Below, in pieces: positions 1 through 64,000 of a stretch of 64,000 nucleotides of DNA. The position numbers were made by a program, and so were the translations under genes. Location of the stretch: IMG/VR virus record IMGVR_UViG_3300028886_000070, positions 31,070 through 95,069 of that record; one strand, 5' to 3'. The number at the start of each line of letters is the position of its first letter. The stretch's first letter is position 1. This DNA comes from a virus. Its lineage: Duplodnaviria > Caudoviricetes. The notes under the pieces are model-generated. The model saw only the letters and a list, made by a program, of their open reading frames with translations. It had not been told where the DNA came from and ran no database searches.

Positions 1-3000
1 CGCCCTCGCGGGGGCGGAGTCGGACGCGGCCCGGCGGTAGGAGTCGCCCCAGCCGCCGTCCATGTAGTCGAGTATGTCGGAGAACACGTCGTCGGCGAAG
101 ATGTCGCACGAGTTGCGGAAGTCCGGGTTCTCGCGCCCCTCGGAGACGCCCCTGCGCCACTTGTCGCGGACGCGGGCGAGCGCGCCGGAGACGGCGGGGT
201 AGAAGCTGTCGCTCCCGGCGAGGCTCGCCGCCGTGTCGGCCGCGTAGCCGGCGAGGGAGTCGTAGTCCTCCTCGGAGAACGAGGTGTCGGCGACGAGGCG
301 GCGCTTCGCCTTCGCGCCGATCTTCGCGAGGCGCTTCCTGCGCGCGAGGCTCTTCGGCGCCCAGTCGGTAGAGACGAGCAGGTCGACGAAGCCCTCGTCC
401 GCCGCGTTCAGCTCCGCCTCCGCGTCCGAGAGCGACTCGTAGTAGCGCGCCGGGAGGAGGTTCACGATGGACGGGGACTGCGGCGTCGGCGCGCCGAGCG
501 TGCGAGAGGTGAGGACGGTGTACGCCGGGATGAGCTGGCCGAACATCATGGACGGCGTGACGGCGACGCCCTCGCCGAAGACCTCCTCGAGGCGGAACAG
601 CGCGGCGCGCGCCTTCACGACGACGCGGCGCGTCTCCGGGTCGAGCGCGTCGAGGCGCTCCTCGTCGGACTTGCCCTCGAACTTGCGCCCGAGCTTCTCG
701 GTGACGAGCTGCTCGATCGACTCGCGGGAGAGCGAGAACGTGCGCGTGATGATCGACGACGCGTCCGCCGCGTCCTCGTTGTGGTGGCGCGTCCCGCCGA
801 ACGCCGCGCCCGCGATCACCTCCGCGAACATGGCGCGGATGCGCAGGATCGACTCGTCGTCGTTCGCCTGGAAGTTGGCGACGAGGCGCGAGAGCCCGCG
901 GCCCGCCTCGCCGTAGGGGAGCGTGGTCTTGGGCTTGCCGGTGCGCTCGTCCTCCACCTCGACCTCGCCGTAGGCGCGGTCCGGGGCGAGGCGGACGTAC
1001 GCGATCGCCTTGTTGCCGTCCGGGCGGTTGTACTCGCGGGACGTGGACATCAGCTCGTACATGAGCGTGAACATCGCCTCGATGCCCTGGCGCATCTCGA
1101 GGACGCCGGGGTCGAGCGAGAAGTCGCCGTTCGGCGACGCCCACTGGAGGGCGTCCCTCGCGCCCGAGGCGATCGCCTTCAGCGCGGAGTAGAGGCCGCG
1201 CCCGTCGGCGACGAAGGTGTCCCCGACCTCCACGGAGAGGTCGGCCATCGAGCGGAAGAGCCCGCACACGTAGGGGAGCTGCTGCGCGTTCGACTGGAGC
1301 GCGAGCCGGTCCCACGAGTCGAGGCCGTCGCGCAGGAGGAGCTTCGCGAGCGCGCGGCGCTTGCCGGGCACGTCCTCCGCCGCGTCGCGGAACTGCTCCG
1401 GGAACGTCTGCGAGAAGCGCCGCTCCGCCGCCGTGATGGCGCGCGCCGCTACCGTGCGCAGCCCGTCGCCGATCTCGTAGGAGAGGCGCGTCGCCGCGTG
1501 CATCCGCTCGAACGCGGACATGAGGTCGTAGGTGCGCCCGTTGGGCAGCATGAGGACGGCGCGGTCGCGGGAGGCGGCGTCGTCGCCGAGGCGCTGCACC
1601 ACGGACTTGAACGCCTGCACGGTGCGGTCGCGCCGCCCGGTCGCCATGTCGTCGCCGGGGTCGGCCACGAGGTAGTTCACGGAGTTCCCGAACGAGCGCG
1701 CGGACATGAGCACCTGGCGCTTCAGGATCCACTCGGCGAAGTCGCGGACGCGCGGGCTCGCGGCGAGCGCCGCCACGATGTCCTGCGACGAGCCGTCGGG
1801 CATGGCGGTCGCGCCGCTCTCGCCCTTCTCGAGGCCGAGCTCCTCGCGGACGAGCCACGCGACGTAGCCCGCCATCGGGTTGGAGCCGCGCCCGCGGGCG
1901 ACGCCCTCGACGATCGCGGAGACGGCCTTGCGCCCGCCTCCCTCGGCGAGCCCGTCCGCGACCGACTCGACGGCGGCGACGAGCGCGGCGCCGTAGGTGG
2001 ACGGGTCGCCGGAGGCGCGCCACGGGTCCTTCGCCGTGCCGGAGCCCTCGATGCCGAACGCGTCGACGACGTTGCTCCGGTAGAGCCTGTCGCCCCCGCC
2101 GAGGACGGCGGAGCAGACGTAGCGCCTCGCGTCCATGTCGCCGACGCGGCTCGCCCGGAGCATCTGCCAGAAGCGGCCCTTCGACTTGACCTCGCTCGAG
2201 TACGAGGCGAGCACCTTCGCGAAGTCCTCGTCGGTGACGGGGAGGCGTCCGCCTCCCGGCCTGTTGATGAGGAGCTCGGTGATGACGGTGTCCATCATCC
2301 CGCTCGTCCAGCCGAGGCGTCCGCACATCTGCTCCTTGAGGTCGTCGAACGTGGCGTTGGAGAGGCCGTCGACGTGGTACATGAAGCGGAACCAGTCGGC
2401 GGGGCTCTCGTCGCCGTTGAAGAGCGACATGTCGCCGGACGTGAAGAAGCCGCTCGTCCACGCGAGGTGCAGCGAGCGCGCGAGCGACACGATGACGCCG
2501 CGCGCCTTCGACGCGTCGAGCGCGGCGGCGGACGCGACGGAGGCGGTCTCCGGGTCGCCGATCGTGTGGTCGGCGTCGAGGACGGGCGGGAGCGCGTGCT
2601 CCATCACGGCGTCCTTGTTCGACGTGGGGAACGGGTTCGTCGGGCGCGAGGCGATGCCGCCGAGGAACTTGCGGCGCGCGCCGCCCTTCTCCGAGGCGCG
2701 CGGGACGACGCGGGCGCGCCCGTCGGCGCCGATCTCCTCGGCGTCCGTCGGGAGCCTGCGGGCCATGCTGAAGAGCCCGCGCACGAACGAGTTCGACACG
2801 CGCCGGCGCACCGGCTCCGCGACGCGGTAGTACCATCCCTCCGGGCTCTCGCCGTCGGGGACGTCCTCCTCGCGCTGCTCCTCGTCGTTCCACACGGTCT
2901 TCTGGAGGAAGCCCGCGGCGGCGAGGTCGCCGAGGTATCTGTCGCGGGCCGAGGGGTCGGACGCGAACGTGGACGCGTCGGCGGACGGCGCGGGCGGGTT

Positions 3001-6000
3001 CGAGAAGCGGGTGGAGCCGTCGGCGTCCACGGTGAGCATGTAGAGCTTCGTCTTGTCGCCGTCGTGGTCGCAGCCGAGGATCGCGTTCGTCGTCGGGTCG
3101 GGAGACACCATCGCGTCGCGCCCGACCTTCCACCGCTTCGCGGCCTTGCCCTCGGAGTCAGTGCCCTCGTACTCGATCTCCGTCACCGGGAGCCCGGCGC
3201 GGACGACCTGTAGCCACATCGAGCCGTTGTACGACGGGGTGCGCGGGAGGCCGAACATCGTGCCGCCGAGGAACAGGTGCGACTTGCCGTCCGCGTCGAG
3301 CGTCACGGCGTCGTCGCCGAACTGGACGGCGGAGAGGTCGAACACGTCGCCGCGCCCCCTGTCCGCGTCGCGCATGAAGAGGTCCTCGATGCCGAAGCGC
3401 TCGACGTACCTGTCGCCGTGCTCGGAGATCTTCTGGCCGTGGTGGTCGAGGAAGACCCCGGCGATCGCCTCGCGCAGCTTCTTCGCCTCCGCCTTGGCCT
3501 CATCCGCCCCCTCGCGCCCGGGCTCCGCCCTGCGCTGGAGGTCGCGGAGGCGCGTGAACGCGCGCCCGAGGGCGAGCGCCCGGACGTGCCCGCGGGTGTC
3601 CGCGCCGGGCGAACCGGCTGCGTCGAGCTCCGCGGCGGCGATGTCGGCGGCGAACGCCTCCGAGGACTCGAACGCCTCCTCGTCCAGGAACCATCCGTAG
3701 CGGAAGCCGTTGGAGCGGACGTTCACGTTGCAGAGGGCGACGCGCCTCGGCACGCCGAAGAACCTCGCCTCGTCCTCCGTGAAGAGCGTCGAGCCCTGCA
3801 TCATCGCCCTGTGCATCGGCGACTTCGAGTGGCAGAACACGTTGCCCTCGTCGTCGCAGAACGAGCCGCTCGAGACGAGCGGGGCGTCGATGCCGGAGAG
3901 CGGGAGGTTGGAAGCCTGCCGCGTCTTCGACCACACCATGCGCGCGAGCTCCTCCAGCGCGTTCTGCCCGCGCGGGCTCTCGCCGTAGCGGGCGAGCTCG
4001 AGGAGCGACTGCGACTGGCGGCGCAGCGACGCGGCCATGCGCGGGTCGGAGTACACCGTCCCGGCGACGAGGCCCCAGTTCGCGACGAGGTCGAGGAGCT
4101 CGGGCACGGTCGTCCCGTCCTCGCCCATCCACCCGCCGCGGGTGAGCGCGGTCGCCATCGTCACGGCGTCCACCTCGTAGTTGCGGGCGGCGCGCCCCGG
4201 CTCCGCCGGTATGCCCGACGTGTGCGAGACGTTCGCGACGGTGTAGGCCATCGCGCCGTTCTCCTGGTACGAGAGGTCGATCGCGGTCTCGCCGTCGAAG
4301 CCGTCGACGGAGTTCGCGACGACGCCCGGCATCAGCTCGGAGAGCTTCACGTCGCGGACCGTTCCCTCCGCGAGGTCCTCGACGCGCAGCGGCCCGACCT
4401 TCTCGTCGAGCTCGTCGCCCGTCATCCTGTCGAACTTCACGCCGGACGCGGCAAGGGACTCGAGGACGGAGAAGACGTGCTCCATCACGGCCTTGCCGCC
4501 GACGCGCAGCGCCTTCGAGTTCGCGACGCCGATCTTGTACGAGTCGAAGTCCGTGAGGAAGTCCGTGCTCAACTTGTCGGAGCCGCGCCACTTCTCGAGG
4601 TAGTCCATGACGAGGCGCTCCGAGGAGCCCTCGAGGAACTGGCCTCCCTCCTCGCCCGTGGCGACCGAGAGCGACTTGCCGAAGAAGAGGTCCTCGCCCT
4701 GCGTGGAGACCACGTGGGCCTTGAGCGTCGCGGAGCGCGGGTCCTGAGCCATCTCCTTCAGCGCCTGCGCGCCGTAGCCGCGCATGAAGGTCGAGCCCTT
4801 CCACGCCTCGGCGGCGAGCTTGTCGAACTTCTTCTGCGCCTTGGCATCGGCCATGCGCTCGGAGCGGCGGATCTTCAGGATGTGGACGCGGTTCTCGCCG
4901 AAGCGGCGCTTCACCTCCGGCGGCCTTCCGTCGACGCGGGTATAGGTCACGGAGTTCGCGAGGCCGTCCTCGCCCACGTCGTACGACACCTGGTAGACGC
5001 GGCCCTCGTGCTCCACGACGGCGGACGCTCCGAGGCCGCGCGCGTTCTCGCGCCCCTTGGAGGCCGGGGTGAACTTCTGCGTCAGCGTCCCGCCGGGGTC
5101 GAGCGCGGCGAGCTTCTTCACGGTCGCCGGGAGCGCGAGGACGTACAGGCCCTTCTCGTCATAGAGCGTGCTGCCCTTGAGCACGGCCTTCACCGGCTCG
5201 CCCTCGGGAGCCGGCGGCTCCACGGCCTGCGTCTCGACGCCGATCATGCCCGTGCCCTGCGCCTCGAGCGACGAGATGGCCGAGCGCTTCGCGTCGGTGA
5301 ACATGCGGTCGAGGCCGATCGCCTTGCTCACGCCCTTCGCGAGCTGGTCGTACGTCGCGGTGTCGCGGCCTTCCGGGACCCATATCCCGGAGCCCTCGAT
5401 CTCCGCGTAGCCGTTCGACCCGAGGTACTGCTCGAGCTCCTTCTCGCCGACGTTGTACGAGGACGAGGAGCGGTAAGCCTTCGCGTCGGCGACGATGACG
5501 GCGCCGGCCTTCGTCGCGGCGTCGAGCTCGGCGCGGAGCGACGGATCGTCGATGCCCACGCGGTCCTTGCGACGCCCGTTGATCGAGACGCCCACCACGT
5601 CTTGCGACGTGTAGCGCCCGGTGTTCGCGATGTCGGCGAAGTGCTCCGCGTACGCGGCGGTCGAGCCGGAGCCGAAGCCGATGAAGCGGGTGATGCCGCC
5701 GAGCTGGTTGAACTTGGCCTGGTCCTTCGCCTTGTGCCTGTTGCCGGTCGACGGCAGCACGTGGCTCCCCGTCCTCCCCTTGCGCTCCCTGTACGTCGGG
5801 TTGTCCTCCGGCGTCTGGTCCTGCGCGGAGGGGAGGAACGAGCCGTCTGGGAGGATGCGCACGGCGCGCGGCACCTGGAGGAGCGTGGACGAGCCGTGGT
5901 CGCCCGAGAACACCTGCACCCAGTACACGGGCTGCGACGTGTCGGCGTACGCCTTGCGGCACGCCTCGCGCAGCTCCACGCTGTCGTAGCTCGCGGACAC

Positions 6001-9000
6001 GTTCTTCGCGCAGATGGGCGTGTGCCTCGCGTCCGGCCAGCAGGCGTCCTGCCTGCACCGGTTGATCTCGGCGGGGTCGGTGACGCCGAACGCCCTCTCG
6101 CACACCTCGGCGAACGAGACGCCGCCGAGCTTGCCGTCCTTGTACAGCCACTTCGCCACGATCGGCACGAGGTCGCGGGGCGATATGACGACGGACGAGC
6201 CCTCGGAGTCGCGCTCCGGGTCGATCTCCGCCGTCATGATCGTGGTCGGCAGGGCGTCGGAGAACGTCGTGAGGAACGTCATCAGCGGGTCGGAGATGGA
6301 CGGCGAGCGCTTCGCCTCGCGCAGGGACGAGCGGCGCGGGTTGCCCGTCGCGAACGCGGCGGTGAACGCGGTCGCCACCTCGGAGCGGCGCACCGGGCCG
6401 GAGCCCGACTCGGCGAGCGCGTCGAGCGTGGAGCACACGGTCTCGACGAGGTCGATGTCCTCCGCCGCGCCCTTCTTGTTCTCGCGGAACGAGACGGAGG
6501 CGGCGAGGTCGCGTATGCGCTTCTCGGTGAGATCGGCCCACGCGTTGTGCGCGAGGCCGGACGCGAGGGCGCTGTAGAGCGGGGACTCCGTGCCGAACTC
6601 GGAGGCGAGTATCTCGGCGACGAGCGACGCGTTGCGCTCGAGGACGGAGCGGGCGGACGAGCCCTGCCCGAGGGCGGCGAACTCGCCGGTGTCGCGCAGC
6701 TCGCCGACGAGCGTGCGCAGCCTGTCCGCCGCGTCGCGGAGCTCCTGGCGGGACTTGCCGACTATCGCGGCGAACCCGTTCGTCACGATGTTCTCGCCGA
6801 CCTTGCCGTGCGCGGCGCGGAACGCCGGGGCCATGCGGCCCGTCTCGCGGTTGAGCCGGATCGGGGACGCGGCGACGGAGTGCGCCATGAGCTTGCCGAA
6901 GCGGATGCGCGCCTCGCGGGGGAGCGCCGAGAGGTACGCGACGAGGAACGCGCCGCGCCTCGAGAGCGGGTAGCCGCCCGCGTCCGCGAGGAGCGCCTTC
7001 ACGTGCCTGTCCGCCGGGGAGTCCGCGCTGTCGAACTCGAGGAGCGTCTCGCGGTGGAGCGCGTCGTGCTCCGCCTGCGTGCGGCCCGCCGGGTTCATCT
7101 TCGGGTTGAGGAGGCGGAACAGGAAGCCGATCGCGTCCCTCGCCTCGTCGGGGTAGTCCTCGGCGAGCTCGGCCGCCCGGTCGACGCCCATGCGCGACGC
7201 CTCGCGGGCGAGGCGCAGGAAGCCCTGGAGGTTGCGGCCCGTCTCGGGCGAGACGCGCTGCGCGAGGGCGAGGAAGTCCTCCATCGCCTCGGAGTTGTAC
7301 TCGGCGAGCGCCTGGTCGTTGAAGTTGTCGGACGAGACGTCCTCGCTCTCCTTCTCCTCCTGGGAGAAGCGCCACTTCGCGCCGGAGACGACGAAGCCGT
7401 CCCAGCCGGCGTTCGCCCGGATGCGCGCGGCGTCGGCGACGCGGTACGCGACGCGGATGTCGTCGAGCTCCTCGTCCGCGAGCGCCGGGAACATCCGGCG
7501 CGCCGTCTCCGCGACGGTCTCCTCGGAGACGCCCTCGCCGAGCGAGAGCGCGGAGCGGACGCACACGTTCACGGCGAGGCGCGCCTGGCTCCTCGTCATG
7601 CGCCGGCCCTCTATCGTCTCCGCGCCGTAGCGCTCGGAGAACGCGCGCTCCTCGGAGCGGGCCCTCGTGCCGAACGCGGACGGGAGCGGCGCCGGCTCCT
7701 CCTCGCCGTACATGGTGGAGAAGCTCTCGCCGTCGTCGGCCGTGCCGTTGTCGGAGGCGTTCCTCGCGCCGTCGGCGGCCGCGGAGCGTCCGCCCTTCAG
7801 CACCGACTGGACGGGCTTCGTCGCCTCGTCGAGCGCGCGCTTCTTCTCGGTGAGGTCGTTCGCGGCGGAGTCGAGCGCGGTCTGCGCGTCGGCGATCGCC
7901 CCGGGCGCCGGGGCCTCGGCGCGCCCGCGCCGTGCCTCGAGAAGCTGTCGGCGGAGGCCCACGACCTGTCCGCGCAGGGTCTCGACCTGGCGGGCCGCGT
8001 CCTCGTACTGCGCCTTCACGCGGGCGTACTCGTTGAGGGACTCGTCGACGGTCGCGGCCTTCTTCATCTCCCGGACGGACGCGCGGAGGGCGATCCTCTG
8101 CTGCTCCGTGGAGCCCGAGTCGGACGCGAGCGCGTCCTCGGCGACCTGGCGGAAGAACTCCGCCGTCGCGGCGGGCACGTCGCGGCCGCTGTCGAGCACC
8201 TTGCGGACGACGCCGTAGAGCTGGCCGACGAAGGTGTAGTGCCCGAGGAGGGCGGCGTCCGGCTCGCCGGACTCGGCCTGCCTCGCGGACGAGCGCAGCG
8301 CCTCCTTCTCCTCCTCGGTGATGACCGGCGCGCCGGACTTCGCCATCGACGAGAGGCGCGTGATGCAGCCGTTGAGGAAGGCGGTGTAGCCGAGCCCGCC
8401 GGGGAGCGACTCCCTCACGGCGTCGCGCAGGGCGTTGGGGTTCCCCGCCGCGTACGACATGAGCTGGCGGATGCCGCGCTGCGAGCCCGCGTCCGCGACG
8501 CCTCCCGCCGCGTTCTCCACGGCGGCGTCGAGGAAGCCGTTCCCGCCGAGCGTGAGGTCGACGAGGTTGGTGAAGTCCATGAACGACGCGGCGCGGCGGA
8601 CGGCGGGCGCGATCTTCGCGACGGCGCGGAGGTACGGGGACTCCGCGTACTTCCTGTCCTGGTACGCGCAGAACGCGCCGGCGAGCGTGACGAACCCGGT
8701 CGGCGTGAGGCCGACGCCGCGACGGACGACGGTGCGCCCGTCGGAGGTCGTGGCCTCGCGGTCCACCTCCGCGGTGCACTCGCGGCGGAACGCGGCGAGG
8801 CTCCTGACGAGCTCCGTGTCGTTCGCGTCGCGGGCCTCCTGCATGGCGGTCTCGGCGATGGCGTCCACCTCGTGCACGAAGTCGGAGACGACGCCGTTGA
8901 GCGCGTTGCGGATGAGCCGCCCGTGGGACGCGTAGGCGCGCATGAGCACCGCGTTCACGAGGCCGCTCGTCATGTCCGGGTTGACCGACGGGTCGACCGG

Positions 9001-12000
9001 GACGACGATGTCCGAGGAGTTCGCGGAGAGCTTGCCGACGTTCACGGAGAGCGTGTACTTCTTCGGCGAGTACGCGGAGAACTCGCCCGCGTACTTCGAC
9101 ATGGTGTCGACCGAGACCTTCCTGTCGGCGAGCAGGCGCTCCCCGACGCGCATGTAGCCGTTCGGCCCCCAGACGTTCATCCACGTCGAGCGGACGGTCT
9201 TGTCGGACACGCCGGCGTCGCCGATCACGACCTGCGCCTCCGGGTCCCAGTGCGACGCGATCGAGAGCTCGCGGGCGAGACGCTCGCGCGCCCAGTCCTC
9301 GTCGACGAAGTGCCCGTCGGCCTTGCGCCGCAGCATCGGGTGGAGGCGCGCGCGGGGCGCGTTCTCGCCGAGGGCGGCGATGTAGTCCGGCGCGAGGTCG
9401 AGCTCCCGGATCATCTTGAACATGTCGGTGCACTCGACGACCTTGGCCTGCGAGAGGAGGATGCGCGCCTTCGTCGGCGCGTAGCCGAGGCGGGACATCT
9501 CCTGGCGAAGCGCCTCCTCGTCGTCGAACGTGCGGAGGTCGCGCTCGGCGCGCCCGTTCACGGTCTTGATGCCGAAGTCCACCTCGAAGCGCCCGTCCTC
9601 CGTCTCGCGGGCGGTGAGCTCCGCCGCGCCGGTCGAGTGGACGCGGAGGTCGTCCTCCGTCGCCCGCGTCGTCTTCGCGAAGTGGCGGAGGTCGCCGCGG
9701 TCGAGCATCGTCGCGAGCTTCGCCATGTTGAGAATCTTGCGGTCGCGCTCGGCAAGGCCCGCCGCCGTCCCGTCGAAGCGGAGGTTGAGCGACCACGCGA
9801 CGGACTCGAGCGCGCGCCTGTCGAGGTCGGGGTGGTCGACGGAGTCGAACTTCGCGAGGTAGTCGACGACGGGCATGCTGACGCGCCCGACGGACGAGCT
9901 GTAGATCGCCTCGCGGAGCGGCACCTCGCCGTCGATGTTCTGGACGTACGCGAGGTTCTGCCCGCCGATCATGTGGAGCGCGCAGTCGTAGATCGCCGCG
10001 TCCACCATGTCGGACGACGCGGGGAGGCGCACCATGTTGAGGATGCGCATGTCCGCGTCGAAGGACTTGGTGAGCCTGCGCGTGAGGATGTCCGCCGTCG
10101 CGATGGCGAGCTTCTCCGCCGTCCTGTCGACGGCGTCCCTGTGGGATTCGTAGAAATCGGACGCGGAGACGGCGCTGTCCTGGTCGAACGCGCCCGCCGC
10201 CTCGTCGAAGCGGACGAACGACACGGAGCCGTCCTCCGCCGTCACGTGCTCGAGGCCCTCGGACTTCGCGACGTGCGCGAGCGCCTGGTCGCGGATGCGC
10301 CCGTCGGAGAACGAGCGGAGCTGGTGGGCGGCGAGGTACGCGCCCATGATCTGCTTCGCCCTGCCGGCGAACGCCTCGGCGGCCGCGTCCGTCACGGCCT
10401 TGCGCGAGGGCGAGAACGACCCGTTGCCGCGTCCCGCCGCGGCGGCCTCCGCCGCCATGCGGTCGCGCAGCACGTCCGCCTGCCTGCGCCACTCCGCCCG
10501 GAAGCCCTCCTTGAGGGCGCGGCACACGTTGGCCGAGAGGCCCATGTCGCGCGCCGTCCACTGCGCCGGGTTCGTCGCGGCGAGCGACATGTCGCCGGAG
10601 ACGACGGCGCCCGCGAGGCCGACGATCTTGTGCGCGGCCTTGCGGAACCACGTCGGGTCCTCGCCCTCGAGCGGGGCCTCGGCCTCGTAGAGGACGCGGG
10701 CGAGCTCCGGGGCGTAGTCCACCATGGCGGCCTGCCCCTCGAGCGTCTCGCCCGCCTGCTCCGAGGAGAGCGCCGGGGTGCGGCCCTCGATCTCGTCGCT
10801 CGCAAGCTGCTGGCTCGCGAGGAGCGGGACGTTCACGATGCTGTCGGCGTTCGCCTTCGCGGCGTCCGAGAGGGTGCCGAGGAACTTCTGGTGGCGCTCC
10901 TCCCTGCGCGTCGAGACCTTCTCCCGCGTCTCGATCTCGGAGCGGATCGAGTCCGCCGTCTCCTTGTCCCCGGCGGCGTCCGCCTCGTCGAGGCGCGCCT
11001 GGAGCTCCGCGACCTCCCTGCGGTCCTGCTCCGCCATCGCGTCGTGCGCGGCGAGGTACGTGCCGAACTTCATCGAGACGACGCTGTCGTGCCGGAGCGC
11101 GTCCTCGATGCCGGCGAGGCGGGCGCGTATCTCCTGTAGCTTGCCCCCGCCGCCCACGGCGGACTGGAGGCGGAGCGTCGCGGCGCGCGTCACCATCGGC
11201 ATGGCGAAGCCGACGGCCTCGGCGGTGAGCTGGTCCCAGCCGGGGTACAGGCCCTTCACGGCCTCCTTGAGGTTGGAGAAGAAGTCGTGCTCGGCGCGGT
11301 CGTCGAGGCCGAGCATCCCCTTCACGACGTCGCTGTAGCGCTCCTCGAACATCTCGCCGAGGATTCCGTCGTACCCCATCTGCTCGTACATGTTCATCAC
11401 GGTCTCGGGGCCGATCTGGTGCTTGGCCATCCAGTTCGCGACCGCGAAGCGGGCGTAGGACTTGTACTGGAGGTCCTTCACGCCGTCGTCGTACATCTTC
11501 TTGAGCGCCTTCTGCGCGAACGCCTCGACGTTCCCGCCGACCGCGTCGCGCAGCTCCTGGCGGAGCCCGGACGACGAGCCGGACATGACGGCGGTGCGGA
11601 TCGCGGAGCGGTCGGCCTCCGCCGTGACGCCGAGCGCGCGGATGACGGCGTCGGCCTTCTGCCCCTGCGCCTTCTTGAGGAAGGACTCGCGGGAGCCGAA
11701 GACGTCGCCGATCCACTGGCGAATCTTGCCGCCGAACGCCACGGCGGTCTCGCCCTCCGTCGGGACGATGCCGAGAATCTCGGACGAGGCGGGGCGGACG
11801 AGGCCCCTCATGCCCGCGTTCTCGAGGCCGAGCCCGGCGGCGCGGACGAGCGACTTGAGGCCGCGGCCCGTGTTCTCCGAGACGTACTCGAGGAGGTTCA
11901 TGCCGAACGCGATCGACTCGGCGTTCTCCATGAGCTCGCGGTTGCCGGTCATCAGCGCGGACTGGCGGAGCGACAGCTCCGACTGGCTCACGGTGCGGTC

Positions 12001-13272
12001 GGCCCCCGCGGCGGCCGCGACGAGCGGCTGGGCGGCGTAGGCGTTCGGGGCCATGAGGAGGGCGCCCTTTATCGGGGCCTCGACGAAGAACGTGCCGACG
12101 GCGTCGGCGAGCGCGCGGCCCGCCTTCGTGTGGTTCGTGAAGAGGACGGTGGACTCCTCCGCGCCCCACGTGCCGAAGTCCATGAGGCCACGGGAGACGT
12201 TCTGCCCGAGCCACTGGGTGAAGCGGTTGAGGTTGTTGCGCATCGCGCCGTGCGCGTTGCGGGCGAGCATCTGCGCGAACTCGTGCTCCGCCCTCGCCTT
12301 CGCCATCGACTGAATGGCCTCGGCGGACATCCCCTTGTACATGGGGTTGCCGGTCATCGTCTTCGACGCGACGAGCCCGGCGACGCGGTTCACGATGCGC
12401 TCGCGCGCCTCGCCCTCCGCGATGCCGGCGAAGGTCTTCCCGGCGGCCTTCTCGACGGACTCGCGCGCGAAGTGCTCGGTGGCCTCGCGGGCGAGCGTCT
12501 TGGAGGCGCGGGTCATCCCGAGGTGGATCGCCTCCTTCGAGCCTCCGTAGAGCGCGGTGCGCGCCGCGCCGAGCGTGCCGCCGCTCGCGAGGAACTCGAC
12601 CATGAAGCCCGGGGCGGCGCGGATGATGTCGCCGACCGTCGCGCCCCAGGAGCCGTTCGAGCGGTACTCCTGCTCGGCCATGTAGAGGCGCGTCTTGATG
12701 AGCTCGTCGTCCGAGACGGGTTCGCCGTCCTGGAGCTTCTTCATCGTCTCGTTCACTGTCACGGCGTCGGCGATGGAGCCGCCGACGGAGGCGACGAGCC
12801 CGAGGAACGGGAGGTCGGACCACTGGAAGTCGGTGATGGCGTCGAGGAACCCGCGCTTCACGCCGCGCCGGTTCTTCTCGCCGAGCTCGAGGAGCCTGCG
12901 CCCCGCCTCCGTCTTCTGGAGGGTCTCGGCGGCGATCTCCTTGCCGAACACGCTCAGGCCGGCCACGGTGTCGGCGGTGTAGTCCGCCGTCATCCCGGTG
13001 CGCTCGCCGTAGCGGACGGTCTTCTCGCCGAACGGGTCGGTGTCGAGCTGGAAGATGTCGCTCGCCCTGCCGATCCTCTTCGCGGCGGGGTCGGGCCCGT
13101 CGGCGTAGTTCACCTGGGGCACGAGGGGCTCCTCGGCCTGCGCGAGGAGGTCGGGCTCGCGGTTGGGCGAGGAGAGCCAGGACATGTGGGCGGAGTACAG
13201 GGAGTCTTCCGCGGGCGGAACGGAAGAGCCGAGGCCCCCGAAGGCGCCCGGCGCGTCGTCATTCAATGCCAT
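1..13272 (-). CDS. Giant virion protein, putative virion-encapsidated RNA polymerase (double-psi beta-barrel, crAss/phi14:2 gp66-like); 3' end outside window
   Basis: ATG at 13272 follows GAAGGAGGA RBS and a promoter. The track lists no stop-terminated ORF in this frame and spot translations are open, so it is >=4424 aa. Motifs: GLPRTPSYNGS (R~3344), NAILGCDHDGDKTKLY (D~3402-3406, nt 3055-3069), LKAH...GKSLS...SYKIG lysines (nt 4530-4725). Confidence 0.8.
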   Translation of the reverse strand, partial: MALNDDAPGAFGGLGSSVPPAEDSLYSAHMSWLSSPNREPDLLAQAEEPLVPQVNYADGPDPAAKRIGRASDIFQLDTDPFGEKTVRYGERTGMTADYTADTVAGLSVFGKEIAAETLQKTEAGRRLLELGEKNRRGVKRGFLDAITDFQWSDLPFLGLVASVGGSIADAVTVNETMKKLQDGEPVSDDELIKTRLYMAEQEYRSNGSWGATVGDIIRAAPGFMVEFLASGGTLGAARTALYGGSKEAIHLGMTRASKTLAREATEHFARESVEKAAGKTFAGIAEGEARERIVNRVAGLVASKTMTGNPMYKGMSAEAIQSMAKARAEHEFAQMLARNAHGAMRNNLNRFTQWLGQNVSRGLMDFGTWGAEESTVLFTNHTKAGRALADAVGTFFVEAPIKGALLMAPNAYAAQPLVAAAAGADRTVSQSELSLRQSALMTGNRELMENAESIAFGMNLLEYVSENTGRGLKSLVRAAGLGLENAGMRGLVRPASSEILGIVPTEGETAVAFGGKIRQWIGDVFGSRESFLKKAQGQKADAVIRALGVTAEADRSAIRTAVMSGSSSGLRQELRDAVGGNVEAFAQKALKKMYDDGVKDLQYKSYARFAVANWMAKHQIGPETVMNMYEQMGYDGILGEMFEERYSDVVKGMLGLDDRAEHDFFSNLKEAVKGLYPGWDQLTAEAVGFAMPMVTRAATLRLQSAVGGGGKLQEIRARLAGIEDALRHDSVVSMKFGTYLAAHDAMAEQDRREVAELQARLDEADAAGDKETADSIRSEIETREKVSTRREERHQKFLGTLSDAAKANADSIVNVPLLASQQLASDEIEGRTPALSSEQAGETLEGQAAMVDYAPELARVLYEAEAPLEGEDPTWFRKAAHKIVGLAGAVVSGDMSLAATNPAQWTARDMGLSANVCRALKEGFRAEWRRQADVLRDRMAAEAAAAGRGNGSFSPSRKAVTDAAAEAFAGRAKQIMGAYLAAHQLRSFSDGRIRDQALAHVAKSEGLEHVTAEDGSVSFVRFDEAAGAFDQDSAVSASDFYESHRDAVDRTAEKLAIATADILTRRLTKSFDADMRILNMVRLPASSDMVDAAIYDCALHMIGGQNLAYVQNIDGEVPLREAIYSSSVGRVSMPVVDYLAKFDSVDHPDLDRRALESVAWSLNLRFDGTAAGLAERDRKILNMAKLATMLDRGDLRHFAKTTRATEDDLRVHSTGAAELTARETEDGRFEVDFGIKTVNGRAERDLRTFDDEEALRQEMSRLGYAPTKARILLSQAKVVECTDMFKMIRELDLAPDYIAALGENAPRARLHPMLRRKADGHFVDEDWARERLARELSIASHWDPEAQVVIGDAGVSDKTVRSTWMNVWGPNGYMRVGERLLADRKVSVDTMSKYAGEFSAYSPKKYTLSVNVGKLSANSSDIVVPVDPSVNPDMTSGLVNAVLMRAYASHGRLIRNALNGVVSDFVHEVDAIAETAMQEARDANDTELVRSLAAFRRECTAEVDREATTSDGRTVVRRGVGLTPTGFVTLAGAFCAYQDRKYAESPYLRAVAKIAPAVRRAASFMDFTNLVDLTLGGNGFLDAAVENAAGGVADAGSQRGIRQLMSYAAGNPNALRDAVRESLPGGLGYTAFLNGCITRLSSMAKSGAPVITEEEKEALRSSARQAESGEPDAALLGHYTFVGQLYGVVRKVLDSGRDVPAATAEFFRQVAEDALASDSGSTEQQRIALRASVREMKKAATVDESLNEYARVKAQYEDAARQVETLRGQVVGLRRQLLEARRGRAEAPAPGAIADAQTALDSAANDLTEKKRALDEATKPVQSVLKGGRSAAADGARNASDNGTADDGESFSTMYGEEEPAPLPSAFGTRARSEERAFSERYGAETIEGRRMTRSQARLAVNVCVRSALSLGEGVSEETVAETARRMFPALADEELDDIRVAYRVADAARIRANAGWDGFVVSGAKWRFSQEEKESEDVSSDNFNDQALAEYNSEAMEDFLALAQRVSPETGRNLQGFLRLAREASRMGVDRAAELAEDYPDEARDAIGFLFRLLNPKMNPAGRTQAEHDALHRETLLEFDSADSPADRHVKALLADAGGYPLSRRGAFLVAYLSALPREARIRFGKLMAHSVAASPIRLNRETGRMAPAFRAAHGKVGENIVTNGFAAIVGKSRQELRDAADRLRTLVGELRDTGEFAALGQGSSARSVLERNASLVAEILASEFGTESPLYSALASGLAHNAWADLTEKRIRDLAASVSFRENKKGAAEDIDLVETVCSTLDALAESGSGPVRRSEVATAFTAAFATGNPRRSSLREAKRSPSISDPLMTFLTTFSDALPTTIMTAEIDPERDSEGSSVVISPRDLVPIVAKWLYKDGKLGGVSFAEVCERAFGVTDPAEINRCRQDACWPDARHTPICAKNVSASYDSVELREACRKAYADTSQPVYWVQVFSGDHGSSTLLQVPRAVRILPDGSFLPSAQDQTPEDNPTYRERKGRTGSHVLPSTGNRHKAKDQAKFNQLGGITRFIGFGSGSTAAYAEHFADIANTGRYTSQDVVGVSINGRRKDRVGIDDPSLRAELDAATKAGAVIVADAKAYRSSSSYNVGEKELEQYLGSNGYAEIEGSGIWVPEGRDTATYDQLAKGVSKAIGLDRMFTDAKRSAISSLEAQGTGMIGVETQAVEPPAPEGEPVKAVLKGSTLYDEKGLYVLALPATVKKLAALDPGGTLTQKFTPASKGRENARGLGASAVVEHEGRVYQVSYDVGEDGLANSVTYTRVDGRPPEVKRRFGENRVHILKIRRSERMADAKAQKKFDKLAAEAWKGSTFMRGYGAQALKEMAQDPRSATLKAHVVSTQGEDLFFGKSLSVATGEEGGQFLEGSSERLVMDYLEKWRGSDKLSTDFLTDFDSYKIGVANSKALRVGGKAVMEHVFSVLESLAASGVKFDRMTGDELDEKVGPLRVEDLAEGTVRDVKLSELMPGVVANSVDGFDGETAIDLSYQENGAMAYTVANVSHTSGIPAEPGRAARNYEVDAVTMATALTRGGWMGEDGTTVPELLDLVANWGLVAGTVYSDPRMAASLRRQSQSLLELARYGESPRGQNALEELARMVWSKTRQASNLPLSGIDAPLVSSGSFCDDEGNVFCHSKSPMHRAMMQGSTLFTEDEARFFGVPRRVALCNVNVRSNGFRYGWFLDEEAFESSEAFAADIAAAELDAAGSPGADTRGHVRALALGRAFTRLRDLQRRAEPGREGADEAKAEAKKLREAIAGVFLDHHGQKISEHGDRYVERFGIEDLFMRDADRGRGDVFDLSAVQFGDDAVTLDADGKSHLFLGGTMFGLPRTPSYNGSMWLQVVRAGLPVTEIEYEGTDSEGKAAKRWKVGRDAMVSPDPTTNAILGCDHDGDKTKLYMLTVDADGSTRFSNPPAPSADASTFASDPSARDRYLGDLAAAGFLQKTVWNDEEQREEDVPDGESPEGWYYRVAEPVRRRVSNSFVRGLFSMARRLPTDAEEIGADGRARVVPRASEKGGARRKFLGGIASRPTNPFPTSNKDAVMEHALPPVLDADHTIGDPETASVASAAALDASKARGVIVSLARSLHLAWTSGFFTSGDMSLFNGDESPADWFRFMYHVDGLSNATFDDLKEQMCGRLGWTSGMMDTVITELLINRPGGGRLPVTDEDFAKVLASYSSEVKSKGRFWQMLRASRVGDMDARRYVCSAVLGGGDRLYRSNVVDAFGIEGSGTAKDPWRASGDPSTYGAALVAAVESVADGLAEGGGRKAVSAIVEGVARGRGSNPMAGYVAWLVREELGLEKGESGATAMPDGSSQDIVAALAASPRVRDFAEWILKRQVLMSARSFGNSVNYLVADPGDDMATGRRDRTVQAFKSVVQRLGDDAASRDRAVLMLPNGRTYDLMSAFERMHAATRLSYEIGDGLRTVAARAITAAERRFSQTFPEQFRDAAEDVPGKRRALAKLLLRDGLDSWDRLALQSNAQQLPYVCGLFRSMADLSVEVGDTFVADGRGLYSALKAIASGARDALQWASPNGDFSLDPGVLEMRQGIEAMFTLMYELMSTSREYNRPDGNKAIAYVRLAPDRAYGEVEVEDERTGKPKTTLPYGEAGRGLSRLVANFQANDDESILRIRAMFAEVIAGAAFGGTRHHNEDAADASSIITRTFSLSRESIEQLVTEKLGRKFEGKSDEERLDALDPETRRVVVKARAALFRLEEVFGEGVAVTPSMMFGQLIPAYTVLTSRTLGAPTPQSPSIVNLLPARYYESLSDAEAELNAADEGFVDLLVSTDWAPKSLARRKRLAKIGAKAKRRLVADTSFSEEDYDSLAGYAADTAASLAGSDSFYPAVSGALARVRDKWRRGVSEGRENPDFRNSCDIFADDVFSDILDYMDGGWGDSYRRAASDSAPARA

Positions 13273-13322
13273 GAGGTTCCTCCTTCAGGCGGGTGCACGG
13301 CGTGGGAAAGTTCATGGGCGAT

Positions 13323-13351
13323 ATTATACCATAATCGCCCCGATTACTCAA
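13323..13351 (-). promoter_or_regulatory. sigma70-type promoter for the giant gene
   Basis: TTGAGT-N17-TATAAT with extended -10 (TGGTATAAT). Confidence 0.75.
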
Positions 13352-13361
13352 CCGCGCTTCG

Positions 13362-15440
13362 TCAGTCCTTCTGCTCTTCGCGCAGCTTGGCGGCGAGGGC
13401 GTCCTGCCGGGCCTTCATGTTCCACTCGTACTCCTTCGCGAGCCCGTCCTGGTCGGCCTGCACCTTGCGGAAGACCTCGGGGTCGGTGGAGTACCTTCCG
13501 CCGGTCGCCTGGTCGTAGTCGATCAGCTGGCGGCGGATGACGGGGAAGTTGAGCTCGGGGTCGCGCGCCTGCTTGCCGGTCCTCGGGTCGATCTCCCGGA
13601 CGTAGCCGGGCATCGTCACCATGGCGCGGCGCCACGCGGCGCGGTAGTCCTTGCCGGAGCGCTTCATGTCGTGGAGGATGGCGGCGAGGCCGGAGGCCCT
13701 CGACTGGGCGTCGGGCTCGGTCATGCCGTTGGCCATGTTGCGGCGGACGAGCTGGGCGCGCATGGCGCGGATGTCGTCGTCCGCCACGTTGCCGGCGACC
13801 CACGCCCTGTAGGCGGCGACGGCGGACGGGTACTGCCGGGCGAACGCGGGCTCCGCGTAGGCGAGGCGGGTGATCGTGTCCTGCACGTTCACGCCGGAGC
13901 CGTTCACGACGCCCTTGAGAATCTCGTCGGCGAGGATGCGGGAGGCGAGCCTCCCGGACTTGCCGTGGAAGGACGCGCCGATCGCGTCGGAGAGCCCCTC
14001 GCGCAGCTCCGCGTTCGACTCCCTGCGGGAGATCGCGGCGCGGAGCGCGGAGCCGACGTCGCGGTGCGACACGGCGTGCGGGACGGCGAAGCGGTAGAGG
14101 AACTCCTGCGCGTCGGAGGCGATGGCGTCCGCGCCCACGCAGCCGGACGTGCCGCCCGTGCGGCCCTCAACGGTGTTGCGCTCGCCGCGCCTGCCGGACA
14201 GGGACTCGACCGCCTCGGGCGTGAAGTCGCTGCCGCCGGTCACGAGGTTCGAGAGGCCGCGCCGGACGCCCCGGAGGGCGTGGACGATGTTGCCCGGCCT
14301 CTGCGGGAGGCCGGCCCCGGCGCGGAACGCGTAGTCGCCGATCTCGGCGTTCACGTTCTGGCCCGCGCCCTTCGCGGACGAGCGGATGTCCACGCCGTAG
14401 TCGAACGCGGCGCGGAACTCGTTCGCGGCCTCCTTGAAGGCCCTGCGGAAGGCGGGGTTCTCGAGGTCGATGTTCTGGCTGTTGGCGGCGAAGGTCTTGA
14501 CGGTGGAGAGGAGCGCGGCGTCGAACCAGCGGCGCTGGTCGCCCGTAATCTTCTTGTCCCCGAAGAGCGAGCCCGCGAGGTCGCTGTACAGGTTGAGCGT
14601 CCTGTCGGCCACGTCGCGGGGCGTGAGCCCGTCCGTGCGCATCGCCTGCGCGATGCCGACGATGGAGCGCAGGGCCTGCGGCGCGCCGCCGGACTCCTGG
14701 TGCGTCGAGTGGACGAAGTCCACGACGGACGCCGCGCCCTCGCCGAACGCGCCGCGCAGGTCGTCGCGGAGCTCCGCGACGGCGTTGGCGGTCTGCTTGA
14801 GCTGGAGGTGGTTCGGGACGACGCCCGCCGCCGTTCCCTTCGCGGACTCGTTGAGGAACGGGGTCACGAACGGGCGCATCATGGCGCGGTCGAGGTCGTC
14901 GAACTGGCGCGTCGCCGTGCCGTCCGCCGACGTCTCCGTGCGCCCGTAGAACATCCCGGCGATGGTGGAGTTGAAGCCGAGCCCCTCGAGGCTCGAGCGG
15001 TCCTTCACGAAGGAGCTGCCCGCGCCCAGCACCTCGCCGAGCGTCATGGTCTGGCCGTACGCCTTCACCTCCGCGCCGTCGAACCCGCCGGTCACGGCGA
15101 GCTGCGCGCGCTTCGCGAGCGCGTCCCCGAGCGCCCCGGCGTGCTTCGTCGCCGCGAGGTCGAGGAGGCCGTCCCTGTTGCGGGCGACCGTGTCCTGGAG
15201 CTCGTCGTAGTACTGCTTCGCCTCGGCGAACGCCCCGGAGTTGACGAGCGACTGGAGCTTCGTCACGTAGCGGTCCATGTTCCAGGCGAAGCCCGACACG
15301 GAGCCGCCGCTGGCGATGTCGTCGCGCAGGGCCGCCTCCCTCGCGTCCGCCTCGTGCATCGAGGGGAGCGGAGGCGGCTGGAGCGACTTCACGTAGCGGT
15401 CGACGTACCTGTCGGGGGTGTCTATGGGTTCGTATGCCAT
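13362..15440 (-). CDS. Putative internal virion/ejection protein (692 aa)
   Basis: Clean ORF with RBS (GGAGGGAAG). Helical and Ala/Gly-rich, adjacent to the giant virion gene. Confidence 0.6.
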   Translation of the reverse strand: MAYEPIDTPDRYVDRYVKSLQPPPLPSMHEADAREAALRDDIASGGSVSGFAWNMDRYVTKLQSLVNSGAFAEAKQYYDELQDTVARNRDGLLDLAATKHAGALGDALAKRAQLAVTGGFDGAEVKAYGQTMTLGEVLGAGSSFVKDRSSLEGLGFNSTIAGMFYGRTETSADGTATRQFDDLDRAMMRPFVTPFLNESAKGTAAGVVPNHLQLKQTANAVAELRDDLRGAFGEGAASVVDFVHSTHQESGGAPQALRSIVGIAQAMRTDGLTPRDVADRTLNLYSDLAGSLFGDKKITGDQRRWFDAALLSTVKTFAANSQNIDLENPAFRRAFKEAANEFRAAFDYGVDIRSSAKGAGQNVNAEIGDYAFRAGAGLPQRPGNIVHALRGVRRGLSNLVTGGSDFTPEAVESLSGRRGERNTVEGRTGGTSGCVGADAIASDAQEFLYRFAVPHAVSHRDVGSALRAAISRRESNAELREGLSDAIGASFHGKSGRLASRILADEILKGVVNGSGVNVQDTITRLAYAEPAFARQYPSAVAAYRAWVAGNVADDDIRAMRAQLVRRNMANGMTEPDAQSRASGLAAILHDMKRSGKDYRAAWRRAMVTMPGYVREIDPRTGKQARDPELNFPVIRRQLIDYDQATGGRYSTDPEVFRKVQADQDGLAKEYEWNMKARQDALAAKLREEQKD

Positions 15441-15450
15441 CTTCCCTCCG

Positions 15451-15828
15451 TCAGCTGAAATAGTAGTTCTCCTTCAGCCGGAGCAGCGCGGAGCCGTCCC
15501 CGGCGGCGACTGCGCGGGCGAGGCTGCCCGACTCGGACTCCGAGAGCTTCCCGAACATGGACGAGCGGCGGGCGTCGGAGACCTCCTCCTCGCGCCCCTC
15601 CGAGCGGTTCATGCCGGCCATCATGTGCTTCGCCACGGCGTCGCCCCAGAACTGCGAGAGGACGGCGTCCTCCACGTCCGGGCGGAACGGGCCGGCCGCG
15701 GTCGCCGCGAGCGCCCTCACGTCGTCGAAGTCCATGTCGCCGAGCGTGCCGTCCGCGACGGCTCCGGCGATCGCGCCGGACGCCGCAGGGGCCATCGTGG
15801 CCTGTATCGCGAGGTCAACGCTGTCCAT
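15451..15828 (-). CDS. Hypothetical virion-module protein (125 aa)
   Basis: ORF with RBS (GAGGAGG), in operon. Confidence 0.6.
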   Translation of the reverse strand: MDSVDLAIQATMAPAASGAIAGAVADGTLGDMDFDDVRALAATAAGPFRPDVEDAVLSQFWGDAVAKHMMAGMNRSEGREEEVSDARRSSMFGKLSESESGSLARAVAAGDGSALLRLKENYYFS

Positions 15829-16876
15829 TCTTCCTCCTCTCGTCCTCGCCGGTCGACGGCGTGATCACGACCTCGCCGCGCCTCAAGGGCCGGTTCTCCG
15901 TCGGATGGGCGGGCGTTGGGAGCCCGTTCAGTCCGCCCGGCAGAATATACCCGTGCCCGGGCATGGACCACGAAGGCGGCCTGTTCCGGCGCTCGTCCAT
16001 GATCTCCTTGACGGACTTGTGCGTCGAGCCCTCCGGCGCGTTCGTCACCTTGTCCTTCTCCGACGCCGTCAGGTCGTCCCAGCTTTTGCCGGGGTACATC
16101 TTCTTCATGTTCTTCTCGGTGGACTGGAGGTAGCGGCCCCAGTCGGAGCCGAGCCCGTGCGGGAGCAGCTCGCCGTGGCCGATGTAGGTCGAGGCGTAGC
16201 GCGTCGCGGAGCCGTCGTCGAACGGCTTGAGCATGTCGAGGAACGAGGTCTGCGGGGGCGTGTAGCTGCCGTAGTTCTTGATATTGTAGTTGACGTGCCC
16301 GCCCGTGAACTGCCAGCCACCGGAGCGCACCTTGCGCGCCTCAGCGCGGTTCTCGCGGTCGATCTCGAAGGCGCGCTGCATCGTCAGCTGCATGCCGTAC
16401 TTCCAGAGGTCGCGGCGCATCTGCGCGTCCGCGTCCTCCGCCTGCGGCGACACTCCACCGGGGGCGACGGCGGGGCCGGCGAGCGTGCCAGCCTTGTGGC
16501 CGTCGTTCGCGGAAGGCGACGGGGTCACGGTCGCTGGGAGCGCCGGGAGTCTTGCCGCCGTAGCGGGAGCAGAAGGAACCACAGGGGTCGGCATCGGTGC
16601 AGCCAGCACGTCCGGGAGCGCCGAATTGCCGTACTCCGTTGCCGGAGTGGAACCCCACGTCCCGTCGGGGCGCCGTCTCAAGTCCGCGTGGACTACGGGA
16701 GACACTGGCGTCGAACCCGGCACAGTCACCGGTGCTCGTGGCGCGGGCGTAGGCGCTGGCAACGCGGGAAGGTCAGCGAACGCATCGCCAGACGTCTGCG
16801 GCGTCTGCGTCTGCGTCTGCGCCGGCTTTCGCTCACCCGGAAGCGGTGGCAGGTCGTTGAAGTTGAACCCCGCCAT
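15815..16876 (-). CDS. Pro-rich putative ejection/internal protein (353 aa)
   Basis: ORF with RBS (AGGAGGG). N-terminal F-x-D-L-P-x-L-P low-complexity repeats. Confidence 0.6.
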   Translation of the reverse strand: MAGFNFNDLPPLPGERKPAQTQTQTPQTSGDAFADLPALPAPTPAPRAPVTVPGSTPVSPVVHADLRRRPDGTWGSTPATEYGNSALPDVLAAPMPTPVVPSAPATAARLPALPATVTPSPSANDGHKAGTLAGPAVAPGGVSPQAEDADAQMRRDLWKYGMQLTMQRAFEIDRENRAEARKVRSGGWQFTGGHVNYNIKNYGSYTPPQTSFLDMLKPFDDGSATRYASTYIGHGELLPHGLGSDWGRYLQSTEKNMKKMYPGKSWDDLTASEKDKVTNAPEGSTHKSVKEIMDERRNRPPSWSMPGHGYILPGGLNGLPTPAHPTENRPLRRGEVVITPSTGEDERRKNGQR

Positions 16877-16878
16877 TA

Positions 16879-18480
16879 CTACCGCCCTCCTGCCGCCCTC
16901 TTCGAGTCAAGCGCCTTCTGGTAGCCCTCGAAGTCGAAGAATACCTGGTTCTCGATCGGTTGCTTGTTGAACCAGTCGACATACGGCTGGACACGCTGCT
17001 TGTCCTCATCGGACCATGTGTCGTACAGACCCTCAACACCGCTCGCCATCTGCGCGACACGGTTAGCGTTATCTTTAACGAGCTCCTTCATCGCCGGAAG
17101 GTTCTGCAACATCCCGAGGCGCTGGCGGTACACGTTGGTGTGATGTTCCGTCATCTTGTCGAGGTCGGCCCCGACGAGCCCGTTCGTGAGGGCCATGCCC
17201 TCGTCGTAGGACTTGCGAATCTGGCCGAGCAGGCCGTTCAGGGCCGTCGGCGACATGTCGGGAACCTCCGACGCCTGCTTCAGCGCGGCGGCGAGTGCCG
17301 TGCGCTCGGCGACGGCCTTCTGGATTCCCGGCAGCGAGGCGACGAGCTCGGGGCTCCAGCCGTCGTACTGCCCGCGCGTCGGCGCGAGGCCGGACGGGCG
17401 GCCGGTGGCTCCGGTCTGCAAGCCGGCAAAGAGGTTGGCGACGGCCGTGCCGATGAACGAGTCGCCCGGCCCCTTCGGGACCTGCGTGAAGGCGTCCACG
17501 ACGGCTCCGCCCGTATTGGGGTCGAGCCCGGTGTTCAAGAGCTTGTCGCCCGCATAGATCGCCCCGGCGGTCGCCGCGGCCTTCGCCCAGTTACTGCGCG
17601 GCACTCCCTTCGTCTCGGCCTTCCAGCCCTTGCCGAACGGGAGGCTGTTCACGAACGAGAGCCGCTCCGGCGTGTCGGGGGTGGCAGCGGCGGGCGCGCC
17701 CGACGCGGGAGGCGTCGAGCTCGGAGCCGAACTGCGGGGCGGGGTGTGGGTCGAGCCCCTCGATCCCGGCGCGGGAGTCCGCGAGGGGTTGCTCCCGGTG
17801 CGCGGCGTGGACGGCGTGGAAGTCGGCGTCGGCGATGTCATGCGCTGCCACGCCGGGGTGTTCCCCGCCTTCTGCGTGTCGCGCCACGCGAGCACCTGCT
17901 TCGCCTGGTCCTCCGTCATGGAAAACCCGAATCCCCTGGCGTGCGCCTGCACGTCGGCGGGATTTGTTGCATCTTTCAGCATGCGGTTCCACTTCGACTG
18001 GTCGTAGCCGCGGGACTGCTTCATGTTGCGGAAGAACGTCCAGTCCTCGCCGGTTGCGGCTGGGGCGGCTCCGGGCGCCGCAGGGGCGGCCGCGGGCTTC
18101 GCCGCGGGAGCGGCGGGGGCTGCGGCTGGCTTCGCCGCGGGAGCGGCGGGGGCTGCCGCCGTGCCCTGCGCGCGTGCCCTCGCCTTCGCCACGGCCTCCC
18201 TCGCGCCGCTGCGGGACGCCATCCTCTCGGCGCGGGCCGCGAGCTTCTCGGCGCGGTCTGCCGCGGAAGCGGCGCCGGACGCGGTCTTCGCGCCCTCCGC
18301 CGCCTTCGCCGCGGCTTCGGCCTTCGTGGCCGCGGTGGCCGCGGTCCTCGCCTTGGATGCCGTCTCGGCTGCCGCCTTGGCCTTGGCGGCGGCCTCCGCG
18401 GTGGCCTTGGCCTTGGCGGCGGCCTCCGCCGCCTGCCGCGCCTTCCTCACCGTCTTCGCTGCCTTTACTGGATTAGCCAT
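16879..18480 (-). CDS. Ala/Lys/Pro-rich putative internal virion protein (533 aa)
   Basis: RBS TAGGAG. N-terminal AAKA/AAPAAKP repeats. Confidence 0.6.
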   Translation of the reverse strand: MANPVKAAKTVRKARQAAEAAAKAKATAEAAAKAKAAAETASKARTAATAATKAEAAAKAAEGAKTASGAASAADRAEKLAARAERMASRSGAREAVAKARARAQGTAAAPAAPAAKPAAAPAAPAAKPAAAPAAPGAAPAATGEDWTFFRNMKQSRGYDQSKWNRMLKDATNPADVQAHARGFGFSMTEDQAKQVLAWRDTQKAGNTPAWQRMTSPTPTSTPSTPRTGSNPSRTPAPGSRGSTHTPPRSSAPSSTPPASGAPAAATPDTPERLSFVNSLPFGKGWKAETKGVPRSNWAKAAATAGAIYAGDKLLNTGLDPNTGGAVVDAFTQVPKGPGDSFIGTAVANLFAGLQTGATGRPSGLAPTRGQYDGWSPELVASLPGIQKAVAERTALAAALKQASEVPDMSPTALNGLLGQIRKSYDEGMALTNGLVGADLDKMTEHHTNVYRQRLGMLQNLPAMKELVKDNANRVAQMASGVEGLYDTWSDEDKQRVQPYVDWFNKQPIENQVFFDFEGYQKALDSKRAAGGR

Positions 18481-18490
18481 GCCGTTTCTC

Positions 18491-19498
18491 CTAAATGTTG
18501 AAGGCTTCCTCCGAGAGCTCGCCCATCGAGTTCTGGTACACGCCGTTGACTATCACCTGGGTCTGCACGGAGTCGTTCGCCACCTCGCAGGACTTCAGCC
18601 ACTGCACCGCCTGCGCCTTGAACTTGTCGGCCTTGTCCACCTCGCCGGCCTTCATGCACCAGTTGTAGTTGATCATCCACTCCACGGGGTCGATGCCCTC
18701 GAACGGCAGGGCGTCGGAGTCCCTGACGAGCGGGAGCGGGTCGATCCTGACCTCCGCGAGGACGTCCACCGGCGCGCGGGGGTCCGCGCCCATGATCGAG
18801 TACCGGCGGAACTGCGGGTTCTTCACCTCGGGGTGGTACACCGCTATGGGGAACCGCTCGCCCGTCGACACGTCCTCCGCGTAGAGCGTGAGGTAGTCGT
18901 CGCACGAGTCGGAAATCACAATGTCGTCGACGACCTGCGCCTGCGTGCCGTCAGGGACCGCGTCCTCCGGCTCGCAGCCGGAGACGAGGTTGTGCAGGGC
19001 GTCGTACTTCGCCTTGCTGTAGACGGAGAGGTCGAATCCGGCGACCCTCCCGTCGGTGCGCGTCACGGTGACGCGCAGGGGAGGCTGCGGGGCCTCCGAG
19101 TCGGAGATCGCGAAGAGCCGGAACGGACGCTCGGGCTCGACGATGACGGGCTTGAACCCCATGTCCACGACGTTGCGCATCGGGACGGGCGTGAAGCCGT
19201 CGGGCGGCCGGGACATGTCGATGTCGCCGGGGCCGGAGTGCACGAAGCGGAAGTCCTGCCCGCGCACGGTGAGCGGCCTGCCGTTGACGCAGACCCTCAC
19301 GAGGCCGGCCGACCCCTGGGGAAGAGTGAACCCGGGGCCGACCGTAATGATGCGGACGACCCTGCGCAGGCACTCCCACCCGTTCAGCCCGGCGAGGTTC
19401 TCCACCGCCCTGTTCACCGCGTCGCGGACGTCCGTGACGCCGTACGCGTGGATCGAGGCATGGAGCCGCTTCTTGAGCTGTCCGAGGGTGTAGGTCAT
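18491..19498 (-). CDS. Putative head-tail adaptor / tail tubular protein (335 aa)
   Basis: Real start is MTYTLGQLKKRL...DAVNRAVENL, an adaptor-like N-terminus. Lies directly downstream of the capsid gene. Confidence 0.6.
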   Translation of the reverse strand: MTYTLGQLKKRLHASIHAYGVTDVRDAVNRAVENLAGLNGWECLRRVVRIITVGPGFTLPQGSAGLVRVCVNGRPLTVRGQDFRFVHSGPGDIDMSRPPDGFTPVPMRNVVDMGFKPVIVEPERPFRLFAISDSEAPQPPLRVTVTRTDGRVAGFDLSVYSKAKYDALHNLVSGCEPEDAVPDGTQAQVVDDIVISDSCDDYLTLYAEDVSTGERFPIAVYHPEVKNPQFRRYSIMGADPRAPVDVLAEVRIDPLPLVRDSDALPFEGIDPVEWMINYNWCMKAGEVDKADKFKAQAVQWLKSCEVANDSVQTQVIVNGVYQNSMGELSEEAFNI

Positions 19499-19515
19499 GG
19501 CAGGGTCTCCGTGTC

Positions 19516-19549
19516 GGGAGAGGCGCGGGCTCGCGTCCGCGCCCCTCCC
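19516..19549 (-). terminator. GC-rich hairpin after the capsid gene (possible terminator or processing site)
   Basis: GGGAGGGGCGCGGAC-GCGA-GCCCGCGCCTCTCCC; no U tract. Confidence 0.4.
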
Positions 19550-19554
19550 TCTCG

Positions 19555-21549
19555 TCACGAGATGACGAGCTCGCCGTCGTCGACCGTGGTGAGGTTCGTC
19601 GGCGTGGACGAATCGGCGGCCGCGGCGAGCACGATCGCGCTGGCGGCCGCGAGCTGCACGACGACGGTCTTCGGCGTGGGGGCGCCGATGACGACGCCGG
19701 ACGCGGCGGCGGCCGTGGGCGTGCTGGCGTTCGAGAGGGCACCGGCCTTGATCGTGGCGGTGTCGCCGACCTGGGCCGCGATGGGTTCCTTGGTCTTGAG
19801 CGTCACGGTCGTCACGGTCTTGGTCGCCGTCGTGCTCGTGTTGGAGCCGACCACCATGCTGCCCACCAGGGCGCCCTTGCGGGTGTAGCCCGGGTTGATC
19901 TTGGTGTTCGCCTCGGGGCAGATCGAAGGCATGGCCTTCGTGCAGCGGCGGTACAGGAACGAGCACGCCTCGAAGACGCAGGTGTCGGGCTTCGGCACGA
20001 TCTCGAAGGTGCCGTAGAAGTTGCCGATCTTGCCCTCGGGGTTCTTGTCCCAGCTGACGATGTTGCGCCACGCCCACTTGCCGTTGAGGCCCGTGACCGG
20101 CCCGAAGTACGTCCCGGAGCCGAGCGTGTTGACCGACGGCACGAACAGGTTCGTGAAGATCTTGTTCATGAACACCGGCGCGATCGCGATCGCGGCCATG
20201 TAGTACTCGGGGTTGGCGGTCGGGATGCCGGCGCCGTTGACGCCGGTGCGGCCCGCGATGCGCGGAGGCACGTACTCGGCGATCCACACCGCCTTGCCCT
20301 CGAACTCCTTCTTGCCCACGTTGCCGTAGCTGATGGGGTGCTCGCCGTCGTCCGTGTCGGTGCTGCCCGACGCGGTGTAGTTGGCGATGTACTTCTTCAG
20401 CTTGAAGCGGAGCTGGTTCCCGTCGTTCGTGATCGCCCAGCGGCGGAACGTGGTCGGCGCGAACCCGTAGTGCTGGATGAGGGCCTGCGGATTGGCCTCG
20501 ATCCAGTAGCGGCGCTCCTCCTCGTTGGCGCGGATGTAGCGCTCCACGTCGTCGTGGCTGACGGCGAGGGCGAACATCGGCTCCGTGCCGATGCGGCCGA
20601 CCGCGGCCTCGGGGCACATCGTCTTCAGGTACTCGCGCACCTGGTCGAGCACGTCGAAGTTGATGGGCTCGAGCGGGACGGAGGCGTCGAACACGATGAA
20701 CGGCTTGTCGACGTAGGTCTTGTTCGCCGTGCCGTCGGCGCCCGAGTTGCCGAACTTGCAGAACGGCTGGTACACGAAGCGCGGGGCGAGGGGCGAACCG
20801 ACGCCGTCGAACTCGGACGTCATCAGGTAGGAGTGGCCCGCCATCACCGTCTGGTAGATGAACATGTCGCGGTTCCAGACCTCCTGCATGTCGATGCCGT
20901 ACTTGACGCCCGTGTCGAGAATCCAGCCCAGCTGCTCGATGGCCTGGTTGACGAACTTGAGGGTGTCGAGGCAGATCGGGTCGGAGCCCCAGCCCGCCTT
21001 CTTGCCCTTCCACGCCAGCGTCTCCCAGCCGTAGTTGTACGTGTCGTACTTGAGCGGGGCGCAGGGGTCGTGCTGGCCGTCGGGGTACGGGTCGATGTCC
21101 TCCCACTGCGAGAGGCCCGCGTAGGTCGAGAGTCCGCCGCGGTAGATGCGGGTCTCGTTGACGACGCCGTTGAAGAGCTTGAACGCGCCGCGGGGGATGC
21201 GGGAGAACCACCAGTGCGGGCTCTCGATCTCCTTGCGCTGCGTGAACACGTCGAAGTTCTGCGCGAACGTCATGAGCATCTGGTTGTACTTGTAGTACGT
21301 GCCAGCGCCCTCGTTGAAGGACTGTCCGCCGAAGTTCGCCTCGTGGGGGTTGGCCCACGGGCCCTGGATGCCCACGTTGGGACGCGCCGTGTCGCCGGCG
21401 GGATCGTGGATGTTGAGCTTCAGGGAGTCCCTGATGTCGTACGGGGAGAGGGAGGTCGTGACCGGCTTCTTCGAGGTGAAGGTCGAGTACAGGTCTCCCA
21501 CGGATGCGGCTCCGCTGGTGGAGCCGTCAGCGTTGAACGTAATTGCCAT
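19555..21549 (-). CDS. Major capsid protein (664 aa) with C-terminal beta-rich extension
   Basis: Start MAITFNADG after GGAGGAAGGA RBS. Own promoter, strong codon bias, and position after scaffold and portal. Confidence 0.7.
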   Translation of the reverse strand: MAITFNADGSTSGAASVGDLYSTFTSKKPVTTSLSPYDIRDSLKLNIHDPAGDTARPNVGIQGPWANPHEANFGGQSFNEGAGTYYKYNQMLMTFAQNFDVFTQRKEIESPHWWFSRIPRGAFKLFNGVVNETRIYRGGLSTYAGLSQWEDIDPYPDGQHDPCAPLKYDTYNYGWETLAWKGKKAGWGSDPICLDTLKFVNQAIEQLGWILDTGVKYGIDMQEVWNRDMFIYQTVMAGHSYLMTSEFDGVGSPLAPRFVYQPFCKFGNSGADGTANKTYVDKPFIVFDASVPLEPINFDVLDQVREYLKTMCPEAAVGRIGTEPMFALAVSHDDVERYIRANEEERRYWIEANPQALIQHYGFAPTTFRRWAITNDGNQLRFKLKKYIANYTASGSTDTDDGEHPISYGNVGKKEFEGKAVWIAEYVPPRIAGRTGVNGAGIPTANPEYYMAAIAIAPVFMNKIFTNLFVPSVNTLGSGTYFGPVTGLNGKWAWRNIVSWDKNPEGKIGNFYGTFEIVPKPDTCVFEACSFLYRRCTKAMPSICPEANTKINPGYTRKGALVGSMVVGSNTSTTATKTVTTVTLKTKEPIAAQVGDTATIKAGALSNASTPTAAAASGVVIGAPTPKTVVVQLAAASAIVLAAAADSSTPTNLTTVDDGELVIS

Positions 21550-21712
21550 TGTTTGATTCCTTCCTCCGCGCCATGCGCGGAATGGGTTGTCGGTAGTGCC
21601 TTGTTTGTCGTCGGCTGGCGTCGTTGCCACCGACCGCGCCGTCCGGGCTGACGGAATAGACCCGAGTTCAGGCTCCCCGACGGGAAGGGAATCTTATACA
21701 CCGTCGCCGCAT

Positions 21713-21742
21713 ATTATACCACAAACCGCCCGCCGATTGCAA
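21713..21742 (-). promoter_or_regulatory. sigma70-type promoter for the capsid gene
   Basis: TTGCAA-N18-TATAAT with TGGTATAAT. Confidence 0.7.
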
Positions 21743-21750
21743 GAGGGTAT

Positions 21751-21790
21751 GGAAAAGCCCCCTCGGAACCGCTCCGAAGGGGCCTTTTCC
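21751..21790 (-). terminator. Rho-independent terminator after the scaffold gene
   Basis: GGCCCCTTCGGA-GCGGT-TCCGAGGGGGC followed by TTTT. Confidence 0.7.
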
Positions 21791-21808
21791 GCCTGCCTCG
21801 CGCGGACT

Positions 21809-23218
21809 TTACTGCATCCCGGCGACGGCCTGCTGCACGAACTCCGCGGCGAAGGACGCGGCGTCGGACGGCTGCCCGGCGGGCGCGAACGCCTTGGGGG
21901 CGTCCGGCTCCGGCGGCTTCGCGGGAGGCGCGGCGGGCGCGGGCGACACCGGGAGGACCGGCGGGCGCGAGAACGTCTGCCGCGACTGGAGGGCGCGGCG
22001 GAGCTGAAGGTTCTCCTCCATCGTCTGCCGGAGCATCTCGTACGTCTTCGGGGCCATGTAGCCCTCGAGCATCGCGGCGAACTTCTGCTCCTCCGGGGCG
22101 CGGGCGAGCCACTCCTTGAAGGCGGCCTCGCGGGCGTCGCGGTCGGCGGCGAACTCGCGGTCGGTGACGGCGTAGGCGGGCGGGAGCCCTCCCTCCGGCG
22201 TGAGGCCGCGGAGTATCGTCACGGCGGAGTCGGCCATCGCGGCGACGCGCTGCGCCGTCTCGATCGCGGACTGCCGGGTGGCGACGGCCTCCTGGCCGAT
22301 CTGCGAGTTGCGCCAGTCGGTGAGCTCGCGGTCGCGGTCGGCGAGCAGCTTCTGCGCGTCGCGGACGTGGACGAGGATCTCGCCCTGCGACATCGTCGGG
22401 AGCGTCCCGAGCAGGCGCCCGAGGTCCTCCGGCCTCGCGGTCATCACGGCCTCGGCCTGCGCGAACGACTCGTCCTGCCCGACGCCGTTCTGCTGCAACA
22501 CCCCGGCGATCTCGCCGCACAGCTTCTCGAGGGGCGTGTCGAAGCGCTCGCGGAACGCGGGCGACTTCTCGAGGTCCATGCGCCCGAGGTCGTCCTCGAG
22601 CTGCCTGATCCTCTCGTCCTTCTGGTTCAGCTGATCGGTGAACGACGCCTTCTCGTCGATGAACTTCTTCGTGCTCTCGACGAGCTCGTTGTACTTGCCG
22701 CGGTACTCCTCGGCCATCCGGCGGTTCTGCGTCATGCGGGCGCGCAGGTCCGCGAAGGCGTGGTTCTGCTGGTCGGTGAGGTTCTGCGGCGTCGGCACGT
22801 CGGGGGCGTTGGGCACCTCCGGGAGCGGCGCGAGCGTCGAGAGCGGGTCCGCCGGCTGCTGCGCGTACCTGTCCGTCACGGCGGGTTGCGCGGGCGGCTG
22901 GGGCTGCGCGGGCGGCTGCCCCGGCGGAGGCGTAGCGACCGGCGCGGGCGGCGCCGGCGGCTGGGCCGGGGGCGGCGCCGGCGGCTGGGCCGGGGGCGGC
23001 GCGGGCTGCGGCTCGGGCGGGGGTTGCGTCGGGGCGATCCCCTCGGGCTTCGCGAGCATCGCGCCGAGGACCTCGGCGGCGAACGACGTCGCGGCGTCGC
23101 TCACCTGCTGCCCGCCGCCGGGAGGTGCGGGCTGCGCGGCCGTGAAGGGCTGCGGCTCGCCCGAAGGCTGTATGGCCGGCATGCCCGGCCTCTGCGGAAC
23201 TGGAGCTGGTTCGCTCAT
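21809..23218 (-). CDS. Putative capsid scaffolding protein (469 aa)
   Basis: Pro/Gln-rich disordered N-terminus plus long coiled coil, immediately upstream of the capsid gene. Confidence 0.6.
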   Translation of the reverse strand: MSEPAPVPQRPGMPAIQPSGEPQPFTAAQPAPPGGGQQVSDAATSFAAEVLGAMLAKPEGIAPTQPPPEPQPAPPPAQPPAPPPAQPPAPPAPVATPPPGQPPAQPQPPAQPAVTDRYAQQPADPLSTLAPLPEVPNAPDVPTPQNLTDQQNHAFADLRARMTQNRRMAEEYRGKYNELVESTKKFIDEKASFTDQLNQKDERIRQLEDDLGRMDLEKSPAFRERFDTPLEKLCGEIAGVLQQNGVGQDESFAQAEAVMTARPEDLGRLLGTLPTMSQGEILVHVRDAQKLLADRDRELTDWRNSQIGQEAVATRQSAIETAQRVAAMADSAVTILRGLTPEGGLPPAYAVTDREFAADRDAREAAFKEWLARAPEEQKFAAMLEGYMAPKTYEMLRQTMEENLQLRRALQSRQTFSRPPVLPVSPAPAAPPAKPPEPDAPKAFAPAGQPSDAASFAAEFVQQAVAGMQ

Positions 23219-23232
23219 GTGTCAATGTCTCC

Positions 23233-23613
23233 TCATGTGCCCAGCGCGTCCTCGGGGTCGGTGTCGAACGTCTGGTCGGGCATCGGCTTCGCCGACGCCG
23301 CCCTGCCGCGGAACACCTCCGGGAACACGATGGACGGGTCTGTGATAAGCTGGAGCGCGAGCGACAGCCCGGACGTGAACCCGTACTGCACGGCCACGTC
23401 GGTCGGCGGGTTCGCCATGCCGAGCGGGCCGTTCACCACGAGGTCCTGGAGCGCCGAGCGCAGGAGCACGGTGAGCGGGTTCTCCGCCCACGCGTGGAAC
23501 TCCTCCGCGCTCGCGGGGTCGATAAGCCTGCGGCGGAACGAGGCGACGCCGGACTGGGCGATGTACCCGTCCGGCGACACCTGCGCGAGCCGCTGTCTCG
23601 CGGGGGAGTCCAT
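23233..23613 (-). CDS. Hypothetical protein (126 aa)
   Basis: Start MDSPARQRL, coupled by TGATG to the upstream gene. Confidence 0.6.
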   Translation of the reverse strand: MDSPARQRLAQVSPDGYIAQSGVASFRRRLIDPASAEEFHAWAENPLTVLLRSALQDLVVNGPLGMANPPTDVAVQYGFTSGLSLALQLITDPSIVFPEVFRGRAASAKPMPDQTFDTDPEDALGT

Positions 23614-23930
23614 CAGGACTTGGCCTCCGCCGGCTTGCACGCGTTGAGGGCGCGACGCGCGACCACGGAGCGGTCGAACGTCACCATCCTCACGGACAGG
23701 TCGATCTGGTTGAGCTCGTCGAGCTTCTTGGCGCGGACGACGGCGAGCTGCGCGAGCTTGACGTCGCAGTCGGCGAGCATCTTGCGCGCCTCCGCCTCCT
23801 CGAGCGGGGTCTCCAGCATCTTCTGGAACTCCGCCGCCTCCTTGGCCGCGGCCTCCTCCGCCACCTTCTGGGCGGCCATCTGCTTGGCGAGGGCCTCCTC
23901 GGCCTGCTTCTTCTGTTCGGGTGTCATCAT
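23613..23930 (-). CDS. Hypothetical coiled-coil protein (105 aa)
   Basis: ORF with RBS (AAGGAAG). Confidence 0.6.
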   Translation of the reverse strand: MMTPEQKKQAEEALAKQMAAQKVAEEAAAKEAAEFQKMLETPLEEAEARKMLADCDVKLAQLAVVRAKKLDELNQIDLSVRMVTFDRSVVARRALNACKPAEAKS

Positions 23931-23973
23931 GTTTCACTCTTCCTTGTTTGGTTGTTCACGAATCCCCGCCGCG

Positions 23974-26520
23974 TCATACGGCGGAGAAATCCTCCTCGCC
24001 CCCTCCGACGACGTCGGCGGGCGACGTGTGGCCGAACCCCGTCGCGTCCTGCACGGAGTTGAAGCGGCGCACCGCCCTCGCGGCGTTCAGCTTGGCCTGG
24101 TCCATCCGGCGCTGGCGCTCGATGTCCGCCGCCGCGGTCGCGTCCTTGCGCGCCGCGTCGGCGGCCGCGGTCCCGGCGTCGAGGTCATGCCTCGCGCCCG
24201 CCGTCTCGCGCTCGAGGCCGAGCCTGTGGAGCGCGACCTCGTGCTCGCGGTCGATGCGGTAGCGCTCGGTCTCGGCCTTCTTGTCGGCCTCGATCTGCGC
24301 CTTGCGCACCTCGTTCTCGTCCGCCCTGCGCTGGAGGTCCTCGAGCTCGCGCTGCTGCCTCTCGCGCTCCGCCTCCTCGACGCGCTCCTGCGTGGCGACG
24401 GCGAGGTTGAGGGACTTGATCGTCGGGCGGAGGTCGCGCAGCATCTTCTCGATCTGCTTGGTCTGCGCCTCCATGCCGGGCTGGAGCCTGCCGATGGCGA
24501 GGTGCTCCTGTATGTGCTGCGACGTGGAGACGAGCACGGACAGCGCCTGCCTCGGGTCGTCCACCTGCGCGGCCTGGCCCTCGCCCTGGGCCGGGCTGTT
24601 GTCCTCCGGCGCGCCGACGGCCTCGACGATGCGCTGGAGCACCTCGGCGTGGACGGGGATGTGCGCCCAGTGGAGCTGGTCCTGGCCGACGCGGACGGGA
24701 CGGCCGAGCTCGAGCATGTCGTTCTCGAGCGCGGCGAACGACGACTGGTCGGACGGCGCGCGGTCGCGGCTCACCTCGGGGATGTACCGGTCGGCGGCGG
24801 TCACGCCGCAGCGGAGCTGGATCGCGTCGCGCATGGCGTTGCGGCGTCCCGTCTCGTCGAGGATGCCCGCGCCCGGCCCGCCGAGGATCTCGCCGAGGAC
24901 GGCGACCTTCCCCTCGGAGCCGAGGACGAGGTCGCGGCACGTGACCACGGTGTACATGGTCGGGATCGCGAGTATCTGCTCCACGGGCACGTCGCGCTTC
25001 GCGCACCGCTCGATGAACTCGGGGACCTCCGGGTAGTCGGCGGGGACGACGGGGTCGCCCTGCGCGGCGCGCGCGACGAGCTTCAGGAACCTCATGCAGC
25101 TCTGGCGCACCACCTTGTCGACGATCTGGAGGCGCTGCGTGAACAGGGCCTCGTCCTTGCGGGAGCGGAGCCGCTGCTGCAACTCCACCTCGGCCTTCGA
25201 CTGGCGGTCGGAGCCCTGGAAAATCTTCGGGCCGGTCGTCGCGAGCGAGCCCTTGCTCGTCCCGTCGACGGACATGACGCCGAGCGAGTCGACGTACTGT
25301 ATCGCCTGGAGCGAGGACTGGAGGTCGGGCTTCACGTTGTTCTGCACCGGGGTGAACTCCTTCGGCACGAACGTGAACGGCCCCTGCTCGTTGAGCGTGA
25401 GCGCCTGCTGGCTGCCGCCCGACGCCTGCGTGAACATGATCGTCAGGTTGCGGAAGATGGAGTCGAGGAACGCGCACTTGAGTCGGTTCGCGGCCGCCTC
25501 CGGCGCGAACAGGTACGAACCGAGCCCGCGCACCGACCGGGCGTAGCGCTCGCTGATCGAGTACGGGAACCACATGAAGCACTCGTCCATCTTCGCGAAG
25601 GCGTTCTCGCGGGCGAAGAGGAAGTCGGACTCGTTGTCGCCGGGCGCGTTCGCCGGGATGATGAGGTGCGTGATGCCGCGGGGCCACGCCATCTCGCGCA
25701 CGAACGCGTGGATGACCTTCAGCTCGTCGAACTGGTGCTCCTCCTCGAACATGTTGCGGCGCATGAGGGAGATCTGCGTCTCGACGATGGACGTGCCGGG
25801 CGCGGTGCCGGGCTCCGCCGCCGTCTCGTAGCCGTCGCGGAACACCTTGACGAGCCACTCCTTCGCGAGCTTCGGGCTCCAGCCGGCGGCCGCCGCCTCG
25901 TCCTCGTTGTCGAGGATGGAGAAGAGGTACGACGCGGGCAGCACCGACTCGAACATGAAGAGGTCGTGCTCCGCCGAGTGGACGGGGCCGTTGCCGATGA
26001 AGCGGACCTGCGCGCGCTCGAGCGCGACGGGGTTGTAGTCGTCGCTCGTCGCCCACGTGACGGGGCCGAGCCCGTAGAGGTCCGCCTCCTTGTTCATCAT
26101 GGCGAGCGCGGGTATGAACTTGCCGACGTCGCGCAGCGTGTACGAGAACTCCTCGGCGACGACCGTCGCGATGTGCTCGGCCGCCGGGCCCGCCACCTCG
26201 CGGCGGAGGGGCCGGAACTCGACGAGGTTCGCCGTGTCGGACGATAGGCGCAGAATCACGTCGGCGCGGTCGTCGATCGCGCCCTTCATGCCGAGGAAGT
26301 TGATGTTGGCGATGTTCTTCGCGCCCGCCTGCTTCAGCTCCTCCGGGTTGTACGGCAGGTTCCCCGCGTACATCTTCAGTATCTTCGACCGGCGGCGCGC
26401 CTCCGTGAGGTCGTCCTCGGTCAGCTTCTGGTACACGGCGCGGACGGCCTGCGGGTTCGAGAACCTGCGCTTGGCCGGCTTGCCGGACTTCTCGACTACG
26501 TTGAATCCGCTGAAGCTCAT
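23974..26520 (-). CDS. Portal protein (848 aa, P22-like with C-terminal coiled-coil barrel)
   Basis: Start MSFSGFNVV after GGAGGAG. N-terminal YAGNLPY...NINF, size, long C-terminal coil and head-module synteny. Confidence 0.7.
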   Translation of the reverse strand: MSFSGFNVVEKSGKPAKRRFSNPQAVRAVYQKLTEDDLTEARRRSKILKMYAGNLPYNPEELKQAGAKNIANINFLGMKGAIDDRADVILRLSSDTANLVEFRPLRREVAGPAAEHIATVVAEEFSYTLRDVGKFIPALAMMNKEADLYGLGPVTWATSDDYNPVALERAQVRFIGNGPVHSAEHDLFMFESVLPASYLFSILDNEDEAAAAGWSPKLAKEWLVKVFRDGYETAAEPGTAPGTSIVETQISLMRRNMFEEEHQFDELKVIHAFVREMAWPRGITHLIIPANAPGDNESDFLFARENAFAKMDECFMWFPYSISERYARSVRGLGSYLFAPEAAANRLKCAFLDSIFRNLTIMFTQASGGSQQALTLNEQGPFTFVPKEFTPVQNNVKPDLQSSLQAIQYVDSLGVMSVDGTSKGSLATTGPKIFQGSDRQSKAEVELQQRLRSRKDEALFTQRLQIVDKVVRQSCMRFLKLVARAAQGDPVVPADYPEVPEFIERCAKRDVPVEQILAIPTMYTVVTCRDLVLGSEGKVAVLGEILGGPGAGILDETGRRNAMRDAIQLRCGVTAADRYIPEVSRDRAPSDQSSFAALENDMLELGRPVRVGQDQLHWAHIPVHAEVLQRIVEAVGAPEDNSPAQGEGQAAQVDDPRQALSVLVSTSQHIQEHLAIGRLQPGMEAQTKQIEKMLRDLRPTIKSLNLAVATQERVEEAERERQQRELEDLQRRADENEVRKAQIEADKKAETERYRIDREHEVALHRLGLERETAGARHDLDAGTAAADAARKDATAAADIERQRRMDQAKLNAARAVRRFNSVQDATGFGHTSPADVVGGGEEDFSAV

Positions 26521-27068
26521 GTCGTTCTCCTCCAGCACGTTTCGGGCGTGCCTTCCCATGTGTTCTCGCCTGGGGCGTACGCGCCGGACGCTATCGCCGA
26601 CTCGTACGCCTTGCAGCACTTGCATATCCCGGAGCCCGCGTCCTCCGGCACCTTGGGGCGGCGCCCGCCGAACGCGGCGAGGACGCGCTCGAGGTGGCCC
26701 GTGCACGTCACGCAGAACTTGCGCGTGTGCATGGGGCACGCGAGGCACGCCCGCAGGCGGCGCTCCACCACGTCGAACGGGACGAGCTCCCTGCCCTCCA
26801 CCTCGGCGAGGGAGTTGCGCAGGGCCTCCGCCGGCCTTATCGGCGACGGGCGGAACGAGCCGGTGCACATCCAGTCGGCCTCGTCGATGCGCGGGCACAT
26901 GTAGTTGGCGACCGCCTCCTCGACGGTGCACGTGAGCCCGGCCTTGCGGAGCATCTCGCGCACCGGTCGCTCGATGTCGCAGAAGTGGCGGGCCGAGACC
27001 TTCTCGCCGTTCAGCTCGAAGAAGAACCCGCAGGGAGGGGCGACGTTCACGTTCTTGAAGTACGCCAT
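26517..27068 (-). CDS. Cys-rich putative metal-binding protein (183 aa)
   Basis: CLACP, CVTC and CKCC motifs; RBS GGAGGAG. Confidence 0.65.
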   Translation of the reverse strand: MAYFKNVNVAPPCGFFFELNGEKVSARHFCDIERPVREMLRKAGLTCTVEEAVANYMCPRIDEADWMCTGSFRPSPIRPAEALRNSLAEVEGRELVPFDVVERRLRACLACPMHTRKFCVTCTGHLERVLAAFGGRRPKVPEDAGSGICKCCKAYESAIASGAYAPGENTWEGTPETCWRRTT

Positions 27069-27069
27069 G

Positions 27070-27585
27070 CTATCTCCTCCCCTTCTTCCTGGACGGGACG
27101 TGCATCGAGACGGTGGAGCTCTCCTTGAGCCCCACGGCGTCCTTGTGCGCGGCCACGGTCGCCTCCGCGACGCGCAGGGCCTCGTCGGTCTGCTCCACGG
27201 CCTCCTCGGTCGGGGGAGGCGGGGCCTCCTCGACCGGTGAGACGCGCGTCCTCTCGCCCGCCTCCGGGTACGGCGACTCGCCGTTCCTCATCGAGGCGAG
27301 GCGCAGGAACTCGTCGACGGGGCGCATCATGCGCGGGTCGAACCCGCCCTCGCACCGCCAGCCGTTGTCGTCGCGCTCGAGCGCCAGCGGCTCGCCCGTG
27401 TAGAGGCACGTCGCGTACCCGGCGATCCTGCCGGGCTCGTCGAAGTACGCCGACGGGGTGAACTCGTCGGGGGCGAAGAGCATCGGGTCTCCGCCGGGCC
27501 CCACGTACAGCTTCACCTTCATCGGCTCGCCCGTGTAGGCGTTGACGAGCCTGGAAGCCTTGCCTGTCTTCACGTCGAATATCAC
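27070..27585 (-). CDS. Hypothetical protein (171 aa)
   Basis: GTG start overlapping the upstream stop (GTGA); MIFDVKTGKASRLVNAYTGEP. Confidence 0.6.
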   Translation of the reverse strand: MIFDVKTGKASRLVNAYTGEPMKVKLYVGPGGDPMLFAPDEFTPSAYFDEPGRIAGYATCLYTGEPLALERDDNGWRCEGGFDPRMMRPVDEFLRLASMRNGESPYPEAGERTRVSPVEEAPPPPTEEAVEQTDEALRVAEATVAAHKDAVGLKESSTVSMHVPSRKKGRR

Positions 27586-29510
27586 GATCCGCCTCCGTCC
27601 TTCAGCTCCTGGACCTGTTGCAGGTAGTGGTTGTCCCCGTGCCTGTCCCACGACCACGCCTTCGTGATCGTGAGTCCGCTCTCCGTCGGCACGCCCTTGT
27701 CGTCCGTCTGGTACGCGTAGCCGCAGAACCGGTGCGCGGAGCCGACGGGCAGCTCCGAGAACCACGTCGCGTTCCCCTCGATGTCCGGGCCGTAGCCCGG
27801 CTTCTCCGGCTCCGCCATGCCGAGGAGCCCGCGGAGGTCCTTCGCCGTGTGGTAGTCGATGGGCGTGCGGCCTATCGAGTACTGCTCGGTGAACGGCGGG
27901 TCCTTGAGGTCGTCGGAGCTGTCGGGCAGCGGGACGTACTTGTCGTCCTCGGCGTTCACGAGGCCGGACGGGAAGATCATCTTCTCGGCGATGAGCTCGC
28001 GGAGCTTTGTCCCGATGGACTTGCCGCGGTCGGACATGAGCTGCTCCTCGCGCTCGAGCTCCCGGAGCATGGAGTCGTACTCGTCGGAGACGAGCGCGCG
28101 GACGGCGGAGCTCTTGAGCTGCCGGTCGATGCGCATCTGGAATCCGACGGAGGTCTCCTCCGCGACGACGAACTTGAGGTCGGGGTCCGCCTCGAGCTCG
28201 GCCTCCGTCGGGGCGCGCAGGAGCTTCACCGGGACGGAGAACGACACGTACGCGGCGTCGGCCCCCGCCTTCACGGAGACGCCCTCGCCGAGCATGTTCT
28301 CCTGCGGCATGTGCTTCCACGACGTGCCGCCGAACTTCTCGCAGGCCGTCTGCTCGTGCCCGTCGTCCTCCTCGGGGGGCTTGGGCGGGTACAGGGCCAT
28401 CGCCGTCACGCCGCCGGACGCCGAGACGTCCGGGGTGATGACGCTCCAGAGGCGCGGGCCGTCGTTCCCGGCGAGGAGGACCCGGCCCGTCGCGTTCGAG
28501 TCGTAGGTGTTGAGCGCGCTCTCGTAGTAGCTCACCTGGCTGCTCGTCTTGAGCCCGGCCTGGCGCATGTCGCGGGTCGCGGCCTCCGCCTCCCGCTTCA
28601 TGGCCTGGTAGTCCGCGGCCGACACGTAGAGGTAGTGGTCGAGCGCGGAGCCGGGGAGCGCGGCGAAGGCGCGGTAGTCCGGGTAGAACTTGCCGGACAC
28701 CTCCTCGCCCTCGCTCTCGGAGAGGCGCTTCAGCGAGGCGACAAACGCGGCGGCGACGCCGTTCATGTCGTACTTGAGCGCCATGACGCTGCCGGACACG
28801 GTGCCGCCCTCCCCGTCGGAGAACGAGAAGGACGACGCGCCGGGCGCGCCGGAGACCCTCGCGAGCGAGGCGTCGAACGGCTGCGTCACGCGCGCGGCGA
28901 CCGCGAACACGTTGGCGGGGTACGGCTCCGGGAAGGGCGTGGGCTCCACGGGGTTCGCCATGACGCCGTACCACGCGGTCTCGTCTATGAAGCCCTGCGT
29001 GGCGGTGGGCGGGTCGAGCTGCACGGGCTCGACGAGCGACGCGGCCTTCGCCACCTCCTCGTCGACCGCGACCATGACGGCGAGGCACTGCACGTTCTGG
29101 TACGAGCCCATCTTGAGGACGTGCTCGTACGACGCGGAGAAGTCCGCCTCGTCGTGGTCGGAGAAGCAGTTCCACTCGTCGGAGCCCTTTGCCTTCTCGA
29201 CGACCATGCGCGTCTCCGCCCCGCCGTACTGGCGGCCGGAGCGGCGCGTCACGTCGTTGAAGTGTATGGGGGCGATGCGGAACTCGGTCTCGCGGGTGCA
29301 GGTCGCGACGGCGTACCTCGAACCCCACGTCGTCTTCACGAGCATGTCCGCGACGCACGCGACGAACCTCGGCGACACGCTGCGCGTCACCTTCCTGTAC
29401 TCGGGCGAGAACAGCAGCTTGCCGATGCACCGGGGATCGGCGCCGTCGTCCGGCCGCGCCACGTGGAGGTAGCGCGGGTCGAGCCCGGGTTCTCCCGCTA
29501 CGATCGCCAT
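27582..29510 (-). CDS. Putative tail structural protein (642 aa)
   Basis: Start MAIVAGEPGLDP coupled by TAATG; coding-like composition. Confidence 0.6.
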   Translation of the reverse strand: MAIVAGEPGLDPRYLHVARPDDGADPRCIGKLLFSPEYRKVTRSVSPRFVACVADMLVKTTWGSRYAVATCTRETEFRIAPIHFNDVTRRSGRQYGGAETRMVVEKAKGSDEWNCFSDHDEADFSASYEHVLKMGSYQNVQCLAVMVAVDEEVAKAASLVEPVQLDPPTATQGFIDETAWYGVMANPVEPTPFPEPYPANVFAVAARVTQPFDASLARVSGAPGASSFSFSDGEGGTVSGSVMALKYDMNGVAAAFVASLKRLSESEGEEVSGKFYPDYRAFAALPGSALDHYLYVSAADYQAMKREAEAATRDMRQAGLKTSSQVSYYESALNTYDSNATGRVLLAGNDGPRLWSVITPDVSASGGVTAMALYPPKPPEEDDGHEQTACEKFGGTSWKHMPQENMLGEGVSVKAGADAAYVSFSVPVKLLRAPTEAELEADPDLKFVVAEETSVGFQMRIDRQLKSSAVRALVSDEYDSMLRELEREEQLMSDRGKSIGTKLRELIAEKMIFPSGLVNAEDDKYVPLPDSSDDLKDPPFTEQYSIGRTPIDYHTAKDLRGLLGMAEPEKPGYGPDIEGNATWFSELPVGSAHRFCGYAYQTDDKGVPTESGLTITKAWSWDRHGDNHYLQQVQELKDGGGS

Positions 29511-30058
29511 TAGGGCGAGTCCTCCCCTCCGGTCTCGTTCTCCTCGCCCCAGCCGTTGACGGCGGCGTAGTACTCGCACTCCTCCGTGTCGAGCACCTGG
29601 ACGTCGATGTCGTCGGGAAGGTCGGAGCCGTCGCCGGCGAGGAGGATGTCCGCGTAGCCGCCGAACAGGAGGCGCTGGACGGCGTTCCCGTCGCCCCCGC
29701 CGATCGGACGCACCGCGCCGCGGTCGTCGAAGCGGAGGATGTCGTAGTAGTACTGCGTCGGGTTCGAGCCCTGCTGCGACTGGAGCTCCGCGATGGCGGC
29801 GTCTATGGCCTCCTGCGTGCTCGTCTTGAAATCGGCCCACGACTCCTGCGCCTGGTCCCACGGGATCGTCAGCGGCTGCGACACCGCCGAGGCGAGGGCC
29901 GTGTCGGAGAACACGACGACGCCGACGACGTAGTCCTCGCCCGAGACGATGAAGCGCATGGGCGTGCCGCCGCCGGACCCGCCCCCGATCGGAGGGACGA
30001 GCCCGAAGTCCTGCTGCGGGGCGCCAGAGTCGCTTATGCCGAAAATCTCGCCTTCCAT
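29510..30058 (-). CDS. Acidic structural-module protein (182 aa)
   Basis: RBS GAGGAG; in operon. Confidence 0.6.
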   Translation of the reverse strand: MEGEIFGISDSGAPQQDFGLVPPIGGGSGGGTPMRFIVSGEDYVVGVVVFSDTALASAVSQPLTIPWDQAQESWADFKTSTQEAIDAAIAELQSQQGSNPTQYYYDILRFDDRGAVRPIGGGDGNAVQRLLFGGYADILLAGDGSDLPDDIDVQVLDTEECEYYAAVNGWGEENETGGEDSP

Positions 30059-30070
30059 GAAATCTCCTCA

Positions 30071-32806
30071 CTACGCGGGGCTGAACGTGACGGTCGGGTT
30101 GGCCTGCCACACGCAGGAGGCCGACCACCCGCCGGTGTACGGGTTGTAGGTGACGTGGGTGCCGGGGGAGTGGTTCCGCGAGCCGACGACGTCCTTCAGC
30201 GCCGCGGCGCCGAAGCCCGTCGCGAAGAGGACGGTGGACACGCGCTCCGACTTGATGATGCCGGCGAGCGTGTTGCCCTGGCCCATGACGGGGGAGAACT
30301 GCGTCTGGTTCTGAATCCAGTGGACCGACGCGACGACCTTGCTCATGCCCGCCGTGAGCGGGATGGAGCACGTCGCGACGGCGGAGCCCTCGACCTTCCC
30401 GTACCGGTTGAGGTGCATCGAGAAGCTGAAGTGCATCGACGGGACGACGCCGTCCCCCACGGCCGCCCAGCCGGAGACGGCGGAGCCGAGCTGCTGCACA
30501 AGCGACGAGACCGAGTTCGGGTCGTAGTTCGAGAACGCCACGGCCTCTGCCTTGAAGAACTTCGTGTTGATGCTCGCCCTCGCCGAGACGCCCGACTTGA
30601 CGGTGATCGTCTCCTTCGTGTAGTCGAACCCGTAGGCGGTGGGCTGCGCGCGGACGGAGCCGAGCTGCGGGACGCCGGGCACGCCCGAGGCGTTGCGCAC
30701 GGTCTCGATGACGGACGAGTGCAGGGCGTCGCTCTCGCCGCCCGTCGCGGTCGCCTGGACCGGAGTGACCTGCTCCGTCGTGACGTCGAACCCGTGGGCC
30801 GTCGGGGTGGAGCGCACGGAGCCGATCGGGCCAGGCGCGGACGTCTTCGCGGAGGACGCGTTGCGCGTTATCTCGATCCTGGTCGAGTGGAGCTTGTCCT
30901 TCTCCTCGCCTCCGCCCTCCACCGTCTTCGGGGTCACGGTCTCGACGGTCGTGTTGTACTTCCCGGCGGGGGTCATGGAGCTCCGCACCGACCCGATCGC
31001 GGGGATGGTGCTCGCCGGGCCTCCGTTCACGGTGGACACGACGTCGGTCTTCGTCAGCTTGTCCTGCGAGCCCTGCGTCCCGTTGTCCTGCTGTATCTCC
31101 GTCGTCTCCGTCGCGCGCGTCGTGACGGCGCCGGTGTTCTCGTCCACGGTGGACTCGACCCTGCGGCGCGTTCCGCCGCCCGCGTCCGCGACGTGCCCGG
31201 GGACGGAGCCCGCGGGGTCCACCTCGGTGTCGGAGTGCGTGTGCTCGAAGACGGTCTTCTCGCAGGACGTGCCGACCTTCAGCTTCCTGCCGGTGCGGTC
31301 GAACTGCTCGACGGTGATGTTGGCGAGGTTGCCGGGCGTCACCTCCACGGTCTTGGTCGTCCCGATCTTGTCGGCGGACCAGCCGGGGGCCGTGCGGTCG
31401 ATGGGCACGTTCCTGTCGGTGACGGAGTGCCTCACGCCGCGCGCCGTGACGGCCCACGACTCCCTTGCGCCCTTCACGGGCAGCTCCGTCTCGACGATGT
31501 CGGTGTTGGAGACGGCGCCCTCGTCGTCCATCTCGGAGCGGCGCGTGTGGACGACGCCGCCGCCCGCCGCCGGCACGTCGGACGCGTCGACGGTGTCGCC
31601 GCCCGCGTGCGTGGTCTCGTGCCTGTGGGAGAAGATGTCGAGGCGGCAGACGCTCGCCACCTTCGCGAGCGCGGACTTGATCCACGTCGAGACGGTGTTG
31701 TCGTAGAGCCCGCCGGGCGTGCGGTCGCTCTTCACGCTCCCGCCGACCGCGGGCGTCGTCCCGGTCACGGGCGCGGGCTGGTTGCGGTCGACCGTCGTGC
31801 GGCGGACGCCCTTCCTCCCGACCCGTATCTCGACGGACGCGCCGGAGACGGGGAGCTCCTGCTCGACGGTCGTCCGGTTCTCGTACGTGCCGTCGTCCTG
31901 GTGCCTGCTGTCGTGGCGCGTCACCTTGCCGCCGGACGCCGCCGGCGCGTCGCCGAGGGGCGCGGACTGCCCCGACCTGCCCTCGACGTGCTCGTGCTTG
32001 AAGATGTCCTTGCGGCAGCCCTCGTCGGACTTCACCGCCTTCCTCGTCGTTCTCGTCGCCTGCACGCGCCACGTGCAGTCGTTGTTCATCGTCCACGAGA
32101 GGACGGTCTCCTTGCCCCCGCTCGTCCCGGCCTTCGGGATGTCGGCCTCGAACGAGCCGGGCTCGCCGTACACGTTGTCCCAGACGGCGACCTCGACCTT
32201 CTGCGTGGCGTCGTCCTTCTGGACGGCCCACGTCCCGCCGACGGTCTTGGCGGTGCGCTTCACGATGGCGTAGTCGAACGTCCCGTCCTCGTTGCGGCTC
32301 ACGGCCTGGACCGCGTAGGTGACGCCCTGCGACCCGGCGGGCACGTCCTCGATCGAGCCCTCGTCCCACCGCCACTCGGAGACGACCTCCTCCATGCAGC
32401 TCGACGAGGAGCCGGTCGAGTAGGAGTCGAAGCTCCCGGACTCGACGAGGTCCTGGACGAGCGTGTACGTGCCGTCGTTCCTGCGCGCCGCGGTCGGCGA
32501 CTCCACCTCGTCCTGGTCGTCGCGCTTCCACGTCGTGAGGGTCGGGACGTACTCGCCGTCGATCGGGACGCCGTTGTACACCACGCCCTTGTACGGGGCG
32601 AGCGAGAGGAGGTGCTTCACCGCGGCGTCGACGAGCGACCAGGGGCAGCCCTCGACGAAGCGGCGGATGCGCACGGGGAGCTCCGTGCGCTTGCCGGTCT
32701 TCCTGTCGAGCCTGAAGCGCCTCGAGAGGATTTGGAGCCTCCACCGGTCGGAGAGGGACTCGACCCACTTGCGGGCCTCGTCTGACGTGTGGGAACAGGA
32801 AGTCAT
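30071..32806 (-). CDS. Putative tail protein with internal beta-rich repeats (~911 aa)
   Basis: Thr/Ser/Val-rich, with repeated C-x-x-x-(I/V)-F-x-H-x-H and GSVRS-x-x-T units. Promoter directly upstream; start uncertain. Confidence 0.6.
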   Translation of the reverse strand: MTSCSHTSDEARKWVESLSDRWRLQILSRRFRLDRKTGKRTELPVRIRRFVEGCPWSLVDAAVKHLLSLAPYKGVVYNGVPIDGEYVPTLTTWKRDDQDEVESPTAARRNDGTYTLVQDLVESGSFDSYSTGSSSSCMEEVVSEWRWDEGSIEDVPAGSQGVTYAVQAVSRNEDGTFDYAIVKRTAKTVGGTWAVQKDDATQKVEVAVWDNVYGEPGSFEADIPKAGTSGGKETVLSWTMNNDCTWRVQATRTTRKAVKSDEGCRKDIFKHEHVEGRSGQSAPLGDAPAASGGKVTRHDSRHQDDGTYENRTTVEQELPVSGASVEIRVGRKGVRRTTVDRNQPAPVTGTTPAVGGSVKSDRTPGGLYDNTVSTWIKSALAKVASVCRLDIFSHRHETTHAGGDTVDASDVPAAGGGVVHTRRSEMDDEGAVSNTDIVETELPVKGARESWAVTARGVRHSVTDRNVPIDRTAPGWSADKIGTTKTVEVTPGNLANITVEQFDRTGRKLKVGTSCEKTVFEHTHSDTEVDPAGSVPGHVADAGGGTRRRVESTVDENTGAVTTRATETTEIQQDNGTQGSQDKLTKTDVVSTVNGGPASTIPAIGSVRSSMTPAGKYNTTVETVTPKTVEGGGEEKDKLHSTRIEITRNASSAKTSAPGPIGSVRSTPTAHGFDVTTEQVTPVQATATGGESDALHSSVIETVRNASGVPGVPQLGSVRAQPTAYGFDYTKETITVKSGVSARASINTKFFKAEAVAFSNYDPNSVSSLVQQLGSAVSGWAAVGDGVVPSMHFSFSMHLNRYGKVEGSAVATCSIPLTAGMSKVVASVHWIQNQTQFSPVMGQGNTLAGIIKSERVSTVLFATGFGAAALKDVVGSRNHSPGTHVTYNPYTGGWSASCVWQANPTVTFSPA

Positions 32807-32822
32807 TGGTTTTGCGGGCGTA

Positions 32823-32851
32823 ATTATACCATAAACGGGGTTCGTTTTCAA
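32823..32851 (-). promoter_or_regulatory. sigma70-type promoter
   Basis: TTGAAA-N17-TATAAT with TGGTATAAT. Confidence 0.75.
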
Positions 32852-34677
32852 CCGTCGTCGGCGAACGTGTCGTCGCCGTCGGCGGCGTCGGCCTCGTACC
32901 CGGCGGACTGCGGGACGCGGAAGCCGGGGTCGGCGGGCCGGGACATGAACATGGCGTTCGGCTGCACGGGGACGATGTAGCCGAACGGGAGGAGGCCGAT
33001 GCGCTCCTTGACGATGAGCGCCGCGAGCGCGCAGGCGTCGGCCTCGTTGGGGGACTTGCGGAAGCGGGCGTTGAAGTGCTTCTTGTCCTCGAGCCGCAGG
33101 GGCGAGACGACCGTCCCCGACGCCCCGCGCGTCATGAAGCGGCGGGAGCAGAGGGCGCGGAGCGCCTCCGCCGGGAGCCCGCGCACCTGGCCCGCCTTGC
33201 AGAACTCGGCGAGGACGCACCACGCCTCCGTGCCGCGGTCGTACACGATCTCGCGCGCCGGGCGCGTCTCCTTCGCGGCGCGGAGCGGCAGCTCCGACGC
33301 CCTCACGGAGTTGTTGACGGCGAGGCAGTCCGCGCCCGCGTAGATGAGGAGGTCGTCGGCGAGGCCCTGGTTCGCCGACGCGTCGACCGCCGTGTTGTGG
33401 AACGGGGCCTCGCCCGGGGCGCGCATGATGTCGATCACCCTGTCGCGCATCTGCTGGACGGGCGGGCGCGGGTCGGACGCGAGGATGGGGAGCTTCTGCA
33501 CGCCGTCGGTGAAGTCGAGGTACGGGCGCGAGAACTGGTCGATGCGCAGGAAGCACCTCACGCGCACCGCGTCGTCGCCGCCCTCCGACCACGCGGGGTC
33601 GATGCCGGCGGCGCACGCGACGATCCTGTGCGTGCGGTCGGCGCGCTCGGTCACGCGCTGCTGCGCGGCGACCTTGGGGTCGAGCACGGTCGGGACGCCC
33701 GTCGCGCCGGGGACGGGGAACCCGCGCACCATCTGCCAGTACATCGCGGCGTCGGCGTTGCCGTCGCAGTCGGCGAGGTTCTGCGCGACGACCTCCCGCG
33801 TGAGGAGGAACGGGTACTCCGCCGCCTTCTCGGGGTGGACCACCGTGATGCACTTGAGCCCGTCGTGGTGCCGGACGAGGAAGCCCCGCGTCGACGTCCA
33901 GAGGCCCGTGTCCACGTTCACGGTGGCGGGGCCGCCCGGAGGTATGCAGTACTGGCACGACTCGTCCTCCCACGAGCCGGGGTTCGCGAGGGCGAAGAAG
34001 CGGAAGTCGATCGCGCCCACGCGGAGGTTCTGCATGGCCTTGCGGATGTTGTCGTGGTGCGTGATGGTGGCGAGCTCGTCGATGACGAGGCGGACGTACT
34101 TCGCGTGCGCGCCCTGGAGCTTGCCGGAGTCCTCGCTGTCGTTCACGGCGACGCCGACGATCCCGGCCTTCTCGCCCACCGACTCCGGCGAGTCGTCCGC
34201 GTCGTCGTTCAGGACGGCGTAGCCGGACTTGGAGAACTTGCCCGGTATCGCGAGCCCGAGCTTGTTGCGGCGGAGCGCCGCGAAGTAGGTGACGACGGCG
34301 TTCCACGAACGCGACTTGAGCGACTGCTTGTCGGTGGACCCGAGGCGGATCACCGTGTCGAACGGGTCGGTGATCCAGTCGAGGAGCATCAGCAATCCGT
34401 AGTCGTTCGACTTGCCGCACGAGGCGCACCCCCAGGTGATGCAGCCCTTCTCGGCCATCACCCAGTCGTGGAAGTGCTCCTCCGTCCAGGGCGGGACCTT
34501 GAAGTACTGCTCGGGTATGAGGGCCTTCGCGGCGTCGAGGAGGGGGACCCACGGGTCCTTGAACTCGACGCCGTACTCGGCCTTGAACTGGCGCCACTTC
34601 TTCGCGACGGTCATGTCGATGAACGCGTCGCACATCTCGGCGGGCCAGTCGACCCCGTGTCTCGTCTTGTAGGTCAC
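32848..34677 (-). CDS. terL: Terminase large subunit (609 aa)
   Basis: Walker A GCASCGKS, Walker B LVIDE, coupling motif ALANP, nuclease motifs GIDPAWSEGGDD and SPNEADA; GTG start. Confidence 0.9.
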   Translation of the reverse strand: MTYKTRHGVDWPAEMCDAFIDMTVAKKWRQFKAEYGVEFKDPWVPLLDAAKALIPEQYFKVPPWTEEHFHDWVMAEKGCITWGCASCGKSNDYGLLMLLDWITDPFDTVIRLGSTDKQSLKSRSWNAVVTYFAALRRNKLGLAIPGKFSKSGYAVLNDDADDSPESVGEKAGIVGVAVNDSEDSGKLQGAHAKYVRLVIDELATITHHDNIRKAMQNLRVGAIDFRFFALANPGSWEDESCQYCIPPGGPATVNVDTGLWTSTRGFLVRHHDGLKCITVVHPEKAAEYPFLLTREVVAQNLADCDGNADAAMYWQMVRGFPVPGATGVPTVLDPKVAAQQRVTERADRTHRIVACAAGIDPAWSEGGDDAVRVRCFLRIDQFSRPYLDFTDGVQKLPILASDPRPPVQQMRDRVIDIMRAPGEAPFHNTAVDASANQGLADDLLIYAGADCLAVNNSVRASELPLRAAKETRPAREIVYDRGTEAWCVLAEFCKAGQVRGLPAEALRALCSRRFMTRGASGTVVSPLRLEDKKHFNARFRKSPNEADACALAALIVKERIGLLPFGYIVPVQPNAMFMSRPADPGFRVPQSAGYEADAADGDDTFADDG

Positions 34678-35015
34678 GGCACCTTCTTGAGGGCGTCCAC
34701 GATGTGCTCGGCGATCTCGCCCGCCGCCTCGCCGCCCGCCACGATTATCTGCGTGTGGTTGGTCGAAATGTCGGAGTTGAGGTCGTTGAGCGTCAGCGAG
34801 ACGACGTTCGTCCCGATGGTGACGCCGAGCGACCCGAACGACGTCCAGACGCCGTAGGAGTAGTAGCTCGCGTCCCACCCGCCTTCGACGATGCAGACGA
34901 CGTTGGTCTGCCCGGGCGGTACGTACACGACGGGGTCGTGCTTGTGGACGGATATGGAGCGGCAGCCGAGCGCGAGGAGCGCGCACGCGCCGAGAACACA
35001 GAGCATCTTGCGCAT
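34674..35015 (-). CDS. Lipoprotein (113 aa), possible spanin-type lysis component
   Basis: MRKMLCVLGACALLALG-C lipobox. Confidence 0.65.
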   Translation of the reverse strand: MRKMLCVLGACALLALGCRSISVHKHDPVVYVPPGQTNVVCIVEGGWDASYYSYGVWTSFGSLGVTIGTNVVSLTLNDLNSDISTNHTQIIVAGGEAAGEIAEHIVDALKKVP

Positions 35016-35230
35016 AAGCCGGGTTCCTTCGTGTATCTCATGAGCGATTCGAGGGCCCTTGCCTCGCGCTCGCCGTAGCCGAGGGCCTTGACGAGCTTCG
35101 CGGCGAGCACGGACGTGACGTGCTTCGTCTGCCACAGGTCGAGCGAGGGCCTGTCCTTGAACGTCATGGCGCAGAGCTCCAGGAGAAGCTCTGCGTCGAG
35201 ACGGTCTATCGTTATGGTCTTCCCCTTCAC
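34793..35230 (-). CDS. Hypothetical protein whose 3' part overlaps the lipoprotein gene
   Basis: GTGA-coupled start MKGKTITIDRL; only the first ~70 codons look coding. Confidence 0.4.
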   Translation of the reverse strand: MKGKTITIDRLDAELLLELCAMTFKDRPSLDLWQTKHVTSVLAAKLVKALGYGEREARALESLMRYTKEPGLCARCSVFSARARSSRSAAAPYPSTSTTPSCTYRPGRPTSSASSKAGGTRATTPTASGRRSGRSASPSGRTSSR

Positions 35231-35511
35231 CACAGCCCCCACGTGTGGCGGCAGAGGTCCCACGGCAGCATCACCGTGTCCGCCGCCGCGTCGAACGGAA
35301 GGTCGATCAGTATGACCGGGAAGAGCAGCGTGCAGTACGCCTTTGCGATGCCGCCCTCCGGGCCCTTCGGCTCGGAGAACGGGATCGCGAGGGTCTCCGC
35401 CACCTCGCAGGTGCACCAGTACGGGCCGAGGTTCCGCTCGGCGTCCGGGCGCATCATGAGGTTGCAGCACCCCGCGCAGGCGAGGAGCGCGACAGCGAGG
35501 AGCCGCTTCAT
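35227..35511 (-). CDS. YceK/YidQ-family lipoprotein (94 aa)
   Basis: Lipobox ACAG-C and C-terminal IDLPFDAAADTVMLPWD, matching the YceK/DUF1375 signature. Confidence 0.75.
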   Translation of the reverse strand: MKRLLAVALLACAGCCNLMMRPDAERNLGPYWCTCEVAETLAIPFSEPKGPEGGIAKAYCTLLFPVILIDLPFDAAADTVMLPWDLCRHTWGLW

Positions 35512-35849
35512 CAGTCGAGCTCCAGGTCGAACCACTTCTCGAGGTAGTGCTTCAGGCCCTTCCAGCCGAGGCCGAAGAGCGAGAAGCCGTTCCAGAGGAG
35601 GCTGACGCCGATGCCCCCCTGCTTCGGGACCCACTTGTCGACGGTCGCCCCGAACACGGCGTTGAGGTTCTGCTCCTCCGTCGCGTCGATGTTCCCGTCC
35701 TTGAAGGAGGCGATCCACGTCTGGCCGATGGCCGCGACGTCGCCTCCGACTTCGAGGGCCACCTTCGTGTTCTTGTCCTCGAAGCTCTTCTGCGCGGCCT
35801 TCTTGACGGCGGCAGCGTAGATTTTCTTGATGATGTCGTTGGTTGTCAT
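35511..35849 (-). CDS. Small membrane-associated protein, possible holin (112 aa)
   Basis: RBS AAGGAG; amphipathic/hydrophobic C-terminal segment; next to lipoproteins. Confidence 0.45.
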   Translation of the reverse strand: MTTNDIIKKIYAAAVKKAAQKSFEDKNTKVALEVGGDVAAIGQTWIASFKDGNIDATEEQNLNAVFGATVDKWVPKQGGIGVSLLWNGFSLFGLGWKGLKHYLEKWFDLELD

Positions 35850-35865
35850 TGGTTTTCTCCTTTCT

Positions 35866-37026
35866 TCACGACGGTGAAGTCACGTTGAACTGGTAGAGGG
35901 TCCTGACGCGCGAATCGTACAGGAAGATGCGCTCGCCGCCGTTCTGCTCGTCGATGAACATGCCGGTGGGCGCGATCGTCGGCGCATAGTCGTAGAGCCC
36001 GACCGCCGTGTCCTGCAACCGGACGCGCCTCACGGGCTCGGCCGTCCCGATGTCGTACGGGGCGACGAGCGCGAACTCGTAGATGTACGAATTGTTTGAC
36101 GATTGCGTCCTCGGGTCGTAGGTCGCGTTGATGTTCATCCCGAGCACGAAGAGGCGCAGCCCGTCCGGCGACATCACGATGTCGCGGTACATCGAGGAGC
36201 CACCGCCGAAGTCCACCTGGTACGACTCCATCGCGAGGGTCACGTTTGCGCGCTTCAGCGTGGAGACGTCGAACGGGTCGGCCATCGTGTACTGGGTTAT
36301 CACCCCGGCGCCCGTGGTGGTGCCGTGTCCGCCGAGCGTATAGAGCCGTGAGCCGTCATGCGCGACCCGCATGCTCGTCTTTCGGTACACGTAGTCAGGG
36401 AGGCCGATGGTGGCCATAGCGAACTGCCGCGTGGCACCGCCTTGCAGGACACAGGTCATGGCGCCCCAGTCGATCCCACGGAGCCACGCGGGGAGCACCG
36501 TCTGCGAACCGCCAATGCTGGTCGTCGGGATCAGCTCCGGCTCCAGCGTCCAAGCCTCGTCGAGGTCGATGGAGGCGAAGAACGCGCCTCTGACGGACAG
36601 CCGCATGGCGTCGAGCATCATAAATATGCGCTTGCCGTCCGGGGCCAGCGTCATGCCGAGGCACATCGCCGTCGTCTCCGTGGGTGTAGCGTTCCCCCAG
36701 AAGTTGATGTTGTTCGAGCCCTGGTAGTAGCCGTCGGTCGACGGCGTGAGCCCGATGTACGGGAGGTCGAACGGATGCAGGGGGTCGTAGCCCGGATCGG
36801 TCGTCATGTAGCCACGCTTGCGGACGTACGAGAAGCCGCCGGCGTACGCCGGAAGCAGCATCAGCTTCCCGTCCGACGTCGGAATCCACTGTATGACGGC
36901 GTCGAGGTCGATAACCTGCGACTTCCTTGCATACTCGAGCGAGGTGAGGTCGAACGTCCACGTGGACGCCCCCGACCCGCCCGACTTCCTGAAGGCCCGC
37001 CTGGAGTTCAAGAGGAAAGAGTTCAT
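35866..37026 (-). CDS. Putative receptor-binding / tail-tip beta-propeller protein (386 aa)
   Basis: Repeats SPDGLRLF, APDGKRIF, QYTMADPFDVST and YEFALVAPYDIGT; follows the tail fibre gene. Confidence 0.6.
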   Translation of the reverse strand: MNSFLLNSRRAFRKSGGSGASTWTFDLTSLEYARKSQVIDLDAVIQWIPTSDGKLMLLPAYAGGFSYVRKRGYMTTDPGYDPLHPFDLPYIGLTPSTDGYYQGSNNINFWGNATPTETTAMCLGMTLAPDGKRIFMMLDAMRLSVRGAFFASIDLDEAWTLEPELIPTTSIGGSQTVLPAWLRGIDWGAMTCVLQGGATRQFAMATIGLPDYVYRKTSMRVAHDGSRLYTLGGHGTTTGAGVITQYTMADPFDVSTLKRANVTLAMESYQVDFGGGSSMYRDIVMSPDGLRLFVLGMNINATYDPRTQSSNNSYIYEFALVAPYDIGTAEPVRRVRLQDTAVGLYDYAPTIAPTGMFIDEQNGGERIFLYDSRVRTLYQFNVTSPS

Positions 37027-37027
37027 G

Positions 37028-40000
37028 TCACCACCCCGCGAGATCCGCCGTGCGGCGGTACTGGATTATGACGCCGAGGACGCACGCGCCCGTGCCGAGC
37101 GCGACGCCGTCGCCGCCGTTGTTGAACTGGTAGGCGCGCTTGAGCTGGAAGTGGACTGTCTTGCCCGCCACCGCCGTGCCCGCGACGGGAACGGTCCCGG
37201 ACGCGCCGGTCATGTGCACCTGGCCGTACGCCTTCAGCTGGTCGTCGATGTTGACGGGCGACGTCGGCATCGCGCCGCCGAGGTCCTCGCCGTCCCCGAA
37301 CGCCCTCGCGCCGAGCGTGAAGCGCACCCACTGGTCGGTCGCGCCGTCCGTGTTGTACGGCGTCCACAGCACCTTCGCCTGGATCGGCGAGTCCACGTCC
37401 CAGTCGGGCGGGAACGCCACGGAGAAGTCCGCGTACGTGTCCTTCGTGGAGTGGAAGCGGAGGACGTCGTGCACGGTCGAGTTCGCCGCGACGGAGAACG
37501 ACTCCGCCGCCGCGCCGTTCGTCTCCGTCGGGGTCATCGCCCCGGCGGGGACGTAGATCGTGTCGTAGCGCGGGAGCAGCTGCGCGAACTGCGCGAGCGC
37601 GAGCGCCGTCACCTTGCGGAAGTCGCTCTCGGAAACGTCGTAGAGGATGAGCTCGTCGCCGTTCGCGAGGGCGTCCACGAGGGCCTGGCCGTCGATCGTG
37701 ATGTGCTCGGAGCCCGTCTGCAAGGGCGGGACGGCCCACGTGCCGTCGGCCTTGAGGAACTTGTCGGCGGAGCCGTCGCCGGCCGACGGGGCCGGGACCT
37801 GGCCCTGCGCGCCGCCGGAGCCGGTGTCGCCGGTGAACACGGTCGAGCCGGGCGGCGTCGCCCACGCGCCCGCCCCGTTCAGGAACTGCGCGGAGTTGCC
37901 GGAGAGCTTCGGAAGGAGGCCATGGTAGTTCGCCGACGCGTCGAGGAGGACGGAGTCGGACGCCACGACGAGGTCGTCCAGCCTTACGTTCAGCTTTATC
38001 GCGGCGAGGACGTACGTCCACAGGCGCGACATCGTCATGCTGCGGAACTTCGAGCCGGACGCGATGGAGACGTCCTCGACGATCAGCTTGTCGCCGTCGG
38101 CGAGGTCGGCGTTGATGTCGGCGGCCGCGGTCGTGTCGACGAGCCGGTCGAGCTTCGCCTTGTCGGTGTGGGACATGAGGCCGTGCCTGGCCGACGTGGC
38201 GTCGAGATTCACGCCTCCCGTCACGGGCGCCGCGAGGTCGTCGAGCTTCTTGTTGGCCAGCAGCGTCTCGATCGCCGTGCACGCGGCCCTCACGGCGGCC
38301 TCCGACACGAGCGACAGGTTGTCGGCGGTCCCGCCGGAGCGCACCTCCGTGCGGAACAGGAGCCCGTTCTTGAGCGAGGCGCCGGAGCCCCACTGCGGGA
38401 TGTAGTTCTCGGTGTGCGTCTCCGGGACCTGGATGAACGTCCCGCCGAGCGCCGCCCTGACGGCCGCTTCGGTGACGAGCGCGTTGTCGGTCGCGAGGCC
38501 GGCCTGCCGGACGGACGTCCTCACCACGAAGCCGGAGGCGAGGGAGTTGTCGTTGTTCCACACGGGCACGTAGCCGGCGACGTGCGCGTTCGGGGCCATC
38601 ACGACGCCGTCCGCGATCTCGCCGATCGCGAGGCGCACGGCGTAGGAGGTCGGGATCGCGTCCGCGCCCGCGGCGGCGTCCGCCGGGAGCTCGTCCTGGA
38701 CGGCGTAGCCCTGCCCGAGGACGTTCATCGCGGCCCACGCCGGGATGTACCCCGCCGTCACGGACGCGGGGCCCACGACGGACGAGAGGTCGGCGAGCTG
38801 CACCCACGTCGTAGAGGAGCCGCTCGCGGCGGAGCACCTGAAGAGCACGCGGCTCGAGGTGTTCCAGTAGAGGTCCCCCTCCTTCGCGTTGACGCCCGTC
38901 ACGCTTCCGGCGGCGGACACCTCGAGGCCGGCGAGCATGGACTTGCCGGGATCGCCGGCGTCGCCCTTGGTGCCGATGCCGGCCGTCCCCTTTATGCAGC
39001 CGACGTACGACCAGAGCGCGGTCGCCGCCGTGCCGCCCAGCGTGCACTTGTAGATGTCGAAGGTCGTCGGGTTGAGGCCGAGGTCTCCCTCGACGGGGTC
39101 GACCCCGAGCGACGCGAACGCGGCGGACGCGCCCGTCCCGGTGAAGACCGTCGAGACGTGCCACCGCGAGCCGGTGTCGCCCTTGTCGCCCTTGTCGCCC
39201 TTCGCGCCCTTCAGCGTGGCGAGGTACTCGTACGCGGCGGAGCCCTTGCGGTAGAGCTTGCCCGCGTCGGCCCCGGCGGAGATTATAACGAGACCACCGG
39301 CGGGGACGGAGTCGGACGACCAGCCCGCCGTCATCGCGGCGACGGACTCGTACGACCTCGAGACGGTCGTGGAGCCGGCCTCGCCGGTGTCGCCCTTCGG
39401 GCCCTTGATGCTGCCCGCGGCGCTCCACTTCGCCGTGGCCGCGTTGCCCGCGACCGCGCAGCGGTAGGTCATGCCCGTCGCCGTGTTGAGGTACATGTCC
39501 CCGACGGAGGCGTACGCGACGCCGGAGCCGGCGAACGCCGTCGGTTCGGAAGAGGAGCCCGTGACGCCCTCGCCCGCGTACCACTGCCCGGGTGACGCGG
39601 ACGGGATCGGAGGGGCGTCCACGAGGTCGTAGAAGCTGCCGCTCCTCGCGACCGCGGCGAGGTTCTCGTCGTCCGCCTTGCGCTGCATGGCGTCCTCGAG
39701 CTCCTTCAGCCTGCCGGACTCTACGCCGCCCTCCTCCTTGAGGATGGCGTCCGCCCTCGACGACAGCCCCTCTATGGCCTCGGCGACGGCGGCGTTCTGG
39801 ACCGCGTTGGGGCTGTCGGGGTCGAGGCCCTCGTCGGGCGCGGGGAAGTTGACGTTGAGCGTGCCGTCCCCGGCGACGCTCATGCCCGTCCCCGGCTTCA
39901 CGACGCCGGCCTGCGCGGCGGTCGCGGCCGCGACGGACACCTTGCCGTCGGACGCGACGCTCACCGCGCCGACGCCCTCGAGCGTCTTCTGCTTCCCGGC

Positions 40001-40444
40001 GAGGAGCGCGTCCACCTGCGCGGCGGTGTAGAAGCCGGTCTCGGCGGAGCCGACGGAGAACGGGCGGAGGATCACCGGGATGTCGCACGCGGCGTAGGTG
40101 ACGTCCGCGTCGGATATGACCACGTAGCCGTCGTGGACCCCCGCGCCGGACGCCGTAAGCCAGTCGGCCACGGCCTGCTGGTTCATGAGGAGCGCCGTCG
40201 TCCGCAGCTTCTTCTGGTTCTGCGGGACGGAGAAGAGGTTCGCGGAGGCGACGGGCACGAGGTCCGTCCTCGACCGGTACACGACGATCGAGAGCGTCGC
40301 CGTGTCGACGGCGTCGAGCTCCTGCTGCGTGAGCTGCGAGAGGTCGAGGACGAGCGGGTTGTATGTGTCGCCCGCGACGAGCGCGTGGAGCTCGCTGGGG
40401 ACGGCGGCGTGCCTCTGTATGTCGATCGAGAGCGTGAGCGTCAT
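37028..40444 (-). CDS. Tail fibre protein with collagen-like G-x-y segments (~1138 aa)
   Basis: RBS GGAGGA before MTLTLSIDI. KGPKGDTGEAG, KGAKGDKGDKGDTG, repeated GD-x-Y-x-N and GLMSHTDKAKLD fibre motifs. Confidence 0.8.
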   Translation of the reverse strand: MTLTLSIDIQRHAAVPSELHALVAGDTYNPLVLDLSQLTQQELDAVDTATLSIVVYRSRTDLVPVASANLFSVPQNQKKLRTTALLMNQQAVADWLTASGAGVHDGYVVISDADVTYAACDIPVILRPFSVGSAETGFYTAAQVDALLAGKQKTLEGVGAVSVASDGKVSVAAATAAQAGVVKPGTGMSVAGDGTLNVNFPAPDEGLDPDSPNAVQNAAVAEAIEGLSSRADAILKEEGGVESGRLKELEDAMQRKADDENLAAVARSGSFYDLVDAPPIPSASPGQWYAGEGVTGSSSEPTAFAGSGVAYASVGDMYLNTATGMTYRCAVAGNAATAKWSAAGSIKGPKGDTGEAGSTTVSRSYESVAAMTAGWSSDSVPAGGLVIISAGADAGKLYRKGSAAYEYLATLKGAKGDKGDKGDTGSRWHVSTVFTGTGASAAFASLGVDPVEGDLGLNPTTFDIYKCTLGGTAATALWSYVGCIKGTAGIGTKGDAGDPGKSMLAGLEVSAAGSVTGVNAKEGDLYWNTSSRVLFRCSAASGSSTTWVQLADLSSVVGPASVTAGYIPAWAAMNVLGQGYAVQDELPADAAAGADAIPTSYAVRLAIGEIADGVVMAPNAHVAGYVPVWNNDNSLASGFVVRTSVRQAGLATDNALVTEAAVRAALGGTFIQVPETHTENYIPQWGSGASLKNGLLFRTEVRSGGTADNLSLVSEAAVRAACTAIETLLANKKLDDLAAPVTGGVNLDATSARHGLMSHTDKAKLDRLVDTTAAADINADLADGDKLIVEDVSIASGSKFRSMTMSRLWTYVLAAIKLNVRLDDLVVASDSVLLDASANYHGLLPKLSGNSAQFLNGAGAWATPPGSTVFTGDTGSGGAQGQVPAPSAGDGSADKFLKADGTWAVPPLQTGSEHITIDGQALVDALANGDELILYDVSESDFRKVTALALAQFAQLLPRYDTIYVPAGAMTPTETNGAAAESFSVAANSTVHDVLRFHSTKDTYADFSVAFPPDWDVDSPIQAKVLWTPYNTDGATDQWVRFTLGARAFGDGEDLGGAMPTSPVNIDDQLKAYGQVHMTGASGTVPVAGTAVAGKTVHFQLKRAYQFNNGGDGVALGTGACVLGVIIQYRRTADLAGW

Positions 40445-40457
40445 CTGTTGTCCTCCG

Positions 40458-41039
40458 TCAGTCGGCGCCGAGCCTGTCGAGGATGGCGTCGATGTCGTCA
40501 ATGAATAGCTGGTAGATGGCCTTCGTCGTGGGGAGCGCGGCCTTGTCGCGCTTCGACACGTAGTCCGCGCGCTTCTCCCGCAGCGGCGCGACGGCCGCCG
40601 CGACGGCGTTCGTCTTCGCCGCGTACAGCGCCTCCGCCACGGCGGCGCGGTTGGACATGGAGGCGTAGAGCCCCTCCACGGCGGACACCCTGTTGGAGAG
40701 CGAGACGCACAGCGCCTCGGCGACGCCGGCCCTGTTGGACGCGTCGAGCCAGCTGTCGCGGAACGCCTGCGCCGCGGCCTGCGCCGCGCCGAGCCTCTGG
40801 ACGAAGGTGTTGGTCTGCGGGCGGAGGACGATGCTCCTCACGGCGTTCGTCGTGGTCCACTCGCGCCCCCTGTACCTCCACGTGGCGACGACGTTCGTCG
40901 TGCCTCCGTCCACGACCTTGCGCCGCGAGACGCATACCGTCCTGTCGGCGACGGCCTTGACGCGCTTCGCGGTCTGCGCCGGCAGGAACTCCGCCGTCGC
41001 CGTCAGCGCGAGAAGCGCAAACGCAAAAGCCCACTTCAC
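40458..41039 (-). CDS. Exported protein with signal peptide and coiled coil (193 aa)
   Basis: MKWAFAFALLALTATA-; GTGA coupling; SNR heptad-type repeats. Confidence 0.7.
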   Translation of the reverse strand: MKWAFAFALLALTATAEFLPAQTAKRVKAVADRTVCVSRRKVVDGGTTNVVATWRYRGREWTTTNAVRSIVLRPQTNTFVQRLGAAQAAAQAFRDSWLDASNRAGVAEALCVSLSNRVSAVEGLYASMSNRAAVAEALYAAKTNAVAAAVAPLREKRADYVSKRDKAALPTTKAIYQLFIDDIDAILDRLGAD

Positions 41040-41485
41040 TTCCGGCCTCCCTTCCTCTGGCGCGGCGGACGCACGACGGGCGTGTCGAGCGGCCAGCGCC
41101 TCCTCATCTCCACGCCGTCCGCGCGCCTGTAGACGCGCTCGCACGTGTTGGTGTCGTACCCTACCAGGACCATGCGCCCGTACTTCGCCTGCGCCTCCTG
41201 GAGCCACCTCACGGCGGCGCTTGCCTCGGCCCTCGACTTCGCGGCGGCCTCGGACGCCCTCGCCCTGCGCTCGGCCATCTCGACGCGCCGCGCCTCGTTG
41301 GACGCCACGTACGCCTCGAGCCGGCACATGCGGACGGTCAGCATCGCCACCTGGTCGGGCAGGCTGTTCGTGAACACCGGGAACCCGGACGGGTCCCTCG
41401 GGAGCGCGGGCTCCGTCACGACCGTGAGCTGGCCCGCCATAGCGGTCGCGGCGCACAGCGCCGCCATCACTGCAAGTCTCATCAT
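41036..41485 (-). CDS. Exported protein with signal peptide (149 aa)
   Basis: MMRLAVMAALCAATAMA-; ATGA coupling. Confidence 0.7.
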   Translation of the reverse strand: MMRLAVMAALCAATAMAGQLTVVTEPALPRDPSGFPVFTNSLPDQVAMLTVRMCRLEAYVASNEARRVEMAERRARASEAAAKSRAEASAAVRWLQEAQAKYGRMVLVGYDTNTCERVYRRADGVEMRRRWPLDTPVVRPPRQRKGGRK

Positions 41486-42279
41486 TCGCCTCCTCCGCCC
41501 GATCCGGGCAATATCCTCTCGACGAGGACTCCGTTGTCGTACCTCGATACGTCGGCCCCCTCCGCCGTGACGGAGTTGGTGACGACGCCCGTCAAAGTCT
41601 GCCTGCCGTCCACCGTGACGATGGCCCCTCCGAACGAGAGGCCGACGTCGGGCCTCCCGATCCCCACGGCGGGGTTGGGCGAGAGCGGGACGCCCCGCGC
41701 CCAGTCGGGCCTCGCGAACTTCATGAGCTTGCAGCCCTCGAAGCCGTTCGTGTCGACGGACGTCGACCAGTCCACCCACTCCGCGTCCACGTAGGCTGTC
41801 TGCTCCTCGCCCCTGTACCGCCTCGAGAGCGACGGCGGGATCAGCAGCTCCTGCGAGAACCAGACGAGCGCCCAGTCGTTCGTGCCGTCCGTCCACTGCG
41901 CCGGCTCGTGCGCCCAGAACGCCTGCCGGTTGCCGTCGGGCGGGACGACGAGGCGCAGCACCACGGCGTCCTTCGGGAAGCGGTTCGTCACCGCCCGGAG
42001 ACCCTCCATCGCGTCGTCGAGCCCCTCCCTCGCGGACTCCATGATGGCGGTCGACTCCTCGGCCACCTTGGCTATCGCGGCCGCCCTCGCGGTGGACGCG
42101 ACCTTGCCGGAGGGGTCTATGAGCTCGTGGGCCGAGGTCTCCATGACGTACTGCCTCCGCCACCCCTTCGTGTGGACGGTGTCGGAGGTGAGGTTCGTCA
42201 CCACCTCGCGCGTCGGCTCCGGCGGGTCGTCCGCGAAGGCGAGGAACGGAACGAGCAGAAGCATCCACGGCCTTTTCAC
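41482..42279 (-). CDS. Exported fibre/spike-like protein (265 aa)
   Basis: MKRPWMLLLVPFLAFA-; coiled coil plus beta domain. Confidence 0.7.
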   Translation of the reverse strand: MKRPWMLLLVPFLAFADDPPEPTREVVTNLTSDTVHTKGWRRQYVMETSAHELIDPSGKVASTARAAAIAKVAEESTAIMESAREGLDDAMEGLRAVTNRFPKDAVVLRLVVPPDGNRQAFWAHEPAQWTDGTNDWALVWFSQELLIPPSLSRRYRGEEQTAYVDAEWVDWSTSVDTNGFEGCKLMKFARPDWARGVPLSPNPAVGIGRPDVGLSFGGAIVTVDGRQTLTGVVTNSVTAEGADVSRYDNGVLVERILPGSGGGGE

Positions 42280-42617
42280 TTCGCGCCCTCCCTCTTCATG
42301 GACTCCCAGAAGGCGATGGCCTCGCACGCCTGCGACGCGCCGTCGCGGAGCGGGCCCTCGCCGTTCCTGTACCTCATGCAGTAGTCGACGACCTTGAGGC
42401 CGACCTTCTCCTGCAAGTGCGTGAAATACTCCCGCCTCGTCACCTCGTGCCCGGACAGCCTGAAGATCGCGAGACCTCCGCGGATGTCCACGCTCGCGAC
42501 CCCCCTCGGGTCGAACCTCTCGGCCACGTACGGCGGCCTCGGGGACGCGACCGTGAAGGGCGTCCTCCTCTCGCCGCATCCCGCGAGGAGCAGCAGGCAT
42601 GCGAACGCCCACCTCAC
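42276..42617 (-). CDS. Lipoprotein (113 aa)
   Basis: MRWAFACLLLLAG-C lipobox. Confidence 0.7.
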   Translation of the reverse strand: MRWAFACLLLLAGCGERRTPFTVASPRPPYVAERFDPRGVASVDIRGGLAIFRLSGHEVTRREYFTHLQEKVGLKVVDYCMRYRNGEGPLRDGASQACEAIAFWESMKREGAK

Positions 42618-43078
42618 GGCTCGGCCTCCCCGTCCTGCCCGTCCACGACGACGCGCCACTCGGAGTCCTCCCCGATGAAGAACCCGTCGATGACGTTTAT
42701 GAAATCCTTGCCCGTGGCCTCGTGGTCGATGAAGAGGACGGCCTTCCACATCCCGTCGACGGACTTGCGGTACACGGTCGCCGAACGGTTCGTTATGGCG
42801 ACGTGGGCGTCCGAGGAGTCCTTCACGGCCCACCGCACGGTGGCGTTCGTGGAGGTCAGCTCGACGGGCTCGAGCGCGACGCCCTTCACGAGCTCGACGT
42901 CCGGCTTGTCGGCGGCGTACGCCGCCATCACGACGGCGGCCACGGCGAAGAACGCCATGCCCTTCGGCTTTCTCCCGATCGCCGACGAGATCGCGGGCCA
43001 CGCCTTCATGACGGCCAGCGCGAGAAGGCAGATCAGCAGCCCCGCGACGAGCGCGTAGAGTCCCCATCCGGCTATCAA
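42614..43078 (-). CDS. Membrane protein with two N-terminal TM segments and a beta domain (154 aa)
   Basis: TTGA-coupled start; two hydrophobic helices. Confidence 0.6.
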   Translation of the reverse strand: MIAGWGLYALVAGLLICLLALAVMKAWPAISSAIGRKPKGMAFFAVAAVVMAAYAADKPDVELVKGVALEPVELTSTNATVRWAVKDSSDAHVAITNRSATVYRKSVDGMWKAVLFIDHEATGKDFINVIDGFFIGEDSEWRVVVDGQDGEAEP

Positions 43079-44373
43079 GGCTCCACCTCCGGGGCCAGCG
43101 CCAGCCCTCCCTGGAACTCCAGAGTCCCTCCGCCGTACACGGGGACCTCGCCCGTGAGCCCTCCGGCGAAGCCTCCGACGAGGTCGATCGCGTCGCCCGT
43201 CCCGCCGTGGCCCGACGCCTCTACGTACACCTTCACGAAGTACGCGCCGAACGCCGCCGGGATGTAGACGGGCATCTTCCAGCACGAGACGAGCTGGTCG
43301 CCCGCGACCTCGACCGTCCCGGCCTGCGCGACCGCCGCGTCGTGGTCGGCCTCCGTCCAGACGAGCGGGTCGTCCGAGAGCGAGGCGACGGTCATCGGCT
43401 TCGGGTCGGCCGCGCCGAGGTCCTCGGTGAAGCCGAACCACACGTCGTGCCTGTCGCACGCGACGCCGTTCCTCGTCGCCGTCCCGGCCTTCGAGTCGAA
43501 CCTGTAGATGCGGCACACCGCGTCCTCCGACGGCCCCGCCGAGGGTACGCCGAAGGAGTACATGAAGTCGTCCTGGTACACCGTCACCTGCGCGTTCGCG
43601 ACCGCCTCGGCCAATGCGCCGACCTCGGCCTTCGCCTGCTCGAACGCGTTCGACTGCGCGACCGCCGCCGCCTCCGCCGCCGCGCCCTGCGCCTCCGCCG
43701 CCGCGACCTGCGCCGCGGTCGCGAGCACGTTCGACGGGCTCACGTTCCCGTTCTCGTCGACGGTCACGTACTGGAGCCGCGCCCCGCCGGAGGAGAACAC
43801 GTGGGAGATCGTCCTCTCCCAGTCGCCGCCGAAGTTGCCGATCAAGGGCCACCCGTCGGCGTACGCCCTGTCGTCCTCCTCCGGGACGTTCGCCCGGAAG
43901 AACGCGGTGCCGACGCCCTGCGCCACCCACACGCCGCTCCTCCACGCGACCTCGTAGGTCGTCCCGAGGCTCGACCAGTTGAGGTTCAATTCCGCCGGGT
44001 CCTGGTACGCCACCTTGAACTCGGTGTTGCCGCCGTCCATGAGGTAGGCGACCTTCACGTAGGGGAAGTGCCTCTCGGGATGCTCGAGCGTCCCGCCGGT
44101 GATGGCGTACCACACGTCCTTCCTGTTGTACACGATGCCGGACACGTTGGTCGTCACCCCGGAGTCCACGGTCGAGACGATCACGACGGAGAGCCCCGCG
44201 AGGCTCCCGCGCAGCGGACGGGCCAGCCACGAGGCGGGGAGCAGCCCCTTCGCCCCGGGGACGATGCGCCTCGCGTCGACGGCCTCGCACGTCGAGGCGT
44301 CGTACGCCATCTCGGACTCGATGCCGAAGGCGGGGAGCGCGAGGAGCGCCAGAACCATCAGAGCGCGCTTCAT
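43075..44373 (-). CDS. Exported fibre/spike-like protein (432 aa)
   Basis: MKRALMVLALLALPAFG-; Ala-rich coiled coil plus beta domain. Confidence 0.7.
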   Translation of the reverse strand: MKRALMVLALLALPAFGIESEMAYDASTCEAVDARRIVPGAKGLLPASWLARPLRGSLAGLSVVIVSTVDSGVTTNVSGIVYNRKDVWYAITGGTLEHPERHFPYVKVAYLMDGGNTEFKVAYQDPAELNLNWSSLGTTYEVAWRSGVWVAQGVGTAFFRANVPEEDDRAYADGWPLIGNFGGDWERTISHVFSSGGARLQYVTVDENGNVSPSNVLATAAQVAAAEAQGAAAEAAAVAQSNAFEQAKAEVGALAEAVANAQVTVYQDDFMYSFGVPSAGPSEDAVCRIYRFDSKAGTATRNGVACDRHDVWFGFTEDLGAADPKPMTVASLSDDPLVWTEADHDAAVAQAGTVEVAGDQLVSCWKMPVYIPAAFGAYFVKVYVEASGHGGTGDAIDLVGGFAGGLTGEVPVYGGGTLEFQGGLALAPEVEP

Positions 44374-44374
44374 G

Positions 44375-45199
44375 TCAGTTCCCTCCCGTCACCGAGATCT
44401 CGACGTTGGTGTACGCGGTCTCGAAGAACGTCCCGGACATCGCGGTCTTCTTCCACATGACGGAGAGCCCCGGGTCCCACGTGACGTCCCACAGCCGCTG
44501 CGAGAGCGCGGCCCTCGCGAGGTTGGTTATGACGATGTTCTCGATCTCCGCCTTCGAGTACACCTCGTCGCGCCCCGCCTTGGCCGCGTCGAGGAGGGCG
44601 ACCCTCGGCTGGAGCGCGTCCCACGCCACCACCTTCGCCGCCGTGACGCCGGAGTTGACGGCGTTCGTCTGCGGCTCGGTCAGGGCGTCCTGCTTCCCCG
44701 CGCCCCAGGACTCGTACTTCTGCACGCGCCCCGCGGTTATCCCGGACGTGACGGCGTCCAGCTTCGCGCCGGCCAGCTTGTCCTCCTTCCCCGTGCGCAT
44801 CGCGTCCCACGCCGCCACCTTCGCGGAGGTGACTCCCGAGTTGACGGCGTTCGTCTGCGCCGCGGTGAGCGCGTCCTGCTTCGAGGACTTGAGGGCGTCC
44901 CACTCCCCGACCTTCGATGAGGTGACTCCCGAATTGAGCGCGTTCGTCTGCGCAGGCGAGAGCGCGTCCTGCTTCCCGGCGAGAGCCTCCGAGAGGATCG
45001 ACCACCTCACGATCCAGTTCGTCCCGCCTCCCGGGAGGAAGAGCGAGCCTCCCGCCCACCGGGCGAGGATCGCGGACGGGTTCACCGCCGTCACGACGGT
45101 GTCGCGGGAGCGCAGGGCCCCCAGCGAGTTCGTCGCCACGCCGTCGTCCGCGAACACGGACATGGCGGCGAGCGCCAACGCAAGTATCAGCTTCTTCAC
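44375..45199 (-). CDS. Exported protein with tail-fibre-type repeats (274 aa)
   Basis: MKKLILALALAAMSVFA-; four 31-aa KQDAL..AQTNAVNSGVT..KV..WD repeats. Confidence 0.75.
   Translation of the reverse strand: MKKLILALALAAMSVFADDGVATNSLGALRSRDTVVTAVNPSAILARWAGGSLFLPGGGTNWIVRWSILSEALAGKQDALSPAQTNALNSGVTSSKVGEWDALKSSKQDALTAAQTNAVNSGVTSAKVAAWDAMRTGKEDKLAGAKLDAVTSGITAGRVQKYESWGAGKQDALTEPQTNAVNSGVTAAKVVAWDALQPRVALLDAAKAGRDEVYSKAEIENIVITNLARAALSQRLWDVTWDPGLSVMWKKTAMSGTFFETAYTNVEISVTGGN
44610..44980 (-). repeat. 93-bp coding tandem repeat (4 degenerate units)
   Basis: Recurring gagttgacggcgttcgtctgcg...gcgtcctgctt at 93/186-bp spacing. Confidence 0.75.
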
Positions 45200-45612
45200 G
45201 ACACTCCCTCCTTCGCCGCGACGTACGCGATCAGCTTCGCGAGGAGCTCGTCCTTCTGCGCGACGGTGAGGTCGCCGGGGTCGCCCGCGTCCGTGATCGC
45301 CTCCACGACGGACGACGGGACGCTCCCGCCTCCCGACGAACCGCCTCCGCCGGAGGAGCCCCCGGCCACCTTCGTCCACGTCCTCGTCCCCGACGAGGCG
45401 CGCAGCACGTACAGCTCCGACGCGTCCACGTCGAAGTAGAGCGAGCCCTCCACGTCCGACGGAAGCACCGCCGGCGCGCCCGAGCCGGTGCGGCACGCGA
45501 CGCGCGGGCCCCCGGAATCCGGGGCGACGCCCGGCGCGGGCCTCACGGACGGTCCGAGGGGCAGGGGCGTCACGGGCATCCCGCCCGGAACATCCACTAT
45601 CCAGCTTGCCAT
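45196..45612 (-). CDS. Small fibre-like protein (138 aa)
   Basis: GSGAP...GSLYFD...LYV...WT motif typical of phage fibre modules; Gly linker. Confidence 0.6.
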   Translation of the reverse strand: MASWIVDVPGGMPVTPLPLGPSVRPAPGVAPDSGGPRVACRTGSGAPAVLPSDVEGSLYFDVDASELYVLRASSGTRTWTKVAGGSSGGGGSSGGGSVPSSVVEAITDAGDPGDLTVAQKDELLAKLIAYVAAKEGVS

Positions 45613-45613
45613 C

Positions 45614-45937
45614 TCACGATCCTCCTTGGCAGAACGGGCACTTGACGGCGGCCTTCTCGCCGGGACGCAGGGCGTCCGGGAACCTCCGGCAGAAACCGGG
45701 GCGCACGGCGTACACGTAGCACCGGTCGTCCGAGGTCAGCAGGGGGCACCTTCCATGCACGGGCATAAGCCACTTCGGCCCTGGCGGGAGGCCAGGCTCG
45801 ACCTTGTAGGTCGCCCGGAAGAGCTCCGGCGACATGCCGCACGCGCGGGCCACGGACTCGAGCTCGACGTCGTCCGCGATCGGGACGGAGCCCTTCCCCC
45901 GGCAGCATCCGCCGCACATGTGGCACTCGAAGCCCAC
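45614..45937 (-). CDS. YkgJ-family CxxCxxCC Zn/Fe-chelating protein (107 aa)
   Basis: FECHMCGGCC...CPLL...CYVYAVRPGFCRRFP. Confidence 0.85.
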   Translation of the reverse strand: MGFECHMCGGCCRGKGSVPIADDVELESVARACGMSPELFRATYKVEPGLPPGPKWLMPVHGRCPLLTSDDRCYVYAVRPGFCRRFPDALRPGEKAAVKCPFCQGGS

Positions 45938-45943
45938 GGGAAC

Positions 45944-46369
45944 CTACTCCGCGACGAGCGACACGCGCTCCGCGGTCCCCGCGTTGTCCACGCGGTCTCC
46001 GCCGAGCACCCAGAAAACCTTGTTCGTCTGGAGCGTCCCGCCCGCGCAGGACGCCGTCACGACGACGTTGGAGACGGACTTCGCGACGGTCGCCACGGAC
46101 GTCGTCCAGTTCGTGCCCAGCACGGGAACCCCGGCGGACGTCCATCCGTTCGTGACCACGGTGGCCGTGCGCACGGGGTACGAGCGCGAGACGTCGGCGA
46201 ACCGTCGCACCTGCACGGTGGCGGTGAGGTTCGTGGACGCCGCGGACACGGCCGCGACCTTGAGAGGCGCGGAAGCCGCGGGATGCTGGTACGGGAGGCG
46301 CAGCTCTACGTACGCGGAGGCGCAGATCGCGCCCGCGACGATGGCCGCAAGGACAAGTAGCTTCTTCAT
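45944..46369 (-). CDS. Exported beta-rich protein (141 aa)
   Basis: MKKLLVLAAIVAGAICASA-; RBS TAAGGAG; first gene after a promoter. Confidence 0.75.
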   Translation of the reverse strand: MKKLLVLAAIVAGAICASAYVELRLPYQHPAASAPLKVAAVSAASTNLTATVQVRRFADVSRSYPVRTATVVTNGWTSAGVPVLGTNWTTSVATVAKSVSNVVVTASCAGGTLQTNKVFWVLGGDRVDNAGTAERVSLVAE

Positions 46370-46402
46370 GGGCAGTTCTCCTTATGGTGGTTCACGGCGC
46401 AT

Positions 46403-46431
46403 ATTATATCATATTGGCGCTTCGCACGCAA
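46403..46431 (-). promoter_or_regulatory. sigma70-type promoter at the head of the left-arm operon
   Basis: TTGCGT-N17-TATAAT with TGATATAAT. Confidence 0.7.
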
Positions 46432-46687
46432 CGGCTGTCGGGAAGTTTTCGCCCGGCCTTCTGGAGGGGAGGGGCCCGCCTGCGCACCGGCTTATTCAGG
46501 TAATCCCCCTATCCCTGTGGAATCGCCGCAGGACGGCTATCGTCGGCACTTCGTTCCTCGTGCCTCCTCCCGCCGCCCTGCGGCCACCCGCCCCGCCAGG
46601 GAAGCCTTCGGAATCAGACGCTGTGCGGGGAAACCCCGCACGCGTCGCACGCCACGGTGGGCGTGCAGCAGAACAAGGAGTGCAGAC

Positions 46688-47050
46688 ATGAAAGCTGTAG
46701 ATTACATCGGCTGCTTCGTTTCCCAGAAGGGAAACGTCAGCATCGCCTTCGGGCCGGAGGCCGAAGGCTACTTCGCGTTCGGGTCGGACGTTGACGCGTC
46801 CGCCGCCGAACAGCTCAAGGCCCTGCTGGTCAAGAAGACCAGCAAGGCCGGCCGCGAGTACCTCGGTACTCCCGGCCCCGTCGAAGTTGACTTCGACGTG
46901 CTGGACAAGACCCAGCGCACCGACGACGACGGGAACGTCCTCGTCGGCGACGACAAGCGTCCCCTCTGGGACACGCATGTCGTCATCCACGCCGTGACGG
47001 GTCGTCCCGACACCATCTCGGCGTGGGTCAAGGAGCAGCTCCCCGCGTGA
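46688..47050 (+). CDS. Hypothetical protein (120 aa)
   Basis: RBS AAGGAG; MKAVDYIGCF; strong codon bias. Confidence 0.7.
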   Translation: MKAVDYIGCFVSQKGNVSIAFGPEAEGYFAFGSDVDASAAEQLKALLVKKTSKAGREYLGTPGPVEVDFDVLDKTQRTDDDGNVLVGDDKRPLWDTHVVIHAVTGRPDTISAWVKEQLPA

Positions 47051-47071
47051 CGCGGGGGCCTGCGCCTTGAC

Positions 47072-47312
47072 GGGAAGCCGCGGAAACGCGGCTTCCTCTG
47101 TTCCGGCGCTGACGCGTCGGAACAAGGAGCGCGACATTCCAGGTTGTCTGCGCTCACGACGCCAGTCGCGCCGGCGACTGGACACTCGGCGTCCACGGCT
47201 GGCAAGGTGCTTCGAGCCTTGGCCGGAGGAGGGGAGACCGTCTCCCCTGCCCAACGCCGTCCCGCCCCGGACCCGAGAGCAACGGACTCGGGTGGCCGGG
47301 GACCGGCGACCA
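47072..47312 (+). ncRNA. Tandem-hairpin structured RNA or leader
   Basis: At least 6 consecutive strong hairpins, e.g. GAAGCCGCG-GAAA-CGCGGCTTC, CCAGTCGC/GCGACTGG, AGGGGAGA/TCTCCCCT. Confidence 0.5.
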
Positions 47313-47331
47313 TTTCAGCAAGGAGGACATC

Positions 47332-47502
47332 ATGGCTATCAAGAGTCACGTGGAATACAAGGCCGCCTTGGCGGCCTGGGCTTCCCGCACTCGCTCGGAA
47401 CCCCTGGATTCCTTCCGGGGTCCGGGCGTGTACGAGGGAACCGGATGGATGTCGGACGAGTGGCGTCCGATCTGCACCCTCGAAAAACGCGGCGAGTTGT
47501 GA
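47332..47502 (+). CDS. Small hypothetical protein (56 aa)
   Basis: AAGGAGG RBS; MAIKSHVEYKAALAAW. Confidence 0.6.
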   Translation: MAIKSHVEYKAALAAWASRTRSEPLDSFRGPGVYEGTGWMSDEWRPICTLEKRGEL

Positions 47503-47552
47503 ACAGGCTGTTGATAACTCGCTATAACTAACAAAAACGCGTTTTTCGAGGG
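47477..47552. repeat. 15-bp perfect inverted repeat with nested inverted repeats
   Basis: CCCTCGAAAAACGCG / CGCGTTTTTCGAGGG, with inner GCGAGTT/AACTCGC. Confidence 0.75.
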
Positions 47553-47574
47553 GTTCGAGGGGACTGGCGCTGGA

Positions 47575-47945
47575 GTTATGTCAACTACAAAACCGTATCT
47601 TTTCTATTTGCGCCTACTTGTAGCGGGGAGGCGTGCGCGGCAGCGCCCAAGGTTTCCAAGGTCGAGCCCGTTCCCAAGCCACCCCATTTCTCTTCTATAT
47701 ACTATATTATCTTTAGAGTGAAAAAATAATATATATAAGGGAATAAGGGTATAGGGGGTAGGCAGAGGGGGTAGAGAGCGTCCCCATGTGGACACTGTGT
47801 GTGGAAATCAGTTGAGTGAGGACTTTTCCAACGACTTTTCCAACAATGCTCTCATAGTTCACCATTTCTATCCGTTCGAGCGAGCGGACTGGCACATTCC
47901 AAGAGCCGGAGTAGTGAAAAAGACTTTCGACTTTTCTCGATTAGG
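47575..47945. other. AT-rich non-coding region with short direct repeats (possible origin or packaging/terminus site)
   Basis: The longest strongly AT-rich stretch in the window; GACTTTTCCAAC x2 at 47821-47844. Confidence 0.4.
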
Positions 47946-47947
47946 GG

Positions 47948-47976
47948 TTGTTTTCCACCGAGTTTTATGGTACAAT
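47948..47976 (+). promoter_or_regulatory. sigma70-type promoter
   Basis: TTGTTT-N17-TACAAT with TGGTACAAT. Confidence 0.6.
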
Positions 47977-48012
47977 GTAGGCAATTCCAACAAACCACAA
48001 GGAGACCAAATT

Positions 48013-48567
48013 ATGAATTATCGCAAGCTCGAGATGTTCGGCAGGGAGTACCGCCGGACCGATTCGATGCCGATCGGAGTGTGGGTTGCCGAGGACGGGC
48101 ACGTCATCACGAAGCGCGTGGTCGACGAAGCGTACCGCGGAACCCTTGTCCAGATCAAGGGACAGAACAGCTTCTATGCGGCGGCGGGCATGTCCGTGAA
48201 GGACGGCCTCGCCACGGGGACACGAGTGCAGCGCACCGTGTCCTCGCTCGTGTACGAGGCGTTCAAGGGCGTCATCCTGCCGCCCGGCAGGCACATGGCC
48301 CACCTCAACGGAGACACCCTCGACAATTCCCTCGCCAACCTGCGCCCCGCCCCGAGGCAGGACCGCATGGTGGCGATGGTGGACGTCGAGACCGGGGAGA
48401 CCCTGGACGTCTTCCGCAACGTGAGGACGGCCGCGGCCGCCGCGAAGATTCCTCCCGCGTTCGTGCGCGTGTGCCTCGAGGGCCGCGTGCGCAAGGCGGG
48501 AGGCTACGCGTGGCGGTGGGACGACAACGACCCCGAGCCGGAGCCGCTCGTCCTCGTCGAGGATTGA
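48013..48567 (+). CDS. HNH endonuclease-like protein with C-terminal NUMOD1-type domain (184 aa)
   Basis: LVYEAF...HLNGDTLDNSLANL; C-terminal F.NVRTAA...CLEGRVRKAGGYAWRW; RBS AAGGAG. Confidence 0.8.
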   Translation: MNYRKLEMFGREYRRTDSMPIGVWVAEDGHVITKRVVDEAYRGTLVQIKGQNSFYAAAGMSVKDGLATGTRVQRTVSSLVYEAFKGVILPPGRHMAHLNGDTLDNSLANLRPAPRQDRMVAMVDVETGETLDVFRNVRTAAAAAKIPPAFVRVCLEGRVRKAGGYAWRWDDNDPEPEPLVLVED

Positions 48568-48578
48568 TCCATCTTACG

Positions 48579-48921
48579 CGTCCCGTGATGCAAAACGGAA
48601 GACATCCCCGGCCGACAGGTCACAGGGGTCGAGCCGATGCAAAACCGGGTTGAGCCGTGCGCGATAAATGCCGAGCGCTAAAAGGTGCGCCGGTCGGGTA
48701 GGGCGGGAGATATAGCGGTCGGCATGACGAGTACCACATGGGTTAGCGAGGACTTTGGCCGGTATGGCATTTCGCCTTCGCCACGACCCCATGAAGAGGA
48801 AAGCATGCGGCTGGACCGTGAATTGTACCGTTCCGCTCCGTGAGACTCGGAGTACGCGTGCCCCGACGGTGCGCCTGGAAGTAGTGGCGGCGTGCGGGTT
48901 CGATCCCCGCCGGGACGACCA
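48579..48921 (+). ncRNA. tRNA-ended 343-nt RNA (tmRNA-like size and architecture)
   Basis: 7-bp acceptor CGTCCCG/CGGGACG, T-arm GCGGG-TTCGATC-CCCGC, 3' ACCA; lacks G3:U70. Confidence 0.6.
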
Positions 48922-49082
48922 CTTGGGCTCGACGTTCGTTCGAGACTTCATGAGCCCATCGGACAAATAAAGGAGAGACTCGACGACCGGGGCCTAACCG
49001 GTCGCAAAACCCAAAATGGCAGGCGCGCGTGGCGTCGAGAATAGCGGAGCAGGAAGCCCGCGACCACGCATTTAGATTTCAT

Positions 49083-49186
49083 GGAGACCGCGCACGGCAA
49101 GGACGACCAGGCCGATCACCTGCGGGGGTTCGAGTCCCCCGGCCGCATGGCGCACGCCGGCCACGGGGCCCGGCCGGCAGGTCTCC
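49083..49186 (+). ncRNA. Structured RNA with a permuted tRNA-like domain
   Basis: Terminal GGAGACC/GGTCTCC, T-arm GGGGG-TTCGAGT-CCCCC, then loop-closed GGCCG/CGGCC stem. Confidence 0.5.
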
Positions 49187-49192
49187 GCCTTT

Positions 49193-49338
49193 TAGGACAC
49201 GGCATGAGTCCGCCGAGGTCGCAGGTTCGAGTCCTGCCCGGTGGCGAATGGTGGTAGTAGAGGCGACGGAACCCACTTACCCGACCCGAGACCGACCGGT
49301 GGCGCAGCGGCAGCGCGCGTGCGGCATGCCGTGTCCTA
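49193..49338 (+). ncRNA. Circularly permuted tRNA mimic (Y RNA/YrlA-like topology)
   Basis: 14-bp terminal helix. The T-arm and 3' acceptor strand precede the 5' acceptor strand and D-arm GCGC-AGCGGCA-GCGC. Confidence 0.7.
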
Positions 49339-49350
49339 TTCCATCTTCGC

Positions 49351-49547
49351 TGCACCCGCAACACGCGTGCGGACGCTCGGGGAGCCGACGTGCGGTGGCG
49401 CGACGTCGGCCCGGAAAGTCGTCACCGACAGAAGACGCCGGGGCCAGCAGGACCCCGTGAAAGACCTGCGCAAGGCGGTGGGAGCCCGCTTGCACCTCAC
49501 AGGGAAAGCCCGACGCCGGGCAGGCGGTTCGAGTCCGCGGGGGTGCA
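49351..49547 (+). ncRNA. 197-nt multi-hairpin RNA with tRNA-like acceptor and T-arm ends
   Basis: TGCACCC/GGGTGCA, GCGG-TTCGAGT-CCGC, and several internal hairpins. Confidence 0.55.
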
Positions 49548-50161
49548 TCTTTCGATTTCCTTCCCGACCGGACGGGAGAGGAGCCGCGAGGATTCCGCGG
49601 TGCGCGCGGCAAGCCAGCCGCCCGTAGGGGAGCTCCGGGCTTCCCGAAGGGAGAGGAGTGCCGCCACGCGCACAAAATTGCATACTATGCCGCCGTAGGG
49701 ACGGTACACCCCGAAGGCGGGAAAGACGAATCCAGTCAGTCACGGACAAGTGCGTCTCCGTGCAACTTTAACCCCGAGCGTCCCCGGGGCCCTTGCATGC
49801 AGGGAACGCGGACGCTGACCCACTGTGAGGAAGTGGACTGCCGGGAGCTGACCCCGGATAGAGCCAGGCATATCCCATTAGTCCGCTCGATAAAATGGAC
49901 GCGGGACGCCGATGGAGGCAACGACAGTAGTCTCCGGGCGGCGGGTCTTCGGGCCCGCCGTCCTCATCCTCTTTGCAAGCCGCGAGCCTCTGGCGGGACT
50001 GCGTACGGAGTCGACACGAGGCAAAGAAAGGTTCCCCGCGCCATCAATGCGGGAGTGCGGAGCTCGGCACCTCCAAAGAATAAACTGTCCGCGGTTGCCC
50101 GGCGACCGAGAGCCCCATCGGGGGTGCGCCGGGAGCTATTTCACCATAAAGGAGACGAATC

Positions 50162-50236
50162 ATGCCATACGATATTATGACAGCTTTGGCCGTGCTGGTC
50201 GCGGCCGCGTGCGTGCTACGTACAGTTCGCGCGTAA
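50162..50236 (+). CDS. Small hydrophobic peptide (24 aa)
   Basis: AAAGGAG RBS; MPYDIMTALAVLVAAACVLRTVRA. Confidence 0.5.
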   Translation: MPYDIMTALAVLVAAACVLRTVRA

Positions 50237-50335
50237 GAGCGTCAAGGAGCCGGAAAGCACGTGTCACTCCGGCTGGAGACCAAGGAGCGTGACCGGTCGC
50301 ATCTCTACGTGACCTATGCGACGAAACGCCGAGTG

Positions 50336-50402
50336 GCTGCCGTAAGCAGCTCCAATTCCGACCGGCCCGCCGTAAGGGGCCCGACTCGCCGCCGTAAGCG
50401 GC
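50336..50402 (+). repeat. Three hairpins with identical CGTAA loops
   Basis: GCTGC-CGTAA-GCAGC; GGCCCGC-CGTAA-GGGGCC; GCCGC-CGTAA-GCGGC. Confidence 0.7.
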
Positions 50403-50463
50403 CTTCGATTTCCGAGACGGTGCGGGTGCATCGTTTCAAGACACAACCGGAAAGGAACAGACA

Positions 50464-50799
50464 ATGAAGAACAAGAGAACAGTCAAGATCGGCGCCGTGT
50501 GGGCGCTGACGGCGTTCGCGGCCGCCGCGAGCGCGCACTTCGCGGACTGCCCGGAGAAGGGCTCCGCGTGGTTCGACGCCATCGAGAAGGTTCGCCCTCT
50601 CGTCGAGAAGTCCGACCGCGCCGTCACGCTCAAGGAGCTGAAGAAGCTCCCGACGTGGGCGCTCCAGGAGGTCGCGAAGGCGGCCGCCGAACGCCCCTTC
50701 CAGACGCGCCGCTACAAGGTCATCGCCGCCGGGCTGATGACCGAGTTCGAGCGCCGTCGCGCGGATCGCGCGATGAAGGAGGCGACGGAAAATGCCTAA
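50464..50799 (+). CDS. Early hypothetical protein (111 aa)
   Basis: RBS AAAGGA; coding bias. Confidence 0.7.
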   Translation: MKNKRTVKIGAVWALTAFAAAASAHFADCPEKGSAWFDAIEKVRPLVEKSDRAVTLKELKKLPTWALQEVAKAAAERPFQTRRYKVIAAGLMTEFERRRADRAMKEATENA

Positions 50800-51064
50800 A
50801 GCAGCGAAGCAGGTCGTCTGCACCGCGCACGACGTCGGGCCGACTATGGTCCGCGTCGTCGCGGACTGCCCGGAGTGCGGGAAGCGCTTCAGCTCCCCGC
50901 CCTTCGACCAGTCGAAGCTGAAGGAGCTGGAGACCCGCCACGTCCAGGACGTGTTCCCGGACTGGTCTCCGGCCGACCGCGAGCTCTACTTCATGTCGGG
51001 GCTGTGCGGCTCGTGCTGGGACAGGATCATGACCCCGCCGGAGGACGATAATGAGACTGTATGA
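50792..51064 (+). CDS. Zn-finger protein (90 aa)
   Basis: CPEC...CGSC. Confidence 0.75.
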   Translation: MPKAAKQVVCTAHDVGPTMVRVVADCPECGKRFSSPPFDQSKLKELETRHVQDVFPDWSPADRELYFMSGLCGSCWDRIMTPPEDDNETV

Positions 51065-51479
51065 CGCATTGAACCTCGGCTGGAGCGGGAACTCCGCCGA
51101 CGCGGGGGCGAAGATGGTCCACGCGGCCTTCGAGCGCTACCGCTCGTGGACGCGGGGCACGAACACCGAGACCGACGAGGTGAGGTTCCTCCTCGCCCCG
51201 GCCGAGAAGTACGCGGCGTTCACGTGGGAGCTGAAGACCGTCGTGAAGGTCAAGCCCAACCAGCAGCACGAGGGCAAGCTCGGAATCGTCGTGGGCTACG
51301 CTCACGCGATGGGCTGCGACACGTGGGTGCGGGTCAAGCTCTCCGACCGCGAGGAGAGCTTCCGCTGGGACGCCATCGAGGACGCGAAGATCCCGAGCGA
51401 CCTCATCGAGATCGCCATCGGGTGCCGCGACCGGATCAAGGACAAGGTGCATGCGAAAGTCGAAGAAGCGTTCGCGTAG
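51051..51479 (+). CDS. Early hypothetical protein, SH3/KOW-like C-terminal half (142 aa)
   Basis: RBS GGAGG; VKVKP...HEGKLGIVVG. Confidence 0.65.
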   Translation: MRLYDALNLGWSGNSADAGAKMVHAAFERYRSWTRGTNTETDEVRFLLAPAEKYAAFTWELKTVVKVKPNQQHEGKLGIVVGYAHAMGCDTWVRVKLSDREESFRWDAIEDAKIPSDLIEIAIGCRDRIKDKVHAKVEEAFA

Positions 51480-51678
51480 CAAGCTGGAGCACAAGCGCAA
51501 GGTCGCCGAGAAGCGGCGTGCGCGGGCGTTCTGGAAGCTGCGCGAGCAGTACCGCATGGAGACGGAGCGCGAGTTCGCCCCGCCTCCGATGCCAAAATGG
51601 ATGCGCTGCGGGTACGTGGCGGTGGCCGGCGGTCTCGTCGGCCTCGCCGTGTATCTCGTGGTGAAACTTTTTACCTAA
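51451..51678 (+). CDS. Basic protein with C-terminal TM helix (75 aa)
   Basis: YVAVAGGLVGLAVYLVVKLF. Confidence 0.6.
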   Translation: MRKSKKRSRSKLEHKRKVAEKRRARAFWKLREQYRMETEREFAPPPMPKWMRCGYVAVAGGLVGLAVYLVVKLFT

Positions 51679-51701
51679 AACACCAACAGGAGATGAATCA
51701 A

Positions 51702-52181
51702 ATGGGAGAATCCCGTTTCGAGAGATACGTCCGCGCGCAGCTCAAGGAGCAGACCGCGGCAAAGCGCGCTGCCCTCGAGGAGGCGTATAAGGTCGAGGTC
51801 GCGAAGATCGAGACCAAGGTCAAGGCGCTCGAGGAGATCGCGACGGAGGGGCTCAAGGCCCTGAACGCGAAGATCGACGCCGCCGCGAAAAAGCTGGGCT
51901 GGCACGTGAACGAAGGCAGCGACCCCGCCGTCGAGCTGGGGCGCAACTTCGACGGCGCGTGCGGCTACCGCTTCGTCGAGGCGCAGACCGAGTACGACTA
52001 CCCGCGCGGGTCGACGTACAAGAACGGGCCGGCGAAGGAGGCCAAGGACGCGCTCGACGCGTTCGACGCCGCCGTCGAGAAGGCCGCGACCAGGCTGGTC
52101 GTCGTGAAGATGGACCTCGGGATGAAGGCGGACGCCTTCGACAAGGCCCTCGCCGACGCCGTGGCCAAACTGTTGAAGTAA
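51702..52181 (+). CDS. Coiled-coil early protein (159 aa)
   Basis: RBS AGGAG; strong codon bias. Confidence 0.7.
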   Translation: MGESRFERYVRAQLKEQTAAKRAALEEAYKVEVAKIETKVKALEEIATEGLKALNAKIDAAAKKLGWHVNEGSDPAVELGRNFDGACGYRFVEAQTEYDYPRGSTYKNGPAKEAKDALDAFDAAVEKAATRLVVVKMDLGMKADAFDKALADAVAKLLK

Positions 52182-52194
52182 AGGAGACAATCAA

Positions 52195-52749
52195 ATGCAG
52201 AAGATCATAGACGGACACCTGTACGACACCGACCTCGCGAGGGAGGTGGCGGACAACTCGGAGTGGCTCGAGCCCATGAAGTCGCCCACGGGCGGCCGGT
52301 GCAAGGTCACGGAGACGCTCTACCGGGAGATCGCCCTCAAGCCGGGCGTCAGCCTCTCGGAGGCGCGCAAGAAGACGAGCTGGGGCGGCTACACGTGGGA
52401 CGACGACAAGATCGACTACGGGAACGGCGCCTTCTTCCTTGTCGCCGGCTTCGGCTGGAGCGGGAACGACGGCTCCACCGTCCACCCGCTCACGGAGGAC
52501 CAGGCGCGCCGCTGGTTCGAGCGCTACCACGGGGACAACGTGGAGAAGTACCGCAAAATCTTCGGGACGCCCACGACGTGCCTTCCCGAGTACCGGGAGG
52601 AGACGGAGCGGGAGCACGAGCTCCGCGAGCGCGAGGACGAGCTCAAGAACCTGCGCGAGCAGCTCGAGACCGTCAAGGCCGACCGGGACAACCTCAAGGA
52701 GAAGTTCTCCAAGGTTTCCGGGTGCCCGCTGACGCAGGCGGAGGTCTGA
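52195..52749 (+). CDS. Early hypothetical protein (184 aa)
   Basis: KIIDGHLYDTD...ETLYR...GAFFL...PLTEDQARRWFE, a common phage/ICE family pattern. Confidence 0.75.
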   Translation: MQKIIDGHLYDTDLAREVADNSEWLEPMKSPTGGRCKVTETLYREIALKPGVSLSEARKKTSWGGYTWDDDKIDYGNGAFFLVAGFGWSGNDGSTVHPLTEDQARRWFERYHGDNVEKYRKIFGTPTTCLPEYREETEREHELREREDELKNLREQLETVKADRDNLKEKFSKVSGCPLTQAEV

Positions 52750-52750
52750 C

Positions 52751-53263
52751 ATGTCGGACACGGCGAGCGAGCTGCACTCGATGGTGCAGAACATCGTCGA
52801 GGAGCTCGAGGCGGCCGTGGCCAGCACCCTCTACTGGGACGGCAACGGCTACCTCGTGATCGACGACATGGACGACTGGAAGGAGGAGCGGTACAAGGAG
52901 AAGGCGGACAAGTTCATCGAGACCCACGACGGAACGTGGGACGCGGACCTGTACGACTCCTTCGACGAGTACATGGAGGACGAGATCGGGACCGCCGACG
53001 ACGTCGACGAGCCCGACGAGGTCTCCCTCTCCGAGTACATCGAGAAGCAGGGCCTCGGGGACACGCGCTTCGAGGTCGACTCCTCGAAGCAGCTCCTCGG
53101 CGGCAAGACGCTCTTCACGTATGGCGGCCCGAACATCTGGGTCCACGACGACCAGGTGTGCGGCTACTGGGGCTCGGAGTCGGTCGAGATGTCGCTCGAC
53201 TCCGATACCAGGGACGCCCTGTTCTCGTGGTTCGAGGAGATGTGGGATGTCGTCTCCGGGTAG
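52751..53263 (+). CDS. Highly acidic early protein (170 aa)
   Basis: D/E-rich; TYGGPNIWV motif. Confidence 0.75.
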   Translation: MSDTASELHSMVQNIVEELEAAVASTLYWDGNGYLVIDDMDDWKEERYKEKADKFIETHDGTWDADLYDSFDEYMEDEIGTADDVDEPDEVSLSEYIEKQGLGDTRFEVDSSKQLLGGKTLFTYGGPNIWVHDDQVCGYWGSESVEMSLDSDTRDALFSWFEEMWDVVSG

Positions 53264-53264
53264 C

Positions 53265-53612
53265 GTGACCGTCCCGCTGACCGCGTGGGAGAGCCTCCTC
53301 TCGTTCTGGGAGGAGGCGCTCCAGCAGCGGTTCGACGAGATGAAGGAGTGTTGGGGCGGACCCGAGCACACGGCCCTCTGGCCCAAGCTCTACGAGCGCA
53401 TGAAGGAGGATGCGCACGAGGGCTTCATGTCGGAGATGGACGTGAACGTCCTCGTGGACAACTTCCTCGTGAACGGCGAGATCGTCGAGAGGGAGGAGTT
53501 CAAGGAGGGCGGCCAGTGGGAGTACTACTGGAAGAAGTACGGTGGCGAGTGGAACTCGTGCTGCGAGGACGCCATCGTGTACGACGACAACTACGCGCTG
53601 TTGAGGTTCTGA
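53265..53612 (+). CDS. Acidic early protein (~115 aa)
   Basis: VLVDNFLVNGE motif; start uncertain. Confidence 0.65.
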   Translation: MTVPLTAWESLLSFWEEALQQRFDEMKECWGGPEHTALWPKLYERMKEDAHEGFMSEMDVNVLVDNFLVNGEIVEREEFKEGGQWEYYWKKYGGEWNSCCEDAIVYDDNYALLRF

Positions 53613-53701
53613 TGAATACGGACTACGCGATATTCGTTCCGTGGCTGGCCGTCGTCTGCTGGCTCCTCTACCGGCTTATCCGGGAGGACTGCCGTGGATG
53701 A
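53612..53701 (+). CDS. Small TM peptide (29 aa)
   Basis: TGATG coupling; MNTDYAIFVPWLAVVCWLLYRLIREDCRG. Confidence 0.55.
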   Translation: MNTDYAIFVPWLAVVCWLLYRLIREDCRG

Positions 53702-53780
53702 CGTGCTGGCCGGGGCGTGGCTGCTTCTTCCGGCGGCCGCGCACATCTGGTACGTGTGGAAGACGAGAAAGGACAAGTAG
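53694..53780 (+). CDS. Small TM peptide (28 aa)
   Basis: GGAGG RBS, GTG start; MDDVLAGAWLLLPAAAHIWYVWKTRKDK. Confidence 0.5.
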   Translation: MDDVLAGAWLLLPAAAHIWYVWKTRKDK

Positions 53781-54044
53781 ATGCAGATCAAGGACCTCGA
53801 GGCCGGGTACACGTGGACGATAGGCGAGGTCGGATTCCAGCGCTCGCGGTTCCTGCGCTTCAACGCCTCGAGGGGCGAGTGGCAGTGGACGGACCGGGTG
53901 ATCAAGGCCGAGTCCTTCGGTTCGAGGGAGCAGGCGGAGCGGCACCTGAAGGACGACGTTGGAGTGCTGAAGCTGCTCGCGCTGATGCCGGAGAAGGACA
54001 GGCCGAAGGTGAAGGCGGTGAAGCTGGAGCTGCGGCTGGGATGA
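53781..54044 (+). CDS. Early hypothetical protein (87 aa)
   Basis: RBS AAGGA; coupled to the upstream gene. Confidence 0.65.
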   Translation: MQIKDLEAGYTWTIGEVGFQRSRFLRFNASRGEWQWTDRVIKAESFGSREQAERHLKDDVGVLKLLALMPEKDRPKVKAVKLELRLG

Positions 54045-54177
54045 GAGAAGAGGTTGTGGGTGAACCTTAAAACCCTCACCACCATATACCGGAACGCCGC
54101 GAAGTGGCGTGGTGGCCGAGTAGCGCACGGGTGTGCGTGAAACCAAGTTCCGAGGCAAACCGAAAGGAGTGCTTGAA

Positions 54178-54486
54178 ATGCTATCGAGAAAAGGAATGGC
54201 AGAGGCGATGTACGCGATGGACATCCTCGCCGCCAAGCTGGACGGCGGAAACCGTCTGGAGGACTGGGAGAAGGAGACGGGCCTCGGGGGCCCCTCCGAA
54301 TGTGCCCGGCCAACGGATTCTCAGATCGCCCTCTACGAGGGGTGGCTCGTGGGACACCGCGACTACCCGGCGGAGGAGGCGTTCAGAAACGCCGTCTCGA
54401 GCTTCGTATTTCTGCTGTGCCGCGAGGCGTTCGGCAGGGTCGAGGCCCTCGACGAGCTCGTGTGCGCGGAGGACGTGTTCCTATGA
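54178..54486 (+). CDS. Early hypothetical protein (102 aa)
   Basis: RBS AAGGAG. Confidence 0.65.
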   Translation: MLSRKGMAEAMYAMDILAAKLDGGNRLEDWEKETGLGGPSECARPTDSQIALYEGWLVGHRDYPAEEAFRNAVSSFVFLLCREAFGRVEALDELVCAEDVFL

Positions 54487-54758
54487 GCGTGGAACTCAAC
54501 GTGGCGCAGGTCGAGAGCCGGTCCAAGTGCCTGATGCTCATGGACAACCTCGTCCGGCACCTCAACGACGAGGACGACCAGACGGGGTGGCTGATGAACG
54601 GCGTGCCGGACGGCGGGCCGTATCTCGAGATGACCCCGAAGCAGCGGGAATACTACGTGCAGTTCGTCGGCGAGTTCGAGGACATGGTGAAGCTCTTCGC
54701 GACCATCGTCCGGCGGGTCTGCTTCAAGACGAAATACGAACCAGGAGGATTCTGCTGA
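54483..54758 (+). CDS. Early hypothetical protein (91 aa)
   Basis: ATGA coupling; NDED...WLMNGVPDG motif. Confidence 0.7.
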   Translation: MSVELNVAQVESRSKCLMLMDNLVRHLNDEDDQTGWLMNGVPDGGPYLEMTPKQREYYVQFVGEFEDMVKLFATIVRRVCFKTKYEPGGFC

Positions 54759-55039
54759 TGAAGATCTTCACCTTGCACGCGGCCTACAAGGACAACGATC
54801 CCGAGACCCTCGGGGCGTTCCGGTCGGGCCGCGCGACGGCGGCGGCGCTCGCCGTCTCCGTGCTCGGGGACCACCCGGAAGACCCTATCGAGAAGGTGGC
54901 GAAGAGGATCGGGAAGCTGGTCTTCGACTTCGCGACCATCTGCCGGTTCGAGCCCGAGCGCGATGAGTGCCGCGACGGGAAGACCGTCTACGGATGCGAC
55001 GAGAACGACGTCGAGGACGACGAGGAGGACGAAGAATGA
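54758..55039 (+). CDS. Early hypothetical protein (93 aa)
   Basis: TGATG coupling, RBS AGGAGG. Confidence 0.65.
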   Translation: MKIFTLHAAYKDNDPETLGAFRSGRATAAALAVSVLGDHPEDPIEKVAKRIGKLVFDFATICRFEPERDECRDGKTVYGCDENDVEDDEEDEE

Positions 55040-55671
55040 CCATCTACACGGTGACAAGCACGGACGACCTGTGGAGCGAGCCGCTCGACAGGTGCGTCGC
55101 CGGCTCCTACACGAGCCGCGGCCGTGCGATCGAGGAGTGCGCGAGGTACGTCTTCGAGCGCTTCGGCCTCCGCGACGACTTTGCCTGCTCGATGGCGAAC
55201 GACGAGAACCATCCCGAGGCGAAGGAGTTCTTCTCCAGGCGCCGGGACGGGAAGTACGTCATCGCCCGGGGCTGCATCGCCAAGCTGATGGAGTTCATCA
55301 AGGACGAGCTGGGCGGCCAAGGCTGCTACTACGTCTGCGACGGGCAGAACAGCTGGCACTTCGACATCGACGAGAACGACGTCGAGGGCGAGCTGTGGCA
55401 CACGGTGACGTGGGGCGACAGCGACTGCGAGGACCCGGAGTTCACGACTCCGTACCCGGAGACGTTCACGAGCGAGGAGACTGCGGTGCAGACCTTCCTC
55501 GACTACGTGAAGGACCTGTTCCGGGGCCACCACATGAAGTGGTCGGACGAGTTCGTCCGCACCGTGAAGGCGTCCCTCAAGGACGACGGCAAGGTACAGG
55601 TGGACTTGAACGACGGATGCTGCGTCTCGTGCGTCCTGTACCACGACGACGCGAAGAACATCAAGGAGTAA
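55036..55671 (+). CDS. Early hypothetical protein with two similar domains (211 aa)
   Basis: ATGA coupling. Confidence 0.7.
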   Translation: MTIYTVTSTDDLWSEPLDRCVAGSYTSRGRAIEECARYVFERFGLRDDFACSMANDENHPEAKEFFSRRRDGKYVIARGCIAKLMEFIKDELGGQGCYYVCDGQNSWHFDIDENDVEGELWHTVTWGDSDCEDPEFTTPYPETFTSEETAVQTFLDYVKDLFRGHHMKWSDEFVRTVKASLKDDGKVQVDLNDGCCVSCVLYHDDAKNIKE

Positions 55672-55675
55672 ATCT

Positions 55676-56707
55676 ATGACGTTAAACACATCGACGCGGA
55701 TCGCTCCGATAGTCGACGTCAGCACCTACGAGGGACCGTTCAGCTACGATTCCCTCTGGCAGTCCGACGAGGACTCGGAGCGCGAGGAGGGGCGGTTCGT
55801 CTGCGACGACTACGACTTCTCCAAGATGGGCGACCGCATCGTCGAGGAGGCCAACAAGGTCTTCGAGGCGAACAAGCCCCTCTCGCAATACGGAGTCGTC
55901 TCCATCAAGGCGACGAAGTTCGGGAGTCCGCGCGAATACAACTTCATGTCGGACTGGCTGGACCTCGAGATCGTGGTGGACGACTCGTTCTGGCAGCTCG
56001 CGAAGGAGGCGATCTTCGACCCGAAGAACCGGGCGAAGATCGTCGAGTACGCGGGCAACCACTGGGTCAGCTACGACGGGTTCTCGAGCGCGATGCTGAA
56101 CCGCGTCTCGTACCTCTCGCGCGACCACTGGAAGCACGAGCACTACGGGACGCACATGGCGACCGACGCCGAGGTCGAGGCCGCGCTCGTGGCCGACCTG
56201 GAGGACGCCTTCTCCGCCCTGTCGACGGAGACGAGCGAGGACGAGTTCCGCGAGTTCGGAGCGATCCTCGCCCTGCTGTGGCTCATCGACTACCCGTCGG
56301 ACTTCGAGCGCTGCGACGAGTCGCCGGTCTGGGGAAGCTGGGTCACGGACGAGATGATCGAGTCCATCCGCGGCAACAGCAGCCTGTCCGAGTTCTGCAC
56401 GGTCCTCGAGCGGAGCGAGCTGACGGAGAAGGTGGGCGACGCGCTCATCGACTTCGACGGCTTCATGCGCGAGACCGAGCTCTCCTACGAGAAATACGTC
56501 AAGTCCGGCGTCGGCGAGGCATCGCAGGCGCGGGCAAAGGCGTGGCTCGAGGTCGTCCGCAAGGACGTCGACGGGTGGAAGGAGAAGCAGACGAACCTGG
56601 TCGAGTGGCACGCCCCCAAGTGGGACGCGATCAAGCAGGAGCTCGCCGAGCTGAAGGAGGAGTGGGACGCCAAGCTCGAGGTCGGATGGCCGGGGGCGTG
56701 GAAATGA
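55676..56707 (+). CDS. Acidic early protein (343 aa)
   Basis: SPREYNFMSD and SYDGFSS motifs; RBS AAGGAG. Confidence 0.75.
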   Translation: MTLNTSTRIAPIVDVSTYEGPFSYDSLWQSDEDSEREEGRFVCDDYDFSKMGDRIVEEANKVFEANKPLSQYGVVSIKATKFGSPREYNFMSDWLDLEIVVDDSFWQLAKEAIFDPKNRAKIVEYAGNHWVSYDGFSSAMLNRVSYLSRDHWKHEHYGTHMATDAEVEAALVADLEDAFSALSTETSEDEFREFGAILALLWLIDYPSDFERCDESPVWGSWVTDEMIESIRGNSSLSEFCTVLERSELTEKVGDALIDFDGFMRETELSYEKYVKSGVGEASQARAKAWLEVVRKDVDGWKEKQTNLVEWHAPKWDAIKQELAELKEEWDAKLEVGWPGAWK

Positions 56708-56967
56708 CCTACGGCCCTCCGTTCCTGCGATACCAGTTGCAGACCTATGTCGACGCCGCCTACGCGGAGATCGGCATCCGCAACAGGGGAGCCGGACGCT
56801 GCATGGTGCGCATCGACAGGGCGAACCGCGGCTTCTACTGGGTTCGGATCCACGGCATGTGCGCCGGGTCCGAGCCCGAGATGTTCGCGGAGAAGCTCAA
56901 GCGCATCGGCCAGCTGAAGGCGGTCGAGCTGAACGGCTCGAAGAACTACGTGAAGGTATGGCCATGA
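56704..56967 (+). CDS. Early hypothetical protein (87 aa)
   Basis: ATGA coupling. Confidence 0.6.
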   Translation: MTYGPPFLRYQLQTYVDAAYAEIGIRNRGAGRCMVRIDRANRGFYWVRIHGMCAGSEPEMFAEKLKRIGQLKAVELNGSKNYVKVWP

Positions 56968-57233
56968 TACAGATAGTCATGAAGCCGACGCCGGGGGCCG
57001 GTGTGCAGGACCGCGAGACCCTGTACACCGCGCTCTTCAACGGCGAGGACGTGGGGCTGCGCGTGAGGGGACTCCGCGCGTCGCACGCCGAGGAGAAGAT
57101 GATGGTCATCTTCCGCGAACAGCTGAAGGGCAAGACCGTCAGCTACAATCTCGAACAGTACCTCAAGGAGAAGACAGATGAAAACGGAGAACCAGGCCCG
57201 GAAGATGCTGAAGGGCATTGTCGGGACGCGTGA
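56964..57233 (+). CDS. Early hypothetical protein (89 aa)
   Basis: ATGA coupling. Confidence 0.6.
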   Translation: MIQIVMKPTPGAGVQDRETLYTALFNGEDVGLRVRGLRASHAEEKMMVIFREQLKGKTVSYNLEQYLKEKTDENGEPGPEDAEGHCRDA

Positions 57234-57648
57234 CGAGTCGATCGACGACGTCGTCAAGTTCATGTTGGACTACGCAGAATCCATGCGCAAGCGGCAGAAG
57301 GACGCTGTGGAGGGCGACAAGATGCTTCCTTGCAGCACGATCGCGCTGCGTATGGAGGACACGGCGTCCCGCATAAAAGCCGCGCTGCGGCGTGAGCGGG
57401 CGGAGAGCCGGCCGACGCCGAATCTCAAGAACCCGCCCCCGAGGAGGGTGCGGCTCACGAAGAGGCTGGGGTACGAGGCGCTGAAGCTCCTCAAGTACAT
57501 CGACTTCCGAATGACGATGACGAAGGACATGCTTGACTTCCAGGACTGGAAGCGGTCTGTCTCCGACGACATGTGCGCCGTGCTCGCCAACCTGAACGCC
57601 TGGTGGGACCAGGAGAAGAGGAGGAAGCGTGACGCTCGAAAGCGGTGA
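57178..57648 (+). CDS. Early hypothetical protein (156 aa)
   Basis: RBS AAGGAG. Confidence 0.65.
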   Translation: MKTENQARKMLKGIVGTRDESIDDVVKFMLDYAESMRKRQKDAVEGDKMLPCSTIALRMEDTASRIKAALRRERAESRPTPNLKNPPPRRVRLTKRLGYEALKLLKYIDFRMTMTKDMLDFQDWKRSVSDDMCAVLANLNAWWDQEKRRKRDARKR

Positions 57649-57988
57649 CAGGCTCTTCGTCAACGTGGACGCGAACTGCATGAAGATGCAGCTCATCGGA
57701 CACTTCGCGGGGCAGACCGGCAGCGAGCCGTACGGGTGGAACGACGGCGACGTCGTCTTCCTGAACGGCGCGCAGGTCGCGAAGCTGCTGGAGCTGGCGA
57801 CGACGCCGCACTCCGACAGGATCGTGGTGGAGTCGAACAGGCCGGGGACCTCCGGCCTCATCGTGGCGACGGACGGCGAAGTCAGGATGGCTCTCGTCGG
57901 GGACACGTGCGAGGCCCGTCTCAACAACCCCGAGCGCGTGATGCTCGTGGAGGCTATCAAATCACAGGTATGGAGGCTATTCCAATGA
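57629..57988 (+). CDS. Early hypothetical protein (119 aa)
   Basis: GAGGAGG RBS, GTG start. Confidence 0.6.
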   Translation: MTLESGDRLFVNVDANCMKMQLIGHFAGQTGSEPYGWNDGDVVFLNGAQVAKLLELATTPHSDRIVVESNRPGTSGLIVATDGEVRMALVGDTCEARLNNPERVMLVEAIKSQVWRLFQ

Positions 57989-58692
57989 CGATACGAGGAG
58001 GAAGCGGCTTTCCCGTGGACCTGACGGTCTCGCGGGGGACGCACAATCGAATCAGGATGAACGCCGCCGGAAGGGGCGGCGACTCCTGGAGCCGGAGCAT
58101 GACGATACAGGGCGCCGCCGAGATCGTGCGCGTCCTGCGCGGCCACTCCGAGAACGAGTACTTCGGCGTGCAGGGCCTGCCCGGCGCCGACCCTCTCGGC
58201 TTCCGCCACTTCATCGAGTGGGATGGAGACCCGAACAACCCCGGCTACGAGCTCTACGACAGGAGCGGGAACACGAAGGGGCGGACGCTCTGCACGCTCG
58301 ACATGGCGGACGCCGTCGCGCTGGAGCTCGCGCTCGAGCGCGCCATCATCGACTCCGTCTACTCGACGGAGCACGAGGTGTGGCTGCTCCTGTCGACGGC
58401 CGTCCTCACGGGCGACGCGGCGGTGGACGGGGCCGACCAGATCGGAACCCGCGCCTTCGTCTACCCGTCGAGGGAGGCGGCGTGCGACCATCTCCGCGAG
58501 TTCATGCGCCCCGACGTCAACGAGTCCCGGCCCGAAGGGGCGTGGGACGACACGGAGACGGTGGACGACGTCCTAGATTCCATATTCGAGGGCAACGACG
58601 ACCTGAACTCCACGGGCGACGGCATGTGGACGTACGACGGTTCGACCCGCTCCTACGAGTGGAAGCTCATGCGGCTGGGGGTACGGGCATGA
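57985..58692 (+). CDS. Early hypothetical protein (235 aa)
   Basis: ATGA coupling, GGAGG RBS. Confidence 0.65.
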   Translation: MTIRGGSGFPVDLTVSRGTHNRIRMNAAGRGGDSWSRSMTIQGAAEIVRVLRGHSENEYFGVQGLPGADPLGFRHFIEWDGDPNNPGYELYDRSGNTKGRTLCTLDMADAVALELALERAIIDSVYSTEHEVWLLLSTAVLTGDAAVDGADQIGTRAFVYPSREAACDHLREFMRPDVNESRPEGAWDDTETVDDVLDSIFEGNDDLNSTGDGMWTYDGSTRSYEWKLMRLGVRA

Positions 58693-59009
58693 AAGTCTGG
58701 ATGCTCTGCGAGGCGTTCGTCCTGACGGGCGACGCCTTCGGGCACCAGACGGTGCACGAGAGCCTCACGCCGTGGGGCCTTCCATGCGAGAGCCGAAAGG
58801 TCGCCATGCGCGAGCTCAAGGAGTGCGTCAAGGAGCGCGTCGGCGAGAACTACGAGGGCAAGGACGACGCGGACGAGGACATCGAGTCCGACATCCGCGA
58901 AGTCCTCGACAACCCCACGAGGCTCGGACGCGGCAAATGGCAGTACAACTATTCCGCCGACGACCGGGAGGTCTTCTGGCGGGTCTATCCATGCGAGGTG
59001 ATGCGATGA
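58689..59009 (+). CDS. Early hypothetical protein (106 aa), paralogue of the upstream gene's C-terminal half
   Basis: Shared VW.L....VLTGDA motif. Confidence 0.65.
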   Translation: MKVWMLCEAFVLTGDAFGHQTVHESLTPWGLPCESRKVAMRELKECVKERVGENYEGKDDADEDIESDIREVLDNPTRLGRGKWQYNYSADDREVFWRVYPCEVMR

Positions 59010-59449
59010 CGTATGACGAACTGAACGACGAGCAGAGGCTCGAGCTCAAGCAGCGCATCCTCACGGAGCGCAACGAGCAGCGGGGCGAGGGGACTTCCTA
59101 CGGGGAGCTTGCCGACGCCGACGACCTGGTGTCCGACGAGGACGCGAAGGACTGGGCGGAGGGCATGGAGTTCTCCCCCGACGACTTCGCGTGCTCGGCG
59201 TCCGAGCCGAACGTGAGGGTGAGGAACGTCCCGCAGTGGGCGGTCTGCTACCTCGTGAACTCGGACGATAGCGGGCTGACGCCCGAGGACAAGTCGATGG
59301 TCGACCGGTGGGTGGCGGATCTGCTGGCCGAGGGGCTGGAGCTCCTCTGCCCGATCGACGGAAGCGAAAACGAGTTCTGCTCCGCGCCGGCCTTCGGGCT
59401 CGCGTGCGGGACGGTGGACTTCGTGGCCGCGAAATCCAAGGAGGATTGA
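59006..59449 (+). CDS. Early two-domain hypothetical protein (147 aa)
   Basis: ELNDEQRLELKQ N-terminal domain plus VPQWAVCYLVNSDDSGLTPED domain seen in mobile elements. Confidence 0.7.
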   Translation: MTYDELNDEQRLELKQRILTERNEQRGEGTSYGELADADDLVSDEDAKDWAEGMEFSPDDFACSASEPNVRVRNVPQWAVCYLVNSDDSGLTPEDKSMVDRWVADLLAEGLELLCPIDGSENEFCSAPAFGLACGTVDFVAAKSKED

Positions 59450-59450
59450 C

Positions 59451-60125
59451 ATGAGGAAGGCAAAAGTTGACGTGTTCGCGTTCGACGAGCTCTCCGAGGA
59501 GGCCAAGGAACGCGCGCACCGCGACTGGGTCTCGAAGGGCATGCCCTACTGCTGGGACGCCGAGGCCCGCGACACGATAAAGGCGTTCGAGAGGGAGTTC
59601 GGCGTCGAGGTGAGGAACTGGCAGTACAGCTCGTGCGGCTACGACTTCGACCTCCGCACCGGCTCGATCGACGACGACGTGCTCGCCCTGAAGGGCAACC
59701 GCGCGAGGGCGTGGTTCTGGAACAACCACGAGAGGTGCCTGCTCACGGGCAGGTACTACTCGAAGTTCCACGGCACGAAGCACGCGCACTCGAAGTTCTT
59801 CTTCGACCGCGTGTACGACGGCACGTGCCCCTGGACGGGGTACTGCATGGACTGCTCGGCGCTCGACCCGATCGCCCACTTCTGCTTCGGCGTGGAGTGG
59901 GACGAGAAGGAGAAGCGGAGGGTTCCGTCGTCGAGGCGGATCGCCGTCGACGACTCGAACACCGTCGAGAGCCTGCTGCGCGACGGCCTGCACTCGCTCT
60001 TCCAGGCGCTGCGGGACGACTGCGCGTACCAGGAGTCGATGGAGGCGTTCAAGGACGCCTGCGAGGCCAACGAGTACGAGTTCACCGAGGACGGGGCCAT
60101 GTGGTTCCAGAAGGAGTCCGCATGA
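59451..60125 (+). CDS. Conserved phage/ICE early protein (224 aa)
   Basis: VFAFDELSEEAKERA...CPWTGYCMD...CEANEYEFTEDG. Confidence 0.75.
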   Translation: MRKAKVDVFAFDELSEEAKERAHRDWVSKGMPYCWDAEARDTIKAFEREFGVEVRNWQYSSCGYDFDLRTGSIDDDVLALKGNRARAWFWNNHERCLLTGRYYSKFHGTKHAHSKFFFDRVYDGTCPWTGYCMDCSALDPIAHFCFGVEWDEKEKRRVPSSRRIAVDDSNTVESLLRDGLHSLFQALRDDCAYQESMEAFKDACEANEYEFTEDGAMWFQKESA

Positions 60126-60301
60126 CGCTCGCCGAGCTGCTGCGCGCCGCGAACCACGACGAGTGGTGGAACGACGGCAAGCAGGTCTACTGCGAAGTGG
60201 ACGGGAACCTGTACCCGCTGACCGGAATCTGCGGAGGCCGGCCCGAGAAGAAGGGCCAGGGCGAGGACATCGTGGTGCTGCTGACGGAGGAAAGGAAATG
60301 A
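60122..60301 (+). CDS. Early hypothetical protein (59 aa)
   Basis: ATGA coupling, AAGGAG RBS. Confidence 0.6.
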   Translation: MTLAELLRAANHDEWWNDGKQVYCEVDGNLYPLTGICGGRPEKKGQGEDIVVLLTEERK

Positions 60302-60594
60302 AAATCACGTTCGTGCAGAACGACAAGGAGAAGGCGGAGTCCGACCGGGTCATCCGGGCCGGGCTCTCGCTCAAGAAGGCGAAGGTCGGGACGTGGATTC
60401 TCCCGCCCGACCTGTCGAAGGACAACAAGTTCGTCGTGGTGGACAGCGAGCCCGCTGGCAAGGACGTGTTCGTCGAGTCGTTCGACTCGATCGACGGCGC
60501 GCTCTTCTACGCGCTGGGGATTTCGTGCCCGGAAATGACGAGGGTCTGCCGGGACGTTCCCGGCGCGCTCAAGGACTGGGGGAACTTCGTATGA
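60298..60594 (+). CDS. Early hypothetical protein (98 aa)
   Basis: ATGA coupling. Confidence 0.65.
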   Translation: MKITFVQNDKEKAESDRVIRAGLSLKKAKVGTWILPPDLSKDNKFVVVDSEPAGKDVFVESFDSIDGALFYALGISCPEMTRVCRDVPGALKDWGNFV

Positions 60595-60869
60595 CGCTAC
60601 GAGAGGTCTTGAACCTCGCCGACCACGAGGTGTGGCTGCGGGTCCGCCCGCACAAGCACACGCTCGTCGCCGGCGAGTCCGACCCGGAGGACATCGTGGT
60701 CTGGTCCGCGGACTGGATCATGCAGTCGTTCCTCCCGCCGGAGATCGGCCCCGAGCTCGAGAAGTACCTGGACTGGGACGCGGACGACCTGTCGATCGAG
60801 TTCCATCCGGTCGGCCGGGAGAAGCCGACGCCGATGCTGGTCATCAACGCCTACGAGGGCAAGCCATGA
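60591..60869 (+). CDS. Early hypothetical protein (92 aa)
   Basis: ATGA coupling. Confidence 0.65.
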   Translation: MTLREVLNLADHEVWLRVRPHKHTLVAGESDPEDIVVWSADWIMQSFLPPEIGPELEKYLDWDADDLSIEFHPVGREKPTPMLVINAYEGKP

Positions 60870-61165
60870 CCGCATACGCCGTCGCCATGACCGAGGTGCA
60901 GGAGGACTCCGTCCTCTGTGGCTCGGACGCGTGCCTCGACTGGGACAACGCGGTGGACGCCGCCGACGACTTCATGATGAGGTGCGTCGGCGACTTCTAC
61001 GAGATAGACCCTGCCGACACCGAGGCGCGACGCGCCAAGGTGGAGGAGCGCGTCTGGCGGGAGACCAGCGTGTTCAAGGGCCAACGGAAGCTCGAGTGCC
61101 ATTTCGAGGACCCGAACGGGGCCCTCGTCGTGGCGACGAGCGTCCAGGAAACGGAATTGAGATAG
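60866..61165 (+). CDS. Early hypothetical protein (99 aa)
   Basis: ATGA coupling. Confidence 0.65.
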   Translation: MTAYAVAMTEVQEDSVLCGSDACLDWDNAVDAADDFMMRCVGDFYEIDPADTEARRAKVEERVWRETSVFKGQRKLECHFEDPNGALVVATSVQETELR

Positions 61166-61175
61166 GAGGACAATC

Positions 61176-61553
61176 ATGGACATTGAGATACCGGCGGACG
61201 CCAAGACCGTCACGCTGGAGCTGAAGAAGCACTGCACCTTCACGCTGCGGTCGCTTCTGCCGAACATCGGGAGCGAGGTGGAGCTGGTCATCGAAGATGT
61301 GTTCGACGAGGACCGCTTCACCGTGAAGGACCACGACCTGTACAGGCTCCGCGGGTCGAACGGCTCGATGCTGATGCGTTCGCTGGCAAGGTCGAGGATC
61401 CTGCCGGGCGAGGCGTACCTCGACCTCACGCCGAGGCTGAAGCTGCGCGAGCCGCAGACTTCGCTCATCAACGGCACGTTCGCGACCGTGACCGGCTCGG
61501 GCTGCATCGAGCTCTGGGTCCGCCTGACGAAGAGGCCGGGCGAGGAGGACTGA
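61176..61553 (+). CDS. Early hypothetical protein (125 aa)
   Basis: AGGAGG RBS. Confidence 0.7.
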   Translation: MDIEIPADAKTVTLELKKHCTFTLRSLLPNIGSEVELVIEDVFDEDRFTVKDHDLYRLRGSNGSMLMRSLARSRILPGEAYLDLTPRLKLREPQTSLINGTFATVTGSGCIELWVRLTKRPGEED

Positions 61554-62050
61554 TGGGCGACTGCTACTCGGTCGAGCTGCGCATGAAGGTGGCGAAGGGG
61601 ACGAAGTCCAACCTCGCCGGACTTCTGCGCACGTGGATGAGGCGCGTCGGCGAAGGCACCGACGCGACCCCGGGAGTGGCGTGGAACCTCGCGATGTACC
61701 GCAGGCACGGGATCCGCCCGGACAGCCTGCGGGGCATCGTGAAGATCATCCTCGCCGCGCACCAGAACGACTTCCGCCACGTCGTCGACAAGGAGGGGTT
61801 CGACCTGTACAGGTCCGCCTTCAACGCGTCGTACGGCTGGGCGGGCGTCATGCGCGACGCGCTCCGGGAGATGTCCTGGGCGCTCGCCGACGGCTCGTAC
61901 CTGTACATCGACAGGGACGAGGGAGTCGACAACATGGAAATCCGCAAGGGAAAAATCTGGTCGGAGGAGAGGCGCAGCGAGCGGGAGCTCCCGTACGCCT
62001 CCGAGCCGAAGCCAAGGAGGAAGAGACATGGTTCCAAGAGAGTGGATTAG
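61553..62050 (+). CDS. Early hypothetical protein (165 aa)
   Basis: TGATG coupling; FNASYGW motif. Confidence 0.7.
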   Translation: MGDCYSVELRMKVAKGTKSNLAGLLRTWMRRVGEGTDATPGVAWNLAMYRRHGIRPDSLRGIVKIILAAHQNDFRHVVDKEGFDLYRSAFNASYGWAGVMRDALREMSWALADGSYLYIDRDEGVDNMEIRKGKIWSEERRSERELPYASEPKPRRKRHGSKRVD

Positions 62051-62345
62051 CGACGTCAAGATCGAGCGCCGGGGCGAGAGGGGAGGGATGAACATCACCC
62101 TCTTCGTCGAGCCCCCGGCGAAGGCGAACTACAGGACGCCGACGTACGCGTGGCTCGTGGCGCTCGCCGAGAACGTCTTCCGCGACGCGGTGGACAAGGA
62201 GGCGACGCGCTTCGCGATCACGCACGCCGACGTCATGGCGTGGTCGAGCGAGAGCTCGAGGGGCATATCGGTTGCGGACCGCTACCGCGTGAGCGCGGAC
62301 TTTTGCCCGCCCGAGAACCTGGAGGACGGCGATGAGGACGTGTGA
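62028..62345 (+). CDS. Early hypothetical protein (105 aa)
   Basis: AGGAGG RBS. Confidence 0.6.
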   Translation: MVPREWISDVKIERRGERGGMNITLFVEPPAKANYRTPTYAWLVALAENVFRDAVDKEATRFAITHADVMAWSSESSRGISVADRYRVSADFCPPENLEDGDEDV

Positions 62346-62895
62346 CCTCAAGGAAGTCACCGGCAAGGAGCTCAAGAAGTGGTGGGAGTGGCTCGTCCGC
62401 GAACAGGCGGGATGCTGCTCCGTCCACTTCGCGAGCACCGAGAAGTACCGGTACTGCGTCTGCATGGGCTGGCAGTCGGGCTATGGCCCGGCGTCCGAGG
62501 AGAAGTGGCGCGACAAGACCAACAGGCTGCGGCCTGCGTTCTGCCCGCCCGTCGATCCGAAGGAGGCGGACAAGGGCTGGCGCATCTGCTGGAAGATCGG
62601 CCGTCAAACCCACAACAACATCATGCAGTGCGACTACGACATCGACTTCGAGATGCCGTATGTCACCGAGGCGATGGCCAAGGCCGACCCCGACCTCGTG
62701 GAGGGCGACGTGGACGACACAAACGGCGACATCGTCCTCAAGTGGGGCAAGGTCCTCACGAAGGGCAGGAACGGCCACATCGACTCGATCAAGTTCGGGG
62801 CGCCCGTGGGCTACCGCTCGTGGGAGGACTTCGCCAAGAATGTAAGGAGAACAGCTCGCCGCGTGTGGCGCGACTGGAAGGACAACGACGAATGA
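62332..62895 (+). CDS. Early hypothetical protein (187 aa)
   Basis: MQCDYDIDFEMPY...GDVDDT motif. Confidence 0.7.
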   Translation: MRTCDLKEVTGKELKKWWEWLVREQAGCCSVHFASTEKYRYCVCMGWQSGYGPASEEKWRDKTNRLRPAFCPPVDPKEADKGWRICWKIGRQTHNNIMQCDYDIDFEMPYVTEAMAKADPDLVEGDVDDTNGDIVLKWGKVLTKGRNGHIDSIKFGAPVGYRSWEDFAKNVRRTARRVWRDWKDNDE

Positions 62896-63041
62896 GAGAC
62901 AAGGTTATCGAGATCATAAAGACGATGCGCGGGCAGGCCGCGATCGAGGCCGCGTTGGGGCAGAAGAGATGCTCGTTCTACCTCAAGGACTATGCCGACC
63001 AGCTGGCGGCGGCCGTCGGGTATACGGAGGACGGACAATGA
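62892..63041 (+). CDS. Small early protein (49 aa)
   Basis: ATGA coupling. Confidence 0.55.
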   Translation: MRDKVIEIIKTMRGQAAIEAALGQKRCSFYLKDYADQLAAAVGYTEDGQ

Positions 63042-63274
63042 ACGTCTGTGTAGGGCATTGGAACTCCACGTCGAAGGACTTTGTCCCGGAGGCCGCCGCG
63101 GACGATGAGGTAGAGCGGGAGGCACTCGCCCAGCGCGCGAAGCGTCCCGACGATCCATGCGTGGGCATTCACAAGGCGGAGGAGTTCGAGCGCGCGTATA
63201 ACACCGACGAGGTCGGGAACTACGAGCTCGACCCGGCCTTCTACTGGATAAGGTTCACAAGAGGAGAGGAATGA
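63038..63274 (+). CDS. Early hypothetical protein (78 aa)
   Basis: ATGA coupling, GGAGG RBS. Confidence 0.6.
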   Translation: MNVCVGHWNSTSKDFVPEAAADDEVEREALAQRAKRPDDPCVGIHKAEEFERAYNTDEVGNYELDPAFYWIRFTRGEE

Positions 63275-63576
63275 ACATCTGCATACCGACGACATTGAAG
63301 GAGTGGCAGGCCGCCGACGAGTGCGACGGCCCGTTCCTCCTGGTCTCGCTCACGCAGGAGAAGGTGCCGAGGTGGGTCTCGACCAACTCGGCGGGCGAGT
63401 GCGAGAGCTTCAACACGCTGGATGGCGCCCTCCTGTGGGCGCTCGGAATGATCGACGTCAGGGATACGGAGTCCCATCGCATCCTATACGACAGGAATGG
63501 GGCGGCGATCAACTTCCTCGAAAACGTGAGGAGGGAGCTCGACGCGGAGGCGGAAGTCGCGGAAACCGAAGGCTGA
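63271..63576 (+). CDS. Early hypothetical protein (101 aa), paralogue of 60298-60594
   Basis: Shared ESF..(I/L)DGAL..ALG motif. Confidence 0.65.
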   Translation: MNICIPTTLKEWQAADECDGPFLLVSLTQEKVPRWVSTNSAGECESFNTLDGALLWALGMIDVRDTESHRILYDRNGAAINFLENVRRELDAEAEVAETEG

Positions 63577-63587
63577 CGCGTCGCCCC

Positions 63588-63617
63588 TTGACGCCGACTC
63601 CGGCGTCATGGTATAAT
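63588..63617 (+). promoter_or_regulatory. sigma70-type promoter with internal palindrome
   Basis: TTGACG-N18-TATAAT; TGACGCCG-actc-CGGCGTCA. Confidence 0.75.
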
Positions 63618-63657
63618 ACGGATCCGAAAGCCCGAGTCGGGCAAGGAAGGAAACCTA

Positions 63658-64000
63658 ATGGAATTGCAGGACTGGCAGGTTCCGCTTGCGGAACATCAGA
63701 CGCGCGTGCTCCGAGAGGGCCGCGTGATGCTTTCCGCGTGCCACACCGGCAGCGGGAAGACCTACCTCGCGTGCCAGACGATCAAGGACCTCAAGATGCC
63801 CACGCTCGTCGTGTGCCCCAAGGTCGCGATCTCGCAGTGGAGACACGTCGTCGAGGGCATGGGGTGCAGGCCCTACGTCATCGACGTCGTGAACCCCGAG
63901 AGGCTGGTCGCGGGCAGGAACCCGTACTACAACAACGACACCGGCTGGGCGTCGCTCGACGGAAACCGCCCGTGCCTCCTGGTGGTGGACGAGGGCCACC
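63658..64000 (+). CDS. Superfamily 2 (DExH/SNF2-like) helicase, 5' part
   Basis: LQDWQ Q-motif, HTGSGKT Walker A, LVVCPK motif Ia, VVDEGH Walker B; runs off the window. Confidence 0.85.
   Translation, partial: MELQDWQVPLAEHQTRVLREGRVMLSACHTGSGKTYLACQTIKDLKMPTLVVCPKVAISQWRHVVEGMGCRPYVIDVVNPERLVAGRNPYYNNDTGWASLDGNRPCLLVVDEGH

Follow-up and report, generated by a model that had tools for sequence, protein, structure and literature searches.

Portable four-gene module of predicted exported proteins beside the tail and fibre genes of unrelated phages

Several described systems resemble in part the gene cluster that we report here. Ordinary tail-fibre proteins lack a leader and fold in the cytoplasm; they are conserved at the N-terminus for attachment and variable at the C-terminus; in cassettes such as lambda stf-tfa and P2 H-G, a modular specificity protein is encoded beside constant partners. 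Spanins (Rz/Rz1 or unimolecular) are late phage proteins that combine an inner-membrane anchor and a lipoprotein with helical periplasmic parts. The Type V pili of Bacteroidia (FimA/Mfa1) are encoded by operons of about five exported proteins with Ig-like folds, including a variable tip adhesin; their pilins start out as lipoprotein precursors that a protease processes, and one subunit is an outer-membrane anchor. The exclusion proteins T5 Llp and Cor, which block receptors, are single small lipoproteins and are not known to be parts of a multi-gene late module. T5 Llp is a precedent for an exported phage protein encoded beside receptor-binding genes (PMC9586334). MAT fibres of Bdellovibrio bacteriovorus have a beta-rich, conserved ~130-aa domain immediately behind the signal and a C-terminal tip that varies, and many of them carry an S74 chaperone-protease (PMC10769870).

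We analysed a stretch of 64,000 nucleotides (the window, to which all positions refer) from an uncultured phage of crAss-like type with a 95-kb genome. Here a long operon, read leftward and made up of fibre genes and genes without an assignment, opens with ten translationally coupled minus-strand genes, g1 to g10, which occupy exactly 40458-46369 according to GC3 frame analysis and inspection of start codons and Shine-Dalgarno sequences. Conservation of these genes as a cluster, on which the preliminary description of this DNA made its reading depend, was borne out in relatives: the proteins are ~93-96% identical in the closest of them (L007 and L008) and 33-52% identical in L006, which has the same gene order and lacks g2 alone. 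The cluster is under purifying selection, with a dN/dS of 0.18, and of 0.07-0.40 for nine genes in comparison with L007. Its genes are packed tightly or overlap, and the single promoter-like site lies ahead of g1; it is a putative sigma-70-type promoter with an extended -10 element (46403..46431, minus strand; TTGCGT, 17 nt, TGATATAAT). The pattern TG-n-TA-n-AAT occurs at 11 sites in the 95-kb genome, each in front of a transcription unit, and the next site downstream of the g1 promoter on the minus strand is at 32831. The neighbouring gene g11 (37028..40444, minus strand), outside the exported set, encodes, if read from the ATG at 40444, a leaderless fibre protein of ~1138 aa, which matches PHROG tail-fibre families (phrog_15437, E 1e-8), contains collagen-like GDKGD runs and has no signal by our own heuristic; its L007 homologue is 1138 aa long and its L006 homologue is alignable from residue 20. 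The cluster and the fibre genes appear to be co-transcribed. Late co-expression is suggested by the tight packing, by the single promoter-like site, and by a P2-like prophage (L018) in which tail genes abut the corresponding genes without a gap.

The proposal that eight of the ten genes encode export features was reproduced in full: we found six Sec-type N-termini, one lipobox (g7) and one membrane-anchored protein (g6), with g2 and g3 leaderless. Sec-type N-termini were recognised by a basic n-region, an uncharged h-region and small residues at -3/-1, a crude heuristic of our own, and read ..CASA/YV in g1, ..VFA/DD in g4, ..AFG/IE in g5, ..AFA/DD in g8, ..AMA/GQ in g9 and ..ATA/EF in g10. The heuristic is positive for 8/10 genes of the cluster versus ~4/87 among the other genes of the phage (Fisher p 1.4e-7). 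A lenient test, which asks for a hydrophobic uncharged N-terminal stretch, was positive for 8/87 other proteins of the phage and for every member of the four families described below (144/144 B, 73/73 D, 8/8 E, 9/9 C). Signals are kept in relatives at ~45% identity, where the sequence diverges and the signal character stays, and predicted export-type N-termini are thus a family property of B, C, D and E. A strong Ser/Thr-Asn bias is confined to the exported proteins. On the basis of their Sec-type N-termini by our own heuristic, found also in relatives, we rejected g4, g5 and g8 as leaderless tail fibres or receptor-binding proteins folded in the cytoplasm. Membership of a known fibre family was likewise rejected, as these three proteins have no Pfam or PHROG family at E <= 0.01 and no tblastn match in 50,697 phage records, and the counterpart of g4 in L006 gives a faint match only.

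We defined a cassette as four co-oriented adjacent genes, B, C, D and E, in fixed order, and g5, g6, g8 and g10 form one, with g7 and g9 inserted. These proteins match the four HMMs with E-values of 3e-60, 1e-44, 1e-67 and 2e-43, respectively, the C, D and E models having been built with the window's own proteins included; the cassette has no family match in Pfam, PHROG, NCBIfam, PADLOC or PDB. Protein B (g5, 43075..44373, minus strand; 432 aa) comprises a Sec signal, an extra N-terminal Ig-like domain similar to its own C-domain (E 1e-3), a 40-aa helix and a C-terminal Ig/FN3-like sandwich (AF2 model pLDDT 77), and its residues ~200-430 are the basis of a family with members of ~250 aa, counted at 86 representative clusters and at 88 clusters. 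Protein D (g8, 41482..42279, minus strand; 265 aa) has a Sec signal, a helix at 60-98 and an Ig-like sandwich (pLDDT 73), and its family contains 73 clusters. B and D align over their full length in profile-profile comparison (probability 97.4%, E 1.4e-11) and, judged by sequence, are paralogs that share the signal, the 40-residue helix and the sandwich. An earlier reading of both as spikes of coiled coil and beta head holds for the long helix followed by a beta sandwich, both of which are modelled, but the helix is single and the heads are generic Ig/FN3-like sandwiches (best Z 6.8 and 5.0). Protein C (g6, 42614..43078, minus strand; 154 aa) starts at a TTG that overlaps the g5 stop, behind the Shine-Dalgarno sequence GGAGGTGGAG, and has two hydrophobic spans, an ADKPD motif and an FN3-like beta domain that by prediction lies on the periplasmic side; it is alignable with the C proteins of eight other loci as a TM segment, GTKPD and a beta domain. 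Protein E (g10, 40458..41039, minus strand; 193 aa) has a Sec signal, a conserved W..G.EW.TT block and a helical C-terminus. It matches E of a Mu-like prophage (L013) by BLASTP at 5e-5, and the E HMM finds matches in all complete cassettes.

The remaining genes, apart from g4, would be additions of this phage: the lipoprotein g7, the exported g1 and g9, and the cytoplasmic g2 and g3. The g1 product (45944..46369, minus strand; 141 aa, ATG, Shine-Dalgarno AAGGAGA) has a Sec-type signal and a beta-rich domain of ~120 aa, a signal-bearing L006 homologue at 49% identity, which weakly matches the B-family HMM (9e-4), and a dN/dS of 0.19. A YkgJ gene had been described as embedded in the cluster, and g2 (45614..45937, minus strand; 107 aa) indeed belongs to PF03692 (E 1.5e-10, 42.1 bits, cut-off 23), as a metal-binding protein of CxxCxxCC type with CHMCGGCC at its N-terminus and no signal. 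It occurs in L007/L008, is missing in L006, and is a lineage-specific extra outside the conserved set. The leaderless g3 product (45196..45612, minus strand; 138 aa) has a Pro/Gly-rich N-terminus, a Gly-Ser linker and a C-terminal helix; it is conserved in L006 (34% identity), has no family match in Pfam or PHROG, and its likeness to the g11 fibre is weak (E 0.23). The g9 product (41036..41485, minus strand; 149 aa), with a Sec signal, a charged helix, a conserved C-terminal block and a basic tail, aligns with L007 and L006 proteins (49% identity), was not found in the other cassettes, and is an extra of the closest relatives. The same applies to the predicted lipoprotein g7 (42276..42617, minus strand; 113 aa, lipobox LLAG/C), whose homologues in L006 and L009 (36-37% identity) keep the lipobox. 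We rejected g6/g7 as an Rz/Rz1 spanin pair, as the periplasmic part of g6 aligns as an FN3-like beta domain and not a coiled coil, and g7 as an Rz-like spanin, as its PHROG match (E 0.008) covers residues 3-31 only, that is, the signal and lipobox.

Protein A (g4, 44375..45199, minus strand; 274 aa; GTG start, Shine-Dalgarno AAGGAGGGAG) consists of a Sec signal, four repeats and a conserved C-terminal tag (..VMWKKTAMSGTFFETAYTN..). The KQDAL repeats noted earlier are present as four units of ~31 residues (KQDAL..QTNA[LV]NSG[VI]T); their assignment to a tail-fibre type is not supported, as g4 has no GenBank phage match and the L006 counterpart, an 853-aa protein with the same repeats and tag, only faintly matches (E 0.029) the PDB chain 6r5w_A 'Gp15 protein', a phage receptor-binding protein of known structure. 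The tag, with its ...AYTN end, is conserved in the 12 A proteins inspected, and that of g4 is shared with A of the SU10-like phage L020 (E 1e-9). Upstream of it, the build of A differs between phages and includes fibre repeats, LRR, a faint YadA-head (L020) and a possible Ntn-hydrolase, while A of L018 (111 aa) is nothing but signal and tag. In L013, L014 and L015, B is identical and the A genes differ upstream of identical C-terminal ~70 residues. At the sequence level, A is therefore exchanged while the rest of the cassette stays constant. A trimeric autotransporter adhesin was rejected, as no YadA anchor family was found in the ten proteins and a faint YadA_head appears in L020 A only.

In terms of architecture, the cassette is like MAT fibres in its Sec export, phage-fibre-type modules and variable binding parts (PMC10769870). 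MAT fibres are cellular genes, whereas the cassette lies in phage genomes, has four dedicated partners and lacks an S74 domain; membership of the MAT family was rejected, as the variable part of the A proteins comes behind the signal and nothing but the C-terminal tag is common to them. In Type V pili, assembly by a C-terminal strand may be a counterpart of what the A tag does here; unlike those pilins, only g7 has a lipobox, and nothing is alike in sequence or fold beyond a generic Ig-like sandwich. No described system fits, in agreement with the earlier suggestion of an undescribed one.

That suggestion had tied the unit to the virion module of this phage, to which it is not specific. B-C-D-E is the order in all loci of sufficient length (~20 loci, 50-70% GC), and four virion architectures carry the cassette: P2-like, Mu-like, SU10-like, and the present crAss-like type (with L006). 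Mu-like carriers are the prophages L013, L016 and L017, of which L016 lies inside a 311-kb bacterial contig; in a further locus (L024), in a 6.1-Mb chromosome, one protein neighbouring the cassette resembles that of L016. SU10-like carriers are L014 and L020, in whose loci no other fibre gene was identified. We conclude that g5-g6-g8-g10 is an undescribed portable module of four genes, which lies next to tail or fibre genes in phages of unrelated types.

As in ordinary tail-fibre cassettes, this position is combined with a modular specificity protein beside constant partners and with fibre-type repeats in some A. The cassette is always found in late structural operons, and A varies in the way that receptor-binding proteins do, being put together from fibre modules, LRR and modules faintly like an adhesin head; it is large where no other fibre was recognised (SU10-like), where it could be the only receptor-binding protein, and minimal in the fibre-bearing P2-like prophage. 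A held by B-E might then be the host-recognition appendage of the particle, folded in the periplasm, perhaps cross-linked or modified there, and attached to completed particles once the holin opens the inner membrane, or at lysis, and the Ser/Thr-Asn bias could be the trace of a modification or cross-link that takes place exclusively outside the cytoplasm. We consider such exported virion fibres unlikely. No tailed phage is known to export virion proteins, and in contrast to ordinary fibres all genes but g2 and g3 have an export signal and the polarity of A is reversed, its C-terminal end being constant and its N-terminal part variable. A membrane-anchored C would keep the complex on membrane fragments, and one and the same B-E set would have to fit the tails of P2-like, Mu-like, SU10-like and crAss-like phages. 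In L018 the cassette follows a Collar-domain fibre gene and its assembly gene and precedes an amidase gene, and genes for tape measure, gpD, gpU, baseplate, fibre and fibre assembly can be recognised besides it; this tail and fibre gene set argues against the cassette as an essential virion fibre. Additionally, Benler et al. state that the phage DGR target proteins of their survey have neither the signal peptides nor the transmembrane regions of surface-displayed bacterial targets (PMC6199706).

Holin or endolysin genes adjoin the cassette in two loci, with holin-type genes directly after it in L015 and a lipoprotein and an Amidase_3 endolysin two to three genes on in L018, and these neighbours would suit a role in egress instead. 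C in the inner membrane, helices of B, D and E across the periplasm, and A or g7 at the outer membrane might break or detach the outer layers at lysis in the manner of spanins, with which the cassette shares an inner-membrane anchor, helix-bearing periplasmic proteins, a lipoprotein in this phage, and apparent late expression. It differs from spanins in the beta-rich periplasmic domain of g6, in B and D that are predicted to be signal-cleaved and not anchored, and in a large variable fifth protein, whose size range of 111-853 aa and binder-like diversity are unlike a lysis part. Moreover, separate spanin-like lipoproteins exist, at 35227-35535 of the window (lipobox and C-terminal TM) and near the lysis genes of L018 and L015, and the cassette lies away from lysis genes in Mu-like prophages and in this phage, where no holin or endolysin adjoins it. 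An egress module is distinctly unlikely.

All parts are predicted to be periplasmic or membrane proteins, and a variable binder would fit an arms race, as would be expected if a periplasmic complex excluded superinfecting phages, A binding the tail tips of such phages or the proteins that they eject, in the way T4 Spackle binds gp5. Precedents are T4 Spackle (PMC7677548) and T5 Llp (PMC9586334). Against this, prophage cassettes have no gap or promoter of their own and seem to be tied to late genes, which would leave the lysogen unprotected; five components are far above any known exclusion system; and no PADLOC model matches any of the ten proteins at E <= 0.01. We regard exclusion inside the envelope as very improbable.

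Our own proposal, a tentative one that we rate as slightly short of probable, is that the cluster encodes an envelope-anchored extracytoplasmic assembly and not a virion part built in the cytoplasm. C would sit in the inner membrane with its FN3-like domain in the periplasm, B, D and the small E would complete a constant exported core, and this core would hold A, by A's own C-terminal tag, as the specificity part that is swapped between phages. The membrane anchor and beta domain of C and the lipoprotein g7 point to an envelope location. Four unrelated tails are unlikely to fit one adaptor set, and the cell envelope is the only thing that these phages have in common, which argues for the same reading. 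Given the apparent co-transcription with fibre genes, the module would come into play late, at the infected cell's envelope. Most likely it would cover or modify the receptor used by the phage itself, or the surface layer, and in this way keep progeny and rival phages from being lost on debris and on cells already infected; a contribution to egress is the alternative.

This envelope-anchored assembly would resemble T5 Llp/Cor, which are phage-encoded, exported to the envelope and located beside host-recognition genes; g7 is likewise a small lipoprotein, and the purpose proposed for the cassette, receptor masking on the infected cell, is theirs too. It differs from them in having at least five co-conserved proteins, mostly not lipoproteins and apparently co-transcribed with fibre genes, and Llp/Cor have no sequence or family match to the cluster. 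Known exclusion proteins are single genes, expressed early or from a prophage, and not five-part late modules, which counts against our proposal. The same is true of the lack of an encoded outer-membrane translocator, which leaves A at the surface without explanation, and of the fibre/adhesin-type modules of A and the constant tail or fibre neighbourhood, which suit a virion role equally well. Of the two alternatives in the preliminary description, we tentatively favour an envelope appendage over virion fibres matured in the periplasm.

The virion role could also take the form of an extracytoplasmic assembly line for host-recognition fibres, which we consider unlikely. C-terminal strand insertion or a covalent Asn-based link would couple the exchangeable A to B, D and E, its signature being the ...YTN ends, which are conserved, together with the Ser/Thr-Asn bias, and the appendage would be loaded at lysis onto otherwise complete particles with different tail types. 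If true, this would be the first case in which virion parts of a tailed phage mature in the periplasm, and the cassette would be a portable plug-in receptor-binding unit.

Ten genes, g1 to g10, were resolved on the minus strand between 40458 and 46369 using GC3 frame plots and start-codon inspection, each with a GGAGG-type ribosome site ahead of it and most overlapping the preceding stop. Inspection of the protein sequences revealed textbook Sec signals at the N-termini of g1, g4, g5, g8, g9 and g10, and a lipobox (LLAG/C) in g7. The product of g6 has two hydrophobic spans separated by a basic loop, so that its C-terminal domain is predicted to lie outside. The other two genes are g2, encoding a YkgJ CxxCxxCC protein (PF03692, E 1.5e-10), and g3, whose product has no signal. 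A simple rule set scored export signals in 8 of the 10 cluster genes versus approximately 4 of 87 genes elsewhere in the phage (Fisher p 1.4e-7). In a relative at 33-52% protein identity (L006), nine of the ten genes occur in unchanged order, with signals that have diverged in sequence and kept their character, and the same holds for the signals of four genes in another locus (L009). A hydrophobic N-terminus is present in all 144 proteins aligned with g5, and a signal peptide in each of the 20 that were read. The dN/dS ratio against a relative with approximately 95% identity is 0.07-0.40 per gene and 0.18 overall. We therefore conclude that the signals are real, as the preliminary description of an operon of exported, fibre-like proteins had proposed, and that the cluster is conserved as a unit. 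GC3, dN/dS and the family-wide conservation rule out misread frames or hydrophobic starts that arose by chance.

A putative extended -10 promoter (TTGCGT, 17 nt, TGATATAAT) is located on the minus strand immediately upstream of g1. A consensus promoter scan detected no promoter, and the TG-n-TATAAT class came from a pattern search instead. Genome-wide, this promoter-like class (TTGAC-like, approximately 17 nt, TG-n-TA-n-AAT) comprises 11 sites on both strands, each ahead of a transcription unit, including window positions 46411, 32831, 21721 and 13331 on the minus strand and 47968 and 63609 on the plus strand. Since the next minus-strand site after the g1 promoter is the one at 32831, the ten genes, the neighboring fibre gene g11 and five further genes are probably transcribed together, and the occurrence of the class ahead of units on both strands suggests that the "early" and "late" blocks use the same host-type promoter. 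The fibre gene g11 (37028-40501, minus strand; phrog_15437, E 1e-8) encodes a product of 1138 or 1157 aa that lacks an export signal and contains short GDKGD runs of collagen-like type; its most likely start is the ATG at 40444 (1138 aa) rather than the upstream TTG at 40501. Farther downstream, this probable transcription unit contains two genes for small lipoproteins (35227-35535 and 34674-35015, both minus strand), and the former has the layout of a unimolecular spanin, with a lipobox (LACAG/C) and a C-terminal hydrophobic span.

The window covers bases 31070-95069 of a 95,069-bp IMG/VR virus record with a completeness of 99% according to CheckV. GC content is approximately 70% in the minus-strand block versus 62-66% in the plus-strand block, which encodes a family A DNA polymerase, a helicase, a PD-(D/E)XK nuclease and a DUF5906-type NTPase protein that is possibly a primase-helicase. 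The minus-strand block extends from a 6.5-kaa open frame up to position 46369 and is nearly devoid of HMM-library matches, the exception being the tail-fibre PHROGs on g11. This gene alone was matched, by fibre PHROGs, when 19 other large minus-strand genes were searched against Pfam and PHROGs, and approximately 15 large, presumably structural genes at 13362-37026 (minus strand) gave no Pfam or PHROG match, with capsid, portal and terminase not found among them. The name "virion module" for this block thus rests in part on g11. Two HNH_3 homing-type endonuclease genes are present (window 48013-48567, plus strand, and L004:10362-11000), of which one opens the rightward block and one adjoins the DNA polymerase gene. 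The tRNA-Lys(CTT) called by ARAGORN at 27909-27993 (plus strand) falls within a minus-strand coding region (gene 27582-29510) and is probably a false call.

Searches of the ten proteins against Pfam, PHROGs, NCBIfam and PADLOC gave only the YkgJ match of g2, and BLASTP revealed no internal paralogy. No relatives were recovered from IMG/VR by single-protein scans with g5 and g8 or by scans with alignment A1, none by a first scan of genome contigs, no match when g5, P0016 and g4 were compared with GenBank phages by tblastn, and no usable match in the ESM Atlas; one family alignment (A5) was too divergent for pattern search. The AF2 model of g5 (145 sequences, pLDDT 77) consists of the signal, a sandwich at residues 62-163, a 40-residue helix at 220-260 and a second sandwich at 287-426, and that of g8 (74 sequences, pLDDT 73) of a helix at 60-98 and a sandwich at 123-256. 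Foldseek found no match in the PDB at E <= 1e-3, and a BFVD fold search returned low-TM rows only. The best VIA-align matches were to FN3/Ig domains of cytokine receptors (g5: Z 6.8, rmsd 3.7 Å, 86 aligned residues; g8: Z 5.0, rmsd 3.1 Å, 74 aligned residues), at scores that are generic and below the level that would mean more than a common fold. The "beta heads" proposed for g5 and g8 are therefore beta sandwiches in the predicted models, and they appear to be of a generic Ig/FN3-like type.

A profile built from g5 and four homologues, searched against 1.84 billion representative proteins, recovered 86 clusters, nearly all of them proteins of approximately 250 aa that match only residues ~200-430 of g5. 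On their contigs these proteins occupy one fixed gene neighborhood, A-B-C-D-E, in which A is a variable protein with a signal and B is the ~250-aa protein itself, also with a signal and represented in the window by g5. C (~105-155 aa) combines a membrane span with a GTKPD-like motif and an FN3-like domain, and corresponds by alignment to g6, where the motif reads ADKPD. D (~260 aa, with signal) corresponds to g8 (BLASTP 1e-9, and 3e-13 over the full length for the homologue in L006), and E (~135-190 aa, with signal) to g10 (BLASTP 5e-5, and alignment). HMMs of the four families recovered the order B-C-D-E in every locus spanning the region; among these approximately 20 loci are eight IMG/VR contigs and three records of MAGs or chromosomes. 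Comparison by hhalign identifies B and D as paralogs over their full length (probability 97.4%, E 1.4e-11), and g5 has an additional N-terminal domain that weakly duplicates the sandwich of B. No description of B, C, D, E or the A tag described below was found in family libraries, solved structures or the literature, nor was any description of such a cassette found in the literature.

The cassette occurs in phages of very different construction. Besides the window phage and L006, which are of crAss-like type, it is found in SU10-like phages (SU10_MCP, SU10_portal), in Mu-like prophages between Portal_Mu, Mu-like_Pro_N and Mu gp36 on one side and PhageMin_Tail on the other, and in a P2-like prophage, where gpD, gpU, gpW, Baseplate_J, Tail_P2_I, a 723-aa Collar-domain fibre and Caudo_TAP_N are followed by the cassette, DUF1353, a lipoprotein and Amidase_3, with an integrase further on. 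One Mu-like copy sits within a 311-kb bacterial contig, and a 6.1-Mb chromosome record (L024) contains a D-family and a B-family match next to a 319-aa protein resembling that of the Mu-like locus L016. Carriers have a GC content of 50-70%. The source names on MAG copies (Kiritimatiellia, Bacteroidales, Gammaproteobacteria, Vicinamibacterales) only hint at the host range, as binning of phage contigs is unreliable.

Protein A varies strongly between loci. In the window it is g4, in which a signal is followed by four ~31-aa KQDAL repeats and then by a C-terminal block. Its counterpart in L006 (L006:3646-6207; 853 aa) has the same repeats and, between them, an insert of ~400 aa with a faint likeness, in one and the same region, to Ntn hydrolases of the choloylglycine/penicillin V acylase type (Pfam E 0.01; PDB 2rg2 E 0.006). 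Elsewhere A contains LRR_5 or a faint hint of YadA_head, or is only 111 aa long. A tag, W-[KRE]-x(4-7)-G-x-aromatic-aromatic-x(2-3)-[AT]-[YAV]-T-N, nevertheless ends 12 of the 13 candidate A proteins inspected, a few residues ahead of the stop codon; the one without it is encoded in L011, where there are two candidate genes, by the one lying farther upstream. The tags of g4 and of a SU10-like protein (L020) match at E 1e-9. A 282-aa B protein is 100% identical in three contigs, a Mu-like prophage on a 645-kb contig, a SU10-type phage contig and a third contig, and these share the last ~70 residues of A and differ upstream of them. The identical B sequences suggest that different phages of a single host have recently exchanged the cassette, and the varied domains ending in one tag indicate that A is an exchangeable front end whose base stays constant. 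As g4 shows no likeness to g11 by BLASTP, there is no support for the idea that A is a secreted copy of the receptor-binding domain of the virion itself.

The exported proteins also share a compositional signature. Across the mature portions of these eight proteins, Ser or Thr precedes 32 of 54 Asn (59%), compared with 71 of 731 (10%) in the remaining proteome and, for the leaderless fibre g11, 1 of 37 (3%). Among the families, the fraction is 64% in D (669/1039; 74 members), 47% in E, 45% in C and 30% in B, while Ser and Thr together make up only 11-16% of residues in the families with this bias. T234-N235 in D and the YTN in the tag of A are nearly invariant. Sequon counts rule out a classical N-glycosylation tag: N-x-S/T is not enriched in the exported proteins (15% versus 11% of Asn), and D/E-x-N-x-S/T does not occur in them. 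That the bias marks a cross-link or another modification is speculation.

Tailed phages are thought to build all host-recognition parts in the cytoplasm. The phage DGR target proteins surveyed by Benler et al. are without the signal peptides and transmembrane regions seen on surface-displayed bacterial ones (PMC6199706). The nearest cellular parallel to the cassette is the Bdellovibrio MAT fibres (PMC10769870), which are also Sec-exported but have no partner genes; their conservation polarity, like that of ordinary fibres, is opposite to that of A, in which the conserved end is C-terminal. We consider virion fibres that pass through the export pathway unlikely, because the presence of the cassette in four unrelated tail architectures points to the cell envelope, rather than the tail, as the constant partner. 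The P2-like prophage argues in the same direction, since it has recognizable genes for the tape measure, gpD, gpU, baseplate, fibre and fibre assembly, and its A protein is reduced to the signal and the tag.

The export-type N-termini, the membrane anchor in C and the lipoprotein in the window phage indicate an extracytoplasmic assembly, and tight packing with late genes suggests a late role rather than protection of lysogens. Because of the export signals, the four architectures and this packing, we tentatively favor, at slightly less than an even chance, an envelope-anchored complex of the cassette proteins that would present a variable binder or enzyme in or on the infected cell's envelope. 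Its most plausible job would be masking or altering the receptor layer, following the logic of T5 Llp (PMC9586334). Two other exported functions have to be weighed against such an envelope complex. To our knowledge, exported phage proteins have so far been either lysis proteins or single exclusion factors. An egress device made of several exported parts, expressed late, seems rather doubtful, and periplasmic exclusion of other phages is the least probable of the readings considered, the late packing speaking against a role in the lysogen.

Whatever its job, this five-part exported module is under purifying selection, and phages of at least four unrelated architectures carry it in their late operons. 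It is thus a widespread part of phage biology, still without a name, that acts at the cell envelope, and its swappable A looks like a specificity determinant. Families B, C, D and E can be defined by HMMs and, together with the A tag and the Ser/Thr-Asn signature, make the module directly searchable and testable. If receptor masking is its function, it would be an exclusion or anti-readsorption device of a new type; if it instead joins the particle, a textbook rule would be overturned and the module would be a portable host-range unit.
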